Made by a program: the position numbers and the translations under genes. From IMG/VR virus record IMGVR_UViG_3300035145_002419, positions 1 to 64,000 of that record: DNA of 64,000 nt; one strand, written 5' to 3'. Positions within the stretch are counted from its first letter, which is position 1. Every line of letters begins with the position of its first letter. The notes below the pieces were generated by a model that saw only the letters and a list, made by a program, of their open reading frames with translations, had not been told where the DNA came from and did no database searches. Below, in pieces: positions 1 to 64,000 of the stretch. This DNA comes from a virus.

Positions 1-252
1 TCTTGCTGGAGTGATGATGTCTGGGGCAAAAATCGCACCGATGGTAACAAGTATGGTCCCGAGTATTATTCTGCTCGCGGTGAAGATTGCCCCCCTCGTT
101 ATGATAACAATGTGAAAGAGTTTCTTTCTAATGGTGAAGAGTTCTCCTATATTTTCAGAAATGGTGAATGGGTAGCATATGATATGCACCAGTTTGAAGA
201 CAACAAACAACCTGAAATCGTCGAAATTCCTACTGGAGCACTTGCAGCATGA
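1..252 (+). CDS. hypothetical protein, 5'-truncated by window edge
   Basis: Frame open from base 1 (SCWSDDVWGK...EIPTGALAA) to TGA 250-252, overlapping next ATG. Confidence 0.7.
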   Translation, partial: SCWSDDVWGKNRTDGNKYGPEYYSARGEDCPPRYDNNVKEFLSNGEEFSYIFRNGEWVAYDMHQFEDNKQPEIVEIPTGALAA

Positions 253-530
253 TTATTGAACGTGAACAACTTACAGTCAGTCGTAAGGAATGGGAGTGTT
301 ACAGAAGCACTCCTGACTTTGTTATCGACGAGATCAATTCTACCTTTCTTGAGATCTTACAGACAACAACTAGCCCCCGTTATGCACAAAAACGTTTTTA
401 TGATTTTGCTTATGACAGTGGTTTTGATCTGTATGGACTTAGGGATACTGAGTGTTGTATAGTGGCAACAGATATTATCAATACATATTACAAATCCAAC
501 ATTGATCGTTGGGCATATATGGAGATCTAA
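249..530 (+). CDS. hypothetical protein
   Basis: 93-aa ORF, ATGA overlap with upstream stop. Confidence 0.75.
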   Translation: MIIEREQLTVSRKEWECYRSTPDFVIDEINSTFLEILQTTTSPRYAQKRFYDFAYDSGFDLYGLRDTECCIVATDIINTYYKSNIDRWAYMEI

Positions 531-537
531 ACGAACT

Positions 538-720
538 ATGTTAGACTTGGACAAGATCACTCACGAACAAAAGGAGGCACTAGCAGAAGATTGTGAAGAC
601 TTTCTTCTGCATCGACATATACCACTCCATTCACATTCATACGATAACATCATCAACCAAGCGTTGCGTGAAGGTTATCAAATGTCCAGATTTGACCGTT
701 TCATCAACAAACCAAAATGA
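538..720 (+). CDS. hypothetical protein
   Basis: ATG at 538 (MLDLDKITHEQKE) right after upstream stop; preferred to the track start at 502. Confidence 0.65.
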   Translation: MLDLDKITHEQKEALAEDCEDFLLHRHIPLHSHSYDNIINQALREGYQMSRFDRFINKPK

Positions 721-833
721 CACAGAAAGAAATCGAAGAAACTGCGGATGAGTTCTGGAAAGAAGTTGAAAAGGAAGCAGCAAAACTTGAAGTTACTGTT
801 GATTACTACATGTTGGAATTTTTCTGTTCCTGA
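717..833 (+). CDS. small acidic hypothetical protein (38 aa)
   Basis: Hand-translated MTQKEIEETADEFWKEVEKEAAKLEVTVDYYMLEFFCS; ATGA overlap. Confidence 0.6.
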   Translation: MTQKEIEETADEFWKEVEKEAAKLEVTVDYYMLEFFCS

Positions 834-842
834 CATAACTGC

Positions 843-871
843 TTGACCAACAATAACATTTACACTAAAAT
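843..871 (+). promoter_or_regulatory. sigma70-type promoter
   Basis: TTGACC-N17-TAAAAT in an intergenic gap. Confidence 0.6.
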
Positions 872-894
872 TAAGGAGTAATTTACTGAAACCG

Positions 895-1134
895 ATGGCA
901 CCTAAGTTTTTCTACATTGTTGACCATTTTGTTCCATTTCCCACATCTGAGTATGGAGGAATTTGGAATGTTGTTGCAGAACATGATGATGAATGTTTTG
1001 ATCTAATTGTTGATGAAGATGATGGATTCAATGAAAAGTATTACAATCGCCTGCGTGAAAACATTATGAAAGCGCCAACATTTCAGTTAGCTAATGACCA
1101 TCAATCTGAGATTGTGGAGGAGTTTACTACATGA
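895..1134 (+). CDS. hypothetical protein
   Basis: 79-aa ORF downstream of promoter. Confidence 0.75.
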   Translation: MAPKFFYIVDHFVPFPTSEYGGIWNVVAEHDDECFDLIVDEDDGFNEKYYNRLRENIMKAPTFQLANDHQSEIVEEFTT

Positions 1135-1361
1135 AACCTGACATGATTGTTGGATGGAAAGAGCACATCAAAAAAGGTAATGTTTGGCGTGTTGAGTTAG
1201 AACTTTCCATGCAAGAAACGCCGGGTGAGTTTCACATATACAATGTGGAGGTTTATGTAACGGCACCTACATCAGCACTTGCAATGTATATTGTCACTAC
1301 AATGTATCCAGATTATGAATCCATTTCTGTTGATGATGAACCAGTTACAACTGCCCCCTGA
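1131..1361 (+). CDS. hypothetical protein
   Basis: 76 aa, GGAGG SD, ATGA overlap. Confidence 0.7.
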   Translation: MKPDMIVGWKEHIKKGNVWRVELELSMQETPGEFHIYNVEVYVTAPTSALAMYIVTTMYPDYESISVDDEPVTTAP

Positions 1362-1647
1362 TTTTCCACACCAACCACCCGAAGGTTATCATTATGAAGT
1401 TGAATCGTTTCGACGTAATGTTTTACGCATTTGCATTGTCAATGATGGTTCTTTCTCCTATACTAATGTTGCACCTAAATGTGTATGGGGATTTGTTAAA
1501 ACGACAGGAAAGAATGGAAGCAGTAAGAAGACTTACCATGCCCCCATCAACTTCAATAAGGTAGGAAATGTGGTAGACATTAGTGATACTCGCCCCTATA
1601 CTGCAATGCAGTTAAATCTAAATCCATTAGAAGCGGCGTTTATATGA
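1333..1647 (+). CDS. hypothetical protein
   Basis: ORF 1279-1647; likely start at MMNQLQLPPDFPH (start uncertain). Confidence 0.65.
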   Translation: MMNQLQLPPDFPHQPPEGYHYEVESFRRNVLRICIVNDGSFSYTNVAPKCVWGFVKTTGKNGSSKKTYHAPINFNKVGNVVDISDTRPYTAMQLNLNPLEAAFI

Positions 1648-1916
1648 CTCACTATATTCCACAGGTGAATGATTATGTTGCATGGAAAGAACATGAAGGT
1701 TGGGTATATTTTGCCTGTCCAGAATATATCAGTATTGAACTGAGTGTAAAGTGCAAGAATGATGAAAACATAAAACATTGTCCCCTCCATGAAAAAACAC
1801 ATTGTTTGCTTGTGTGTCAAAAGTGGTATTGGGATGAGTTAGAATACGTTAAAACTAGAAAGAATAAAAATGCGGGAAGTCTTGAAGATATGGAAGTATT
1901 CGTTAGGAAGTTTTAG
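1644..1916 (+). CDS. hypothetical protein
   Basis: 90 aa, ATGA overlap. Confidence 0.7.
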   Translation: MTHYIPQVNDYVAWKEHEGWVYFACPEYISIELSVKCKNDENIKHCPLHEKTHCLLVCQKWYWDELEYVKTRKNKNAGSLEDMEVFVRKF

Positions 1917-2106
1917 CGATGATAAAACAGAACCATATGACAACTATGTGGTTCTCATACGCAGCATTATATTTGTATCTTATCTTATTACTAATTGTTT
2001 TATTATTAGCGGAGTAATTCGTCACTGGAATGAAGTACCAAGTTATCTACCAACAACCGAAAAAGAAAGGATTTGCAACACAGAAGGCAACATTCTTCAA
2101 GATTGA
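1870..2106 (+). CDS. hypothetical membrane protein
   Basis: 78 aa with one hydrophobic segment (YVVLIRSIIFVSYLITNCFIISGVI). Confidence 0.55.
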   Translation: MREVLKIWKYSLGSFSDDKTEPYDNYVVLIRSIIFVSYLITNCFIISGVIRHWNEVPSYLPTTEKERICNTEGNILQD

Positions 2107-2176
2107 AGATGCAGTTTTTTGGGAAGAACTAATGAAGAAAAATGGTTGTAAAGACTTTGAAACTCATGTAAGTTAA
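2030..2176 (+). CDS. small hypothetical protein (48 aa)
   Basis: Hand-translated MKYQVIYQQPKKKGFATQKATFFKIEDAVFWEE...; stop directly precedes repeat copy 1. Confidence 0.6.
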   Translation: MKYQVIYQQPKKKGFATQKATFFKIEDAVFWEELMKKNGCKDFETHVS

Positions 2177-2179
2177 ATA

Positions 2180-2214
2180 TTACTCACCTCTAAAGTGTAT
2201 CAGTAACGTAAGCA
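2180..2214 (+). repeat. intergenic element copy 1 (degenerate)
   Basis: TTACTCACCTCTAAAGTGTATCAGTAACGTAAGCA. Confidence 0.85.
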
Positions 2215-2221
2215 TCACATT

Positions 2222-2359
2222 ATGGACAACTACCTGACAGAACAACAAGTCGAAGAACTTGTAAACTTTGACTACATGGAAGAAGATCTTGAAGATCTTA
2301 TCCAAGACCCAGAAAAACTTGACATCAACGATTATCTTAACTCCAACATCGACTACTGA
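2222..2359 (+). CDS. small acidic hypothetical protein (45 aa)
   Basis: MDNYLTEQQVEELVNFDYMEEDLEDLIQD...; follows repeat copy 1. Confidence 0.6.
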   Translation: MDNYLTEQQVEELVNFDYMEEDLEDLIQDPEKLDINDYLNSNIDY

Positions 2360-2360
2360 A

Positions 2361-2582
2361 ATGAATTTTCCTACCGAAACTGTCAACGTGCTTGCACACC
2401 TTCAAGAACTGCGTAAGACTTGGAAAGACCAAGATTTTCGCTTGACAAAGGATCAGCAGCAACAATATGATATGTTGATGCAAGCACGAAAGGAACGTGT
2501 TGCATGGTTCTATGAAACTGGACGTGTGCAAGTTGGACCTAAAGTGACTAAGGAAAAAGAAAAAGAACAAGAAGAAGAATGA
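2361..2582 (+). CDS. hypothetical protein
   Basis: ATG 2361 (MNFPTETVNVLAHLQELRK) one base after upstream stop; preferred to the track start at 2268. Confidence 0.7.
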   Translation: MNFPTETVNVLAHLQELRKTWKDQDFRLTKDQQQQYDMLMQARKERVAWFYETGRVQVGPKVTKEKEKEQEEE

Positions 2583-2674
2583 TACAAACACCGGGGTTTC
2601 CACTACTCTGACTTAGAAGCAGAGACCATGAAGTGGTGTAAAAGAATAATTTAAGTTGATGCAACACCCATTCC

Positions 2675-2710
2675 AATCTCCTGCTATTCTAAATAGTAGG
2701 AGATTTTTTT
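2675..2710 (+). terminator. intrinsic terminator hairpin overlapping a TAAATA late-promoter box
   Basis: AATCTCCTGCTATT-CTA-AATAGTAGGAGATT followed by a T run. Confidence 0.7.
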
Positions 2711-2719
2711 GTAGATAGA

Positions 2720-3382
2720 ATGAAGACGTACATTCAGTTTATTACTGAAGTCTATGACAAAGATGTCATGGATCGTTCACAGATCAGCAAGACTGGTGAA
2801 GGTGGACGTGTGGGTGCTGATAGAAGAAAAAGTGAACCCGAACGCCGTAGAATGAAAGCAGTTGGTGGTGGTAAAATGGTGCCAGCAGCACCATATAAGG
2901 ATCGCAAAGATATTGGAACACAAAGACAAAGAAGCACACGCGAACAACAACCCGAGCAGGAACGTGGTAGTGTTGAAGTTAAAAAGACATACGCTGATAA
3001 AGTTAAAGAACGCAGAGTTGCAGCAGCAAGAGCACGGGCAGCAGCAAAAGCATCTGGTGGTAGTGATAAAGTAGCAAAAAGTTCTGTAGCAAAAGCATCA
3101 CAAGATGTAGAAAAACAAGCAGACAAGTTGTTAGCAACCAAGAAGAAAGAAGAACCTAAAAAGTCATCAACACCACGTCGTAATTGGAAAACTGACAGTG
3201 GTGGTGGAATGACAAGAAAGGAACGTGATTCTGCTAGAAATAAAGAAAAAGGTGCAGCACTGAAGTTAAAGAAAGCAGAATTAGTTCGGGACTTCACTGA
3301 GAAGAATGGTCGCCCACCAAAGGGTGCAGAACGCACAAGACTTCTGGGACTTGCACACAAGGCAGTAAAAGCAGGCATTTAA
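2720..3382 (+). CDS. basic putative internal head protein
   Basis: 220 aa, K/R/A-rich; N-terminus MKTYIQFITE resembles the T4 IP capsid-targeting sequence MKTYQEFIAE; late box upstream. Confidence 0.6.
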   Translation: MKTYIQFITEVYDKDVMDRSQISKTGEGGRVGADRRKSEPERRRMKAVGGGKMVPAAPYKDRKDIGTQRQRSTREQQPEQERGSVEVKKTYADKVKERRVAAARARAAAKASGGSDKVAKSSVAKASQDVEKQADKLLATKKKEEPKKSSTPRRNWKTDSGGGMTRKERDSARNKEKGAALKLKKAELVRDFTEKNGRPPKGAERTRLLGLAHKAVKAGI

Positions 3383-3420
3383 AAGTTACTCACCTTGAAA
3401 GTGTATCCATAGTGTAAGCA
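3382..3420 (+). repeat. intergenic element copy 2
   Basis: AAAGTTACTCACCTTGAAAGTGTATCCATAGTGTAAGCA overlapping upstream TAA. Confidence 0.85.
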
Positions 3421-3425
3421 TCGTC

Positions 3426-3461
3426 AGCACCCTTTACAAGCGTCTGTAAGGGTGCTATTAT
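3426..3461 (+). promoter_or_regulatory. sigma70-type promoter inside an inverted repeat
   Basis: TTTACA(3433)-N17-TATTAT(3456) with extended TG; AGCACCCTTTACA/TGTAAGGGTGCT arms. Confidence 0.55.
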
Positions 3462-3483
3462 TATTTTTAGGTATCAACCCACT

Positions 3484-4680
3484 GTGACTTCATTGATTAC
3501 ACTTCGTCCGCATCAGATTCGCATCCTTGATCGTATGCGGAACTACAACAAAGGTCAGATCATTGTTCCCACTGGTGGTGGTAAAACAATGTGCATGATT
3601 CAAGATACTGCACATTCGCAACAATCTAAGTGTGGTCTTACCACTGTTGTTGTTGCTCCCCGCATACTTCTTGCTGAACAGTTGTGCAGTGAATTTCTGG
3701 AAGTAATTGATACTGCATATACGCATGTGATGCACGTTCACAGTGGTGAAACGTCACACTTCTCTACAACAAATGTAGAAAACATCAACCTGTTCGTAAA
3801 TACAGCAAGGACTGCTGGTGAGAATGTTATCATCTTCACTACATATCACTCCTTGCATCGTATTCAGGAGGCAGATGTTGAAGTCAATACGATTTACTTT
3901 GATGAAGCACATAACAGCGTGCAAAGAAACTTTTTCCCTGCTACAAAACACTTTGCTGCTGTTGCTGATCGTTGCTACTTCTTCACTGCTACTCCTAAGC
4001 ATTCTCTTACTGTTTCTAAACCTGGAATGAATGATGGATCTGTTTATGGTCAGGTCTTGGTCAATGTTCCTGCACCTGAGTTAGTTGAACAGGGTTACAT
4101 TCTCCCTCCCAAAGTTGTAGTCAAGCAACTGCCTTTGGTGAAAGGTCGTAAGGTCATGTATGCAGAGGATGCTGACAATCTGCTGGAAACTATCGATGAC
4201 AATAACATCGACAAGACTCTGATTTGTGCTCGTACCACAAAGCAGATTGTTGGTCTTATATCACAATCAGACTTCTGTGCTGAGTTGTATCAACGTGGTT
4301 ATTCTTGGATGACAATCACATCTAAGACTGGTGCAATTATTGATGGCAAGAAGGTTGACCGTGAAAAGTTCTTCGACACGTTGAACACTTGGGGTCGTGA
4401 TCCTGACAAGAAGTTTGTAGTTATTCACCACAGCATTTTGTCTGAAGGTATCAATGTGTCTGGTCTTGAGGCAGTCATTTTCATGCGTAATATGGACTAC
4501 ATTGGTATCAGTCAGTCTATCGGTCGTGTGATCCGTCTGGGTGGATCTGAGAAGACGTTTGGGTTAGTTTGTGTGCCAACATATGACTCGGTTGGTATCA
4601 GCACTGCCAAAAAAGTTCAGGCAGTTGTTGATGTCGTGTTCAATCAGGGACAACCTGCCATCAGTGAAATTCGTCGATGA
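3484..4680 (+). CDS. superfamily 2 (DEAH, ResIII-like) helicase
   Basis: LRPHQ Q-motif, PTGGGKT Walker A, DEAH, TAT, LSEGIN and QSIGRVIR motifs. Confidence 0.9.
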   Translation: MTSLITLRPHQIRILDRMRNYNKGQIIVPTGGGKTMCMIQDTAHSQQSKCGLTTVVVAPRILLAEQLCSEFLEVIDTAYTHVMHVHSGETSHFSTTNVENINLFVNTARTAGENVIIFTTYHSLHRIQEADVEVNTIYFDEAHNSVQRNFFPATKHFAAVADRCYFFTATPKHSLTVSKPGMNDGSVYGQVLVNVPAPELVEQGYILPPKVVVKQLPLVKGRKVMYAEDADNLLETIDDNNIDKTLICARTTKQIVGLISQSDFCAELYQRGYSWMTITSKTGAIIDGKKVDREKFFDTLNTWGRDPDKKFVVIHHSILSEGINVSGLEAVIFMRNMDYIGISQSIGRVIRLGGSEKTFGLVCVPTYDSVGISTAKKVQAVVDVVFNQGQPAISEIRR

Positions 4681-4681
4681 C

Positions 4682-4725
4682 AAAGTTACTCACCTCCAAA
4701 GTGTCCCAGTTGTATAAGCAACACT
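4682..4725 (+). repeat. intergenic element copy 3
   Basis: AAAGTTACTCACCTCCAAAGTGTCCCAGTTGTATAAGCAACACT. Confidence 0.9.
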
Positions 4726-4728
4726 AAA

Positions 4729-5067
4729 ATGTTCGTAACTCAAACCAAACCACAGTTCCTGACCGAAGCACTCATTGAAGTGCTGAACAATGAATGGAAA
4801 GTTCTTTCACTTGAAAATGGTCGTTCTGTTTATACTCAACTTGAGTATGAAGTGGGTCGCAAGTATATTAAAGTTTGGTCTTATCTTGTCGGTGATGAGG
4901 GTAGAATCAGGGGACGTTCTTGCTGGATGTTCGTTGATAAGAACTATGGTGAATGTTACAAACCAGCATCATACAAAGCACCTGCAAAAGGTGTCCGCTA
5001 TCTGATCACTCAACTGGCAGATAATCCCCATATTTGTGATCCTTACGGTTCGTTCCTGTATCTTTGA
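4729..5067 (+). CDS. hypothetical protein
   Basis: 112 aa; GRKYIKV...FVDK..GECYKPASYKAPAKGVRY. Confidence 0.8.
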   Translation: MFVTQTKPQFLTEALIEVLNNEWKVLSLENGRSVYTQLEYEVGRKYIKVWSYLVGDEGRIRGRSCWMFVDKNYGECYKPASYKAPAKGVRYLITQLADNPHICDPYGSFLYL

Positions 5068-5069
5068 TT

Positions 5070-5330
5070 ATGTTCGCTGACACCAATCGTCAACTTCGTA
5101 AACTTTCTATCTACAAACCAATGCAATTTCGTGTGACTGAGATTGACTTTGATTTTGATTCTGATTCCTTTGATGAAGAAGTAATGGACACCGAAGATCG
5201 TCAAGAAATTATTGATGAAGTTCTAGCAACAACTTGGCAAGCAAGTGATGCTGATGATCTTGTGGAGGAGATTACATCTGCCACAGGTTGGTGCGTTAAT
5301 TCTATCGATTACATTTACATTCTGAACTGA
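5070..5330 (+). CDS. hypothetical acidic protein
   Basis: ORF 5064-5330; start uncertain (ATG 5070 or 5121). Confidence 0.7.
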   Translation: MFADTNRQLRKLSIYKPMQFRVTEIDFDFDSDSFDEEVMDTEDRQEIIDEVLATTWQASDADDLVEEITSATGWCVNSIDYIYILN

Positions 5331-5334
5331 AACC

Positions 5335-5502
5335 ATGATTACTTCCAAAGCACAAATGATCCGCATCATGAAAAAATGTGATGGGGCAGATACATTAACC
5401 CGTGAACAAAAGTTTCAAGTCTTTGTCAACGTGTGCGATAACATGTTGAAGGAAGGTAGAATGACCAAAGCAACACATAAACGTTTCACGGAGATCTGGT
5501 GA
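5335..5502 (+). CDS. small hypothetical protein (55 aa)
   Basis: Hand-translated MITSKAQMIRIMKKCDGADTLTREQKFQVF...TEIW; fills the gap exactly. Confidence 0.65.
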   Translation: MITSKAQMIRIMKKCDGADTLTREQKFQVFVNVCDNMLKEGRMTKATHKRFTEIW

Positions 5503-5711
5503 TGATTGAAGATGTCACAAATTCACCAAAAGATTGGGAAGATTTTTGGTACTCACCTGAAAAATATGGTTCTTGGGAGTATTACAATTCAGAAAGCGAA
5601 GGGCGTGACATTCGTAACATCGACCCCAATACATTACGCTACGTTGAGTATGTTATGGGTGATAGACCTTACCCACCTGCGTTCAAGCGTGGTTCAAGAT
5701 TAAGCGATTAA
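5499..5711 (+). CDS. hypothetical protein
   Basis: 70 aa; stop abuts repeat copy 4. Confidence 0.65.
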   Translation: MMIEDVTNSPKDWEDFWYSPEKYGSWEYYNSESEGRDIRNIDPNTLRYVEYVMGDRPYPPAFKRGSRLSD

Positions 5712-5754
5712 AAAGTTACTCACCTCCAAAGTGTCCTAGTTGTATGAAAAACAC
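5712..5754 (+). repeat. intergenic element copy 4 (contains ATG 5744)
   Basis: AAAGTTACTCACCTCCAAAGTGTCCTAGTTGTATGAAAAACAC. Confidence 0.95.
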
Positions 5755-6643
5755 CCACCTCGAACACCCCGAAGACGCTATCCTAACAGGCGATCTGTCT
5801 GTTCTGGATTGGTTTTCTGAACCCGATAGTTTCATCAGCACCAAAATGGATGGTGCTCCTGCTATTGTTTGGGGCACTAATCCTGCAACTGGTAAATTCT
5901 TTGTTGGCACTAAAAGTGTCTTCAACAAAGTAAAGATCAAGATCAACGAATCACACGGTGATATTGATCGCAATCATTCTGGATCTGTTGCTGATATATT
6001 ACATCATTGTCTTGATTATCTTCCCGACTTTAAGGGAATTATTCAAGGTGATTTTATTGGTTTCGGTGGTAGTGACACTTACACGCCAAATACTATCACA
6101 TATAAGTTTCCGAATGTAGTCACTGAAGAGATCATTATTGCACCGCATACTTATTACACTGCGGACAATGATTTGCGTGATGCTGTTGCTCAACCGATGA
6201 AGTTTCGGATCACTGATACTTTCTATTGCAAGTTTGTGCAACCTAAAGTGTTGCTAACTGAAAATCGTGAAGATATTGCTGATGTCTGTGAATTTGCCCG
6301 CCAGATGTCTACATTGTGTGAATTTGTAGATGACAAGAAAGCAGCAAAGATCAAGAAGGCAATCAATACGATGATTCGCAATGGTGCTGAATTAGATGAT
6401 TTTGCAATTTCAGTTTTTGCTGACTGTGACATCAATCTAGTCAGATTGTGGAAGTTGGTTGCAACAATCAAAGCAGATTTGTTTTTGTTTATTCATTCAA
6501 CTGACGATATTGAATGTTCTATCTGTGGACATGAAACGTTTCATGAAGGTTATGTAATCACAAACAAGTATGGCATGTTCAAGGTAGTTGACCGCGAAGA
6601 ATTTTCATATGCTAACTTCAACGTTCAGAAAAGTTGGTCCTGA
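5744..6643 (+). CDS. ligase-like nucleotidyltransferase-fold protein
   Basis: 299 aa; KMDG (motif I), IQGDF (III), HEGYVI (IV), FKVVDR (V) in ligase order. Confidence 0.65.
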   Translation: MKNTHLEHPEDAILTGDLSVLDWFSEPDSFISTKMDGAPAIVWGTNPATGKFFVGTKSVFNKVKIKINESHGDIDRNHSGSVADILHHCLDYLPDFKGIIQGDFIGFGGSDTYTPNTITYKFPNVVTEEIIIAPHTYYTADNDLRDAVAQPMKFRITDTFYCKFVQPKVLLTENREDIADVCEFARQMSTLCEFVDDKKAAKIKKAINTMIRNGAELDDFAISVFADCDINLVRLWKLVATIKADLFLFIHSTDDIECSICGHETFHEGYVITNKYGMFKVVDREEFSYANFNVQKSWS

Positions 6644-6645
6644 TA

Positions 6646-6689
6646 AAAGTTACTCACCTCCAAAGTGTCCTAGTTGTATGAATGACACT
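6646..6689 (+). repeat. intergenic element copy 5 (contains ATG 6678)
   Basis: AAAGTTACTCACCTCCAAAGTGTCCTAGTTGTATGAATGACACT. Confidence 0.95.
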
Positions 6690-6839
6690 ACCTACAACGA
6701 GATCTTAAAGGTCTGGAACTACGAAACACCTGACGATTTTGCAATCTTCAGTGAACTTTACTACCAGATGTTCGGTGAGGATTTTGACATTCCTTACACA
6801 ACAGAATCCACCACTTCTTCTTTCTTTCCCTACGATTGA
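6678..6839 (+). CDS. small hypothetical protein (53 aa)
   Basis: Starts at the ATG inside repeat copy 5 (MNDTTYNEILKVW). Confidence 0.65.
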   Translation: MNDTTYNEILKVWNYETPDDFAIFSELYYQMFGEDFDIPYTTESTTSSFFPYD

Positions 6840-6841
6840 TC

Positions 6842-6973
6842 ATGCGAATCTTTTTTCTTGCCTTGTTTGTTATTCTTGGTGCTAATCTTGGCATTGAATT
6901 GTTAGATAGCAACATGACACAAATTATCAAAGATCGCAACCAAACTATTCAACGTTCTATCAACAACCTTTGA
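6842..6973 (+). CDS. small membrane-anchored protein (43 aa)
   Basis: MRIFFLALFVILGANLGIELL..., hydrophobic N-terminus. Confidence 0.6.
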   Translation: MRIFFLALFVILGANLGIELLDSNMTQIIKDRNQTIQRSINNL

Positions 6974-6975
6974 TC

Positions 6976-7239
6976 ATGAAACTGTATCATCCCGAGCACA
7001 CTATTCAGGTTGATTTCTATCCTGTCAAGTATAGTGACGGAACGATTAGTGAAAGGTTAATCTACAAGACTGTAACTTTCGGTATCAATGGACCGAACCC
7101 AGTTGTCAGCAAGCGTTACATCAACCGCAAAGAAATGAATCGCGAGATTGATAGTCGCGTTCATGGATTTGGGTATGAAATAGTTGACTTTCACACTGAT
7201 CCACAACTATACAACAGCGCACTTACTTGTGCCTGCTAA
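6976..7239 (+). CDS. hypothetical protein
   Basis: ATG 6976 (MKLYHPEHTIQVDFYPV). Confidence 0.7.
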   Translation: MKLYHPEHTIQVDFYPVKYSDGTISERLIYKTVTFGINGPNPVVSKRYINRKEMNREIDSRVHGFGYEIVDFHTDPQLYNSALTCAC

Positions 7240-7266
7240 TTATTCTAATCTTATTTTCACACTAAA

Positions 7267-7431
7267 ATGACTGACAACCTTGAAATGTTGACCCAACGTG
7301 AACAACTAATGGAGGACATTGATTCTATTGTTGAATCATACTTATGTGGTAGCAATGTTAGATCTTTTGAGGTAGAAGAATTGGTCCGCATTTTATGTGA
7401 TTCTGTTTGCAAAAACTTTCCCATTAACTAA
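7267..7431 (+). CDS. small hypothetical protein (54 aa)
   Basis: Hand-translated MTDNLEMLTQREQLMEDIDSIVE...VCKNFPIN. Confidence 0.6.
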   Translation: MTDNLEMLTQREQLMEDIDSIVESYLCGSNVRSFEVEELVRILCDSVCKNFPIN

Positions 7432-7637
7432 TGTCCTTTATTTCTTTTCCCACTGATCCTAACACCATGAATCGTTCCGAACTTCAACAAAACCTTGTCG
7501 ATTGCATTGTTGATGGTATGGATATGGAGATGCTATGTCAACTTGCATGTGATGCACTTTCCACAACTTATGATGGTTATTCTGATTCAGAATTGATGGA
7601 AGAAGTAAAAGAATACTACCCACATTTGTTGGATTAA
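7431..7637 (+). CDS. hypothetical acidic protein
   Basis: 68 aa (alternative start MNRSELQ); stop overlaps repeat copy 6. Confidence 0.7.
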   Translation: MSFISFPTDPNTMNRSELQQNLVDCIVDGMDMEMLCQLACDALSTTYDGYSDSELMEEVKEYYPHLLD

Positions 7638-7684
7638 AAGTTACTCACCTCCAAAGTGTCCTAGTTGTATGAATAACACACTTT
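7637..7684 (+). repeat. intergenic element copy 6 (contains ATG 7669)
   Basis: AAAGTTACTCACCTCCAAAGTGTCCTAGTTGTATGAATAACACACTTT. Confidence 0.95.
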
Positions 7685-7845
7685 TTTCCGAAACCAACCT
7701 GACTGAACTTCAGGATTTTATGTTCGACACTATGTTACCTGCTGGTGATTGTGTTGATTGGTTCTGCGATCGTCACGATGTTAGTGCAACTGACGACGTG
7801 ATTGATTTTGTTGTTGATGCACACTTTGCCTTCTTCGGAGAGTGA
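7669..7845 (+). CDS. small acidic hypothetical protein (58 aa)
   Basis: MNNTLFSETNLTELQDFMFD...AFFGE; starts in repeat copy 6; below the ORF-track cutoff. Confidence 0.65.
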   Translation: MNNTLFSETNLTELQDFMFDTMLPAGDCVDWFCDRHDVSATDDVIDFVVDAHFAFFGE

Positions 7846-8051
7846 TACCAATGCAAGAAACTAAGTTCGATCTTTACGGCGAGTTTATTCGCCCCAATGG
7901 TCATCAACAGTATGACATTCTGAGTTACCTTGCCGAGACAAGAGAGGAGGCAATCGCTACATGTAAGCGCCTCAATCCTTACTTCCACATTATCACAATT
8001 CGGGTAGATAATACAAAACCTGAAGTTGTAAAACTCCAATCTTTAATCTGA
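7842..8051 (+). CDS. hypothetical protein
   Basis: 69 aa (ATG at 7851 is an alternative start). Confidence 0.7.
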   Translation: MIPMQETKFDLYGEFIRPNGHQQYDILSYLAETREEAIATCKRLNPYFHIITIRVDNTKPEVVKLQSLI

Positions 8052-8056
8052 AACTA

Positions 8057-8344
8057 ATGAATTACACACTCAAAGAACTTCGCGATCGTGTCAACAAAAT
8101 GATCGAACAACAAGGTGAAGATGCACACTGTGGTGCATGGATCTACACAAAAGAAGATTGTCACTTAAAGGATGAAGATGGCAACATTGATTGTGATAGC
8201 ACAGTAAAAGATCCTGATGTTATTGAGCGCATCTTCGATGATGTTGGCAACATTGATTACATCTACCAAGTCATTCAAGAATGTGTAGATGAAGTCACTG
8301 AAGAACAATGGATGCAGTATCAACAAGAATTGTATGGTTCTTAA
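8057..8344 (+). CDS. hypothetical protein
   Basis: 95 aa; stop overlaps repeat copy 7. Confidence 0.75.
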   Translation: MNYTLKELRDRVNKMIEQQGEDAHCGAWIYTKEDCHLKDEDGNIDCDSTVKDPDVIERIFDDVGNIDYIYQVIQECVDEVTEEQWMQYQQELYGS

Positions 8345-8387
8345 AGTTACTCACCTCCAAAGTGTCCTAGTTGTATGAATAACACTT
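8343..8387 (+). repeat. intergenic element copy 7 (contains ATG 8375)
   Basis: AAAGTTACTCACCTCCAAAGTGTCCTAGTTGTATGAATAACACTT. Confidence 0.95.
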
Positions 8388-8599
8388 CCACGATGATCCA
8401 AGACGATACGATCAAAGCAAAGTCCATCCTGAAGCAGATTCAAGGATGCAAAGTTGAAGATGATAACAACAATCGATATGAGGTTGTTGATGTTAAATGC
8501 TTCAACGGTCAAGTTCGTTTCATTGGACTAAAAGATTCCGATGGCGTTATCAAGTATGCTAGCGAGAATTGCTACATGTCAATGGCAGATGTTGCCTGA
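8375..8599 (+). CDS. hypothetical protein
   Basis: 74 aa starting in repeat copy 7. Confidence 0.7.
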   Translation: MNNTSTMIQDDTIKAKSILKQIQGCKVEDDNNNRYEVVDVKCFNGQVRFIGLKDSDGVIKYASENCYMSMADVA

Positions 8600-8623
8600 T
8601 CCGTACACTTTTCTTTTTTAATC

Positions 8624-8875
8624 ATGCTTCGCAAAATCACAGTTCATTCTGAAAATTCCATTCGCTTCACACCTGAAGCAAAGGAAATCACCCAACAATT
8701 AAATGAATATCGCCGTGCAAATGGTGAGGTTTCGTTGAAAGAAATGGCAAAAATCTTTGGTCTGAGAGAGACAAATTGTGCCAACTATTACTATGGCAAG
8801 CATCACTATGTTGGTGGATATTATAATGGTGTCAATTACACACAAATGCGCAAGGGTGCATGTGTTGACCTTTGA
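8624..8875 (+). CDS. hypothetical protein, possible HTH
   Basis: 83 aa; VSLKEMAKIFGLRETNCANYY resembles a helix-turn-helix. Confidence 0.6.
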   Translation: MLRKITVHSENSIRFTPEAKEITQQLNEYRRANGEVSLKEMAKIFGLRETNCANYYYGKHHYVGGYYNGVNYTQMRKGACVDL

Positions 8876-8890
8876 ATTTATCAACGCATT

Positions 8891-8932
8891 AAAGTTACTC
8901 ACCTCCAAAGTGTCCTTATAGCATAGGGACAC
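8891..8932 (+). repeat. intergenic element copy 8
   Basis: AAAGTTACTCACCTCCAAAGTGTCCTTATAGCATAGGGACAC. Confidence 0.9.
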
Positions 8933-8967
8933 CCACCGATCCCAATTCATTTCACAAACAAACAAAC

Positions 8968-9321
8968 ATGCGTAAGATTGAAGAACAGATGATTGCTGCC
9001 ATCAAGAACAGTCAAGACTGGCAATCTGCTAACACTTCTGTTCACTTTAATGAAGAAGAAAATGCTTCTATTGTTCGCCTTCATGGACACAAGATTGCTG
9101 AGGTTGGTGATGACTATCTGACACTGTTCGATGGCGATCATCAGACAAAAACTACAAAGTCACGATTGAACGCAATTCTTGGTGAGTTCGGTTATACTTG
9201 CGGAACCAAGCGCGAGTATATTTTCCAGAAGCAATATGAATGGTTCCTTAACTTCTTCAATCCACTGTCTGATCAGATTGAAGTCATTCCTTTTGTTGAT
9301 GGCATGATGCTTCCTGGTTGA
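8968..9321 (+). CDS. hypothetical protein
   Basis: 117 aa, MRKIEEQMIAAI...TKTTKSRLNAIL. Confidence 0.8.
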   Translation: MRKIEEQMIAAIKNSQDWQSANTSVHFNEEENASIVRLHGHKIAEVGDDYLTLFDGDHQTKTTKSRLNAILGEFGYTCGTKREYIFQKQYEWFLNFFNPLSDQIEVIPFVDGMMLPG

Positions 9322-9384
9322 ATTTGTATAGTCCTGAGTATGACTTAAAACTACTCACATATCCTCACTGTTTAACATTTTTTC

Positions 9385-9519
9385 ATGTCTAGAGAGATTG
9401 CCTTTGGTCTGCTGAATCTTGCCGGTAATGGTAACGAGATTCTTTCCATTTTGGATGTTATCGAGTCGAGCGATTGCGCTGCTGATAATGACACTGAAGG
9501 AGGCGACATGATGGATTGA
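9385..9519 (+). CDS. small hypothetical protein (44 aa)
   Basis: MSREIAFGLLNLAGNGNEILSILDVIE...; followed by a terminator. Confidence 0.55.
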   Translation: MSREIAFGLLNLAGNGNEILSILDVIESSDCAADNDTEGGDMMD

Positions 9520-9530
9520 AGGTAACAACG

Positions 9531-9557
9531 AAAAGGGGTGATTTTTGCCCCTTTTTT
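9531..9557. terminator. probable bidirectional intrinsic terminator
   Basis: AAAAGGGGTG-ATTTT-TGCCCCTTTTTT, with A and T runs on both sides. Confidence 0.7.
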
Positions 9558-9638
9558 GCACAAATATATAAAGATTATGCTTTTTTTATATTAAAAAAGG
9601 TTTTTTAAATGTATTTGTGTTGTTTGTATCGATCACTG

Positions 9639-9700
9639 AAAGTATCTACAAAGGTGCCCTGAATACGCTGCAAAGTATCTACAAAGGTGCTGCAAAGGTG
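9639..9700. repeat. short direct repeats in a noncoding region
   Basis: AAAGTATCTACAAAGGTGC at 9639 and 9672; third CAAAGGTG at 9693. Confidence 0.85.
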
Positions 9701-9725
9701 TTCTGGGGTAGTGATCTTAGCGTGC

Positions 9726-9754
9726 AGTCTATCACATCCGCGCAGAAATGTCAA
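9726..9754 (-). promoter_or_regulatory. leftward sigma70-type promoter
   Basis: Minus strand TTGACA-N17-TAGACT with extended TG. Confidence 0.6.
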
Positions 9755-9828
9755 CGACCCGCTGATAGCAAATCCTGACAGATCATCGCAAAATTGATAG
9801 GACTTTCTGATAAATACAACGACTGATA

Positions 9829-9857
9829 TTGACAGTCTAACAGTCTTATTCTATACT
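9829..9857 (+). promoter_or_regulatory. sigma70-type promoter
   Basis: TTGACA-N17-TATACT. Confidence 0.75.
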
Positions 9858-9886
9858 GTAAAAGTATCACCAGCGGAGCACCAATC

Positions 9887-10060
9887 ATGTCAGCAGTCTA
9901 CTCAGAAGCACGGAAGGCGCGGTATCGTATCACCCTGGATCTGGACGTTCTTGGTGATTTTGATCCGCACAATATCAGTTGGGACAAGTTGTTTCAGTTG
10001 GAAGGTTCGGAACACTGCGAAGCATATGTAGAGGATCTATCTACACCTGACCGCTGGTAA
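9887..10060 (+). CDS. small hypothetical protein (57 aa)
   Basis: MSAVYSEARKARYRITLDLDV...TPDRW; GGAG SD and promoter upstream. Confidence 0.7.
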   Translation: MSAVYSEARKARYRITLDLDVLGDFDPHNISWDKLFQLEGSEHCEAYVEDLSTPDRW

Positions 10061-10075
10061 TCCGTCGGGTGGTTA

Positions 10076-10113
10076 TTACTCACCTCTAAACTGTTCTTAT
10101 AGTGTAAGCACAC
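10076..10113 (+). repeat. intergenic element copy 9 (degenerate)
   Basis: TTACTCACCTCTAAACTGTTCTTATAGTGTAAGCACAC. Confidence 0.85.
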
Positions 10114-10121
10114 GTTTCTGA

Positions 10122-10520
10122 ATGTCCTATCAAGTCACACAATCCTTCTACAAAGTTGACAAGCGCGGCAATCACAAACTTATCAGTGAAGGCACGGTAA
10201 TTACCAATGCTGAGTATCTGAAACTGAATGCCATTAAGCGTGCGAAATGTGAGTATGTAGAACCCACAAAACGTCAGGTCCCACTATCACAAGACGAGGC
10301 AGATGATCTGGTCTATCTGTATCTTAACGTTGCAGATCTAAATGAGATTCTGACCACGTTTCTGACAGAGTATCCAAAGCGCGTATCTGAGGGTATTGAA
10401 TGTCAGTTACGTATCATCGCTGGTTGTGATAATACGCGACCAAATGATGGTGGATTGCGTAACCCTGGCAAGGCATTATTGCGTGCTATGATCACACAAG
10501 ACCCTGCGCGGTTTGTGTGA
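10122..10520 (+). CDS. hypothetical protein
   Basis: 132-aa ORF after repeat copy 9. Confidence 0.75.
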   Translation: MSYQVTQSFYKVDKRGNHKLISEGTVITNAEYLKLNAIKRAKCEYVEPTKRQVPLSQDEADDLVYLYLNVADLNEILTTFLTEYPKRVSEGIECQLRIIAGCDNTRPNDGGLRNPGKALLRAMITQDPARFV

Positions 10521-10547
10521 TTTAGCAGTCTATGTGTGCTTCGGTGG

Positions 10548-10576
10548 TTGACACTGGGGCACGCATATGTTATGAT
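10548..10576 (+). promoter_or_regulatory. sigma70-type promoter within a hairpin
   Basis: TTGACA-N17-TATGAT with extended TG. Confidence 0.65.
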
Positions 10577-10726
10577 CAGTTTATGCGTATTTGGCAGTAT
10601 TTGTGCGGTTCGTTGTTGATGCCCGGCGGGCGTAGCGGTGCCCCGTATATAAAAAAGGTTAACTACCCTAACCTACAGAGGTGACAATTCGACCTTTCAA
10701 TATCATTCTAAAAAAAATTTTCCGCC

Positions 10727-10867
10727 ATGAAAAAATCACCTTATTGGTCTTTTTGGAAAGTAGTATTTGCTGGGTGGTTAATCAGATATCCAGGTAAATT
10801 TATTCGCCCCCTTGGAGTAGTGATTGGGTTTGCAATAGTGCTGATATATAATGCGTTATCAAATTAG
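10727..10867 (+). CDS. small membrane protein (46 aa)
   Basis: MKKSPYWSFWKVVFAGWLIRYPGKFIRPLGVVIGFAIVLIYNALSN. Confidence 0.55.
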   Translation: MKKSPYWSFWKVVFAGWLIRYPGKFIRPLGVVIGFAIVLIYNALSN

Positions 10868-10872
10868 GAGAT

Positions 10873-11094
10873 ATGACAAAAAATTCCGTAGAAAAAATTC
10901 AACCTACAAAGGTTTATCACATCTATGCAAAGGATGAATGTTTATATAATAATCTAAGTGAAAGTCAATTTAATAATAAATGGGAAACCCTCAAAGGAAT
11001 GGTTGGTTTAATGAAAACTGATTATGAAATTGAGGATTTGTCATATGAAGAGGTAGAGTTAATACGACATACCACAGATGAACATTCATATTGA
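10873..11094 (+). CDS. hypothetical protein
   Basis: 73 aa, AGGAG SD. Confidence 0.75.
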   Translation: MTKNSVEKIQPTKVYHIYAKDECLYNNLSESQFNNKWETLKGMVGLMKTDYEIEDLSYEEVELIRHTTDEHSY

Positions 11095-11119
11095 CAAGGT
11101 ATAGATAGACTGTTAAAAT
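11091..11119 (+). promoter_or_regulatory. sigma70-type promoter
   Basis: TTGACA-N17-TAAAAT with extended TG. Confidence 0.7.
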
Positions 11120-11142
11120 TGAACTGAAAGTTATTTTCAACT

Positions 11143-11910
11143 ATGGCAAAAGGATTTACTGTTAAAGCTGCTGCACCTAAGAAGAAGGAAGCAGAGTATG
11201 ATATTGATGCAATCAAAGCACGAATGAAAGGAAAGACAATTGTATTTTGTCTTCCAGGTCGTGGATGTAGTTTTACATTTCTGAAGAACTTTGTACAACT
11301 GTGCTTTGATATGGTACAGAATGGAATGAGTATTCAGATCAGTCAAGATTATTCTTCTATGGTCAACTTTGCACGTTGTAAAGTATTGGGTGCAAATGTT
11401 CTTCGTGGACCTAAGCAAGTACCTTGGGATGGAAAACTTCCATATGATTATCAACTGTGGATTGATAGTGACATTGTGTTTAACACAGAAAAGTTCTGGC
11501 AACTGTGCGATCTAGCAGTTCCTGCAGAAGGTGAGGAACGTCCGATCAGTGCTGGATGGTATGCAACAGAAGATGGGCACACAACCTCAGTAGCACACTG
11601 GTTGGAAGAAGATGACTTCCGTCGTAATGGTGGTGTGATGAATCATGAGACTGTTGAATCCATCAGTAAGCGTAAGAAACCCTTTACAGTTGACTACACA
11701 GGATTTGGATGGGTATTGATTAAGAAGGGTGTATTTGAAGATCTTGAATACCCTTGGTTTGCACCGAAGATGCAAGTATTTGAATCTGGTGCTGTTCAGG
11801 ACATGTGTGGTGAAGATGTATCATTCTGTCTTGATGCAAAAGAAGAAGGCTTTGAAATCTGGTGTGACCCTAAGATTCGTGTGGGTCACGAAAAGACTCG
11901 GGTAATTTGA
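11143..11910 (+). CDS. GT-A-fold glycosyltransferase-like protein
   Basis: LWIDSDIVF (DxD), TGFGWVLI, GEDVSFC and VGHEK motifs typical of GT2-like proteins. Confidence 0.75.
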   Translation: MAKGFTVKAAAPKKKEAEYDIDAIKARMKGKTIVFCLPGRGCSFTFLKNFVQLCFDMVQNGMSIQISQDYSSMVNFARCKVLGANVLRGPKQVPWDGKLPYDYQLWIDSDIVFNTEKFWQLCDLAVPAEGEERPISAGWYATEDGHTTSVAHWLEEDDFRRNGGVMNHETVESISKRKKPFTVDYTGFGWVLIKKGVFEDLEYPWFAPKMQVFESGAVQDMCGEDVSFCLDAKEEGFEIWCDPKIRVGHEKTRVI

Positions 11911-12050
11911 CAACACTACACATCATATGCACTAAGTGTGGTGGTAAATGTTGTAAGCACTGTCATAAAGGATGGCAGTGCATGGGACCAAATTGTAAAA
12001 AATGTAAAATCTTTGGAGAACTAAAACATGGCAATGATGAAAGGCGGTAG
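11907..12050 (+). CDS. Cys/His-rich miniprotein (47 aa)
   Basis: TTG start overlapping upstream TGA; ICTKCGGKCCKHCHKGWQCMGPNCKKC. Confidence 0.55.
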   Translation: MTTLHIICTKCGGKCCKHCHKGWQCMGPNCKKCKIFGELKHGNDERR

Positions 12051-12162
12051 TTACATTCCCGGAAAACCGAAGAAAACTCGACAGGGAAGTTCTCAACACA
12101 CGCTTCTCTCGGCAACCTCTCGTAATAAAAAGAAAAAGAAATATCGTGGTCAAGGTAGGTGA
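12028..12162 (+). CDS. small basic protein (44 aa)
   Basis: GGAG SD; MAMMKGGSYIPGKPKKTRQG...RNKKKKKYRGQGR. Confidence 0.7.
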   Translation: MAMMKGGSYIPGKPKKTRQGSSQHTLLSATSRNKKKKKYRGQGR

Positions 12163-12764
12163 CTGAGTTTCATCCATTGTTTCCTTGCGTAGTATCAGAA
12201 CATAAACTTAATTTTGATACTGATATTATCAAGGAAGAATGTTATAAAAGAAAACAGTTAGAACTTACTGGTGTATCAAGTCAAGGTAAACATCCAACAT
12301 CTAATCGTGGTGGGTGGCAATCCAGTCCATTTTTTAAAGATACTGATTCATTCTTTGGCCCTTTATTACATGCTATTGAAGAACATTGTTTAGATTACAT
12401 TTATGAAATAGTATCAATACAAGATTGTTTTTTACATAATGCTTGGATTAATATTAATTCAAAAGGAAATTATAATTTTCCACATGATCATCCTGGATCT
12501 ATTGTATCAGGAGTTTATTATGTAAGACTACCTGAAAATAGTGGTAAATTAGTATTTGAAAATCCTTCAGGTAAATTACTTGCAAGTTATTGGAGTGTAA
12601 TGCGAAGTCCAAATGAATGGAATAGGGCAAATTCTGAAGTATGGTCATTAGACTCAAGTGAAGACACACTTTTAATTTTTCCATCATGGTTAGATCATTA
12701 TGTGGAAACAAATAAAAGTGATGAAGATCGAATATCTATTTCATTTAATGTTTGTGCTAGATAA
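12159..12764 (+). CDS. 2OG-Fe(II) oxygenase-like protein
   Basis: W.NIN, HDHP, SGVYYV, FPSWLDHYV and RISISFN motifs. Confidence 0.85.
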   Translation: MTEFHPLFPCVVSEHKLNFDTDIIKEECYKRKQLELTGVSSQGKHPTSNRGGWQSSPFFKDTDSFFGPLLHAIEEHCLDYIYEIVSIQDCFLHNAWININSKGNYNFPHDHPGSIVSGVYYVRLPENSGKLVFENPSGKLLASYWSVMRSPNEWNRANSEVWSLDSSEDTLLIFPSWLDHYVETNKSDEDRISISFNVCAR

Positions 12765-12785
12765 TAGTAACTGTTAAAATATGTA

Positions 12786-13451
12786 ATGGCAGCACTTATT
12801 TGCAATCTTCCTTCAGTTGAAGTTTGGGTAAGAAAAGAATATCTTACTGATCATCAAAGTGGACATGGAGAATTTGTTAAAGGCGTTTGGGTTTCGGCAA
12901 AGTCGATACCTGGACGCGCTTTTTATTTTGAGACGTATTTACCAGAATATGCAGCAATGTATGATAAATTGCCCATCAGTGCCTTTGTATCTGCTCCAGA
13001 AACACCAGATCCTGACATGGACCTTCCCAATTTACAATTTTGGAATTGTATGGACTATGGTGTAGTATCGGTTCAGAAGCAATTTATTGGTTCAATGGAC
13101 TATGAACTGTATACAAGAGACTTTGGCATTCAAAAAGGCACGTATATTTGCACTTTAGACAATTATCATCAAGATCCAGATGTAGTTGACTATGCAACAA
13201 GCGAAAATCCTGCTGAACATAAGTCATCAAACCTAATTGAATTGGAAAATGGGCAATATGCACTGTATCCAAACAACAGAATTCGTATTTTTGACAATAG
13301 TTTGACTCCGGAAAATCCAAAAATGCCAGATTTTAAGGTTTCAACTCAATTTTATAGTGTTGAAAACGGTTTTGAACGACTTGGAATGGGTCGAGAGGAC
13401 GAATATTTCTGGAAAACAGCAAAAGAACGCAAAGAAGAAGAAAATAAATAG
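12786..13451 (+). CDS. hypothetical protein
   Basis: 221-aa ORF with normal coding composition. Confidence 0.85.
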   Translation: MAALICNLPSVEVWVRKEYLTDHQSGHGEFVKGVWVSAKSIPGRAFYFETYLPEYAAMYDKLPISAFVSAPETPDPDMDLPNLQFWNCMDYGVVSVQKQFIGSMDYELYTRDFGIQKGTYICTLDNYHQDPDVVDYATSENPAEHKSSNLIELENGQYALYPNNRIRIFDNSLTPENPKMPDFKVSTQFYSVENGFERLGMGREDEYFWKTAKERKEEENK

Positions 13452-13509
13452 AAATAAGGGATAGAAACCCCTCTAAAAGTTCTGATTTCACTGCAAATCA
13501 GAGGTTCAA

Positions 13510-13773
13510 ATGGGAAATTCTCCAGTAGATCGGGATGCATCCTATATGAAAACAATGTGGGGCACTGTCAGGCTAGTAACAGACTATCATTGCGAGGATA
13601 AAATGACAAATAATCATGATTTTTTAGACAATTTAGCAAATCATCAGCATCAAAGGATGCTTCGTGAGATTGCAAATGATGATAAGACACCAAAAAAACG
13701 TGATTATCTTGTCCAAACCGAGTTATATGAGGTTGATGGGGAAATTGATGATAATAATGTTCTCAAAGGGTAA
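13510..13773 (+). CDS. hypothetical protein
   Basis: 87 aa; ATAAATA late box at 13444 and GAGG SD. Confidence 0.65.
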   Translation: MGNSPVDRDASYMKTMWGTVRLVTDYHCEDKMTNNHDFLDNLANHQHQRMLREIANDDKTPKKRDYLVQTELYEVDGEIDDNNVLKG

Positions 13774-13779
13774 TAAATA
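13773..13779 (+). promoter_or_regulatory. T4-type late promoter
   Basis: ATAAATA upstream of gp25; the same box occurs at 13444, 29056, 33104, 42676, 44942, 49741, 52651, 54349, 54553, 55534, 58279 and 59510. Confidence 0.75.
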
Positions 13780-13799
13780 AGATAGAATTGTAATTTTTT

Positions 13800-14201
13800 A
13801 TGCCTGTAGAACGGGTAAGCAAAGGGTTCAAAGATCTAAGTTCATCATTTCAGACTAATCCTCTGTCTAGTGATCTTCTTGGAATTAAGAATGAGACTGC
13901 TATTGCTCGTTCCATAAGAAATCTTGTATTAACACAACAAGGTGAAAGACCATTTAACTCTATTTTAGGATCAAAGGTCTCAGGATTGTTGTTTGAAAAC
14001 CTTGATGAGATAACAGGTTCTGCAATACGTGATGAAATCAGAACAACCATCAACAATTTTGAACCAAGAGTGAATTTGTTGGAAGTCAAGGTATTGCCAA
14101 ACTATGATAGTTATGAATATAACGTAACTATTCGCTATGAAATTGTTGGCATTGATGTATCAGCACAACAATTAGCATTTGCATTACAACCGACACGATA
14201 A
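13800..14201 (+). CDS. gp25: baseplate wedge subunit gp25
   Basis: AIARSIRNLVLT..GERPF...G, FEPRV motifs; position before gp6. Confidence 0.9.
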   Translation: MPVERVSKGFKDLSSSFQTNPLSSDLLGIKNETAIARSIRNLVLTQQGERPFNSILGSKVSGLLFENLDEITGSAIRDEIRTTINNFEPRVNLLEVKVLPNYDSYEYNVTIRYEIVGIDVSAQQLAFALQPTR

Positions 14202-16279
14202 TGGCATTAGTAAATTTCGCAAATTTAGATTTCGATCAAATTAAAACTTCGATTAAGGATTATCTTAGATCGAATTCAAATTTTACTGATTATGATTTTG
14301 AGGGATCTAATCTTTCATCAATAATTGATGTTCTTGCTTACAATACCTATATTACCTCATATAATGCCAACATGGTATCTAATGAGGTATTCATTGATTC
14401 CGCCACGCTCAGGGAGAATGTGGTGTCTCTGGCGCGGAATATAGGATATGTTCCAAGATCTAAAAAATCTTCAAGAGCAACTGTATCTTTCTTTGTAGAT
14501 ACATCAACTTTTGCAAATAAACCAACACAAATCACATTAAAGTCTGGTGTTGTATGCACATCGCGTAATTTTAATAATGAAAATTATTCATTTACGATTC
14601 CTGCAGATATTACAGTATCAGTTGCAAATGATATTGCAGAATTTAATAATATTTCAGTTTTTGAAGGAACAAGAGTTAGAGAAAATTTCACAGTAAGTTC
14701 TCTTAATAGTAATCAAAGATATATTTTAGGAAATACAGGTATTGATACCAGTACACTTTCAGTTGTAGTAAGACCAACACAAAATTCTTCAGTAATAAGA
14801 AATTATCAGTTAGCTGATAGTTTATTTGATGTAAAATCCGATTCTGCAGTGTTCTTTATTCAAGAAACTGCAGATGAGAAGTATGAATTAATATTTGGTG
14901 ATGGAATATTTGGAAATAAACTACAAGAACCAAATTTTATTGAAGTAAGTTATAATGTTACTAATGGATCCATGGCAAACGGGATCTCTTCTCTGGTTTT
15001 CAATGGAACTTTAATAGATCAATCAAATAGAATAGTTACTTCTGGAATATCTCTTCTTTCGACGACAGAACCATCCAGTTTGGGTAGTGATATTGAAAGT
15101 GTTGAATCAATTAAGAAATACTCAACACAAATTTTTGCATCAAGAAATAGAGCAGTTACATCTGCAGATTATGAGGCACTTTTGCCAATCGTTTATCCAG
15201 AAACAGAATCAGTTTCTGCCTATGGTGGGGAAGAATTAACACCACCACAATTTGGAAAAGTTTTTATAAGTGTTAAACCATACAATGATAGATATCTTTC
15301 AAACCTAACTAAAGATAATATAAAAAGAGAACTTAAAAAATATTCTGTATCTGGAATTAGTCCTGAAATTGTTGATTTAAAATATCTTTATGTCGAAATA
15401 GATTCAAAAGTTTACTATAATTCAAATTTAACATCTTCTTCAGATGAAGTAAAAACTATTCTTTCATCTAATATTAATGCATATGCAAATTCTACAGAAT
15501 TAAATAAATTTGGAGCAAGATTTAAATATAGTAAATTTTTAAATTTAATCGATAACAGTAACACTGCAATTACTTCAAATATTACAAATATTGTAATGAG
15601 AAGAGATATGAAAGCATCATTAAACGCTTTCGCTGAATATGAAATATGTTTCGGTAATCGTTTCCATGTAAAAAATCATGGGCATGGTACTCATGGCGGA
15701 AAAATAGGTTATAATATTAAATCTTCAGCATTCTCTGTAAATGGTATTGGTGGATCAGTATACTTACAAGATGTTCCAAATTCTGGATTGGAAACTGGAA
15801 TTGTGAATCTTATTAAACTTGTATCGCCAACAGAAGTGAAAATCGTAAAAAGAAACGTTGGTACTATTGATTACATAAAGGGAGAAATAAAGTTATATCC
15901 AATTAATATTGTTTCTACTGCCCTCAATAAAGGTGTTCCTATAATTGAAATTTCTGCTTATCCATATTCAAATGATGTCATTGGATTGCAGGATCTTTAT
16001 TTGCAACTAGATACTAGTAACATGCAGATTGATATGTTAATTGATGGTATATCTTCTGGATCTGATATTTCTGGAAGTGGTTATTCAGTTTCTTCTAGTT
16101 ATTCTAATGGGTCTCTTGTTCGTGGTCCAATTGTAGTATCCAACAATAACCAGATTATTACTAGTGCTGCTAGAACTAGTAATACAACTACTTCTACTCC
16201 AGCTACTACTACCACTACATCTAGCACATCATATACATCAAGTTCTACTACTTCCACTTCTGGTGGTTCTTCCTACTAA
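14201..16279 (+). CDS. gp6: baseplate wedge subunit gp6
   Basis: LDFDQIK, FTDYDFEGS, SATLRENVVSLARNIGY, RAVTSADY. Confidence 0.93.
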   Translation: MALVNFANLDFDQIKTSIKDYLRSNSNFTDYDFEGSNLSSIIDVLAYNTYITSYNANMVSNEVFIDSATLRENVVSLARNIGYVPRSKKSSRATVSFFVDTSTFANKPTQITLKSGVVCTSRNFNNENYSFTIPADITVSVANDIAEFNNISVFEGTRVRENFTVSSLNSNQRYILGNTGIDTSTLSVVVRPTQNSSVIRNYQLADSLFDVKSDSAVFFIQETADEKYELIFGDGIFGNKLQEPNFIEVSYNVTNGSMANGISSLVFNGTLIDQSNRIVTSGISLLSTTEPSSLGSDIESVESIKKYSTQIFASRNRAVTSADYEALLPIVYPETESVSAYGGEELTPPQFGKVFISVKPYNDRYLSNLTKDNIKRELKKYSVSGISPEIVDLKYLYVEIDSKVYYNSNLTSSSDEVKTILSSNINAYANSTELNKFGARFKYSKFLNLIDNSNTAITSNITNIVMRRDMKASLNAFAEYEICFGNRFHVKNHGHGTHGGKIGYNIKSSAFSVNGIGGSVYLQDVPNSGLETGIVNLIKLVSPTEVKIVKRNVGTIDYIKGEIKLYPINIVSTALNKGVPIIEISAYPYSNDVIGLQDLYLQLDTSNMQIDMLIDGISSGSDISGSGYSVSSSYSNGSLVRGPIVVSNNNQIITSAARTSNTTTSTPATTTTTSSTSYTSSSTTSTSGGSSY

Positions 16280-16297
16280 GACAAAGATATTAAGAAT

Positions 16298-19200
16298 ATG
16301 TCAGAAACTAGAGTTAAAATCCAATCAGTTGTTCAGAATCAATTACCTGATTTTGTAGCAGAAGAATCACCACTTCTGGTTGAATTTTTAAAGCAATATT
16401 ATATTTCTCAGGAATATACATCTGGAAGTTCTGATATCATTCAGAACATTGATGAATACATAAAACTCGATAATAATTATAATACTGCAGATAGTACCAC
16501 TCTTTTATTTGACATAACCAGTTTTGATGAGACGATTACTGTTGTTGGTGGTAGTTTTACTGATGGATTCCCCGATAGGTATGGTATCATAAAAATTGAT
16601 GATGAGATAATAACATACACAAGTAAAACAAATAGAACCTTTGAGGGGTGTGTAAGGGGTTTCAGTGGCGTTGAATCCTATCATAAGGATAATCACCCCG
16701 AAGAACTTGTATTCGCGTCTACAGACGCTTCTAGTCACAAAGCAAATGCTAAGATTACTAATCTAAGTTCTTTATTTCTAAAAGAATTTTTGACAAAAAT
16801 TAAAAGACAATTTTTACCTGGTTTTTCTGATCGCAAATTATCTTCTGGATTAAACCAAAATCTTTTTATTAAACAGTCTAAAGATTTTTATACATCTAAA
16901 GGAACAGATAGATCTTTTAAAATTCTTTTCAGAGCACTTTATGGTGAGAATGTTGATATAGTAAAACCAAAAGATTATCTATTCAGACCATCTGATGCTG
17001 GATATAGAAAAACTAGAGACATAGTTGTTGAAGCAATTTCCGGAGATCCGATTAGTCTCTTGAATAATACTCTTTATCAGGATGAATATGAGGAGTACGG
17101 TGTAAAAACTTCTTATGCTTCTATTACTGATGTAGAAAAATTACAAATTAGAGGAAAAATATTTTATCAATTAAGCTTTGATAGTGATTTCAATAAAGAT
17201 ATTACACTTGATGGATCCATTTATGGAGAATTTGTAACACATCCCAAAACTAAAATTATCAATGAAGTTATTCTGGGATCATCTGTGATTGATGTTGATT
17301 CTACTGTTGGATTTCCAGAATCTGGTACATTAGTATATTTGGACTCTTCAGGTGATGAGGTCATTCTAACTTATGATGGAAAATCAGTAACTCAATTTTA
17401 CAATGTAAGTGGACTACAATCCAATATTTCACCAAAGACAGATGTTAGGTTAAATATTTTTGCTTATGGATTTTCAGGAAATAATGGAGACAAAGTTACA
17501 GTAAGAATTGGAAATGTTCTTGATGAAATTAAGATATTAAATGATACTTACTATTTTTCTAAAGATGATACTGCAAAAATAAAAACTTTAGGAATTTCAA
17601 GAAGAACAGTAAGGAATAGCAATTGGATTGATAATATTGCAAATAATTACTTATCAAAAAGTATAGTTGAGGTAGATTCTGCCAGTTTCATTTATGATTT
17701 AGAGTTGCATGTTAGACATACCTTTAAAGCAGGAGACAAATTTTTAGCAACAGATGATTCTGGTGGATCAACTATTTGTGAAGTTTTAGATATTAAAGAT
17801 AGTAAAACAATTGTCATACAGTCTGTAAGTCCTCTTGATTTAGATTCAATCTTAGAGATATCCAGATTTATTCGTAAGGTAAATTCTTCAATATATCCCA
17901 CTCTAAATGAAAATACTGCAGATGTACAAAATACATATACAAATTATAATGATGATGTTTTAGTTGCATCAAATTCATTACCATTTTATAGAGATCAAGT
18001 TTTAGATCCTTATGATAAAAAAATTAATATCTCGGGAAATTTTAATGGTGAATTATTTACGGTAACATCAAATACTGATCATGGATTCTACACAGGCGAT
18101 AGAATTTACTATTCTCCATTTAGAGAATCAATTCTTGATATTAACACTGATGAAGAAAATGTTTTCACACAATCTGTAAGTAAATTTGATACTTTGGATG
18201 AAGGTCTTTATTATGTTTCTAGAGTTGATTCGACAAGTTTTAAATTAGCAAAAAGTCCATCTAATATTGTAAACAATAAATTTGCTTCTGTATCTGGAAT
18301 AGTAACTTCTAATACTTTTTCATATTATGATTTTCAAGGAAAAACTTTACAACCACAAAATATTTTTAGAGAAATAAAGAAACCCGTTGATAAAAGCGAA
18401 ACTTATGAAACAAATCCAGGAAAGGTTGGAATTCTTGTAAATGGTGTAGAAGTTTTAAACCATAAGTCATCTGAAAATATATTTTATGGACAAATTGATA
18501 ATATTGACGTAACAGCTTCTGGAACAGGATATGATGTAATTAATCCGCCAAGTCTTAGTATAGAAGATTCTTTGGGTATAGGAGCAACCGGCATTTGTGC
18601 TGTTACTGGTTCTTTAGAAAGAATAGAAATAATTGATCCGGGATTTGACTATGTAAATACCCCTATAATCAATATTACTGGCGGAAACGGCAACAATGCA
18701 GTAGCAGAAGTGAATATGATTGATGTTGATCATATTTCTCCTTTTGTAACCGATGATGCATCAAAATTAAATATTTTTACAAATACAATCGGATTTAGTA
18801 CTTTCCACAAGTTTAGAGATAATGAGCAAGTAATCTATTTGTCTGATGGTCAAACTGGTGTTGCTGGACTGACAACTGATGCAAAATATTATGTTTCTGT
18901 TATTGATGCTCTTAATATAAAACTTCACAAAACAGAAGGTGATTCTATTTCAGGAATTAATACAATTACTATAACAGATTATGGTGTAGGAATTCATAGA
19001 TTTAAATCTGTCGAAAAGAAGAGTATTATTTCCAATATTATTGTAAGTAATTCTGGCGAAGGATATACAAACAAACAAAGAACAACAACAGTATCTGGAA
19101 TCAATACTGCGGCAGATACTGTCAATATTAATTCACATGGTTATTCAACAGGTGATGAAGTTAAATATTCTTCTTCAGGATTGTCAGTTGATGGTCTTAC

Positions 19201-22200
19201 TTCTGACGAAAGTTATGTAATTAAAAAGATTGATAATGATTCTTTTAAGATTGCTCAAGTTGGTGTAGGAACCATTGGCAAATCCTTTTATCTAGATTCA
19301 GACCAATACATTAATTTAAAATCTGTCGGATCTGGTGTACATTCATTTAACTATCCCCCTATTGATGTTAAAGTTATTGGAAATATTGGTATTTCTACTT
19401 TATCAGGACAAGATTTTTCAGCAAAAATTCAACCAATTTTCAGAGGGTCTATTGATTCAGTCCACTTGACTGCAAATGGATCTGAGTATGGTTCAGAAGA
19501 AGTAATTAATTACAATAGACAACCTAATTTTGCCCTGAGAAGTGGAAAAAATGCTCAATTATTGGTCATTGTTAATACTCAGGGACAAATTCAGGAAGTT
19601 TTGATTGTAAGAGGTGGTTCTGGATATAATTCACCACCAAATCTTGTTATAAACGGTAAAGGAAAATACGCTCAATTAGTTCCTATAATTGAAAATGGGG
19701 AAATTGTTAAGGTCATAGTCAAAAATGGTGGAGTTGGATATACTTCTGGAACCACAGTAGATGTTATTGCATCTGGTCAAGGTGCTAGGATGTTTGCAGA
19801 CATTCAAAAGTGGACAGTTAATTTATTCCAAAAGTATTTCAATACTATTAAACCAGATGATGGTGTCATATCTTTATCTGATAGAAATGATGGTGGGTTA
19901 CAGTATTGTCATTTGTTTGCACCAAGAAAGTTAAGACAATCTTTAACAGCAAAATCTGCAGATAGCACTAATGATGTTCCTGATTTAGTTTTAAAATCTA
20001 TAGATGACTCAAATCTATTTGGAGTTGGGGATTTAAAACTTGCCAATAGTGAAGAAGTTCCTTCATCTGACCACTCTCCAATTATTGGATGGGCATATGA
20101 TGGCAATCCAATTTATGGTCCATATGGATACACTACACCGAAAGGTGGAACTGCTAGATCTATGCAATCTGGATATGAACCTGTTTCTAAACCAAATAGA
20201 CCCAATTTAACTAATTTTCCACAAGGATTTTTTATTGAAGATTATGAATTTAAAGGATCTGGAGATCTTGATAAGCATAATGGAAGGTTTTGTGTAACAC
20301 CAGACTATCCAAATGGGGTATATGCTTACTTTGCAACGATTAGTTCTGGATTAGTTGATACTGATGGTCCTTTCAGAGGATTTAAAAGACCTGTATTTCC
20401 ATATCTTATTGGAAATAGTTTTAAATCTGAACCAAATAGTTTTAACTTCAAGTCTAGTTCAAATCAGAAAGATTACAAGTTAGATAAATTTGAATGGCTT
20501 AGAAATACTTCAAATTATGAGTTAAAAGGTTCTAATAGTTCTTATGAATATGTTTATAACCCAACAGAATTTGAAGATCAAACAGTAAATATTGATAATA
20601 TTAGAACAGGTGGTGTTGACTCTATTGGAATACTTACTGGTGGTAATAATTATAGACCTTTGGATTCAATTATATTTGATAATGGTGGATCTGGTGGTGA
20701 AAATGCATTTGCAAGAGTATCAAGAGTATTTGGAAAATCAGTAAACACTATTAGTGTTGGAACAACTTCATTTGTAAATGTTGAGTTTGCAAACATTAAT
20801 AATTCAGGTAAAGTAATTGGATTTACAACACTTCCACATAAATTTAATAATTTTGATATTGCTAATATTTCAGGATTAAATACATCATTCTCCAAAATAG
20901 AAGGATCATATAACCTTGGAATACGAACTGATAATTTTATCACCACTTTAGGAATTAATTCAGTTTCTGTAACCGGTTTAACGACATATTTTTATATTTC
21001 CGGTTCATTAGAATTTCCAAATATCAAAGAAAATGATATTTTAGGAATCGGAACTCAGGAAAAAATTAAAGTATTGAATATTGATAAGAAATCTAAAAGA
21101 ATCCGTGTTTTAAGACAATATAATTCAACTGTTGGATTAGCATATTCGGCATCGACGGTTTTATATGAAGATCCAAGAAAATTTGTAGTAAATACTGGAT
21201 TTAAAACAGATTATTCTTTCCAGTTAAACAGAGAATTATATTTTGATCCAACAGAGGCGGTTGGTGTTGGAACTGGAACTGGAGTGGGTATTGGTACGAC
21301 AATTTCTTTCTCGTTACCAGGAATTGGAGCAACACAAGTATTTGTTCCCGCTCAATCGATCTATATCCCCGAGCACAATGTTAGAACTGGTGACAAAATT
21401 AAATATTCTACTCATGGTGGATCTGAAATAACAGTATCTAACGGAAATATAAATTTTGCTCTCCCACAGACACAAAATTTATATGCAACTGCATTGGACA
21501 ATAATCATATTGGAATCTCAACAGTCAAAGTTGGTCTAGGAACTAATGGAGAATATGTTGGTATTGGAACTGGAAATGCTGCAGGACTTCTTTTCTTTAG
21601 AGATTTTGGATCTGGAAATAATCATAGTTTTACAACCTTAAATTCTTCTATTGTCGGAGAACTTTCTAAAAATGTTGTAACTGTATCAACATCTTCTACA
21701 CATGGACTAAGAAGTGGCAATAATATTAGATTGACAAATATTCCAACAGATGAGCAAGAAGTTATTGTAAAATATAATGATTCAAATAGAAGATGCACTT
21801 TTGGTGAGATAACTTTCACTGCTTCCGATGTAAATCTTTTTGAAGACTCTATTTTCATAGAAAATCATGGTTTAGTTAAGGGTGAAAAAGTCATTTATGC
21901 ATCTGCCACTCCAGTTGGTGGTTTAATCAGTGATGAAATGTACTATGTTGATGTATATACAAAAGATAAAATTAAACTTTGTGCAACAAAAATTGATTTA
22001 TATTTAAGTATTCCAAATCATGTGAATATGACTTCTGCTTCTGGTGGAACTTTATCATTAGTTAATCCACATTTAAAAGTTTACAAAAATAAAACAATTA
22101 AGTTTAATTTATCAGATTCTTCATTATCTTCATCTAGTGGAAATACTAATTATCCCGCATTTGAACTTAATTTTTATAGAGATATTAATTATCTACACAA

Positions 22201-25200
22201 GTTTGATGGAACTGGGAAAACAAGATTTTTTGAAGTTATAAAATCTGATGGAAAAGTTGGTGTAGATACATCTGCAAGTACAACTTTACAGATTAATAAT
22301 GATTTTGATAACACTTTGTTCTATAAATTGGATAATATTAATGAAGATCTTATTTCTTCAGTGAAGAAGGAAATACTAATTGATACTGATGTTCATTCTG
22401 CAAATAAAATAACATTAATCGATAGTCGGTATAGTGGAAATCATAGAATAACTGGAATTGGTTCAACCACATTTACTTTTGATCTTTCCGATTATCCGGA
22501 AAAAGATTCCTACAATAAATTAAATTCAAATATCTTTTATGATACTAAATCTTTATCATCTTTTGGTTCAATATCTTCTGTTGAAATTGTAAGCAAAGGA
22601 AGTAAGTATGAAGTCATACCTGGTATTTCAACAATTAAATCTGATTACGGATCAGGTGCAATATTACAAGCTGAAAGTAAATCAATCGGTAGAATTGCTA
22701 AGAAAACTCTTAGTAATATTGGATTTGATTATCCATCAGATCCAACAATGTCACCGACACTTAATTTGCCTGAAATAATTAAGGTTGAGTCATTAACTTC
22801 TTTTAATTCTATTGGAATTACTTCTTCTGGAAAGAATTACTTAGTTGCACCAGATCTTATTGTGATCGATGGATTTACTGGAAAAGTTATTACTGATCTT
22901 GATCTTAAGTATGAACTTGGAAGCACTGAAGTTGATATTAGGAAGAATACTTTTGGAATGTATAATGTAGAACCAGCAATATATCCTATTAATAATACTA
23001 ATGGTGTTGGTATAAGTTCAATAACCACAGATTATACAACTAAGGATGTAGTCATAGGAATAGCTACGGTATTCAGTGACAATTTCCCCTTTAGAGTTGG
23101 AGATGATATTTTAATCGAAAATACTAGTGTAGGTCCAAACAGCACTGGTAGGGGTTACAATTCCTCTGATTATGATTATAATTTATTCAAAGTAACGGCG
23201 ATTAATCCTGCTTTTGGTAGTAATGTTGCTACTATAACTTTTAATTTGAAAGAATACTTCGGTGCAACTGAGATGCCTGGAGTTTTTGATGCAGCAGCTT
23301 CTTCTGGAAGAGTTATCAGAAAAGGCGATTTTCCACTGTTTACATCAAAACTTAAAAAGAATAATTTTATTGAAGGAGAAAACGTATTTACTGAATCTGG
23401 CTCAGGTAAAGTTGAGAAATGGAATAGTAAAACAGAATACATTAAAATTTCTACTGACAAAGACCTAGCAGTAGGTGAAACTATAATAGGACAAACTTCA
23501 GGCACAAGAGCTGTAGTATCTAAAAAAATTGATTTTGATTCTTACATCAAAGTAAGTCCTAGTACGAAAGTCAATAAAGGTTGGATCTATGACGCTGGAA
23601 TGTTAAATGATAGTGTGCAGAGAATATCTGATAATGATTATTATCAACAGTTCTCATATGCACTAAAATCAAGAGTTCCTATTCAAACATGGGATGATCC
23701 AGTACAATCACTTAATCATACAACAGGTTTCTTAAAATTCTCAGATCTATTAATAGAATCAAAAGAAGATGGGCAAGGAACTGCAATAATCAATCCAAAT
23801 GATGCATCAATTGATGTAACTGTAGATCTTGTTGGAACTGGCAATTTAAATTGTGTACATACTTTTGATTTAGCATCGGAAAATTCTGTACAAATCGCAA
23901 ATGGTACATTTTCCAATGAAATCAAGTTTGACAATAGAGTTCTTACTGATTATTTTGAGTCTGTAGGAAATAGAGTTCTTACTATTGACGATTTTAGTGA
24001 TTTATTCAGTCATGTACCAAGAGCGACCAAATACAGTATTGTAGAAGAGTTTTTGTTATCTACTGCAAGAGTTAAAAAATATTTCACCTTTATACGGGAT
24101 AAGAGATTTACTGGTGAAAGACAGATGATGGCAGTATCACTTCTTCATGATAATGATTATGGTTTTTTAAATCAATATGGAAGAGTAGAATCTGCTATTG
24201 ATCTTGGTTCTTTTGATTTCTCTATTTTTGAATCTCTGGGTCAGTTAAGATTCTATCCAAATAAGTTTACTGTTAATGATTATGATATTTCTACAGTATC
24301 TTTTAATATTGCAGATAATATTGGTATCACTACGAATGTTTCTTTGGGTGACATTGTAAAAATTGAGTCTGATCGAGGAATAATACCTCAAGGAGGAACA
24401 GGACCAACAAATGTTGTCAGTATTGCATCTACTTATCGTGCATCTAAGGTTCTTGTTCAAATAGGCGGAACAGATGGTTCATATTATGAGTTTGATGAAA
24501 TTAATTTGCTTCATGACGGAACAAATGTTGATATTATTGAATATGGTCAATTAACGGATAACTCAATTTTTAGTGCATTTGGTATAGCTGGTCTCGGTAC
24601 ATACATTCCACGTATCGTTGGAAATAATGTGATGATTGATTATCAACTTAATTCGCCAATAAATGCAGATTTAGAGATTAATGCTATAGCAGTCTCTATT
24701 GCAAGCACTCAATCTGTTGGTGTTGGAACTGATGTATTAACAACTGCAGAAGTGAAATCTGGATATGTTTCTATCGCATCTTCATCTTCTCCAGTCGAAA
24801 CAGTTGTATCAGAATATCTAAGCAATCACTCTTCAGCATATTATGTTGTTAGCGTTGAAGATACTACTAATAATGATTATGAAATGTTTGAGGTAGTAGT
24901 TGTAGATGATGGATCAACAGCATATTTTACTGAATTTGCAAATATAAGCACTAATGGTACTTTGGGTCAAATTGGTGCAAAAGTAACCGGAAATGCTACA
25001 CAGTTAACTTATACTGCAAATCCAAATATTGATGTTGAAGTAAGAGTTTTCCAAAATGCATTAGGTCTTGTCAAAACTGGTGTTACTAAGGAAACAATTG
25101 ATGTTTCAAACGCAACTATAACAACACCCGGTGAGAATGGTTTATATGAAGGAACTTCTAAGTCAGTTAGAAAACAATTTGATCTCACCCACAATCAAGA

Positions 25201-28200
25201 TCCTATTTTCTTAAGATATTTTGCAGGAGATTCTACCAGTACAATTAATATTGATGACAATAGTATTTTCCTTCCAAATCATTTCTTCACAAGTGGCGAA
25301 GAGTTAGTTTATACTCATGCTGGTGCTGGGACAACAATGGCGATTGGAATTGGTTCAACATCAATTCCTGGCATTGGAAATACTGATAAACTCCCAACAA
25401 CAGTTTTTGTTCACAAAGTAAATGAGAGTAAAATTAAACTGTCACCAACTGCAGAAGATGCTTTAAAACGAAGACCAAATACATTAGAATTTACTTCTGT
25501 TGGTATTGGAACTTCCCATAGATTCCTTGCTAGAAATCAAAATTCTAAAGTATTATTAGCAATTGACAATTACATTCAATCGCCAATTGTTGCAACTTCC
25601 GTAACTACTTCACTATCTAAAAATATTTCAAGTGGAGACACTAGAATTGAATTTACTGGGATTACCTCTTTCTTTGGGGGTGATTTAATTCAAGTTAATA
25701 ATGAAATAATGAAGATCAGTGTTGTTGGTTTTGGCAGCACTAATTCTATTCTTGTTCAAAGACCTTGGATGGGAACTGGATTGACAACTCATTCCTCAGG
25801 AGACGTTGTTACTCGTATCGAAGGTAATTATAACATTGTAGATAGTACAGTACACTTTGTTGATGCACCTTATGGAAAGGATCCTGTCAGTTCTGATTCT
25901 AACCCACCATTAGAAAGAGATTGGGTTGGAATTACTACAAATTCTAAATTCCAAGGAAGAACTTTCTTAAGAAGTGGTGTTCAAGGGTCCAGTAATGAAA
26001 CTTATGAAGACAATTATATCTTTGATGATATTTCTGGTGAATTTGATGGTGTCCAAAAGAATTTTAGAATCACTGCAGAAAAACAAGATGTAGCAGGATT
26101 TTCTACAGACTTTGGTATTGTTCTTATAAATGGAATTTTCCAAGGTCCACCATCACAAGATGAAAAAGAACAAGATTATACTTTTATTGATAATGCAGGA
26201 ATATCTAGCATATCATTTACAGGAACTGCTACATCAGTAACATATGATGTTAACAATGCAAATATTCCTGTAGGTGGTGTAATTGTTTCTGTTGCATCAA
26301 CTCAAGGATTTGGTTTCCAACCGTTAGTTTCTGCTGGCGGAACAGCGGTAGTTTCTGCTGCTGGTACAATTAGTGCAATAGGTATTGGTAATAGTGGTTC
26401 TGGGTATAGAGCAGGAATTCAAACAGTTTCTGTTGGTATACAAATACCAGATCCTATTGGCACAACTATTATTCCAGTTGGTATAGCTTCAATAGTGGAT
26501 GGTAATGTAAATTCTGTTGCGATTACCACAGATAGAGTTTTCTATGCACCAAAAGACGTATCAAATGTAACTTATAACAATACAACTGGTGTTACTACTA
26601 TTACAACTTCTTCTAATCATGATTTACTTGCTGGAGATGAAGTTATTGTATCGGGAATTGCATTCACTTGTAATTATAGTGGAACTGAAGCAGTAAATGT
26701 TTCTAATGCAATTTATGACAATGTGTCTGGGATAATGACAGTTACCACTGCATCCGCACATAATCTTTCAACTACAGGAAAAAATAGTGATGTTATTTTG
26801 ACTGGTCTAGGATTTACTTGCAATTTAGATAGCGGTGGATCTACTCATGTATACCCAAGAGTTACAGATCCTGCTTACTGTGGTTCCGAAGTTCTTAATG
26901 TTATTAGTTCTACAAAATTTGTAATCAATGCTGGTGTTTCAACTGTTCCAACTTTCTATCAATCGGGAGGAACAGCACAACCTGCTATTCTTGCACCAAG
27001 ATCAAAAAATAATTCTGCAAGTGGAAATGATCCAGCAGTAGATGGTACTGTAGTCATAAGAGTTATCGATGATACTTCATTTGAAATTAATAGCGGAATA
27101 TCTACAAGAGAGCATTTCTATGCAAGATGTGGTAAGATTAACAAACCACTGGATGTTGTGTTTGATGATCCTATTTCTTATACTAATATTCCACTAGTAT
27201 ACAGTTCTTCTTCCGTTCAAGGTGTAGGAAGAAATTCAACTGTGGATATTGTTGTTGGTCAAGGATCTAGTGTAGTAGATTTCAGTATTAAAAATACTGG
27301 GTATGCTTATGGTGTCGGTGAGATACTAACTGTTGATATTGGTGGTGCAACAGGAATACCTACTGATACAACAAAGTCATATTCAGAATTCCAATTAACA
27401 GTAGATAAAGTTTATAAAGACAATTTCTCTGGTTGGGTCATTGGAAAATTAGATCATCTGGATGATTTTAGTGAACAATTTGATGGTGTAACCAGGTCTT
27501 TCCCACTTAAATTAAATGATCAATTTGTAAGTATTAGGGCAGCAAAAGGTTCTCTTATTGATGTTCAGGCAACTTTGATTGTATTCATTAATGATATTTT
27601 ACAAGTTCCTGGAGAATCTTATACCTTTGAAGGCGGCAGTATTTTAACATTCTCAGAAGCACCTGATGCTGGTGATAGTGTTAAAGTATTGTTCTATAAA
27701 GGAACTGGTGATGTTGATGTTGCTTTCAGAGATATTTTAGAAACTGTTAAGGTCGGTGATACATTACAACTTAAAAATGAACCCAAACTGGGACAAAATA
27801 TTGGATTGAGAGAAGATGCTAGAGTTGTAACTGGAATTAATACAACAGATTCGGTCAATACTAATTTGTATAATGGACCAGGTATTACTAACAATGATAT
27901 TTTATTAAGACCTGTTGAATGGTGTAGGCAGACATCTGATAGAATTATTGATGGTGAAGTTGTAGGTAAGTCTAGAATTAAATATGAACCACTTATCAAT
28001 CCATCCGCATATGCAATTAGTTCCGTTGGAATTGGTTCAACTACTGTTTATCTTGACAATGTAAAACCATTCTTTAATCCACAAAATGAAAGTGATTTAA
28101 GATCTTTCCAAAATAAAGTTACATTTACTTCTCATGATAAAGTTAAAATAGCCGTTGTAGACGCTACAGTTTCCGCAGCAGGAACGATAACTGCGATTAC

Positions 28201-29053
28201 AATAGATGATGGTGGATTTGGATATGTTACTGCCCCCGAGGTAAGTATTTCAAATCCTGTAGGACTTGGCACTACCCACAGAGCATATGCAACTGCGACA
28301 ATTTCACCAGAAGGTGTTGTTGATTCTATTATTATTACTGATGGAGGATCTGGATATGATCCAGATGCTGTCGCAGGTTCAGCTACTGCTCCAATAGTTT
28401 TAATTGAACCACCACCATTAAAAACTGAAGATGTAAATGTTGGAACTTTTAGTGGAGATTCTGGTGTAATAGTTGGATATGGTATTACTGGTGAAGATCT
28501 GACACTTGATTTACATATACCAACAACTTCATATTTACGGGATGCTTCTATTTCAGGTCTCGCAAAAACAGTTAGTACTCTTGATGTAAACGATTACTTC
28601 ATTGTCTATAATTCAAATGTTGGATCTGCAAGCACTAGTTTTGAGTCTTTAAATAATGCTAATGGTATTATCGGTGTTTCTACACAGTTTATTGATAGTG
28701 TCTACTTTGTTTCAAATGCTCAGGATGTTGCAGTTAATGTTCCTGGAATTGGAGCAACTACTGTTAGAAGAGTAACTATGAAAGTGGGTGTTGGTGCGTT
28801 TGGTGTTGATTTCAGTATTGATAGCGAATCATTTGATTCCAGTGTACTTGAATTTAGTTCTGCGACAACCAATCTTAATAGTGTTGGATTTACATCTTCA
28901 TCCTTCTTCGGAAACTATAGTTGGGGTAAGATAGAGACTGCAGGTACTTTAAATTCTTACAATATTTACAATAACTCTGGTATTGGTGGAATAACAACTT
29001 CAGTCAATGTAAACCGCACAAGTCCACTTAAATATATTAACTACACAAGTTAA
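16298..29053 (+). CDS. gp7: giant baseplate wedge initiator (gp7-like), 4251 aa
   Basis: N-terminal QLPDFV..FLKQYY, FYTSKGT..SFKILFRALYGE; internal DNDYYQQFSYALKS; lies between gp6 and gp8. Confidence 0.8.
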   Translation: MSETRVKIQSVVQNQLPDFVAEESPLLVEFLKQYYISQEYTSGSSDIIQNIDEYIKLDNNYNTADSTTLLFDITSFDETITVVGGSFTDGFPDRYGIIKIDDEIITYTSKTNRTFEGCVRGFSGVESYHKDNHPEELVFASTDASSHKANAKITNLSSLFLKEFLTKIKRQFLPGFSDRKLSSGLNQNLFIKQSKDFYTSKGTDRSFKILFRALYGENVDIVKPKDYLFRPSDAGYRKTRDIVVEAISGDPISLLNNTLYQDEYEEYGVKTSYASITDVEKLQIRGKIFYQLSFDSDFNKDITLDGSIYGEFVTHPKTKIINEVILGSSVIDVDSTVGFPESGTLVYLDSSGDEVILTYDGKSVTQFYNVSGLQSNISPKTDVRLNIFAYGFSGNNGDKVTVRIGNVLDEIKILNDTYYFSKDDTAKIKTLGISRRTVRNSNWIDNIANNYLSKSIVEVDSASFIYDLELHVRHTFKAGDKFLATDDSGGSTICEVLDIKDSKTIVIQSVSPLDLDSILEISRFIRKVNSSIYPTLNENTADVQNTYTNYNDDVLVASNSLPFYRDQVLDPYDKKINISGNFNGELFTVTSNTDHGFYTGDRIYYSPFRESILDINTDEENVFTQSVSKFDTLDEGLYYVSRVDSTSFKLAKSPSNIVNNKFASVSGIVTSNTFSYYDFQGKTLQPQNIFREIKKPVDKSETYETNPGKVGILVNGVEVLNHKSSENIFYGQIDNIDVTASGTGYDVINPPSLSIEDSLGIGATGICAVTGSLERIEIIDPGFDYVNTPIINITGGNGNNAVAEVNMIDVDHISPFVTDDASKLNIFTNTIGFSTFHKFRDNEQVIYLSDGQTGVAGLTTDAKYYVSVIDALNIKLHKTEGDSISGINTITITDYGVGIHRFKSVEKKSIISNIIVSNSGEGYTNKQRTTTVSGINTAADTVNINSHGYSTGDEVKYSSSGLSVDGLTSDESYVIKKIDNDSFKIAQVGVGTIGKSFYLDSDQYINLKSVGSGVHSFNYPPIDVKVIGNIGISTLSGQDFSAKIQPIFRGSIDSVHLTANGSEYGSEEVINYNRQPNFALRSGKNAQLLVIVNTQGQIQEVLIVRGGSGYNSPPNLVINGKGKYAQLVPIIENGEIVKVIVKNGGVGYTSGTTVDVIASGQGARMFADIQKWTVNLFQKYFNTIKPDDGVISLSDRNDGGLQYCHLFAPRKLRQSLTAKSADSTNDVPDLVLKSIDDSNLFGVGDLKLANSEEVPSSDHSPIIGWAYDGNPIYGPYGYTTPKGGTARSMQSGYEPVSKPNRPNLTNFPQGFFIEDYEFKGSGDLDKHNGRFCVTPDYPNGVYAYFATISSGLVDTDGPFRGFKRPVFPYLIGNSFKSEPNSFNFKSSSNQKDYKLDKFEWLRNTSNYELKGSNSSYEYVYNPTEFEDQTVNIDNIRTGGVDSIGILTGGNNYRPLDSIIFDNGGSGGENAFARVSRVFGKSVNTISVGTTSFVNVEFANINNSGKVIGFTTLPHKFNNFDIANISGLNTSFSKIEGSYNLGIRTDNFITTLGINSVSVTGLTTYFYISGSLEFPNIKENDILGIGTQEKIKVLNIDKKSKRIRVLRQYNSTVGLAYSASTVLYEDPRKFVVNTGFKTDYSFQLNRELYFDPTEAVGVGTGTGVGIGTTISFSLPGIGATQVFVPAQSIYIPEHNVRTGDKIKYSTHGGSEITVSNGNINFALPQTQNLYATALDNNHIGISTVKVGLGTNGEYVGIGTGNAAGLLFFRDFGSGNNHSFTTLNSSIVGELSKNVVTVSTSSTHGLRSGNNIRLTNIPTDEQEVIVKYNDSNRRCTFGEITFTASDVNLFEDSIFIENHGLVKGEKVIYASATPVGGLISDEMYYVDVYTKDKIKLCATKIDLYLSIPNHVNMTSASGGTLSLVNPHLKVYKNKTIKFNLSDSSLSSSSGNTNYPAFELNFYRDINYLHKFDGTGKTRFFEVIKSDGKVGVDTSASTTLQINNDFDNTLFYKLDNINEDLISSVKKEILIDTDVHSANKITLIDSRYSGNHRITGIGSTTFTFDLSDYPEKDSYNKLNSNIFYDTKSLSSFGSISSVEIVSKGSKYEVIPGISTIKSDYGSGAILQAESKSIGRIAKKTLSNIGFDYPSDPTMSPTLNLPEIIKVESLTSFNSIGITSSGKNYLVAPDLIVIDGFTGKVITDLDLKYELGSTEVDIRKNTFGMYNVEPAIYPINNTNGVGISSITTDYTTKDVVIGIATVFSDNFPFRVGDDILIENTSVGPNSTGRGYNSSDYDYNLFKVTAINPAFGSNVATITFNLKEYFGATEMPGVFDAAASSGRVIRKGDFPLFTSKLKKNNFIEGENVFTESGSGKVEKWNSKTEYIKISTDKDLAVGETIIGQTSGTRAVVSKKIDFDSYIKVSPSTKVNKGWIYDAGMLNDSVQRISDNDYYQQFSYALKSRVPIQTWDDPVQSLNHTTGFLKFSDLLIESKEDGQGTAIINPNDASIDVTVDLVGTGNLNCVHTFDLASENSVQIANGTFSNEIKFDNRVLTDYFESVGNRVLTIDDFSDLFSHVPRATKYSIVEEFLLSTARVKKYFTFIRDKRFTGERQMMAVSLLHDNDYGFLNQYGRVESAIDLGSFDFSIFESLGQLRFYPNKFTVNDYDISTVSFNIADNIGITTNVSLGDIVKIESDRGIIPQGGTGPTNVVSIASTYRASKVLVQIGGTDGSYYEFDEINLLHDGTNVDIIEYGQLTDNSIFSAFGIAGLGTYIPRIVGNNVMIDYQLNSPINADLEINAIAVSIASTQSVGVGTDVLTTAEVKSGYVSIASSSSPVETVVSEYLSNHSSAYYVVSVEDTTNNDYEMFEVVVVDDGSTAYFTEFANISTNGTLGQIGAKVTGNATQLTYTANPNIDVEVRVFQNALGLVKTGVTKETIDVSNATITTPGENGLYEGTSKSVRKQFDLTHNQDPIFLRYFAGDSTSTINIDDNSIFLPNHFFTSGEELVYTHAGAGTTMAIGIGSTSIPGIGNTDKLPTTVFVHKVNESKIKLSPTAEDALKRRPNTLEFTSVGIGTSHRFLARNQNSKVLLAIDNYIQSPIVATSVTTSLSKNISSGDTRIEFTGITSFFGGDLIQVNNEIMKISVVGFGSTNSILVQRPWMGTGLTTHSSGDVVTRIEGNYNIVDSTVHFVDAPYGKDPVSSDSNPPLERDWVGITTNSKFQGRTFLRSGVQGSSNETYEDNYIFDDISGEFDGVQKNFRITAEKQDVAGFSTDFGIVLINGIFQGPPSQDEKEQDYTFIDNAGISSISFTGTATSVTYDVNNANIPVGGVIVSVASTQGFGFQPLVSAGGTAVVSAAGTISAIGIGNSGSGYRAGIQTVSVGIQIPDPIGTTIIPVGIASIVDGNVNSVAITTDRVFYAPKDVSNVTYNNTTGVTTITTSSNHDLLAGDEVIVSGIAFTCNYSGTEAVNVSNAIYDNVSGIMTVTTASAHNLSTTGKNSDVILTGLGFTCNLDSGGSTHVYPRVTDPAYCGSEVLNVISSTKFVINAGVSTVPTFYQSGGTAQPAILAPRSKNNSASGNDPAVDGTVVIRVIDDTSFEINSGISTREHFYARCGKINKPLDVVFDDPISYTNIPLVYSSSSVQGVGRNSTVDIVVGQGSSVVDFSIKNTGYAYGVGEILTVDIGGATGIPTDTTKSYSEFQLTVDKVYKDNFSGWVIGKLDHLDDFSEQFDGVTRSFPLKLNDQFVSIRAAKGSLIDVQATLIVFINDILQVPGESYTFEGGSILTFSEAPDAGDSVKVLFYKGTGDVDVAFRDILETVKVGDTLQLKNEPKLGQNIGLREDARVVTGINTTDSVNTNLYNGPGITNNDILLRPVEWCRQTSDRIIDGEVVGKSRIKYEPLINPSAYAISSVGIGSTTVYLDNVKPFFNPQNESDLRSFQNKVTFTSHDKVKIAVVDATVSAAGTITAITIDDGGFGYVTAPEVSISNPVGLGTTHRAYATATISPEGVVDSIIITDGGSGYDPDAVAGSATAPIVLIEPPPLKTEDVNVGTFSGDSGVIVGYGITGEDLTLDLHIPTTSYLRDASISGLAKTVSTLDVNDYFIVYNSNVGSASTSFESLNNANGIIGVSTQFIDSVYFVSNAQDVAVNVPGIGATTVRRVTMKVGVGAFGVDFSIDSESFDSSVLEFSSATTNLNSVGFTSSSFFGNYSWGKIETAGTLNSYNIYNNSGIGGITTSVNVNRTSPLKYINYTS

Positions 29054-29081
29054 TAATAAATAAAAGAAAACTCGATCTACA

Positions 29082-31403
29082 ATGGCAAGAGTAGCGATAA
29101 GCACTGGTACAATCCCTAATGATGGAACAGGTGATAATTTACGCGCTGCCGGTGGTAAAATTAATTCAAACTTTGATGACCTATACAGTTTTCTGGGAGA
29201 TGGAACTAATCTAACTCCCAGTTGGACTGTGAATTCTGTTGGTATCGTTACTACTGCTCATGTAGGTATCGGAACTACCAATCCAAGATTTCAACTAGAA
29301 ATTGGTAAAGTTGGTTCAGCGACAACAACATTACATGTTGATGGTGATGTTAGAGTTACTGGAAACGTAGTTTCTGTTGATGGTCAACTAACCAGTGCAG
29401 TTGCAGGTCTTAGTACCACGGGGCACACAATTCTCAACACTGTCAATGCATCAGGTATTGTAACTGCAGCAAATGTATCTACTGGTGGTTCTGTAACTGC
29501 TGGATCATTTTATGGTGATGGGCAAAATTTAACTGGGGTATTAAAACAAGAATCTGATACTCTTTCTAGTGTAGTTGCTAGAGGTGCTTCTGCCGGGGCT
29601 GGTATTAATTTCGCTGCAAACCAACCGATTACTTTTGCTACAGCATCTAATAATAACTTCCAAATTTATGGAGCACCAGATCAAAAAGCATATATTACTC
29701 ATGCCCAAAATGGTGGTGGAGGAGGTGCTGGAGATTTAGCTATTATTGCTAGAAGTGGACTCCACGTATACGGTGGAACTAACGACACAGCAGCAAACTT
29801 AGGTCTTGAAGTTGTATCTGGATATACTAAACTTTATCATACAGGAGATTTAAAACTTCAAACCACTGATCCTGGTGTAAGCATTTTTGGAACTACAGAA
29901 ACACAACAATTAAGTGTCACTGGTGTTTCTACATTTACTGATGATGTATCATTTGATTCTACTGTATCGTTTGGTTCTAGCACATCCGTATCATTTACTA
30001 ATGGTATTAATGTAACGGGTGTTTCTACTTTCCAAAGTCATGTCAATCTTAGTGATAATGACCGATTAAGATTTGGTGATAGTAATGATCTTGAGATTTA
30101 TCACAGTGGATCTCAAAATGTAATTGCAACTGCAGATTCGTTAGTTGTTGATACTGGCAATTTACTTTTGTTAGATAGTAATAGCGGCGTAAACATTAGA
30201 AGTGGTACTGGAAATGAATCTGTAGCAACTTTTACTCCAGGTGGTTCCGTAGATCTTTTCTACAACAACTCCAAGAAATTTGAAACCACTGGTGCTGGTG
30301 TAACTATTACTGGTGTATGTACAGCAACATCATTCTCAGGTGATGGTTCAGGATTGACGGGAATTACCGCATCTGGTTCTGGTGTTGTTGTACAGCATGA
30401 TGGTTCAGTTGTAGGAACGGCTGGAACTATTAATTTTGGAACAAACTTAGATGTAACAGCGATTTCTGCTGGTATTGTAACTGTTACTGCATCTGGTGGT
30501 GGTGGAGGAGGAATTAATAATCTTGATGAAGACACCACACCACAACTTGGTGGAAACTTAGATCTTAATGGGTTTAATATAACTGGTTCTGGTACTATAC
30601 CAGCACCAAATCTGACTGGTGCTCTGCCTGCCATTGATGGTTCTGCTCTGACAGGAATTGGAACAGCAAGCAGCACCGTCACTTGGACTTTAGGTGCAAA
30701 TGGTTCAAGTCATTATACCTTTGCTGGAATTGGCATAACTGCTGATACAACTAATGATCCAACAATATTCCTCCAAAGAGGGGCAACATATGCATTTGTA
30801 AATAATTCTGGAGGATCACATCCATTTAGAATTCAGCACGAATATCAAAATACTGGTGGGCAAGCATATAATGTAGGAGTTACTAATAACGGAGCAAGTA
30901 ATGGAACCATAACGTTCCAAGTTCCAATGAATGCCCCTAATAAACTTCATTATCAATGTACTTCCCATGTTGGGATGTCTGGAACTATCTTTATATCACC
31001 AGAAAATAACATTCCTGTTGGGCAAAGAACAGTTATTTCCAAATCAACTGGTAGTGTTGGTGCAGGATCTTCTACGATTATGTTCTTTGATGGATTTAAG
31101 TCATATGGTCTTCTAAAAGTTGCAATTAATCACCCCGCCTGGATCACTTTATATGTTGATAGTGCTTCAAGAACATCTGATAATGGAAGATCATATTTAA
31201 CAGACCCAGATCCAGGTTCAGGTGTTATAGCAGAAGTTAGATCGACCACTTCAGGATCTAGCACTTTCTTAATGTCTCCTGGCGTTATTGGTTGGAATAA
31301 TGATAGCACTCCAAGTGAAAAGATCTATGCAAGAGTTACAAATAATGATAACACAACAAGAGATATTACAGTTGATTTGACTGTAATCAAAATGGAGGGT
31401 TGA
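29082..31403 (+). CDS. baseplate-attached fibre-like protein
   Basis: gp9/gp10-like N-terminus (GTIPNDGTGDNLRAAGGKINSNFDDLY), G/T/S-rich body, C-terminal cupredoxin-like motif. Confidence 0.7.
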   Translation: MARVAISTGTIPNDGTGDNLRAAGGKINSNFDDLYSFLGDGTNLTPSWTVNSVGIVTTAHVGIGTTNPRFQLEIGKVGSATTTLHVDGDVRVTGNVVSVDGQLTSAVAGLSTTGHTILNTVNASGIVTAANVSTGGSVTAGSFYGDGQNLTGVLKQESDTLSSVVARGASAGAGINFAANQPITFATASNNNFQIYGAPDQKAYITHAQNGGGGGAGDLAIIARSGLHVYGGTNDTAANLGLEVVSGYTKLYHTGDLKLQTTDPGVSIFGTTETQQLSVTGVSTFTDDVSFDSTVSFGSSTSVSFTNGINVTGVSTFQSHVNLSDNDRLRFGDSNDLEIYHSGSQNVIATADSLVVDTGNLLLLDSNSGVNIRSGTGNESVATFTPGGSVDLFYNNSKKFETTGAGVTITGVCTATSFSGDGSGLTGITASGSGVVVQHDGSVVGTAGTINFGTNLDVTAISAGIVTVTASGGGGGGINNLDEDTTPQLGGNLDLNGFNITGSGTIPAPNLTGALPAIDGSALTGIGTASSTVTWTLGANGSSHYTFAGIGITADTTNDPTIFLQRGATYAFVNNSGGSHPFRIQHEYQNTGGQAYNVGVTNNGASNGTITFQVPMNAPNKLHYQCTSHVGMSGTIFISPENNIPVGQRTVISKSTGSVGAGSSTIMFFDGFKSYGLLKVAINHPAWITLYVDSASRTSDNGRSYLTDPDPGSGVIAEVRSTTSGSSTFLMSPGVIGWNNDSTPSEKIYARVTNNDNTTRDITVDLTVIKMEG

Positions 31404-31406
31404 TAG

Positions 31407-33095
31407 ATGTCCGACTTAAAAGAGTACGTCGTAACTTGTAGAAGTCGTGATGATTTAGACCAATTATATGATGATATGGAAACACCTGGAGGAAACCTAT
31501 ATATTCCTGACAGGGCGGTTGATTTAGTTCATAGGAGAGCAATCAGTCGTAATACTCATTATATGCTAACTGATGCTGAAGCAGTTGATGTTGGGAATGA
31601 TCCTAGAGTGCTTGCTTGTGAATTGACTGCAGAAGAACAAGGGTTTGTTCCTGATTATCTTTGGGAACAAACTGGTGATTTTGAAAAAACAACAGGTTCT
31701 TTAAATAGTGATGATAAGAACTGGGGACTTTATAGAGTTGTTGAAGGTGATACTGTAAGTAATTGGGGAAGTAACGGAACTACAGAAATATCAAACAGAA
31801 CTATTAGAACAACATTGTCTGGAAAAAATGTTGACGTTGTTATTGTTGATGGACATGTAAATCCAGATCACCCTGAGTTTGCAGTCAATGTTGATGGAAG
31901 TGGTGGAAGTAGAGTTAATCAATTTAATTGGTTTCAGTATAGTTCTGCATTAGGATATTCAACTAATGCAACATATACTTACAGTACTTCCGGCGCATCT
32001 CCAAATACAAATCATGGGACACACGTTGCTGGAACTGCTTGTGGAAATACTCAAGGATGGGCAAGAGATGCCAATATTTACAATATGGCATTTAGCAGTT
32101 CATTATCAGGTGTGTCTACTTGGGATTATAAGTTGTGGGATTACTTAAGATATTTTCATTTGAATAAAGCAATTAATCCTAATACTGGAAGAAGAAATCC
32201 AACTATAACTAATCATAGTTGGGGGTATAGTGGAACAAGATATTATTCCAATATAACTTCTGTAACCTATCAGGGAACAACTACAGATTTAAGTTCCATG
32301 ACATCTGCAGAAAGAAGAACTGCTTTGAATGATAGAGGATGTCCAACTAACGTATCATCTTCATATCTTTACAGAATGCCAGTGAGGGTAGCAGCTGCTG
32401 AAGCAGATATTCAAGATGCTTTAGACGAAGGAGTTATTATAATTTCTTCAGCAGGAAATAGTTATTTGAATTGTGCAATATCTACAGATAATGATTATAA
32501 TAATTCTATTGTTAACAGTGGATCGACAAATTATCATACTAGAGGATCTACTCCAGGTTCTGCGGATAATGTTATTTGTGTAGGATCCATTGGATCAAAA
32601 ACTGCAGAGTATAAATCAGGATTTAGTAACTGGGGATCTAGAGTAGATATCTGGGCACCTGGTAGTGATATCATTTCTGCCGTCTATGATCAGTCATCTG
32701 CAATTAATGAGGGATATGGTAGTGGATCAACTTTACCAGCAGACCCCAGAAACTCCAGTTATTACTTAGCATCTATCAGTGGGACTAGTATGGCATCACC
32801 ACAAGTATGTGGTGTAATAGCATGTCTTGCAGAATCAGAACAAAATATTAATCAAACGGATGCATTGAACTATTTGCAAGAAAATTCTTTACCTGAAGTT
32901 GGTGATTATGGTAATGATCCAATAAAATCTCCATACGAAGGTCTTGGTAGTGATACTGTCAATAGATATCTTTTCTTAAAGAAAAAGAGAGATGTGACAG
33001 GATCTTTTCAAAATAACACTTACAGAAATAGGAAACCTAGTGTGTCTGGTGTTAAATACCCTAGAAGGAACACTATGGTTACAAAAACCGTTTAA
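31407..33095 (+). CDS. subtilisin-like (S8) serine protease
   Basis: VVIVDG (Asp), NHGTHVAGT (His), SAGN (oxyanion Asn), SGTSMASP (Ser). Confidence 0.9.
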   Translation: MSDLKEYVVTCRSRDDLDQLYDDMETPGGNLYIPDRAVDLVHRRAISRNTHYMLTDAEAVDVGNDPRVLACELTAEEQGFVPDYLWEQTGDFEKTTGSLNSDDKNWGLYRVVEGDTVSNWGSNGTTEISNRTIRTTLSGKNVDVVIVDGHVNPDHPEFAVNVDGSGGSRVNQFNWFQYSSALGYSTNATYTYSTSGASPNTNHGTHVAGTACGNTQGWARDANIYNMAFSSSLSGVSTWDYKLWDYLRYFHLNKAINPNTGRRNPTITNHSWGYSGTRYYSNITSVTYQGTTTDLSSMTSAERRTALNDRGCPTNVSSSYLYRMPVRVAAAEADIQDALDEGVIIISSAGNSYLNCAISTDNDYNNSIVNSGSTNYHTRGSTPGSADNVICVGSIGSKTAEYKSGFSNWGSRVDIWAPGSDIISAVYDQSSAINEGYGSGSTLPADPRNSSYYLASISGTSMASPQVCGVIACLAESEQNINQTDALNYLQENSLPEVGDYGNDPIKSPYEGLGSDTVNRYLFLKKKRDVTGSFQNNTYRNRKPSVSGVKYPRRNTMVTKTV

Positions 33096-33128
33096 AACTT
33101 CTAATAAATAAATAAAAACTCCCGCAAA

Positions 33129-34697
33129 ATGGCTGCAATTATAACTGATCAACTTCGTATATTGAATGCAAATAATTTTGTAGTAGGTGTTGCTTCTACA
33201 AGTAATTCATATTATTCGTTTGTTGGTCTGCCAAACCCGAAAGATTATAATACAGGTTGGAATGTAGATCCACCATCTCCTACTGATAATTTCAGTGAAG
33301 AGAACGATTATTGGGATACAATGATCGCTTTGAAAAAAATAACAAAAAATGATGTAAGGCAAGTTGTTAGAAAATCAACTTGGACTTCAGGTATTACTTA
33401 CGACATGTATCGTGACAATATTAGCGTAAATGATCCAGCATTACCATCTAATTCTGTTGATCTATATTCTGCTAATTACTATGTTTTGAATAGTGATTTC
33501 AGAGTTTACATTTGTTTGAATAATGGAACCACTCCAGAAAATCCCTCTGGAAGACCTTCTTTGGACGAACCAACCTTTACTGATCTAGAACCAAGGGAAG
33601 CGGGAACCAGTGGTGATGGTTATATTTGGAAATATCTGTATACTATTAAACCAAGTGAACTTGTTAAATTTGATACTACTAATTATATCCCTGTCCCCCA
33701 AAAATGGGAAACAAATAGTGAAGATGCACCAGTAAGAAATAATGCAGCAACTAGTGGTCAAATTAAAGTTGTAACAATTAAAAATAGGGGAGTTGGTTTA
33801 GGAACTGCTAATAGAACTTATACGAGAGTTCCTATTAAAGGCGATGGATCAGGTGCTGAAGCAACAGTCATTATTAATAATGATTCAAAAGTTGATAGTG
33901 TAACAATTTCTAGAGGTGGTTCTGGTTATACTTTTGGAACTCTTGACTTACAATCTGGAGGTGTTCCAACTGGAACCACTCCTCCAACTTTTGATATTAT
34001 CATTCCACCTCAGGGTGGGCATGGTGCAGATATCTATAGGGAATTAGGTGCATATAATGTTTTATTATATTCCAGAATAGAAAATGATTCCCAAAATCCA
34101 GATTTTATAACTGGAAATGAAATAGCAAGAGTCGGTATTGTTCAGAGTCCTGTTAATTATGATGCAAGTGGAATTTTAGAACTTGACAAAGCAAGTGCTG
34201 TTTATGCACTCAAACTTGTGGGAACTGGATACAGTTCGGTTGTGTTTAATCCAGATGGACAGATCACACAAACGATTGGTGTTGGATCAACTGCTTTTGG
34301 TAGGGTCGTTTCTTATGATCAAAATACAGGAGTATTGAAGTATTGGCAAGATAAATTCCACGTTGGATTTAATACTGATGGGTCAAGAAATGCATCTCCA
34401 GAGTATGGATTTGAAATGCATAGATTCACTTCAGACATTGGTAGTGGTGGTTCATTAACAATTGTTGGTGGATCAAGTAACTTAGGTATTCAAAGCACTT
34501 TTGGTAGTGTTAGTAACCCAGGTATAAGTACAGTAATAAATAGTAGGACATACTATTTGGGTCAACAGTTTATTAAAGGTGTGTCCCAACCAGAAGTCAA
34601 AAAGTATTCTGGAAATATAGTTTACGTTGATAATAGACCATCGATTACACGGTCATCTAATCAAAAAGAAGATATCAAAGTTATTTTGCAATTCTAA
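33129..34697 (+). CDS. gp8: baseplate wedge subunit gp8
   Basis: MAAIITDQLRILNA, VYICL.N, DGYIWKYLYTI, QKEDIKVILQF. Confidence 0.88.
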   Translation: MAAIITDQLRILNANNFVVGVASTSNSYYSFVGLPNPKDYNTGWNVDPPSPTDNFSEENDYWDTMIALKKITKNDVRQVVRKSTWTSGITYDMYRDNISVNDPALPSNSVDLYSANYYVLNSDFRVYICLNNGTTPENPSGRPSLDEPTFTDLEPREAGTSGDGYIWKYLYTIKPSELVKFDTTNYIPVPQKWETNSEDAPVRNNAATSGQIKVVTIKNRGVGLGTANRTYTRVPIKGDGSGAEATVIINNDSKVDSVTISRGGSGYTFGTLDLQSGGVPTGTTPPTFDIIIPPQGGHGADIYRELGAYNVLLYSRIENDSQNPDFITGNEIARVGIVQSPVNYDASGILELDKASAVYALKLVGTGYSSVVFNPDGQITQTIGVGSTAFGRVVSYDQNTGVLKYWQDKFHVGFNTDGSRNASPEYGFEMHRFTSDIGSGGSLTIVGGSSNLGIQSTFGSVSNPGISTVINSRTYYLGQQFIKGVSQPEVKKYSGNIVYVDNRPSITRSSNQKEDIKVILQF

Positions 34698-34703
34698 AGA
34701 ATT

Positions 34704-37700
34704 ATGTCCCAAGAAACAAATCTCAACGTATCTCCATACTTTGATGACTATCATGAGCCTACAATTGGTGGTAAAGATAATGAATATTATAAAGTTCTTT
34801 TCAAGCCAGGATATCCTGTTCAAGCTAGAGAATTAACTACCTTACAGTCAATTCTTCAAAATCAAGTTGAACAGGTTGGAAATCACTTCTTCAAAGAAGG
34901 TGCGAAAGTAATTCCAGGATCACTGTCATATATTAATCCGTTTTATTATGTTCAAGTAGAAGAAAACTTTTTAGGGATACCCGTATCTCTTTATATCAAT
35001 GAATTGATCGGTAAAAAAGTTCGTGGAGAAAATTCTGGAGTAGTAGGTGTTGTTAAAAAAATATTATTAGAAACAGAATCTGACAATGGAAATCACACAA
35101 TTTATATTGATTTAATAGATTCAAATGTCAATTTAGCGAATTCATTATTTGATGATGGTGAAAATTTAGTATGTGAAGAAGCAATTCCTTTTGGTTCAAC
35201 TTTTATAGCAGCAAATGAAGGATTTGCAAGATGTATTGAAAGTGGTGCGTCTGGAGAAGGAAGTGCTTTTGGATTGGGAGAAGGTGTATATTTTCTTAGG
35301 GGATATTTTGTAGACGTAAATGAAGAAACTTTAATTTTAGATCAATATTCAAATAAACCAAGTTACAGAGTTGGTCTTGATGTAATTGAAGAAATCATAA
35401 CATCCGACATTGATCCAAATTTAAATGACAATGCAAACGGATTTAATAATTATGCTGCACCTGGGGCAGATAGATTAAAAATTACTGCTAGGTTAGCAAA
35501 AAAAGATTTAAATTCTTTTGATACATCGGGTTTTGTTGAATTAGCAAGAGTTGAAAACGGCGTATTAGTAAAAATAAATGAATCTACGGATTATAACATT
35601 CTTTCAGATGAACTTGCCAGGAGAACTTTTGATGAGTCCGGTAATTATTATGTTAAGGCATTTGATGTATATGCAAGAGAAAGTTTAGATAATGGTGAAG
35701 GTAATGATGGAATTTACTCAGAAAATCAATTAACTTCAAGTGGAAATACACCATCAGATGATTTGATGGTATACAAAGTTTCTCCAGGAAAAGCATATGT
35801 AAGAGGATATGAGATTGAAACCATCGCACCGTCCTTTATAGATGCACCAAAATCAAGAAGCACCAAAACGTTAAAAAATCAATCTATTGGATTTAATTTT
35901 GGATCAACATTAAATCTTAATAATGTTAGTGGTTCTCCTTCAATAGGAATCAATACTTCATCTGTAATCAGTCTTAGAAATGATAGGATTGGTATTGTTT
36001 CTACTTCACCACCAGGAAAAGAGATTGGAGTTGCTAGAGTATATGATTTCGCATTAGAAGCGGGTTCATATGAACTTGAGAATCAAGCATTAAATCGTTG
36101 GGATATTTCTTTATTTGATTTACAAACATATGCTGATCTAACAATCAACGAACCAATTACTCTTTCAGTACCTTCCAGGGTAAAGGGAAGTTCTAGTGGT
36201 GCTGTTGCTTTTGTTAAACATCCAGTATCTGCTGGTCTTGGTATAACTGTATATCAAATTAGTGGAACTTTTATCAATGGTGAAAGATTAATTTTTGATG
36301 GAACAAACGAAACAAGAATTGGAACCGCATATACCGCACATAGTCTATCTGATGTAAAATCTTTATTCAGTGTAGTTGGAACAGCAAATACATTTGCTGG
36401 AGATATTATTCAAAAAGAAGTTGCAGAACTTGGTGCAGTATCTATAACCGGTTCTTCTGCAGGAGTTTCTACTATCACTAGTGCCACACTTTCTTTCCCC
36501 GGAATTGTTACCACAGGAAATCTTTTACAATATAGTAGACCAAACTTTACTTCAAAATCTTTTGCTAAGGTTAATGAAGTATTTACTAATTCTGTTGTAA
36601 TATCCCCAGTAACTACTGTCACTGGAATATGTGATGGAACTCTTCCTGGTTCGGATATAGATGTAAGCGATTTAAAAATAGTATCGTCGAGATTTCAAAG
36701 TAATTCTAAAACTATTTTAGATTCTGCACTTTTCCAACCATTACCAAAGAGAAATGTAGAATCTGTAGATTTAACTGGAGCAAGTTTAATTATTAGAAAG
36801 CAATATGATGTAACCATTACTGATAACTCTACAAATACAATTTCATCTGGTAAAGATGAAGTTTTCCTTGAGTTTGATGAGGAAAGATATATCCTTACAA
36901 GATCTGATGGTAGTACTGAAGAACTTTCTCAAGATAAATTTTCATTAAATTCTGGCGGCAATGAACTTACAATCAATGGTTTGGGTTCAAATACAACTGG
37001 ACGTTTGATTGCAACTTTAAGGAAATCAAATGTAACTGAGAAAGTAAAAAGAAAAGAAAGAATTAATTCTTTAATTGTCAATAAATCTAAGTATGATTAT
37101 TCTGGAACAGGAACAACTACTATTAATGATGGACTAGAATATGGAAATTATCCTTTTGGAACTAGAGTTCAAGATGAAAGAATTTGTTTAAATGTTCCTG
37201 ATGTTCAAACAGTTTATGGTATTTTTGAGTCTGAGGATACTTCTGATCCATCTTTAACTTCATTGACCTTAGCGTCAATGGATGGTCCCACTGCAAAAAC
37301 AGATGATTTAGTTATTGGTGAAGTTTTTGTTGGTAAAAATTCTGGCGCAAAGTGCATATATGCAGAAAATATTGATAGTGCAAATATTACACTAATAAAA
37401 TTAAACTCTTTTGAATTAGAAAGAGGAGAACTTGTATCTTTTAAGGAATCTGGTGTAAATGCAATTGTATCAGCAATAACTGCTGGAAGCAAAGATATAT
37501 CAAAAGATTTTGTTCTGAACAGTGGTTCTAATCTCTCATACTATGATTATGGTAGTATTAGAAGATTGGAAGATAGAAAAGAACCTAAGGGTAAAATTAA
37601 AATTATTTACTCAAATGGGTACTACGATTCTTCGGATACTGGAGATTTTACTACTGCCAATTCATATGATGCCTTTGATTACACTAGAGAAATAATCACA

Positions 37701-40700
37701 ACACAGGGTCATAGAGCAACAGATATTATTGATGTTAGACCTAGAGTATCTGATTATGTGGTAGCAGAAGGATCAAGATCACCATTTGAATTTGATGGAA
37801 GATCCTTCATGGGCGGAAGACATAGTTCTCCCTTCGTTTTGGCATCAGATGAATCTGAAACTGTATCTTTTAGTTACTATCTTCCTAGAATTGATAGAGT
37901 TTATCTTACGAAGGATGGCGTTCTTCAAGTAAAATATGGTGCTCCTTCTGAGACTCCACGAATGCCCGAAGAAGTGGCTGGTGCTTTAAATATTGCAAAT
38001 ATTTCAGTTCCTGCATATGTTTACAATACTTCTCAAGTAAAAATTAGTTTTGTTGAGCATAGAAGATATCAAATGCTTGATATTTCTAAACTTGAAAGAA
38101 GGATCAAAAATCTTGAATATTACACTTCACTTTCTGCCATTGAAAACAGCACGTCTTCAATGACAATTTTAGATAGTGTTGGACAAAATAGATTTAAATC
38201 TGGATTCTTTATTGACAATTTTACTTCCGTAGGGTTACAAGATAACACTATAGGTATTAAAAATAGTTTTGATTTAAAGGCAGGTCAATTGAGACCATCT
38301 CATTATACTACTCCAATTTCTCTTGAATTGGGTTCATCTTCTATGTTAGGATTGACAGGAAGTTCTAATCAAACTCAGGATAAGAAATTCCTAGAAGATA
38401 TAGTTGGAACTGGTGTTAAGAAGACTGGCGATGTTGTTACTCTTGATTATGAAGATGTATCTTTCCTAGAACAACCATATGCGACCAGAGTAGAAAATGT
38501 TACTCCATTCTTAGTTCAGAATTGGAATGGAAAAATTAAGCTTCAACCAGATGTTGATGTATGGATTCAGGTCAATAAAATGGCCATTAAAGATTATCAA
38601 ATGGAGGGATCTTTCCGTGGTGTTGCAGAAGCAATGCGTGCAAACATAACAGAAAGTGCAGATGGTAGTAGATCAGGTGTAAGTCCAACTATCTGGCAAT
38701 CATGGGAAACTACTAATATTACCCAAGACCTTAGTATGGAACTTGGTGTTGCATTGGATAGTAGTTCTGAATCATCCGACCCAACTGTAGTTGAAGGAAC
38801 ACCTGAAAGGGTATTGGGTGAATTTGTATCAGGACGAGGGATTCCATTCCAAGATTTCGCGGTTCAGGAATCATCATCAACAATAACTACTAAAAATGAA
38901 GTTACAGTTGACGGTAGTGTAACTTTAAATACTACCTTAGAACAACGAAGAAGAGGTGAGATAAGACACATAACAGAGAATATTGACACACAAACTCTGG
39001 GTGATCGGATCATAAGTAGAGATTTGATTCACTTCATGCGTCCTAGAAACATTGAGTTTTCTTCATCTAAGATGAAACCAAATACCCAAGTTTATGCTTT
39101 CTTTGATGATATTGATGTCAATAAATATTGTACTCCGAAGTTAATTGAAATTAGCATGACTTCTGGAACATTCCAAGTTGGTGAAACTGTTGAAGCGGAA
39201 GATGATACTTTTGCTGCTAGAGTTGCTAATTCAAATCACAAATATGGACCATATAACAATCCTGATGTAGTATATGTAAATAGTCCTTATGATAGAATTA
39301 GTGTAATTCCAGCTACATATTCTTCTACAAGTACAATTTTAAATATTGATACTTTTAGTCTTCAAGATGAAAACACGCCTAATTTTGAAGGTCACGTAAA
39401 AGTTGGTATGAAAATTCGTGGATCAAGTAGTGGTGCCCAAGCTACTGTAACAAATGTAAGACTTGTAACTGATTATCAAGGTGTTCTTATCGGATGTTTT
39501 GAAGTTCCTGATAGTAGTATATCAGGAAATCCCTCATGGGAAACTGGTAAATCTATATTCAGACTTACTAATAGTTCTATTAATTCTAAGCTTTCTGGAG
39601 TCATCACTACTTCGGCAGAACAAATTTTCTATTCTCAAGGTGATATTGATAATACACAAGAGGCAACTCTTTCTTTAAGAAATGCAAGTGTAAGGTTTGA
39701 AGAAAGAAAGGACGAGGTTAGAAGCTTTAATTTGAGCGATACTGCTACTGCTACTGCTACTGATACTAGCACAACTGAAACAACGGTAGTAAGTAGAATT
39801 AGGGACAACAATAGAATTCTTGATGAGGGTTTTGTTGATCCACTTGCACAATCATTTATAGTGCGAGCTGTTGATTCTAGTATATTTGCAACTAAAGTTG
39901 ATTTATTCTTTAGAACTAAAGATTCAACACTTCCAGTTCAATTTTATATCTCAGAAGTGAATTTTGGAACACCGACTACAACAATAGTTCCATTTTCAAA
40001 TATCTTCGTTTATCCTGATGATGTAAATATTTCTGAAGATGCTTCAGTCGCAACAACTATTACATTTGAATCACCTGTATATCTTGAGTCTGGTAAACAA
40101 TACGCATTAGTCTTACTTTCTGATTCTACAGAATATACAGTATGGATTTCAAGACTTGGAGAATTTGATGTTAAAACCGTTACCAATGAAAGCACTCAAG
40201 TTTTAGTATCACAACAACCAACACTCGGATCACTATTTAAATCACAAAACGCTTCTACTTGGACTCCAAGTCAATATGAAGATCTTAAGTTCAATCTTTA
40301 TAGAGCAAAATTTGTTTCTTCAGGATCTGCAAGTTTCTTTAATGCACCTCTTCCAGAAAAACTAAAACTTCTTAAGAGTGATCCACTTGATATTAATTCA
40401 AGAACTGTTAAAATCGGTATTGGAACCATACTTCAAGACCCAGATCTAACAAATGGTAATGTAATTACTCAGCTTAGTTCCGGCGCTACTGGAAATTTAG
40501 TTGGGAGTGCGGGAACTTGTACCGGTGACTTAAAAATTATCAATGCTGGAATAGGATATACCCCATCTTTAGGCAATTTTACATTTAATAATGTAAATCT
40601 GAGTAATATAGAGGGAGAGGGTAGAAACGCTACTGCAAACATTACTGTAAGCAATGGTGTTGCTATTGCTGCTACAGTTTCAAATGGTGGAACTGGATAT

Positions 40701-42296
40701 TCTGTGGGTGACTTATTAACATCTTCATCTGTAGGAATTGCATCACTTGGAAGAAATTTACGGTTGAGTGTATCACAACTTTCTGGTATAAATGAACTTA
40801 CACTTAATCAAGTTCAAGGTGACTTTGTTGTTGGTTCGGGAAATACACTTACTTATGTTAATGGTTCTGGAATTTCAACCACCATGAATAGTGCTTATTC
40901 TGGAAATGTAACAGTTACGCAACCAGTTCAAGTTGTAAATGATGGTTTACATATCAACGTATTCCAAAGAAATCATGGAATGCATTCGGATGTAAACAAA
41001 GTTATAATTTCTGGAGCAAAATCAAGCATAAAACCATCCTTGTTAACGGATGATTATGATTCATCTTCTACTTCAGATATCTTGATATCTAATGGAACTG
41101 AATTTGAAAATTTTGAAGGCGTAAGTGTTGGAAGCACTAATCCAGGTTATGCTATGATTTCTAATGAAATTATTAAGTATACGGGCGTTTCTGGAAATAC
41201 TCTTACAGGAATAACTAGAGAAATTTCCGGAACTAAGGCATTCTCGTATTCAGTTGATGATGAAATTTACAAATATGAACTTAATGGTGTTTCTTTGATT
41301 AGAATCAACAAGACACATTCTTTAAGCGATTCCGAAGTTTCTGATTCTATTGGATTGGATCATTACAATATAAAAATTGATACTTCTTCAACTACACCAA
41401 ATACTACCGACCGTTCAACAGGAACGGGTATGCCTAAATTATTCTTTGCTGCAGATAATAAATTTGGTGGAAATAAGGTTAAATCAACCTATAACGTTCC
41501 CTTTGATGCAGTTACACCAAATATAGGTGTAGTAACACCGAAATTGACTGGAATCAATGCATCACTTAGAACTGTAAGTGGTAGAAGTATAGATGGTAAT
41601 GAGACACCTTATGAAGATCAAGGATTTGAGCAAATATCTTTAGTTACTACAAACTACTTTGATTCATCAAGAGTGGTTGCTTCTGAAGTAAATGAAAATG
41701 AAAGACTTACTGCACTTCCTGCCAATAAGTCATTCAGTATGGATATCAACATGATATCAGAAAACGATAGATTATCACCTTGTATTGATCTTGCTAAGAC
41801 AAGTATGACTCTCACATCCAATAGAATAAATCAACCTGTAATTGACTATACTGCAGATGATAGAGTCAAATCTTATAAAAATGATCCAAATGCATTTATA
41901 TATGTTTCATCTCCGATTGTGATAGAAAATCCTGCCACTGCAATTAAGTTGTTGATTTCGGGTTCTTTACATAATTCTGCTGATATCAGAGCATTCTATT
42001 CGTTACAAAATAATGTTGAAGAAGATCCCATCTTTACACCGTTCCCTGGTTTTGCAAATTTAGATTCTTCAGGACAAAAAATTGATACATCTGCTAGCAC
42101 AGGATCACCTGATAACGTTCCAGTAAAAAATGATTCTTTCTCTATTAGGAAAAATTATAATAGCTTTAGAGATTATAGTTTTACCGATGATAACTTACCT
42201 GAATTTAAAATATTCCGAGTGAAACTTGTATTTACTTCAACTAATCAGGCATTCCCACCAATACTTAAAGATCTGAGAGCAATTGCTTTAGCATAA
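34704..42296 (+). CDS. large virion structural protein (2530 aa, VrlC/DUF4815-like)
   Basis: NLNVSPYFDD, VLFKPGYPVQARELTTLQSILQNQ, APGADRLK, DPLAQSF. Confidence 0.75.
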   Translation: MSQETNLNVSPYFDDYHEPTIGGKDNEYYKVLFKPGYPVQARELTTLQSILQNQVEQVGNHFFKEGAKVIPGSLSYINPFYYVQVEENFLGIPVSLYINELIGKKVRGENSGVVGVVKKILLETESDNGNHTIYIDLIDSNVNLANSLFDDGENLVCEEAIPFGSTFIAANEGFARCIESGASGEGSAFGLGEGVYFLRGYFVDVNEETLILDQYSNKPSYRVGLDVIEEIITSDIDPNLNDNANGFNNYAAPGADRLKITARLAKKDLNSFDTSGFVELARVENGVLVKINESTDYNILSDELARRTFDESGNYYVKAFDVYARESLDNGEGNDGIYSENQLTSSGNTPSDDLMVYKVSPGKAYVRGYEIETIAPSFIDAPKSRSTKTLKNQSIGFNFGSTLNLNNVSGSPSIGINTSSVISLRNDRIGIVSTSPPGKEIGVARVYDFALEAGSYELENQALNRWDISLFDLQTYADLTINEPITLSVPSRVKGSSSGAVAFVKHPVSAGLGITVYQISGTFINGERLIFDGTNETRIGTAYTAHSLSDVKSLFSVVGTANTFAGDIIQKEVAELGAVSITGSSAGVSTITSATLSFPGIVTTGNLLQYSRPNFTSKSFAKVNEVFTNSVVISPVTTVTGICDGTLPGSDIDVSDLKIVSSRFQSNSKTILDSALFQPLPKRNVESVDLTGASLIIRKQYDVTITDNSTNTISSGKDEVFLEFDEERYILTRSDGSTEELSQDKFSLNSGGNELTINGLGSNTTGRLIATLRKSNVTEKVKRKERINSLIVNKSKYDYSGTGTTTINDGLEYGNYPFGTRVQDERICLNVPDVQTVYGIFESEDTSDPSLTSLTLASMDGPTAKTDDLVIGEVFVGKNSGAKCIYAENIDSANITLIKLNSFELERGELVSFKESGVNAIVSAITAGSKDISKDFVLNSGSNLSYYDYGSIRRLEDRKEPKGKIKIIYSNGYYDSSDTGDFTTANSYDAFDYTREIITTQGHRATDIIDVRPRVSDYVVAEGSRSPFEFDGRSFMGGRHSSPFVLASDESETVSFSYYLPRIDRVYLTKDGVLQVKYGAPSETPRMPEEVAGALNIANISVPAYVYNTSQVKISFVEHRRYQMLDISKLERRIKNLEYYTSLSAIENSTSSMTILDSVGQNRFKSGFFIDNFTSVGLQDNTIGIKNSFDLKAGQLRPSHYTTPISLELGSSSMLGLTGSSNQTQDKKFLEDIVGTGVKKTGDVVTLDYEDVSFLEQPYATRVENVTPFLVQNWNGKIKLQPDVDVWIQVNKMAIKDYQMEGSFRGVAEAMRANITESADGSRSGVSPTIWQSWETTNITQDLSMELGVALDSSSESSDPTVVEGTPERVLGEFVSGRGIPFQDFAVQESSSTITTKNEVTVDGSVTLNTTLEQRRRGEIRHITENIDTQTLGDRIISRDLIHFMRPRNIEFSSSKMKPNTQVYAFFDDIDVNKYCTPKLIEISMTSGTFQVGETVEAEDDTFAARVANSNHKYGPYNNPDVVYVNSPYDRISVIPATYSSTSTILNIDTFSLQDENTPNFEGHVKVGMKIRGSSSGAQATVTNVRLVTDYQGVLIGCFEVPDSSISGNPSWETGKSIFRLTNSSINSKLSGVITTSAEQIFYSQGDIDNTQEATLSLRNASVRFEERKDEVRSFNLSDTATATATDTSTTETTVVSRIRDNNRILDEGFVDPLAQSFIVRAVDSSIFATKVDLFFRTKDSTLPVQFYISEVNFGTPTTTIVPFSNIFVYPDDVNISEDASVATTITFESPVYLESGKQYALVLLSDSTEYTVWISRLGEFDVKTVTNESTQVLVSQQPTLGSLFKSQNASTWTPSQYEDLKFNLYRAKFVSSGSASFFNAPLPEKLKLLKSDPLDINSRTVKIGIGTILQDPDLTNGNVITQLSSGATGNLVGSAGTCTGDLKIINAGIGYTPSLGNFTFNNVNLSNIEGEGRNATANITVSNGVAIAATVSNGGTGYSVGDLLTSSSVGIASLGRNLRLSVSQLSGINELTLNQVQGDFVVGSGNTLTYVNGSGISTTMNSAYSGNVTVTQPVQVVNDGLHINVFQRNHGMHSDVNKVIISGAKSSIKPSLLTDDYDSSSTSDILISNGTEFENFEGVSVGSTNPGYAMISNEIIKYTGVSGNTLTGITREISGTKAFSYSVDDEIYKYELNGVSLIRINKTHSLSDSEVSDSIGLDHYNIKIDTSSTTPNTTDRSTGTGMPKLFFAADNKFGGNKVKSTYNVPFDAVTPNIGVVTPKLTGINASLRTVSGRSIDGNETPYEDQGFEQISLVTTNYFDSSRVVASEVNENERLTALPANKSFSMDINMISENDRLSPCIDLAKTSMTLTSNRINQPVIDYTADDRVKSYKNDPNAFIYVSSPIVIENPATAIKLLISGSLHNSADIRAFYSLQNNVEEDPIFTPFPGFANLDSSGQKIDTSASTGSPDNVPVKNDSFSIRKNYNSFRDYSFTDDNLPEFKIFRVKLVFTSTNQAFPPILKDLRAIALA

Positions 42297-42297
42297 T

Positions 42298-42522
42298 ATG
42301 AATTTAATTCCAGTAGAAGGCGAAAAGGATCTCTTTAGAGATCCTAGAACAAATGCTATTATTAATACAAATCAATCTGATTATTTGACTTATATTAATA
42401 GTAGAAAAATAAGACAAAATGAAAAAAATAAAATTGACATTTTAGAAAAAGATGTCAATTCTATCAAAAACGATTTGAACGAAATTAAATCACTTCTTAG
42501 GAGTATTGCAAATGAACCCTGA
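42298..42522 (+). CDS. small coiled-coil hypothetical protein
   Basis: 74 aa; LFRDPRTNAIIN and heptad C-terminus. Confidence 0.75.
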   Translation: MNLIPVEGEKDLFRDPRTNAIINTNQSDYLTYINSRKIRQNEKNKIDILEKDVNSIKNDLNEIKSLLRSIANEP

Positions 42523-42679
42523 TGACATCAAATTAGATAGTTTAACGAAAAATTTTGAATATACAAAACATTCAAGAGAACTTGATGCTCTTACTGACAT
42601 TGAACAAATAAGGCATGTTGCAAAATGTTATGCAAAACTTTATTTGAAGCAACAAGAAGTTTTATCTAAAATAGCATAA
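42512..42679 (+). CDS. small helical protein, possibly NblA-like (55 aa)
   Basis: AGGAG SD; MNPDDIKLDSLTKNFEYTKHSRELDALTDIEQIRHVAKCYAKLYLKQQEVLSKIA. Confidence 0.6.
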   Translation: MNPDDIKLDSLTKNFEYTKHSRELDALTDIEQIRHVAKCYAKLYLKQQEVLSKIA

Positions 42680-42703
42680 ATATCTTTATAAGGTATAAGA
42701 TAA

Positions 42704-43552
42704 ATGGCGCAACCATCTTCTAGACAAGAATTAATTAACTACTGTAAAAGAAAACTGGGTGCGCCAGTTTTGGAAATCAATGTTGCCGATGAGCAAATTG
42801 ATGATCTTGTGGATGATGCACTTCAATTTTTTCAAGAAAGACACTTTGATGGTGTCTCACAAATGTTCTTAAAATATCAAGTTACACAAGAAGATATTGA
42901 TAGAGGTAGAGCAAAACCAGGAACTGATAATACCGCTGGAATAACAACTACAACTGCGACAACATCTATTAATGGTGCCTCCACAACATTTTCATATCTA
43001 GAGAATAGCAATTTTTTGCAGGTTCCGCCGTCTGTTATTGGTGTAACTAAGATATTTCATTTTGATGGTACTAACACAATCACAAACAACATGTTTAGTG
43101 TTAAGTATCAAATGTTTCTTAATGATGTTTATTATTGGGGATCTACAGAAATTCTTACCTATGCGATGGTGAAAACATATCTTGAAGATATGGATTTTCT
43201 TTTAACAACTCAAAAACAAATCAGGTTCAATCAAAGACAAGATAGATTGTATCTTGATATTGATTGGGGTTCTTTAAGTGTTGGAGATTTTATAATAATT
43301 GATTGCTTTAGAATCTTAGATCCTAATGATTATTCGCGTGTATGGAATGATTCATTCTTAAAAATATACTTAACATCTTTAATTAAAAGGCAGTGGGGAC
43401 AAAACTTAATCAAGTTCCAAGGTGTCAAACTTCCTGGAGGAGTGGAACTTAATGGTAGACAAATATATGATGATGCACAAAAAGAAATTGACGATCTAAT
43501 GGAAAAAATGTCAAATACATATGAACTTCCCCCATTAGATATGATAGGTTGA
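42704..43552 (+). CDS. gp13: neck protein gp13
   Basis: YCKRKLGAPVLEINV, KRQWGQNLIKFQGVKLPGGVELNG. Confidence 0.93.
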   Translation: MAQPSSRQELINYCKRKLGAPVLEINVADEQIDDLVDDALQFFQERHFDGVSQMFLKYQVTQEDIDRGRAKPGTDNTAGITTTTATTSINGASTTFSYLENSNFLQVPPSVIGVTKIFHFDGTNTITNNMFSVKYQMFLNDVYYWGSTEILTYAMVKTYLEDMDFLLTTQKQIRFNQRQDRLYLDIDWGSLSVGDFIIIDCFRILDPNDYSRVWNDSFLKIYLTSLIKRQWGQNLIKFQGVKLPGGVELNGRQIYDDAQKEIDDLMEKMSNTYELPPLDMIG

Positions 43553-43556
43553 TATC

Positions 43557-44945
43557 ATGCTTAATCCATTTTTTCAACAAGGTTCTCAAGGCGAACAAAA
43601 TCTTGTTCAGGATTTAATTAATGAACAACTAAAAATATATGGTGTAGAAGTATATTATTTGCCTCGTCAGTATGCTACTACAAATACAATTATAAGAGAA
43701 GTTGTTGAATCTAAATTTGAAAATGCATATCCCATAGAAGCGTATGTAGATACTTACGATGGATATAATGGTCTTGGCACCTTGATGTCAAAGTTTGGTA
43801 TTCAAGAGATGGATGACCTAACTTTAACCATATCTAAAGAAAGATTTGAAGAATATATTACACCATTATCTAAAGAAATTGATGATGTTAAATTAGCAAC
43901 TAGACCTAAGGAAGGTGATTTAATTTATTTTCCTTTAGGTGATAGATTATTTGAGATCAAATATGTTGAGCATGAAAAACCATTCTATCAACTACAAAAA
44001 AATTATGTTTATCAATTAACGTGTGAACTCTTCAGATATGAAGATGAAGTAATCACTACAGATATTGCAGAGATAGACGATAACATAGTTGATCAGGGAT
44101 ATAATATTACCCTTTCAATGGTTGGAACTGCAGCAACAGCAACTGCAATTACTGGAATTGTTAACGGTGGTATAAGATTTGTTCAACTAACCAATAGGGG
44201 AAATAATTTTACATCAATACCAACAGTTGCTTTCTCTGCAGCACCATCTGGAGGAACAACTGCAGTTGGTGTAGCAACAATGATTGATGGACTCATAGAT
44301 TGTAATGGTTTTGTTGATGGAACAAAGGTCCAGGGCGTTGAATTCCGCAATACTGGTATTGGATACACTGTTGCCCCAGGAATCGCCTTTGTAGGCGGCG
44401 GTGGCGCTGGTGTGGCAGCGACAACATCTATTGGTGATGGCGTTGTTGGCGTTGTTTCTGTAACATCTGGTGGTGGTGGATATGATGCAGATCCTCTTGT
44501 AACATTCAGTTCTCCAACAGGTTCAGGAACTACTGTTGTTGCAACTGGACGTGCAGTTATTAATTCTGTTGGTATTGTCACTGAAGTTAGGGTTACAAAT
44601 GCCGGATTAGGGTACACGTCTGCACCAACTATTACAATAGCAGATCCAGTATTTGGAAGCACAGGTTCATATCAATACAATGAAGTGGTGACTGGAGCAA
44701 GTAGTAGCACCACAGCGTATGTCAATTCTTGGGATGCTACAACTAATGTCTTAGAACTTAAGGTAGTATCTGGCACATTCTTGGCAGGAGAAATGTTACT
44801 TGGATCTACAAGTGGAGCAAATAGGGCAATAAGAACTGTAAATACAGATGATGTTATTGATCCATATGCGGACAATGATACCATAGAACTGGAAGCAGAT
44901 TCTATCTTAGACTTCAGTGAGTCCAATCCATTTGGCAATCCATAA
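43557..44945 (+). CDS. gp14: neck protein gp14
   Basis: EQNLVQDLINEQLKIYG, RPKEGDLIYFP, LDFSESNPFG. Confidence 0.92.
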   Translation: MLNPFFQQGSQGEQNLVQDLINEQLKIYGVEVYYLPRQYATTNTIIREVVESKFENAYPIEAYVDTYDGYNGLGTLMSKFGIQEMDDLTLTISKERFEEYITPLSKEIDDVKLATRPKEGDLIYFPLGDRLFEIKYVEHEKPFYQLQKNYVYQLTCELFRYEDEVITTDIAEIDDNIVDQGYNITLSMVGTAATATAITGIVNGGIRFVQLTNRGNNFTSIPTVAFSAAPSGGTTAVGVATMIDGLIDCNGFVDGTKVQGVEFRNTGIGYTVAPGIAFVGGGGAGVAATTSIGDGVVGVVSVTSGGGGYDADPLVTFSSPTGSGTTVVATGRAVINSVGIVTEVRVTNAGLGYTSAPTITIADPVFGSTGSYQYNEVVTGASSSTTAYVNSWDATTNVLELKVVSGTFLAGEMLLGSTSGANRAIRTVNTDDVIDPYADNDTIELEADSILDFSESNPFGNP

Positions 44946-44988
44946 ATAATAATACATTTTGTTAAATAGAGTACAATAAACTTTCACC

Positions 44989-45984
44989 ATGTTTGAATAC
45001 TTTTACCACGAAATATTAAGAAAGACTTTAATATCTTTCGGAACACTGTTCAACGGAATTGTTATAAAGCACTCTGATGACAATGATAGCACTGTCAGTG
45101 AGGTAAAAGTTCCATTGGCATATGGTCCAATGCAAAAGTTCTTGGCAAGACTTGAGCAATCTGCGGATCTCAATAAACCAACGCAGATGAGTCTTCCTAG
45201 AATGTCATTTGAGTTTACTGGATTAAATTATGACCCAACAAGAAAAGTCACAACCACACAATCTTTTCTTTTAGGAAGTGGTGGAGAAGAGAAGAAAGCA
45301 TACATGCCGGTTCCATATAACATGCAGTTTGAACTGAATGTTATGACCAAGTTGAATGATGACATGCTCCAAATTGTTGAGCAAATCTTACCATATTTTC
45401 AACCATCATATAATCTAACAGTAAATCTTTTATCAGAAATTTCTGAAAAGAAGGATATACCTGTGATCCTTGATAGCATCACGATGAATGATGATTATGA
45501 AGGAGATTTTACTACTAGAAGAGCATTAATCTATACACTTAGATTTACTGCAAAAACTTATCTTTATGGTCCAGTTGCTTCTGCTGGTACTGACATTATT
45601 AGAAAAGTTTCTGTTGGTTATGTTGCTGGAGCAAGAGATGGTAGAAATGTTGAAAGAGATGTTACTTATTCGGTTGAACCAAGAGCGATTAAAAATTATG
45701 ATGGTGTAGTTGTCACAACATTATCAGAAGACATTAGTGAGTCTGTAACATCAATAAATGTAGCAGAAGTTGCTTCTATCACTAAAGGTGGCAATATTAT
45801 TATAAATGGCGAATCACTATATGTTAGTAAGATAACTGGCAACAAACTAACAGTCAGGCGTGGTCAGGACGGAACAACACCGGTATCGCATGTTGCTGGT
45901 TCTGAGATTGGTACAATTACGGCGGCAGATAATATACTCATTCCAACTGGCGATGACTTTGGTTTTGATGGCGGATTCTCATGA
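44989..45984 (+). CDS. gp15: tail sheath stabiliser / terminator gp15
   Basis: YFYHEILRK...FGTLFN, VPLAYGP, QIVEQILPYFQP. Confidence 0.93.
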   Translation: MFEYFYHEILRKTLISFGTLFNGIVIKHSDDNDSTVSEVKVPLAYGPMQKFLARLEQSADLNKPTQMSLPRMSFEFTGLNYDPTRKVTTTQSFLLGSGGEEKKAYMPVPYNMQFELNVMTKLNDDMLQIVEQILPYFQPSYNLTVNLLSEISEKKDIPVILDSITMNDDYEGDFTTRRALIYTLRFTAKTYLYGPVASAGTDIIRKVSVGYVAGARDGRNVERDVTYSVEPRAIKNYDGVVVTTLSEDISESVTSINVAEVASITKGGNIIINGESLYVSKITGNKLTVRRGQDGTTPVSHVAGSEIGTITAADNILIPTGDDFGFDGGFS

Positions 45985-46421
45985 AAATGACAAAGAAATT
46001 TGACGATCTAAATGAAACATTTAATGTATCTAACGATATAATTACTCCGGAAGTTGAACCGGCACCAGTCAAGAAGATTGAAGAAAAGAAATCTTCTACA
46101 GATATAACTAAAGATTATGAGTATACTAGAGGCAATCTATATTCACTTATAGAAAAAGGTCAAGAGGCAATTAATGGTATTCTTGAACTTGCACAAGAAA
46201 CAGAACAAGCAAGAGCATATGAAGTTGCTGGTCAGTTGATAAAAAGTGTTGCAGATGCAACTGACAAATTAATGGAACTTCAAAAGAGACTTAAAGAAGT
46301 GGAAGAAGAAAAACAAACAAAAGGTCCGTCTACAGTTAATAACGCTTTGTTTGTGGGATCTACTGCTGATTTGGCAAAACTACTGAAGAAAGGATTGCCA
46401 AATGAAGAGCAAAAAGGCTAA
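45981..46421 (+). CDS. gp16: terminase small subunit gp16
   Basis: DYEYTRGNLY, ARAYEVAGQLIK, NNALFVGSTADL. Confidence 0.92.
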   Translation: MKMTKKFDDLNETFNVSNDIITPEVEPAPVKKIEEKKSSTDITKDYEYTRGNLYSLIEKGQEAINGILELAQETEQARAYEVAGQLIKSVADATDKLMELQKRLKEVEEEKQTKGPSTVNNALFVGSTADLAKLLKKGLPNEEQKG

Positions 46422-46445
46422 ATAATAAGAGAACTATCTCATTTA

Positions 46446-47813
46446 ATGACAAAGCATAAGTGCCCGTCAGGTGAATATTATTGCTACACTGATAAAAAGT
46501 GTAAACCAATCCCCAAGGGATTTAAGATGGTGGGCCCTGCTGGATACTTAAGAAAAGAAAATGGTCATTCTGTGGAAGATGAAGCAGAAACCAAAAAGAA
46601 TGGTAATGGTAGCAATGGAAATGGTAATGGCAATGGTGGAGGTTCTGTAAGTGAAGCTAACAAAAGTGGCGATAGTTCTTTGCGTGACTGGTTTGGTAAG
46701 AGTAAGTCTAGTGATGGCAAGCCTGGTTGGGTTCAACTGGGTGGCAAATATGCAGGAAAACCCTGCGCAAAACAACCAGGACAAACCACAAAACCCAAGT
46801 GTGGTTCTAGCAAAATGAAGCGTAACCTCTCCAAAGATGAGGAGGAAGCAGCATTTCGCCGCAAGAATCGTAAAGACCCAAATCCAGATAGAAAAGGGAA
46901 AGCAATTAACGTGAAGACTGAAGAAACCGTAATTGAAGCTAAAGGCGAAAAAGATGCCTGTTACCATAAGGTCAAGTCACGTTATTCAGTTTGGCCAAGT
47001 GCATATGCGTCAGGAGCACTGGTCAAATGCCGCAAAGTCGGTGCTAAGAATTGGGGAAATAAATCCAAGAAGAACGAAGAATTTACTCCAATCCAGATTG
47101 CAGCACTTGAGTCTATTGATGCCGTTGAGGTAAATGAGGCAGGACAAAAGTGTTGGAAAGGATATGAAAAGAAAGGAACCAAAAAGATGTTTGGTAAAAC
47201 GTATAATAACTGTGTCAAGAAGGAAGACATCGAACTCACAGATGTTTATGGAGATACCTTCGCAGTTATTAAAGACGTTATAAAACCAGAACCACTTCAA
47301 CCATCAACAAGTAATATAGATTATGAAACATATGATATTGAAGCAATGGTTGAGGCAACTCGCATTCCAGCAAAAACTGGAAATATTGTTAAGGTTTTTC
47401 TTTCTTGGAGAGGAAAGTTCTATTCTATTCAAATGTTCTTCCCTTCAGTAAAAGTACCTGGTAGATCTGAGATTCAAGATCAGATCAATAAGGTATATCC
47501 TGGCGCAAAAGTTCAAAATTACGCAGTAACGGACTATGAACCGGGAAACCCACTCCTCCAAACAGAAGGAGCAGCATGGACAAAAAAAGAAGGAAAGTCT
47601 AAATCAGGTGGACTCAATGAAAAAGGCAGAAAGTCTTACGAAAGAGAAAATCCAGGATCTGACCTCAAAGCACCTAGCAAGAAGGTTGGAAATCCCCGTA
47701 GGGCATCTTTCTGCGCTCGAATGAAAGGAATGAAGAAAAAATTGACTTCCAAAAAAACTGCTAATGATCCAGATAGCAGAATCAATAAGTCATTAAGAGC
47801 TTGGAATTGCTGA
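46446..47813 (+). CDS. modular basic hypothetical protein (possible head-internal polyprotein)
   Basis: 455 aa, Lys-rich Cys-containing modules, NG low-complexity linker; CTAAATA box at 46418. Confidence 0.75.
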   Translation: MTKHKCPSGEYYCYTDKKCKPIPKGFKMVGPAGYLRKENGHSVEDEAETKKNGNGSNGNGNGNGGGSVSEANKSGDSSLRDWFGKSKSSDGKPGWVQLGGKYAGKPCAKQPGQTTKPKCGSSKMKRNLSKDEEEAAFRRKNRKDPNPDRKGKAINVKTEETVIEAKGEKDACYHKVKSRYSVWPSAYASGALVKCRKVGAKNWGNKSKKNEEFTPIQIAALESIDAVEVNEAGQKCWKGYEKKGTKKMFGKTYNNCVKKEDIELTDVYGDTFAVIKDVIKPEPLQPSTSNIDYETYDIEAMVEATRIPAKTGNIVKVFLSWRGKFYSIQMFFPSVKVPGRSEIQDQINKVYPGAKVQNYAVTDYEPGNPLLQTEGAAWTKKEGKSKSGGLNEKGRKSYERENPGSDLKAPSKKVGNPRRASFCARMKGMKKKLTSKKTANDPDSRINKSLRAWNC

Positions 47814-47819
47814 TAAAAT

Positions 47820-49475
47820 ATGTCTGATCATGGAATATATCTTGGTAATCCCAATTTAAAAAAGGCGAATACTGCGATTGAATTTACAGAAGAACAGGTT
47901 ATAGAATTCCTTAAATGTAAGGAAGATCCTGTTTACTTTGCAAATAATTATATTAAAATTGTTTCTCTGGATGAAGGTCTAACACAATTTCACCCATATC
48001 ATTTTCAGGAAAAGTTAATTAACAACTTCCATGAAAACAGATTCAATATTTGTAAGATGCCTCGTCAGACTGGTAAGTCTACGACTGTGGTATCTTATCT
48101 TCTTCACTACGCAGTCTTTAACGATAGTGTTAATATTGGTATCCTTGCTAACAAGGCAGCCACCGCAAGGGAACTGCTAGGAAGATTACAGACTGCATAC
48201 GAAAATTTGCCAAAATGGATGCAACAGGGTATTATATCCTGGAACAAAGGATCCCTGGAATTAGAAAATGGCAGTAAAATTTTGGCAGCGTCTACGTCTG
48301 CAAGTGCTGTCCGAGGTATGTCGTTCAACATCCTCTTTCTCGACGAGTTCGCGTTCGTCCCAAATCATGTTGCTGACTCGTTCTTTGCCTCTGTTTATCC
48401 TACTATTACTTCTGGTAAAAACACCAAAGTAATTATTGTATCTACCCCACATGGTATGAATCATTTCTACCGTATGTGGCATGATGCGGAAAGAAATAAA
48501 AATGAATATGTTCCTACAGATGTTCACTGGTCAGAAGTTCCTGGAAGAGACTCAAAGTGGAAAGAAACAACCATTGCAAATACATCGGAACAGCAGTTCA
48601 AGGTTGAGTTTGAATGTGAGTTCTTAGGATCTGTTGATACTTTAATAGCACCATCAAAATTAAAAACGATGGTATATGACAACCCAATGACAAGAAATGC
48701 TGGGTTGGACATGTATGAGGATGTCATCGATAAACATGACTATGTAATGACTGTTGATGTAGCAAGAGGAGTTGGGGAAGATTATTCTGCTTTTGTTGTT
48801 GTCGATATAACTACTTTTCCTCATAGAGTTGTTGCAAAATATAGGAATAATGATATCAAACCAATGTTGTTCCCAAATATCATATATGAAGTTGCAAAAA
48901 ATTATAATAGTGCCTTTATATTATGCGAAGTAAATGATATTGGCGATCAAGTAGCAAGTATATTGCAATATGATCTTGAATATCAGAATCTTTTAATGTG
49001 TTCTATGAGAGGTAGAGCAGGTCAAATTGTAGGTCAAGGATTTTCTGGTAAAAAGACGCAACTTGGGGTTAAGATGTCCAAGACTGTCAAGAAAGTTGGA
49101 TCTCTAAACCTCAAGACTTTAATTGAGGAAGACAAACTTATCTTCAATGACTATGAGATTATTTCAGAACTAACAACGTTTATTTCAAAGCATAACTCAT
49201 TTGAGGCAGAGGAAGGTTGTAATGATGACTTAGCAATGTGCCTTGTGATCTATGCTTGGTTAGTCCAGATGGACTATTTTAAAGAATTGACTGATCAGGA
49301 TGTTCGTAAAAGATTATATGAAGAACAAAAAAATCAAATAGAACAAGATATGGCACCATTCGGATTTATGGATGATGGATTAGGATCTGATAGTTTTGTG
49401 GATGGTGATGGTGATAGGTGGTTTAATGCAGATGAATATGGTGATAAGTCTTATATGTGGGAGTACCTATCTTAA
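47820..49475 (+). CDS. gp17: terminase large subunit gp17
   Basis: YLGNPNLK, PRQTGKST Walker A, FLDEFAF Walker B, VDVARG, NDDLAM. Confidence 0.97.
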   Translation: MSDHGIYLGNPNLKKANTAIEFTEEQVIEFLKCKEDPVYFANNYIKIVSLDEGLTQFHPYHFQEKLINNFHENRFNICKMPRQTGKSTTVVSYLLHYAVFNDSVNIGILANKAATARELLGRLQTAYENLPKWMQQGIISWNKGSLELENGSKILAASTSASAVRGMSFNILFLDEFAFVPNHVADSFFASVYPTITSGKNTKVIIVSTPHGMNHFYRMWHDAERNKNEYVPTDVHWSEVPGRDSKWKETTIANTSEQQFKVEFECEFLGSVDTLIAPSKLKTMVYDNPMTRNAGLDMYEDVIDKHDYVMTVDVARGVGEDYSAFVVVDITTFPHRVVAKYRNNDIKPMLFPNIIYEVAKNYNSAFILCEVNDIGDQVASILQYDLEYQNLLMCSMRGRAGQIVGQGFSGKKTQLGVKMSKTVKKVGSLNLKTLIEEDKLIFNDYEIISELTTFISKHNSFEAEEGCNDDLAMCLVIYAWLVQMDYFKELTDQDVRKRLYEEQKNQIEQDMAPFGFMDDGLGSDSFVDGDGDRWFNADEYGDKSYMWEYLS

Positions 49476-49702
49476 TGGAATTAGATGGTCAGATAAAATT
49501 AGGTCATCTTTTACTTACTGACAGAAAGTGTCGTGCATGTGGAGAAACAAAAAATTTGATTGATGGTTTCTATAGAACTAGAAAAGATAGAGGACCTGTA
49601 GCATCTTCATATTCTTATGAGTGTAAGGATTGTACTGTAAAAAGAATTTTAGAATCTAGAAAAAAATCCGTGTCGGATAGGTGGGAATACCCTGATTGGT
49701 AA
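49475..49702 (+). CDS. small zinc-finger protein
   Basis: TAATG overlap; CRAC...CKDC pairs. Confidence 0.7.
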   Translation: MELDGQIKLGHLLLTDRKCRACGETKNLIDGFYRTRKDRGPVASSYSYECKDCTVKRILESRKKSVSDRWEYPDW

Positions 49703-49784
49703 GTTCACGCTAATTTTCCCCTGTGAAAACATAGTTTTTAATAAATATTTTCAGATAAATTACGATTGACACGGAGAACAAAAC

Positions 49785-51965
49785 ATGGCGACTCCTCAAT
49801 TATCGCCTGGGGTATTAACCAGGGAAGTTGACCTTACAGTAGGAAGAGCTGATAATGTATTAGATAATATTGGTGCCATTGCTGGACCATTTGAACTTGG
49901 ACCTGTTGAAGAAGCAGTAGACATTCAGACTGAGCAACAACTTATCAATACATTTGGTAAACCAATTGGAACAGACGCTCAGTATGAATACTGGATGTCT
50001 GCATCTTCATTCCTTTCATATGGCGGTGTTCTGAAGGTTGCCAGAGTTGATGGAGCGACACTCAACAATGCAAACGCAGCACCTGGATATGCTTCCACGA
50101 CTGGACTAAAAATTAAAAACTACGATGATTATGGTACTAATCATTCTGGCGAAGCAGTAGAATATGTTTATGGCGCAAAGAATCCAGGATCCTGGGCAAA
50201 TGGATTAAAGATCTGCACAATTGATGACTTTGCAGACCAGACAATTGGCATTAATACTACAGACCTTGCAGCTGCTGGTGCTGTTGTTGGATATGGCGTT
50301 ACAACCACCATTAATGGAATTCTTCCTGGAGCAGGAACCACTGAGGTATTCAATGGGTATGTAAAAGGAATTATTACTGGTGTTACTACTTCTACAAGTG
50401 GAGCAAGCACAGTTGATGTTAAGGTTGTTTCAAGAGTTTCTGCAGCAGGAACTGAGACTAAGATTGCCTACGGTCAAGGTAACGCACTGAACTCATTTGA
50501 GACCGCAGATACTTTATTCTTTGTCAATAATTCTGGAACTAATGTTGGCGAGGAAACAGCAGGAAGTGCTGTTGACTGGTACGATCAACAAACTCTTGGA
50601 TTAACGAATTCCACAGTATATTGGAAAACTATTGCACCAAAACCAGTAACTAATCAGTATTCTGCCGTAAGAAACGGATATGGTGATGGTCTTCATGTTG
50701 CCGTTGTTGATGATACTGGAAGTGTAACGGGTATTCAAGGTAATATTCTTGAAAAGCATACTGGACTTTCCAAGGCTGTAGATTCTATTTCTTCTGTAAA
50801 TTCACCTCAGAAAATCTGGTATAAGAACTATCTGAGAGATTTCTCTGAAAATGTTTACGCTGGGTATAATCCATCGCAAGCGGTTGATGCATATCATGGA
50901 ACTGTGCCTGTAGCTACTGGATTCTCTTCAGGATATACACCATTCACGACTGGACAAGGTGTATGGGGGCAAGATGCACAAGGAGTAACCTTTAGTGCTA
51001 TTGGAAACAAAACTTATACACTTGCTGGTGGTGTTGATTATTCCGCTGCTGGTGGAATGAAAGCGGAGTTAGGTGACGTTGTAAATGGTTATGAGTTATT
51101 CTCAAATGAGGATGAAGTTGCAGTTGATTTCCTTATCAACGGTCCAAGTTGTCTGAATGAAGCAGATTCCCAAGCAAAAGCAAATAAATTGATTTCTATC
51201 GCTGCAGATAGAAAGGATTGCATGGCGGTCATTTCTCCACATAGAGGGGGAGTTGTAGATGTTCCAAATGCAGCAACACAAACCTCAAATATTATTAGAT
51301 TCTTCAGTGCTTTAACCTCTTCCTCATACGCTGTATTTGATAGTGGTTACAAGTATACTTATGACAGATTTAATAATACCTTTAGGTATGTTGCAACTAA
51401 TGCTGATGTTGCTGGATTAATGACTAGAACTGGTCTTAATGCCTTCCCTTGGTTCTCACCCGCAGGACAACAAAGAGGAACACTTAACAATGCTGTTAAG
51501 TTAGCATATAATCCAAATAAGACCCAAAGAGATCTTCTTTACACTGCAAGAATTAATCCTATTATTAATCAACCTGGTGGTGGTGTCATCTTATTTGGTG
51601 ATAAGACCGCACTTTCATATCAATCTGCATTTGATAGAATTAACGTTCGCCGTTTGTTCTTGACTGTTGAACAGTCACTTAAGAGTTCTGCTAATGCTCA
51701 ACTCTTTGAACTTAACGATCAAGCAACGAGATCAAACTTTAGAAATATTGTTGATCCATATTTACGTGATATTCGTGCAAAGAGAGGTATTGTTGACTTC
51801 TTAGTTATTTGTGATGAAACAAATAACACTCCTGACGTTGTTGATAATAATGAATTTAGAGCTGATATTTTCCTGAAACCAACCAAGTCAATTAATTATG
51901 TAACACTAACTTTCGTAGCTACGAGAACTGGTGTAAGTTTTGAAGAAGTGGCTGGTAGAGCTTGA
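49785..51965 (+). CDS. gp18: tail sheath protein gp18
   Basis: LSPGVLTREVDLT, PWFSPAG, FDRINVRRLF. Confidence 0.96.
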   Translation: MATPQLSPGVLTREVDLTVGRADNVLDNIGAIAGPFELGPVEEAVDIQTEQQLINTFGKPIGTDAQYEYWMSASSFLSYGGVLKVARVDGATLNNANAAPGYASTTGLKIKNYDDYGTNHSGEAVEYVYGAKNPGSWANGLKICTIDDFADQTIGINTTDLAAAGAVVGYGVTTTINGILPGAGTTEVFNGYVKGIITGVTTSTSGASTVDVKVVSRVSAAGTETKIAYGQGNALNSFETADTLFFVNNSGTNVGEETAGSAVDWYDQQTLGLTNSTVYWKTIAPKPVTNQYSAVRNGYGDGLHVAVVDDTGSVTGIQGNILEKHTGLSKAVDSISSVNSPQKIWYKNYLRDFSENVYAGYNPSQAVDAYHGTVPVATGFSSGYTPFTTGQGVWGQDAQGVTFSAIGNKTYTLAGGVDYSAAGGMKAELGDVVNGYELFSNEDEVAVDFLINGPSCLNEADSQAKANKLISIAADRKDCMAVISPHRGGVVDVPNAATQTSNIIRFFSALTSSSYAVFDSGYKYTYDRFNNTFRYVATNADVAGLMTRTGLNAFPWFSPAGQQRGTLNNAVKLAYNPNKTQRDLLYTARINPIINQPGGGVILFGDKTALSYQSAFDRINVRRLFLTVEQSLKSSANAQLFELNDQATRSNFRNIVDPYLRDIRAKRGIVDFLVICDETNNTPDVVDNNEFRADIFLKPTKSINYVTLTFVATRTGVSFEEVAGRA

Positions 51966-52003
51966 TTTTAAATCGTAAATTACTTACCTAGGAGAAAAAA
52001 ACA

Positions 52004-52642
52004 ATGTCAACACTCAGAACGATTACCGCATTTAAGTCAAAACTGGCAGGAGGGGGCGCACGCCCCAATCTGTTTGAAGTTGAAATTCCCGCATTTCCAG
52101 CTGCTGTCAAAGAAGGTACTTGGGATCCCACCACTGCTAATGGTCAGGGTGATATGTTCCGTTTCATGTGTAAAGGAGCACAACTTCCTGCCTCTAATAT
52201 TGCAGAAATTCCTGTTCCTTTTAGAGGACGTATTTTAAAGGTTGCTGGAGACAGAACCTTTGATACATGGACCGTTACTATCATCAATGATGAAAGTTTC
52301 ATACTGAGAAATGCATTTGAATCATGGATGAATGCAATTAGTAGAACCGATACTAATACTGGTGCTACTAACCCAAGTTCTTACATGACTAATGCCCTGG
52401 TTCATCAACTTGGAAGAGGTTACTCAAAAGGAGCATTTTCAATAGCTGCTTCTGATTCGGGAGATAATACTTCAGTAACTCCACTGAAATCTTACACATT
52501 CTTTGATATTTTCCCAACTGAAGTAAGTGCAATTGAACTTTCTTACGATAACAGTGATGTTATTGAAGAATTTACGGTTACTTTCCAAGTCCAATATTGG
52601 GCACCTGGAGTACTTACCGACGAAGGGGAAGATGACGATTAA
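52004..52642 (+). CDS. gp19: tail tube protein gp19
   Basis: GGARPNLFEV, VAGDRTFDTWTVT, IEEFTVTF. Confidence 0.95.
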   Translation: MSTLRTITAFKSKLAGGGARPNLFEVEIPAFPAAVKEGTWDPTTANGQGDMFRFMCKGAQLPASNIAEIPVPFRGRILKVAGDRTFDTWTVTIINDESFILRNAFESWMNAISRTDTNTGATNPSSYMTNALVHQLGRGYSKGAFSIAASDSGDNTSVTPLKSYTFFDIFPTEVSAIELSYDNSDVIEEFTVTFQVQYWAPGVLTDEGEDDD

Positions 52643-52687
52643 TATCTTTGATAAATACTAGAAAGGAAATTTCTAGTAAAATAAATC

Positions 52688-54349
52688 ATGGCAAATTTGT
52701 TTGGGTTCTCTATAGAGGACAACGAACCAGTATCGCCCACTACAGTGTCCCCCGTTCCTCCTTCAAACGAGGACGGGGTTGACCATTATTTAAGTAGTGG
52801 GTTTTTTGGTTCTTATGTTGATATTGAAGGTGTATATCGTACAGAATTTGACCTTATTAAAAGATATCGTGAGATGGCACTTCATCCAGAGTGTGATAGT
52901 GCAATTGAAGATATTGTAAATGAAGCTATTGTTTCCGATACTAATGATAGTCCTGTAGAAATTGAACTATCAAACTTGAATGCCAGCGATGGCATTAAGA
53001 AAAAAATTAGAGATGAGTTTAAATATATTCTAGAACTTTTAGATTTTGATCGTAAATCACACGAAATTTATAGAAATTGGTATATTGATGGAAGACTTTA
53101 TTATCATAAAGTAATTGATATGAAGAACCCTACTGAGGGTATTCAAGAATTGCGTTATATTGATGCAATGAAAATGCGTTATGTTCGTAAGCAGAAGAAG
53201 AGTAAAGAAGACATCTACCGCTTAGGGAATGTAGCAAAAGATAATCCAATGGAATACGAGTTTCCACAACTCGAAGAGTATTTCATTTACAATCCAAAAA
53301 CTTCTTATCCAACAACAAACCCAGCGACAATGGGTGGTCATGGTGGAATTAAGATGACCAAAGATGCAATCACATATTGTACTTCTGGTCTTGTAGATAG
53401 AAATAAAGGATCAACTCTTTCATACCTTCATAAGGCAATTAAATCTCTCAATCAACTTAGAATGATTGAAGATTCTCTGGTAATTTATAGACTTTCAAGA
53501 GCACCAGAACGTCGTATTTTCTATATTGATGTTGGCAATCTTCCTAAAGTAAAAGCAGAGCAATATTTACGTGACGTAATGATGCGTTATAGAAATAAAC
53601 TTGTATATGATGCAAACACAGGAGAAATTCGTGATGACAAAAAGTATATGTCTATGCTTGAAGACTTCTGGTTGCCTAGAAGGGAAGGAGGTCGTGGAAC
53701 TGAAATTTCTACTCTTCCTGGAGGTCAAAACCTCGGAGAGATTACAGATATTGAATACTTTAAGAAAAAACTTTACCGGTCCCTTAATGTTCCGTCGAGT
53801 CGTATGGACGGGGAAGGAGGATTCAATCTGGGTAGATCCTCTGAGATTCTTAGAGATGAAGTAAAGTTCAGCAAATTTGTTGCACGTTTGAGAAAGCGTT
53901 TCTCATATATGTTTAATGATATGTTGAAAACGCAGTTAATTCTTAAAAATATTATTACTCCAGAAGACTGGAATAGTATGGAAGAGCATATTCAGTATGA
54001 CTTCCTTTATGATAATCACTTTGCAGAATTAAAAGATACTGAATTATTAACGGAAAGATTGACAATGGTTCAAACTGCAGAACCATATGTTGGAAAGTAT
54101 TTCTCACAAGATTACTTGAGAAGAAATATTCTACGTCAAACTGACCAAGAAATTATTGAACAAGATAAACTTATTAAGAAAGAAATTGATAGTGGAATCA
54201 TTCCAGATCCAGCAACTATTGATCCTGAAACTGGAATGCCTTTCCAAGATCCATCTATGGATTTAGGTAAACCAGTAATGGAACCTGAAGTAGATGGTTC
54301 TTCGACCGAAGCACCTGAGATAAAAATACCTAAGGGTGGAGAAATTTAA
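52688..54349 (+). CDS. gp20: portal protein gp20
   Basis: YRLSRAPERRIFYIDVGNLP, EDFWLPRREGGRGTEI. Confidence 0.97.
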   Translation: MANLFGFSIEDNEPVSPTTVSPVPPSNEDGVDHYLSSGFFGSYVDIEGVYRTEFDLIKRYREMALHPECDSAIEDIVNEAIVSDTNDSPVEIELSNLNASDGIKKKIRDEFKYILELLDFDRKSHEIYRNWYIDGRLYYHKVIDMKNPTEGIQELRYIDAMKMRYVRKQKKSKEDIYRLGNVAKDNPMEYEFPQLEEYFIYNPKTSYPTTNPATMGGHGGIKMTKDAITYCTSGLVDRNKGSTLSYLHKAIKSLNQLRMIEDSLVIYRLSRAPERRIFYIDVGNLPKVKAEQYLRDVMMRYRNKLVYDANTGEIRDDKKYMSMLEDFWLPRREGGRGTEISTLPGGQNLGEITDIEYFKKKLYRSLNVPSSRMDGEGGFNLGRSSEILRDEVKFSKFVARLRKRFSYMFNDMLKTQLILKNIITPEDWNSMEEHIQYDFLYDNHFAELKDTELLTERLTMVQTAEPYVGKYFSQDYLRRNILRQTDQEIIEQDKLIKKEIDSGIIPDPATIDPETGMPFQDPSMDLGKPVMEPEVDGSSTEAPEIKIPKGGEI

Positions 54350-54382
54350 TAAATAGTATTACTGTTTACCTTTCAACATAAA

Positions 54383-54550
54383 ATGGATGAAGTTTTGGAT
54401 ATGATTATTGCTGATGAGTCTCCCTCACAGATTAGCGATAAAATTAAGGATATTCTTTATGCAAAATCTGCCGATAAGATTAATGATCACAAACCGGTAG
54501 TAGCAAATTCTATGTTTGATACCGCTGTAGGTACTGAAGAAGAAGGCTAA
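54383..54550 (+). CDS. small acidic protein (gp67-like position, 55 aa)
   Basis: MDEVLDMIIADESPSQISDKIKDILYAK...; late box upstream; between gp20 and gp21. Confidence 0.65.
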   Translation: MDEVLDMIIADESPSQISDKIKDILYAKSADKINDHKPVVANSMFDTAVGTEEEG

Positions 54551-54581
54551 TTATAAATAAAATATACTAACACGTAGAATA

Positions 54582-54851
54582 ATGGCAAGAACATTACTAG
54601 TCGGTGCAGAAATTGCTTGTCCTACTACAGCTGGTGCAGCTACTAGTTTTAGTGAGGCAACTGTGGTTCGTTTAGTGAACACTCATACAAGTGCTCACCT
54701 TGTAACTGTACTTGAAACACAAAGTGGCACTGGTGTAGGATCAATGACTATTCCACCAAATGGTGTTGAATATCTTGAGAAAAAACCATCTCATGTTGTA
54801 TTTGCTGCAAATGCAGGTGTGAAAGGAGCACAAGTAGGATTCACCGGGTAA
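54582..54851 (+). CDS. hypothetical late protein
   Basis: 89 aa, TATAAATA upstream. Confidence 0.75.
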   Translation: MARTLLVGAEIACPTTAGAATSFSEATVVRLVNTHTSAHLVTVLETQSGTGVGSMTIPPNGVEYLEKKPSHVVFAANAGVKGAQVGFTG

Positions 54852-54855
54852 TCAA

Positions 54856-55512
54856 ATGAAACTAATCAGAGAAGAAATCGAATCAGTAAAAGTTATTACT
54901 GAAGCAACCAAATCTGGAGGCAAAAACCTCTTCATCGAAGGTGTTTTCTTGCAAGGAAATATCTGCAACAGAAATGGTCGTATGTATCCAATGGAAACGC
55001 TTCGTCGTGAAGTTGGAAGATATAACGAAAATCATGTTGCAACTGGAAGAGCACTTGGGGAACTGGGTCATCCTGATGGTCCTACTGTCAATCTTGACAG
55101 AGTTTCGCATAAGATTGTCTCTTTAAAAGAATCTGGTTCCAACTTTATTGGAAAAGCAAAGATTCTTGAATCTACCCCAATGGGTAAAATTGCATCATCT
55201 TTATTAAGTGAAGGTGTCAAACTTGGTGTTTCTTCTCGAGGTATTGGTTCATTGAAACCAACCAAAGAAGGTTTCAATGTTGTTGGTGAAGATTTTATGC
55301 TTGCTACAGCAGCAGATATTGTTGCTGATCCATCTGCTCCCGATGCTTTTGTTGAGGGAATCATGGAAGGAAAAGAATGGATCTGGGAAGGAAACATTCT
55401 TCGTGAAAAGAAAGCAGAGGAGATCAAGAATGCTATTGATGTTCTTGCTGGACGTAAAGAACTTGAGGAACATAAGTTAAACTTGTTTAACGACTTCCTT
55501 AATTCACTATAA
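54856..55512 (+). CDS. gp21: prohead protease gp21
   Basis: NRNGRMYP, ALGELGHP, GVSSRGIGS, DIVADPSAP. Confidence 0.95.
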   Translation: MKLIREEIESVKVITEATKSGGKNLFIEGVFLQGNICNRNGRMYPMETLRREVGRYNENHVATGRALGELGHPDGPTVNLDRVSHKIVSLKESGSNFIGKAKILESTPMGKIASSLLSEGVKLGVSSRGIGSLKPTKEGFNVVGEDFMLATAADIVADPSAPDAFVEGIMEGKEWIWEGNILREKKAEEIKNAIDVLAGRKELEEHKLNLFNDFLNSL

Positions 55513-55576
55513 ATTATTGTAATTTCTTAATTTATAAATAAATATAGTTTTAATAAACGGAAAACGGAGAGTTCAA

Positions 55577-56731
55577 ATGTCTCGTGGCAACGATTTACAA
55601 GAAATGGAAGTAGGCACTGCTCAATCCAAAACTGCAGTTAACTCTGGTGCGAAAGCAGCAGATCCTATGCCTAGCGGTCCTAACGGAGCATCTACACCTG
55701 GTCAAGGTTCTGTAGAAGACCTCGGTGGTCCTACCCCCGAAAACTACAAACCTGATGACGATTCTGCAAAACTTAAGACTGATGGTCTTAAGACTGTAAA
55801 AGATATCGTCAACAAGGGAGCGAAACCTGCAGATCCTATGCCTAAGATGGCAAAGGAAGAGGAAGAGTTAGATTCCGAAGAAGTAATTGCAGAGGACGAA
55901 ACTACTGAAGAGGAAGTAGTAGCAGAAGCAGAAACCACCGAAGAAGAAGTGGTTGCTGAAGAAGAAACTACCGAAGAAGAAGTAGTTGCAGAGGCACCCG
56001 AATTCACTGAGATTGATGTCGAAGAAGATGTCAAAGCACTCCTCGGTGAAGAAGAACTTTCCGAAGAGTTCAAAGAAAAGGCAAAGACCATCTTTGAAGC
56101 AGCACTTAAGTCTAAAGTTGCTGATCTCAAAGAAGCACTTGAAGCAAGATATGAATCTGCACTTGCAGAAGAAGTATCTACAATCAAGTCCGCTTTAACT
56201 GAGCGTGTTGATTCATACCTCGAATATGTTTCTGAGGAATGGATCAGCGAAAACAAACTCGCTGTTGAAGCGGGTCTTAAGACTGAAATGACCGAATCGT
56301 TCCTTTCTGGAATGAAGGGTCTTTTTGAAGAACATTATGTACAAATCCCTGAAGACAAATATGATGTGCTTGAGAGCATGGTAGAAAAACTTGATGATAT
56401 GGAGACTAAACTCAACGAGCAAATTGAGAAGAATGTTTCCCTTAACAAGCGTCTCTCTGAGTCGGTTGCTGATGGAATCCTTGATGAAGTTTCTGAAGGA
56501 CTTGCGTCCACCCAGAAAGATAAGCTCGCTTCACTTTCCGAAAGTGTAGAGTTTGAAAGCGAAGAACAATATCGTGAAAAGTTGGAGACTCTGAAGGAAG
56601 CATATTTCACTAAGAAAGCATCTTCAACTGCTAAGACTGAAACCCTTTCTGAGGGTGTAAGCAATGGTCATGAGTCTTACTCACCTTCCATGGCTGCATA
56701 CCTGAGAACCATGGGTTCAATTAGCAAATAA
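55577..56731 (+). CDS. gp22: prohead core scaffold gp22
   Basis: Acidic; LSEEFKEKAKTIFEAA; tandem ETTEEEVVAE repeats; precedes the capsid gene. Confidence 0.92.
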   Translation: MSRGNDLQEMEVGTAQSKTAVNSGAKAADPMPSGPNGASTPGQGSVEDLGGPTPENYKPDDDSAKLKTDGLKTVKDIVNKGAKPADPMPKMAKEEEELDSEEVIAEDETTEEEVVAEAETTEEEVVAEEETTEEEVVAEAPEFTEIDVEEDVKALLGEEELSEEFKEKAKTIFEAALKSKVADLKEALEARYESALAEEVSTIKSALTERVDSYLEYVSEEWISENKLAVEAGLKTEMTESFLSGMKGLFEEHYVQIPEDKYDVLESMVEKLDDMETKLNEQIEKNVSLNKRLSESVADGILDEVSEGLASTQKDKLASLSESVEFESEEQYREKLETLKEAYFTKKASSTAKTETLSEGVSNGHESYSPSMAAYLRTMGSISK

Positions 56732-56786
56732 TTGAATTTAATATAATTCAAACCACAAACCGTACACTAAATTAGGTAAAAAGCAA

Positions 56787-58223
56787 ATGTTCCAATCCGA
56801 ACAGTTGCAGGAAAAGTGGGCACCTCTCCTCAATCATGAGGGTTGCGAGTCAATTAAAGATTCCCATCGTAGAGCTGTAACCGCTGTCCTGCTCGAAAAC
56901 CAAGAAAAATTCCTTCGTGAGCAAGCTGCATTTGAAGGCGGCAATGTTCAATCCCTGATGGAGGCACCAACCAACTCTGGTAACGCTGCTGGCGCACAAG
57001 GCGCTTTCGGTGGTGGTTCGCCTGAAGGTGGTCCTACCGCAGGTTTCGATCCAGTTCTGATCTCCTTGATCAGACGCTCCATGCCTAACCTGGTCGCTTA
57101 TGACCTCGCTGGCGTTCAGCCAATGTCTGGTCCTACCGGACTGATCTTCGCAATGCGCTCCCGCTACACCAATCAGAGCGGAACCGAGGCATTCTTCGAC
57201 GAAGCAGACACCGCATTCTCTGCACAGAACAAGGGAATGGGTGCAGGTATCGATCAAGACTTCGCTGATAACGTTGCTGGTATTGGTACTACTACTCAGG
57301 CAGGTTCTAACCCAGCACTCCTGAACCCTGTTGGTACTGCTACATCCACAGCATATAACGTTGCTGGTGGTATGCCTACTGGCGATGCTGAAGCACTTGA
57401 TGGAACCGGTGCAAGTGCATTCAACCAGATGGCATTCTCGATTGAGAAGGTCACTGTAACCGCTAAGTCCAGAGCACTGAAGGCAGAATACAGCCTTGAG
57501 CTTGCACAGGATCTGAAGGCGATTCATGGTCTGAATGCAGAAGCTGAGTTGGCAAACATTCTGTCAACTGAGATTCTTGCTGAAATCAACCGTGAAGTCA
57601 TCAGAACCATCTATAAGGTTGCTGAGCAAGGTGCTGTACAAAACACCGCTACCGCTGGTGTATTCGACCTCGACGTTGATTCCAACGGTCGCTGGTCTGT
57701 TGAGAAGTTCAAGGGTCTTCTGTTCCAAATCGAGCGCGATGCAAACGCAATCGCACAAAGAACTCGTCGCGGAAAGGGCAACATCATCCTCTGTTCTGCA
57801 GACGTTGCATCCGCCCTCACCATGGCAGGCGTTCTCGATTACACCCCTGCACTCAACGCCAACCTTAACGTTGATGACACTGGTAACACCTTCGCTGGTG
57901 TTCTGCAAGGTAAGTATCGTGTATACATCGATCCTTATTCTGCTAACCTCACTTCCGCAAACGGAACCCCAGGCAACCAGTACTATGTCGTCGGTTACAA
58001 GGGTACTTCCCCTTACGACGCTGGTCTGTTCTACTGCCCATATGTTCCCCTCCAGATGGTTCGTGCCGTTGGAGAGAACTCCTTCCAGCCCAAGATTGGC
58101 TTCAAGACCCGCTATGGTCTGGTTGCCAACCCATTCGCAGAAGGAACCGACGCAGGTCTGGGTCGTCTCAAGGTCAATGCAAACCGCTACTATCGTCGCG
58201 TTGCAGTCAAGAACCTCATGTGA
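56787..58223 (+). CDS. gp23: major capsid protein gp23
   Basis: GVQPMSGPTGLIFAMR, AKSRALKAEYS.ELAQDLKAIHG, FQPKIGFKTRYG. Confidence 0.98.
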   Translation: MFQSEQLQEKWAPLLNHEGCESIKDSHRRAVTAVLLENQEKFLREQAAFEGGNVQSLMEAPTNSGNAAGAQGAFGGGSPEGGPTAGFDPVLISLIRRSMPNLVAYDLAGVQPMSGPTGLIFAMRSRYTNQSGTEAFFDEADTAFSAQNKGMGAGIDQDFADNVAGIGTTTQAGSNPALLNPVGTATSTAYNVAGGMPTGDAEALDGTGASAFNQMAFSIEKVTVTAKSRALKAEYSLELAQDLKAIHGLNAEAELANILSTEILAEINREVIRTIYKVAEQGAVQNTATAGVFDLDVDSNGRWSVEKFKGLLFQIERDANAIAQRTRRGKGNIILCSADVASALTMAGVLDYTPALNANLNVDDTGNTFAGVLQGKYRVYIDPYSANLTSANGTPGNQYYVVGYKGTSPYDAGLFYCPYVPLQMVRAVGENSFQPKIGFKTRYGLVANPFAEGTDAGLGRLKVNANRYYRRVAVKNLM

Positions 58224-58243
58224 TCCAAGTTTCACATGTCATC

Positions 58244-58268
58244 AAGGACCCTTCGGGGTCCTTTTTTT
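58244..58268 (+). terminator. intrinsic terminator after gp23
   Basis: AAGGACCC-TTCG-GGGTCCTT followed by a T run (C-UUCG-G tetraloop). Confidence 0.92.
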
Positions 58269-58300
58269 ATGCCTACAGATAAATAGTCAAAAAGAATAAA

Positions 58301-58861
58301 ATGACATCATCTTATCTTTCAAGACAGATAGAGAATAGAAATTTTTTATCGCCAACTGGATTTAAATTTATTTTAAATCGAGCACCCAAAGTTGCATTCT
58401 TCAGTAATTCTGCTAATATTCCATCGTTGGAATTAGGTTCTGCAGTACAAACAACTTATTTGAAAGACCTTGATATTCCTGGTGACAAAATTGTCTTTGA
58501 GGATTTCAGTCTGAGATTCTTAGTTGATGAAGACTTGAAAAACTATATGGAGATTCAAAACTGGATACGTGGTCTTGGATTTCCTGAATCTTTAAATGAA
58601 ATAAGAGAACTTCAAAAAGGAACTCCAAACATTGAGACATCTTCTTCAGGTGGAATGGATATCTATTCAGATGGAACTTTGACAGTTCTTGGTAGTAGTA
58701 TGAGACCTAACTTCTTAGTTAAGTTTAGTGATCTTTATCCATATAGTCTGTCAACATTAAACTTTGATGCCACAGAAACTGATGTGGATTACTTTACAGC
58801 AGACGTTTCTTTCAAGTATACTGTCTATAATATAACTGATTTAAATGGCGATCCTTTATGA
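58301..58861 (+). CDS. gp3: tail completion / tube terminator gp3
   Basis: NFLSPTGFKF, FLVDEDLKNY.EI.NW; position after gp23. Confidence 0.85.
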   Translation: MTSSYLSRQIENRNFLSPTGFKFILNRAPKVAFFSNSANIPSLELGSAVQTTYLKDLDIPGDKIVFEDFSLRFLVDEDLKNYMEIQNWIRGLGFPESLNEIRELQKGTPNIETSSSGGMDIYSDGTLTVLGSSMRPNFLVKFSDLYPYSLSTLNFDATETDVDYFTADVSFKYTVYNITDLNGDPL

Positions 58862-59292
58862 TTGATCTTGATAAACTTCAAGGAATGTGGGAAAAGGATT
58901 CTAAAATTGATATGGATAATCTTCATACAGAATCAACAAATATTCCCACACTTCATGCAAAGTATTTTGAACTATATAATACAGTGTTTCTTCTTAGAAA
59001 AAAAGCAGAACAACAAAGAAAAAACATTAGACATGAACGGTATGAATATTTCAGTGGAAAAGCAGATCCTGATGTATACATAGAAAATCCGTTTCCAAAA
59101 AAGATTAGAGATAAAGATACTATGCAGAAGTATCTTGACGCTGATGAAAAATTATCTTCAGTATGCTTGAAAATTGACTATTATGATACAATGCTAGTTT
59201 ATATTGAGAGTATACTTAAACAGATAACTAATAGAACTTATCAAATCAAAAACGCAATAGAATTCATGAGATTTAACGCGGGGTTAGGATGA
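58858..59292 (+). CDS. uvsY: recombination mediator UvsY
   Basis: W.KDSKID, IPTLHAKY, RTYQIKNAIE. Confidence 0.88.
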   Translation: MIDLDKLQGMWEKDSKIDMDNLHTESTNIPTLHAKYFELYNTVFLLRKKAEQQRKNIRHERYEYFSGKADPDVYIENPFPKKIRDKDTMQKYLDADEKLSSVCLKIDYYDTMLVYIESILKQITNRTYQIKNAIEFMRFNAGLG

Positions 59293-59510
59293 TGTCGGAC
59301 GATTGGATTTATGAAAGTGAAGATTTTGATCCGGATGAAACTTACATAGAGTTGCAGTTTGGTTCTGAGGACTTACATCTTCTCTACAAATCCGTTTGCG
59401 TACACTTAGATAAATGGCCAGGTGGAGATCCTGATGAGCAAGAAAGACTTCAATACTTAAAGAATTTTTTATACAGAATAGTTCTTGAATATAAGTATAA
59501 TATGAAATAA
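59289..59510 (+). CDS. hypothetical protein
   Basis: 73 aa, ATGA overlap. Confidence 0.7.
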   Translation: MMSDDWIYESEDFDPDETYIELQFGSEDLHLLYKSVCVHLDKWPGGDPDEQERLQYLKNFLYRIVLEYKYNMK

Positions 59511-59531
59511 TAAATATCTTCAGATGTATGG

Positions 59532-61016
59532 ATGCATGTGATTGATACAACAGCAAATCTTGTTATATCCAAATCAAACGAAGTATTTTTAAAAATTAAC
59601 ACAGAACCACATATTGAATACGAACTTAGAGACCATTTTAAGTTTGAAGTTCCTAATGCAAAGTTTATGCCACAATATCGTGGTAGAAATTGGAACGGAG
59701 AAATTCATCTATACGATATGCGTTCTAAGCAGATCTATGTTGGTTTATTAGATAAGATTGTGAATTTCTGTAAGCAGTATGGTTACACTTACAGATTTCA
59801 AGATAATAAATTTTATGGCACTCCATATGAAGAGAATGACAATATCTCAATGGAAGGTGTCAAAGATTATATGCATTCCATTTGTGCCCATACTCCCAGG
59901 AAATACCAGATTGAGGGAGTATATGGTGCCCTAAAGCATAATAGAAAGTTATTGATAAGCCCCACTGCATCTGGCAAATCACTGATGATTTATTCTCTAG
60001 TAAGATACTATGTTGATAAAGGTGAAAAAATTCTTCTAGTTGTTCCGACGACATCTCTTGTAGAACAGATGTATAAGGATTTTCTTGATTATGGTTGGAA
60101 TGCTGACTCATATTGCCATCGTATATATTCTGGTAAAGAAAAAAGTAATGATGCCCCTGTAACCATCACCACTTGGCAGTCTGTATATAAACTTGATCGT
60201 TCTTTCTTTGAAGACTATGGTGTAATTATAGGCGATGAAGCACATTTATTCAAGTCTAAGTCTTTGATTCAGATTATGACAAAGCTTCATCATGCAAAGT
60301 ATAGATTTGGTTTCACAGGAACTTTAGACGGCACACAGACGCATAAATGGGTCTTAGAAGGATTGTTTGGACCTTCATATAAAGTCACTAGAACTGAAGA
60401 ATTAATGAGGCAAGGACATCTATCACAGTTAGATATCCAGTGTCTTGTACTTAAACATCCGCCTCAGAAGTTTGAAGTGTATGAAGATGAAATTCAATAT
60501 CTAATTGGACATGAACAAAGAAATAAATTTATTACCAATCTAACTTTGGATCTGAAAGGAAATACTCTTGTGCTATTCAGTAGAGTAGAAGCACATGGTG
60601 CCATACTTTTCGATCAAATAAATACTAATAAGAGTGAAGGTAGAAAAGTATTTTTTGTTCACGGTGGTATTGACGCTGAAGAACGGGAATTGGTAAGGGA
60701 AATAACAGAAAGAGAAAACAACGCAATTATCGTTGCCTCTTATGGAACTTTTTCTACAGGCATTAATATTAAAAAACTCCATAATGTTATCTTTGCATCT
60801 CCAAGCAAATCAAGAATCAGAAATTTACAATCAATTGGTAGAGTACTTAGAAAAGGAAAAGATAAGACTAAAGCAGTCCTCTACGACATCTCTGATGATT
60901 GTTCTACTAAATCAAGACGAAACTATACTTTGAATCATTTTATAGAGCGTATTAAAATCTACAATGAAGAAAAGTTTAATTATGAAATAATCACCATACA
61001 ACTAAAGGAAAAATGA
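59532..61016 (+). CDS. uvsW: DNA/RNA helicase UvsW
   Basis: SPTASGKS, GDEAH, TGTL, LQSIGRVLR; synteny with uvsY. Confidence 0.93.
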   Translation: MHVIDTTANLVISKSNEVFLKINTEPHIEYELRDHFKFEVPNAKFMPQYRGRNWNGEIHLYDMRSKQIYVGLLDKIVNFCKQYGYTYRFQDNKFYGTPYEENDNISMEGVKDYMHSICAHTPRKYQIEGVYGALKHNRKLLISPTASGKSLMIYSLVRYYVDKGEKILLVVPTTSLVEQMYKDFLDYGWNADSYCHRIYSGKEKSNDAPVTITTWQSVYKLDRSFFEDYGVIIGDEAHLFKSKSLIQIMTKLHHAKYRFGFTGTLDGTQTHKWVLEGLFGPSYKVTRTEELMRQGHLSQLDIQCLVLKHPPQKFEVYEDEIQYLIGHEQRNKFITNLTLDLKGNTLVLFSRVEAHGAILFDQINTNKSEGRKVFFVHGGIDAEERELVREITERENNAIIVASYGTFSTGINIKKLHNVIFASPSKSRIRNLQSIGRVLRKGKDKTKAVLYDISDDCSTKSRRNYTLNHFIERIKIYNEEKFNYEIITIQLKEK

Positions 61017-61411
61017 TAGAAGATGACTTTTACGCAACAATTAAGTTTAAATCGGGTGAAGAAATATTTTGTAAAGTAGCTGCTACGGAAGAAGAAGACA
61101 GAACACTTCTTTTAATATCACATCCAATTACAGTATGTGAGTTAAGGGGAAGAGGAGGTGTTGTAGGCTACAAGGTGGAACCTTGGTTAAAAACAAGTAC
61201 TGAGGATATGCTAATCGTAAATATGTGTGATGTTCTTACAATGTCTGAATCGAGTGATATAGAAATGATTATGGTATATCAAAATTTTGTAAGACAATCA
61301 GATAAGAAAGATTCTAATGATTATAAACTAGATCGTAAGATGGGATATCTTGGAAATGTAAACGATACTAAAGAGATATTAGAGAAGATATTTAAGAGTA
61401 GCCAAGACTAA
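61013..61411 (+). CDS. conserved hypothetical protein
   Basis: 132 aa; IKFKSGEEIFCKV (Sm-like start); between uvsW and gp55. Confidence 0.8.
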   Translation: MIEDDFYATIKFKSGEEIFCKVAATEEEDRTLLLISHPITVCELRGRGGVVGYKVEPWLKTSTEDMLIVNMCDVLTMSESSDIEMIMVYQNFVRQSDKKDSNDYKLDRKMGYLGNVNDTKEILEKIFKSSQD

Positions 61412-61452
61412 CCTTCAAACCCAACAAAGTTATTCTACTTGGATTATAAAAC

Positions 61453-61481
61453 TTGTCAAGTCTGTAGTAAGGTGATATAAT
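61453..61481 (+). promoter_or_regulatory. sigma70-type promoter for gp55
   Basis: TTGTCA-N17-TATAAT with extended TG. Confidence 0.7.
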
Positions 61482-61505
61482 TCATACATATTATGAGATA
61501 AACTT

Positions 61506-62000
61506 ATGATAGGACCTATGGCAAAACGAAAGAGGTCAGAACATTATGTAAATAATAAAGAATTTCTGGCAGCACTTATCAAGTATCGCGAAGACAAAGA
61601 AATTGCAGAGATGAAAGGTCTTCCAAAACCTCCTATTCCACGCTACATTGGGGAGTGTTTTTTGAAGATCGCTAATCATCTTTCATTCAAACCAAACTTT
61701 GTCAACTACATGTTCAAGGAGGATATGATTTCAGATGGAATCGAAAATTGCGTTCAGTACATTCATAATTTTAATCCTGAGAAATCCCAAAATCCTTTTG
61801 CTTACTTTACGCAGATTATTCATTATGCGTTTCTCCGCAGAATCCAAAGGGAAAAGCGCCAATTAGAAATCAAGAATAAGATTATCGAACGATCTGGTTA
61901 TAGTGAAGTATTTGATGACAACAATACCCTTGACGGATCAAACTACAGTGACTACAATAGTATTAAAGACTCTGTTCATAGTAAACTTCGTTATAATTAA
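61506..62000 (+). CDS. gp55: late-transcription sigma factor gp55
   Basis: HYVNNKEFL, DMISDGIENC..Y..NF.PEKS.NPFAYFTQII..AFLRRI. Confidence 0.95.
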   Translation: MIGPMAKRKRSEHYVNNKEFLAALIKYREDKEIAEMKGLPKPPIPRYIGECFLKIANHLSFKPNFVNYMFKEDMISDGIENCVQYIHNFNPEKSQNPFAYFTQIIHYAFLRRIQREKRQLEIKNKIIERSGYSEVFDDNNTLDGSNYSDYNSIKDSVHSKLRYN

Positions 62001-62006
62001 TGTCTT

Positions 62007-62564
62007 GTGAATTTTGTTTCTATACTATCTAACCAAAAAGTATTTTATGATGATAATTATAATCGCCATAAACAACTTAAAGATGATTTGCTTGAATTTT
62101 TAGAAAATCATGAAGATGTCCAGCAAAGAAAAACAAATGTTAAGGCTACAGCAACAGACTGGAACATGAAGATTGAAAGTCGAGAACTAGATCTATTCAA
62201 GGATGGTGTTCTCGACTTTATGTTAAATATTCCTTTTGATACGGGTGGTTGCTTTCGTCATTTTCAGGACCGTCGAAATTTTCATATGATAGATTGTTGG
62301 GGTAATATTTACAGAAAAGGAGATTACACTGTAGATCATACTCACTTACCCTCTCAATATTCTTGGGTTTATTTTTTAAAATCAAAACCAAATTATTCTC
62401 CTTTGTTATTTGATTATTGGGATCAAAAGAAAAGAAAAATGAAATCGGTTAAAATATTGCCAATTGAGTCTAGAATAGTTGTATTTCCCAGTTGTTTGCA
62501 TCATAGGGTTCCTGTTCATATCCATGATGAAACTAGAATTACAATTTCCGGTAATATAGAATAA
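62007..62564 (+). CDS. 2OG-Fe(II) oxygenase-like protein
   Basis: WGNIY, HTH, FPSCLHHRV, RITISGN. Confidence 0.8.
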   Translation: MNFVSILSNQKVFYDDNYNRHKQLKDDLLEFLENHEDVQQRKTNVKATATDWNMKIESRELDLFKDGVLDFMLNIPFDTGGCFRHFQDRRNFHMIDCWGNIYRKGDYTVDHTHLPSQYSWVYFLKSKPNYSPLLFDYWDQKKRKMKSVKILPIESRIVVFPSCLHHRVPVHIHDETRITISGNIE

Positions 62565-63604
62565 TGAAAGTTGCTATTATCACAGATCAGCATTTTGGTG
62601 CAAGAAAAAACTCTAAGTTATTTCATGATTATTTTTTAAAATTTTATAATGACATTTTCTTTCCTTACCTGGAGAAGGAAGGAATTACAACCATTGTAGA
62701 TATGGGAGATACCTTTGACAGTCGTAAGGGTATTGACTTTTCTGCACTATCATGGGCAAAAAATAATTACTATGATAGACTTCGTGATATGGGTGTTACT
62801 GTTCATACTATTGTAGGAAATCATACTGCATATTATAAAAATACCAATGATGTCAATGCAGTAGATCTTCTATTGCGCGAATATGATAATGTAATTGTTT
62901 ACCCAGAAGCAACAGAAGTCAAATTAGGTGACGCTGATGTATTGTTTATTCCTTGGATTAATTCTGAAAATGAAGAAAAAACTTATAAACTTGTTAAAAG
63001 TACAACTTGCAACTACGCGATGGGGCACCTTGAACTCATCGGATTTAGAGCTCATCGAGGGTGTATCATGGAGCATGGTCATGAAAGCAAGTTATTTGAG
63101 AAGTTCTCCCATGTCTTCAGCGGTCACTATCACACTCGATCGGATAATGGACGGATCTATTACTTGGGAAACCCCTACGAAATGTTCTGGAACGATGTCG
63201 GTGATCGGAGAGGATTCACCATCCTTGATACAGAAACTTTTGAACATTTTCACATAGACAATCCGTATCAACTTTTTAAAATTCTTTACTATGATGATGA
63301 TTCAGCATCACTTTTAGATACAAGACCTTATGAAAATAAGATTGTCAAAGTAATTGTAAGAAATAAACCGAGACAAAAAGAATTTGAAAAGGTAATTGAT
63401 AAACTTTATTCCTGTGGAGTTGCTGATCTTAAGGTCATAGAAAATTTTGATATTCAAGAACCGGAAGAATTTGATGTGCTAGAATCAGAAGATACCCTTT
63501 CAATCTTGAATAGATATATTCAGGAGGCAGAAATAAAACTTGATAAATCTAAAGTCCAAAATATAATGAGGGCAACATATCAAGAGGCATGTGAACTAAT
63601 CTAG
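62564..63604 (+). CDS. gp47: recombination endonuclease subunit gp47 (Mre11-like)
   Basis: TDQHFG, MGDTFD, GNH, SGHYH phosphoesterase motifs. Confidence 0.95.
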   Translation: MKVAIITDQHFGARKNSKLFHDYFLKFYNDIFFPYLEKEGITTIVDMGDTFDSRKGIDFSALSWAKNNYYDRLRDMGVTVHTIVGNHTAYYKNTNDVNAVDLLLREYDNVIVYPEATEVKLGDADVLFIPWINSENEEKTYKLVKSTTCNYAMGHLELIGFRAHRGCIMEHGHESKLFEKFSHVFSGHYHTRSDNGRIYYLGNPYEMFWNDVGDRRGFTILDTETFEHFHIDNPYQLFKILYYDDDSASLLDTRPYENKIVKVIVRNKPRQKEFEKVIDKLYSCGVADLKVIENFDIQEPEEFDVLESEDTLSILNRYIQEAEIKLDKSKVQNIMRATYQEACELI

Positions 63605-63605
63605 A

Positions 63606-63878
63606 ATGTTTATTTTAACAATCAATGGCAGAGAAACCGAAGGTGCATATTCTGTAAAGGACGAATTGGGAGAACAAATCCTGTATTTGTTTGCAGAGGA
63701 AGATGATGCCATTCGGTATGCTATGATGTTAGAAGAAGACGATTACCCGGAAATGCATGTAATAGAAATAGACGATGAAGTGATGTTGAAAACTTGTGAA
63801 ATGCATGGATATCAATATTCACTTATTACAAAAAATGATATCGTAATACCTCCAGACACTGAACATGATTTTATTTGA
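63606..63878 (+). CDS. hypothetical protein
   Basis: 90 aa between gp47 and gp46. Confidence 0.8.
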   Translation: MFILTINGRETEGAYSVKDELGEQILYLFAEEDDAIRYAMMLEEDDYPEMHVIEIDDEVMLKTCEMHGYQYSLITKNDIVIPPDTEHDFI

Positions 63879-64000
63879 AAAAGTCCGTTGGAAAAACTTT
63901 CTTTCTACTGGAAATCAATTTACTGAAATCCAATTAAACGACACTAACACTAATTTGATTGTTGGATCAAATGGTGCAGGTAAGAGCACAGTTTTGGATG
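63865..64000 (+). CDS. gp46: recombination ATPase gp46 (Rad50-like), 3'-truncated
   Basis: MILFEKVRWKNFLSTGN...GSNGAGKSTVLD Walker A. Confidence 0.92.
   Translation, partial: MILFEKVRWKNFLSTGNQFTEIQLNDTNTNLIVGSNGAGKSTVLD

Follow-up and report, generated by a model that had tools for sequence, protein, structure and literature searches.

Organization of the repeat array

The window analyzed here, a stretch of 64,000 nucleotides, comprises positions 1 to 64,000 of the IMG/VR virus record IMGVR_UViG_3300035145_002419, an uncultured T4-like cyanophage from the sea. Its left part carries nine same-facing copies of the repeat TTACTCACCTnnAAAnTGT, which is absent elsewhere in the 76-kb contig. The core TTACTCACCTNNAAANTGT occurs without mismatches on the plus strand at 2180, 3386, 4686, 5716, 6650, 7641, 8347, 8895 and 10076, and no further copy with one mismatch or fewer was found in the window or in the entire 75,984-bp record. 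Shuffled sequence yields about 1.4 matches to this core even when three mismatches are allowed, and a degenerate match with two mismatches at 5549 lies within an ORF. These exact and mismatch searches confirmed the nine starts, the single orientation and the lack of copies past 10.2 kb given in a preliminary description of this DNA. At its left end the contig stops short of the full array; in L004, the closest relative, another copy lies ~2.3 kb upstream of copy 1.

In the numbering used here, position 1 of the element is the first T of TTACTCACC. Copy 1 (2180-2219) has the box TTACTCACC, the core TCTAAAGTGT and the hexamer TAACGT, with the next ATG at 2222. Copy 2 (3386-3425) lies 5' of a DEAD/ResIII helicase gene (3484-4680), and its long leader includes a hairpin and a sigma-70-like site at 3431-3461. 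Copy 3 (4686-4725) precedes a DUF7717 gene, whose ATG at 4729 is 15 nt past the invariant purine of the element. In copies 4-7, positions 29-31 are themselves the ATG of the next ORF. This built-in codon in copy 4 (5716-5755) starts the DUF6267 gene (5744-6643), for which the Pfam profile match begins at residue 3, and the corresponding codons of copies 5 (6650-6689), 6 (7641-7680) and 7 (8347-8386) are at 6678, 7669 and 8375, the last followed by a second in-frame ATG 18 nt further. Copy 8 (8895-8934) shows the hexamer TAGCAT and a 73-nt leader up to a gene of the Kyano_Gp96 family (8968-9321), and copy 9 (10076-10115), the last of the array, is followed by an ATG at 10122. All of these copies are on the plus strand.

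Copies 4-7 are identical over the whole 31-nt query and over ~37 nt in the repeat-family alignment, as originally described. The stop codon of the preceding ORF is found 3-6 nt 5' of the element in copies 1-7, and 19 nt (copy 8) and 15 nt (copy 9) before it in the last two. The copies separate eight plus-strand gene blocks between 2222 and 10060 (2222-3382, 3484-4680, 4729-5711, 5744-6643, 6678-7637, 7669-8344, 8375-8875 and 8968-10060). Each block contains 1-5 ORFs, the range reported earlier, and most of these have no known function.

Sequence anatomy and family of the element

Elements of a large family occur in T4-like cyanophages, and the nine-copy repeat is the version carried by one lineage. 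Each element spans the space between the stop codon of the preceding gene and the start codon of the following one and has four parts: a 9-nt box, the core CTCT-AAAGTGT, five variable bases and the hexamer TAGTRT. The box (positions 1-9) is nearly invariant inside one genome but different between genomes; within loci these positions hold 1.85-2.0 bits, whereas across loci positions 1-7 hold 0.1-1.0 bits and only positions 8-9 (C, C) are conserved. The core (positions 10-19) is common to all box classes. It is followed by a pyrimidine-rich stretch (positions 20-24) that, like positions 31-40, differs from copy to copy. The hexamer at positions 25-30 has the sequence T-A-G-T-R-T, with RAG.A after it. 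Conservation in all loci extends over positions 13-19 and 25-30. Among 155 elements, 151 have T25, 131 have A26 and 146 have T30; further downstream, 120 have A35 and 95 have A38.

Scanning of relatives with a matrix, which the preliminary description had suggested, revealed a strictly co-oriented family, with 149 forward and no reverse elements detected by the 3'-core matrix in 905 kb from 83 related loci. A second census covered 750 elements on 115 contigs; it distinguished 28 dominant boxes, and 92% of the elements had a box within one mismatch of that of their own contig, while single foreign boxes were present in some contigs. Isolates with the element family include SynMITS9220M01, S-SM2, P-TIM68 and S-B05. 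Of 617 elements, 479 have the stop codon of the preceding ORF no more than 12 nt from position 1. Positions 29-31 are ATG in 247 of 635 elements (39%), and 236 of these 247 codons open an ORF of at least 30 residues; in an earlier element set the built-in ATG opened an ORF in 46 of 47 cases. All other starts cluster 15-25 nt past position 29.

Evidence for a probable promoter and its proposed mode of reading

Sequence evidence indicates that the element is most likely a promoter of the early region. The small-gene region is presumed to be early from its synteny with the gp55-gp93 region of Syn9. The proposal that the repeat is an expression signal is well supported, although indirectly, by the strict orientation, the stop-to-start placement, the conservation across the family and a sequence that does not resemble sigma-70 promoters. 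A scan of 1-12500 gave 46 sigma-70-like sites, none of which fell on an element, and the hexamers at positions 1-6 and 2-7 (TTACTC/TACTCA) share at most two of six positions with TTGACA. Right after the array, the plus strand carries near-consensus sigma-70-type sites, TTGACA-17-TATGAT (10548-10576) and TTGACA-17-TAAAAT (11091-11119). The signal type switches at 10548-11119, ahead of a conserved gene (11143-11910) and the baseplate module.

RNA polymerase would be brought to the element by a reader of the genome-specific box rather than by a sigma-70 contact at -35. Transcription might begin at one of two places, the invariant purine (position 29) or a site 5-8 nt past the TAGTRT hexamer. In the first case, mRNAs would be leaderless in the copies whose purine is the first base of an ATG, and in the others would have leaders of 15-25 nt that lack a Shine-Dalgarno sequence; no Shine-Dalgarno sequence was found at the elements. 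The pattern T25 A26...T30 looks like a -10 hexamer, which would place the start downstream of the built-in ATG, yet 39% of adjacent genes begin inside this hexamer. In conflict with that placement, the built-in ATG and the N-terminus of the DUF6267 protein require that transcription begin no later than position 29 or that read-through RNA be translated. No terminator-like site was detected at any element, so transcripts are expected to read through into the following blocks. Metatranscriptome contigs span copies 1, 5 and 9 (Logan, one small dataset giving coverage and bridging only, with no 5' ends).

These features could also be accommodated by a signal acting on RNA, in which a few promoters make a long polycistronic transcript and the repeat is a processing or translation-initiation site; cleavage at position 29, for example, would free leaderless or short-leader mRNAs. 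The bridging of copies 1, 5 and 9, the ATG at one fixed position, nearly always in frame, and the missing Shine-Dalgarno sequences are all compatible with it. However, the bridging comes from a single metatranscriptome in which DNA carry-over is possible, and no counterpart among ribonuclease sites is known for a 28-nt conserved block with a private box 5' of the supposed cut. Promoter melting fits both the A/T-rich stretch and the T-A...T pattern, and neither a conserved RNA or DNA fold nor an Rfam match was found for the element. DNA folds computed with flanks gave z-scores from +1.65 to -0.23 in seven of the nine copies, no better than shuffles, and -2.2 and -1.7 in copies 8 and 9, the only clearly stable hairpin being that of copy 8 (GTGTCC...GGACAC, z = -2.2). 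We consider an RNA-level signal improbable.

Membership in an Rfam family and a stem-loop or RNA-structure reading were rejected on the same results. A GTGT...ACAC dyad is partly conserved (A35, C36, A38, C39), and this conservation imposes M-x-x-T N-termini on unrelated proteins; the dyad was dismissed because no covariation among variants was seen by eye and the hairpin is no stabler than shuffles. An anti-Shine-Dalgarno role (CACCTCC being the 16S 3' end) was also discarded, since other box classes share only CCTCY and no downstream pairing partner was found.

In a bolder version of the promoter reading, which we regard as rather doubtful, the 9-nt box would be an address code for a co-evolving phage protein delivered with the DNA, defining orthogonal early-promoter classes with leaderless starts at the built-in ATG. 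A candidate reader would be a basic protein (2720-3382) that looks late-expressed and capsid-targeted and is present only in loci having the element family. Its similarity does not follow box class, and the same is true of every regional protein screened as a box-reading factor. The confinement of this protein to element-bearing loci would also fit a selfish or structural repeat with no expression role, either a REP/MITE-like mobile unit or a set of sites bound by a packaged DNA-binding protein. Genome-specific boxes, reminiscent of REP elements matched to their own transposase, and the single foreign boxes in some contigs agree with such a repeat. It is nevertheless highly improbable: the element has a strict orientation, stop-to-start placement and a built-in start codon, is limited to one region of small co-oriented genes, and lacks terminal inverted repeats, target duplications and a transposase, and the basic protein's similarity shows no link to box class. 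An integron-like reading was rejected as well, as no integrase was found and the elements look like promoters and face the same way as the genes.

Comparison with known phage promoter systems

Doron et al. 2016 reportedly found a non-sigma-70 early-gene element in the cyanophages Syn9 and P-TIM40. Papers citing that work give no sequence for the motif. The present element resembles it as a non-sigma-70 repeat before small genes of the syntenic region, beside the same helicase and within the Kyanoviridae, and in that host-like sigma-70 sites take over at the region edge. It is not, however, of the same type as the intergenic repeats that we found in these two phages. The repeats of Syn9, P-TIM40 and Bellamy have a dyad (AAGTGKCAC/TGTGACA...TGTCACA), often forming a stem-loop, then a TATAAT-like hexamer and an ATG 17-28 nt past it; after the hexamer, Syn9 and Bellamy carry AGAGTCAAAGGAA with a Shine-Dalgarno sequence. 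Both types contain AGTGTC and a TA-rich hexamer, but the window element is ~10 nt more compact, has a private box and lacks the dyad at -50 and the Shine-Dalgarno sequence. No match to it with fewer than three mismatches was found in Syn9.

T4 middle promoters depend on MotA/AsiA. If TAGTRT is a -10 hexamer, the element would be similar to them in combining it with a non-sigma box that replaces the -35 region and is read by a phage factor, but the MotA box is constant and the present box varies between genomes. Cyanomyoviruses lack motA and asiA (PMC2984593). The T7 group (T7, T3, SP6 and K11) offers another likeness, since its promoters are uniform per genome, carry a short specificity block that differs between phages beside a shared core, and have a TATA just before the start. 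The core of SP6 resembles a CTATAG subset of the elements at 11 of 14 positions when aligned by eye, but the specificity block of the present element lies further upstream. A promoter for a T7-type polymerase was rejected: the single-subunit RNA polymerase (PF00940) is absent from the contig and from the three complete element-bearing genomes SynMITS9220M01, S-SM2 and P-TIM68, a weak test given that the control genomes also lack the gene.

The preliminary description had also likened the array to promoter-early stem-loops (PeSLs), known from the T4-type phages RB49/phi1, T4/PST and KVP40/nt-1 (Arbiol 2010, PMC2839356; Comeau 2014, PMC4122927); these papers do not cover cyanophages. The setting is indeed of the PeSL type. 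Both are repeated intergenic units of ~40-100 bp in hyperplastic regions, run from the preceding gene's stop codon, in an A/T-rich stretch, to the following start codon before ORFans, and are associated, here as a bias, with insertion, deletion and replacement of the flanked genes, with two units around a gene in one phage and one unit in another. The identity did not hold. PeSLs contain a near-consensus sigma-70 promoter, a stem-loop terminator and a Shine-Dalgarno sequence, and mini-circles have been shown for them (PMC2839356, PMC4122927). In contrast, the present element fails the sigma-70 scan, shows no stem-loop in the folding of the nine copies and lacks a Shine-Dalgarno sequence. What it has in addition is a box specific to each genome and, in many copies, the start codon of the next gene. 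With neither a sigma-70 consensus nor a stem-loop, it is not a PeSL.

Proposed recombination at the elements

Gene content and order were compared among relatives. In an indel comparison covering 25 loci, in which events are not phylogenetically independent, deletion-type differences were seen in 14 of the 138 observable boundary pairs flanked by elements on both sides (10.1%) versus 47 of 1369 pairs with no element (3.4%; odds ratio 3.2), an association that is inflated because promoters sit at module edges anyway. One-ended events were asymmetric (NE 7.3% vs EN 2.5%). Gene adjacency was broken in 83% of observations at element junctions versus 54% elsewhere. Block order is permuted in L007 and L009, and metagenome contigs join inside elements, connecting copy 1 to sequence past copy 2 and copy 7 to gene 4729. 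The differences seen in L007/L009, a closer pair, and in metagenome run X4 are exactly element-to-element.

These results retain the earlier proposal of a recombination junction as a bias, but not as the mechanism of most gene turnover, since 47 of 109 events (43%) involve no element. Moreover, no repeat-to-repeat case is among the five indels relative to L004 (94-96% identical), all of which are situated at gene borders or within genes.

Box identity was followed on a helicase tree (quick version). Box labels cluster more than shuffled labels tree-wide, but box classes are interleaved under well-supported branches while each genome remains uniform, which indicates that inheritance together with the adjacent gene does not by itself account for the box. 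Orthologous genes bear the box of the resident genome irrespective of their own phylogeny.

It is possible that the element is a promoter and nothing else, although we give this less credence. The link to indels and rearrangements would then be a by-product of transcription units surviving transfer with promoters at their edges, and box uniformity would be kept by selection for one reading factor rather than by exchange between copies. The L004 comparison and the events without any element favour this explanation, as does the restriction of uniformity to box and core, because the variability of positions 20-24 and 31-40 argues against wholesale gene conversion. However, a pure unit-edge effect predicts neither the threefold enrichment of two-ended events nor the asymmetry of one-ended ones, and the exact element-to-element differences and the adoption of the resident box by orthologues also speak against it.

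We favour, with a probability of roughly 0.55, the reading that the nine repeats are the phage's compact co-oriented promoter, heading units of small genes and doubling as preferred, non-exclusive crossover points. This crossover role, suggested by the comparisons among relatives, would be provided by the 20-40 bp common to all copies. Exchange between two copies would delete, insert or permute entire promoter-plus-gene blocks, and the same exchanges may hold the box uniform inside a genome.

Implications for T4-like cyanophages

T4-like cyanophages are among the most abundant marine viruses. To our knowledge, the proteins with which T4 redirects host polymerase are missing from these phages, whose early signals are said to be unlike host promoters. 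The element family provides a sharply defined sequence handle on the start of their infection programme, with a universal core, a private box (28 dominant types on 115 contigs) and a purine at a fixed place, which begins the start codon of 39% of adjacent genes. The cultured carriers SynMITS9220M01, S-SM2, P-TIM68 and S-B05 make these ideas testable at the bench. For annotation, it means that many small cyanophage genes begin at an ATG within the repeat. The address code, if true, would explain host polymerase capture by phages without Alt, Mod, MotA and AsiA, and co-infecting phages of different classes would be unable to cross-activate their early genes. Through the crossover role the PeSL idea would apply to cyanophages too, though in a form that is weaker and has been measured, with promoters as seams for modular exchange by bias rather than by rule.

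The element array and its genomic setting

The nine copies of the ~40-nt element listed in the preliminary description were recovered at their coordinates: TTACTCACCTNNAAANTGT occurs nine times with no mismatches, always on the + strand, in elements starting at 2180, 3386, 4686, 5716, 6650, 7641, 8347, 8895 and 10076. It is absent from the remainder of the contig, as had been claimed for the sequence past 10.2 kb, and the described link to stop and start codons also holds, every copy lying in the gap from the upstream stop codon to the next ORF. In copies 4-7, this ORF is opened by an ATG at element positions 29-31. The closest relative (locus L004) has one extra copy further upstream, indicating that the array is cut off by the contig end. 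A degenerate core match at 5549-5567 (GTACTCACCTGAAAAATAT, two mismatches), within ORF 5499-5711, may be a chance match or a decayed copy.

The 75,984-bp IMG/VR record (estimated completeness 39%), of which the window covers the first 64 kb, comes from an uncultured T4-like cyanomyovirus, and its closest isolates are the Synechococcus phages SynMITS9220M01, Bellamy and S-SM2. The array sits upstream of the baseplate module in a small-gene region syntenic to Syn9 gp55-gp93 and SynMITS9220M01 genes 037-076, and beyond 12 kb there are gp6-, gp8-, neck-, terminase-, portal-, scaffold- and gp23-type genes and UvsW. From the sequence, the promoter type appears to switch at the array edge.

Near-consensus sigma-70-type sites are present directly past the last element (10548-10576 and 11091-11119), and the sigma-70-type site upstream of gene 11143-11910 is kept in S-SM2 and Bellamy (ttgaca...tataat). 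The ~560-bp gap at 9321-9887 is devoid of a convincing + strand ORF; on the minus strand it has a sigma-70-like site (9754-9726). In the 98-nt leader of the helicase gene (3484-4680), past copy 2, a hairpin with a T-rich tail (3431-3461) overlaps TTTACA-17-TATTAT, so this leader may include an attenuator or a second promoter of the host-like type. Upstream of the gene, ending at 3382, for a 220-aa K/R-rich protein there is a 14-bp terminator hairpin with a T tail (2675-2705). The N-terminus of the protein, MKTYIQFITE, looks like the leader that targets T4 internal proteins to the capsid. This protein had no Pfam or PHROG family matches. Its homologues are found at 17 of 24 loci with the element family versus none of 59 loci without it, and among isolates only in S-B05, RN05-S, RB11-B, SynMITS9220M01, S-SM2 and P-TIM68; their similarity did not track the box class of the elements.

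A conserved core with a genome-specific box

Relatives were represented by 80 loci fetched around the neighbouring helicase gene, together with regions of isolates, and were scanned with a matrix restricted to the element's 3' portion (positions 1-7 excluded). The scan returned 149 forward and no reverse matches in 905 kb. Two stretches of the 155 unique elements are conserved in every genome, positions 8-19 (CC-TCT-AAAGTGT) and 25-30 (T-A-G-T-R-T); positions 1-7 carry 0.1-1.0 bit overall versus 1.85-2.0 bits within each locus. The element therefore combines a universal core with a private box.

The universal core matched at least 120 stretches in IMG/VR. Among the matches listed, at least 115 contigs have three or more elements, holding at least 750 elements in total, of which 92% match the dominant 8-nt box of their contig within one mismatch. 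At least 28 dominant boxes occur in these 115 contigs, including TACTCACC, CTGAAGCC, TTGGATCC, TAGTAACC, AGCTCACC, CTGTAGCC, GCCGGCCC and GGGGGTCG. In isolates, the box of the window is present in SynMITS9220M01 (13 copies), GGGGGGTCG in S-SM2 and TTAGTTACC in P-TIM68, and S-B05 also carries the element family.

Orthologous genes, such as that for the DUF6267 protein, bear the box of the resident genome. In a helicase tree (a quick version only) the box classes are interleaved, with at least four changes needed for TACTCACC. Some contigs contain a single box identical to that of another class, as expected if blocks arrive carrying the promoter of the donor. Seven loci (L098, L118, L152, L166, L173, L184 and L193) have a uniform box, yet one or two of their elements show the exact box of another class, for example TTACTCACC within AGCTCACC or CTGGGCCC genomes. 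Such foreign-box elements may mark recently imported blocks.

Gene placement and the predicted transcription start

Among the matches listed, 479 of 617 elements have position 1 no more than 12 nt from the stop codon of the preceding ORF. Within these matches, for which the search pattern limited position 29 to a purine, 247 of 635 unique elements have an ATG at positions 29-31; in 236 of these 247 it opens an ORF of 30 aa or longer, compared to about one third expected for an in-frame ATG by chance. An earlier independent set gave 46 of 47, and in the smaller matrix-based set of 155 elements position 29 is an A 74 times and a G 81 times. The ATG of copy 4 is a real start, because the Pfam DUF6267 profile begins at residue 3 of the ORF. 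The remaining starts among the matches listed cluster 15-25 nt downstream of position 29 with nearly no ATG between, and they have no Shine-Dalgarno sequence.

In five or more box classes the start codon for the DUF6267 protein (5744-6643, PHROG 455) falls within the element, and the protein has a conserved MKNTH(L/I)(E/Q)H N-terminus. Genes with a built-in ATG (5744, 6678, 7669, 8375 and others) encode unrelated proteins with a common M-x-x-T N-terminus (MKNT, MNDT, MNNT, MSTT and others). The conserved A35/C36..A38/C39 of the element runs on into coding sequence, so coding gives way here to a constraint at the DNA or RNA level.

A sigma-70 consensus scan does not pick up the element, which also shows no consistent hairpin and has no Rfam family matches; no T7-type polymerase gene was found in the contig or in SynMITS9220M01, S-SM2 and P-TIM68. 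Two positions of the RNA start, both deduced from sequence patterns, appear about equally probable, the leaderless one being marginally favoured. RNA starting at position 29 would yield leaderless mRNA from the built-in ATG, which would explain why this ATG is in frame as well as the DUF6267 case. Other genes would then receive leaders of 15-25 nt, much like those inferred for P-TIM40 (TATAAT-to-ATG distance 22-28 nt), and the conserved AAGGA of P-TIM68 (positions 35-39) would stay in the transcript. Alternatively, the hexamer TAGTRT would act as a -10 element with RNA starting 5-8 nt past it. The bases that do not vary in a -10 hexamer correspond to T25, A26 and T30, purines are conserved at this distance (A35 in 77% and A38 in 61% of elements), and the private box would occupy the -35 region, as the MotA box does. 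With this start, 39% of elements could not drive the gene beside them, whose translation would then depend on read-through RNA; read-through is plausible, given metatranscriptome contigs that cross copies 1, 5 and 9.

Gene rearrangement at the elements

The preliminary description also proposed that each repeat is a recombination junction. Five indels (83, 134, 187, 528 and 263 nt) set L004 (94-96% nucleotide identity) apart and remove single genes or gene parts at gene boundaries; one, ending at the ATG of copy 7, takes in that copy, and none of the five is repeat-to-repeat. In relatives that share the box but are more distant, blocks of homology start at position 1 and stop inside the next element. 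Loci L007 and L009 have a permuted block order, with the helicase block ahead of the block that lies upstream of the helicase in the window and DUF6267 preceding DUF7717. Genes on either side of the nine element junctions are no longer neighbours in 83% of observations, versus 54% for the other 28 junctions (junction-level Mann-Whitney p = 0.03).

A systematic count over 25 element-bearing loci revealed 109 unique deletion-type differences. Relative to the observable boundary pairs, these had both ends at an element in 14 of 138 (10.1%), the right end only in 39 of 537 (7.3%), the left end only in 9 of 357 (2.5%) and neither end in 47 of 1369 (3.4%). Comparing both ends with neither, the odds ratio is 3.2 (p = 8e-4), in a set whose events are not phylogenetically independent. 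L032 lacks the block of four genes that lies between copies 3 and 4 (4729-5711) and has a single element between helicase and DUF6267, and an L007 block flanked by two elements is missing in its close relative L009. Metagenome contigs show copy 1 fused through a different 3' half to sequence past copy 2, the DUF7717 gene (4729) located after copy 7, and an element immediately upstream of gene 8624; further contigs join at plain gene boundaries. The proposal thus stands in part: the elements appear to be favoured seams, but gene turnover is possible without them.

Comparison with other phage repeats

A different repeat occupies the same region in Syn9 (43-54 kb), P-TIM40 (44-55.5 kb), Bellamy and many loci. 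Its parts are an AAGTGKCAC or TGTGACA...TGTCACA dyad (TGTGACA-N10-TGTCACA or AAGTGGCAC), in many cases also a G/C stem-loop bearing a T run, and after these a TATAAT-like hexamer, with the ATG 17-28 nt beyond it. In Syn9 and Bellamy, AGAGTCAAAGGAA, which contains a Shine-Dalgarno sequence, comes after this hexamer. A non-sigma-70 early element was reportedly described in Syn9 and P-TIM40 by Doron et al. in 2016, and we take it to be probably this second type, in which case the type of the window is a related but distinct variant. The element of the window would be the functional counterpart of the reported one, but its motif differs from the Syn9 and P-TIM40 repeats.

The design also works like that of the promoter-early stem-loop (PeSL) cassettes of T4-type phages, whose defining features include a sigma-70 consensus and a stem-loop (PMC2839356, PMC4122927). 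The present element has neither, and differs further in having a private box and a built-in start codon and in lacking a Shine-Dalgarno sequence. The feature is real and is the ordinary organising signal of the small-gene region in this phage group.
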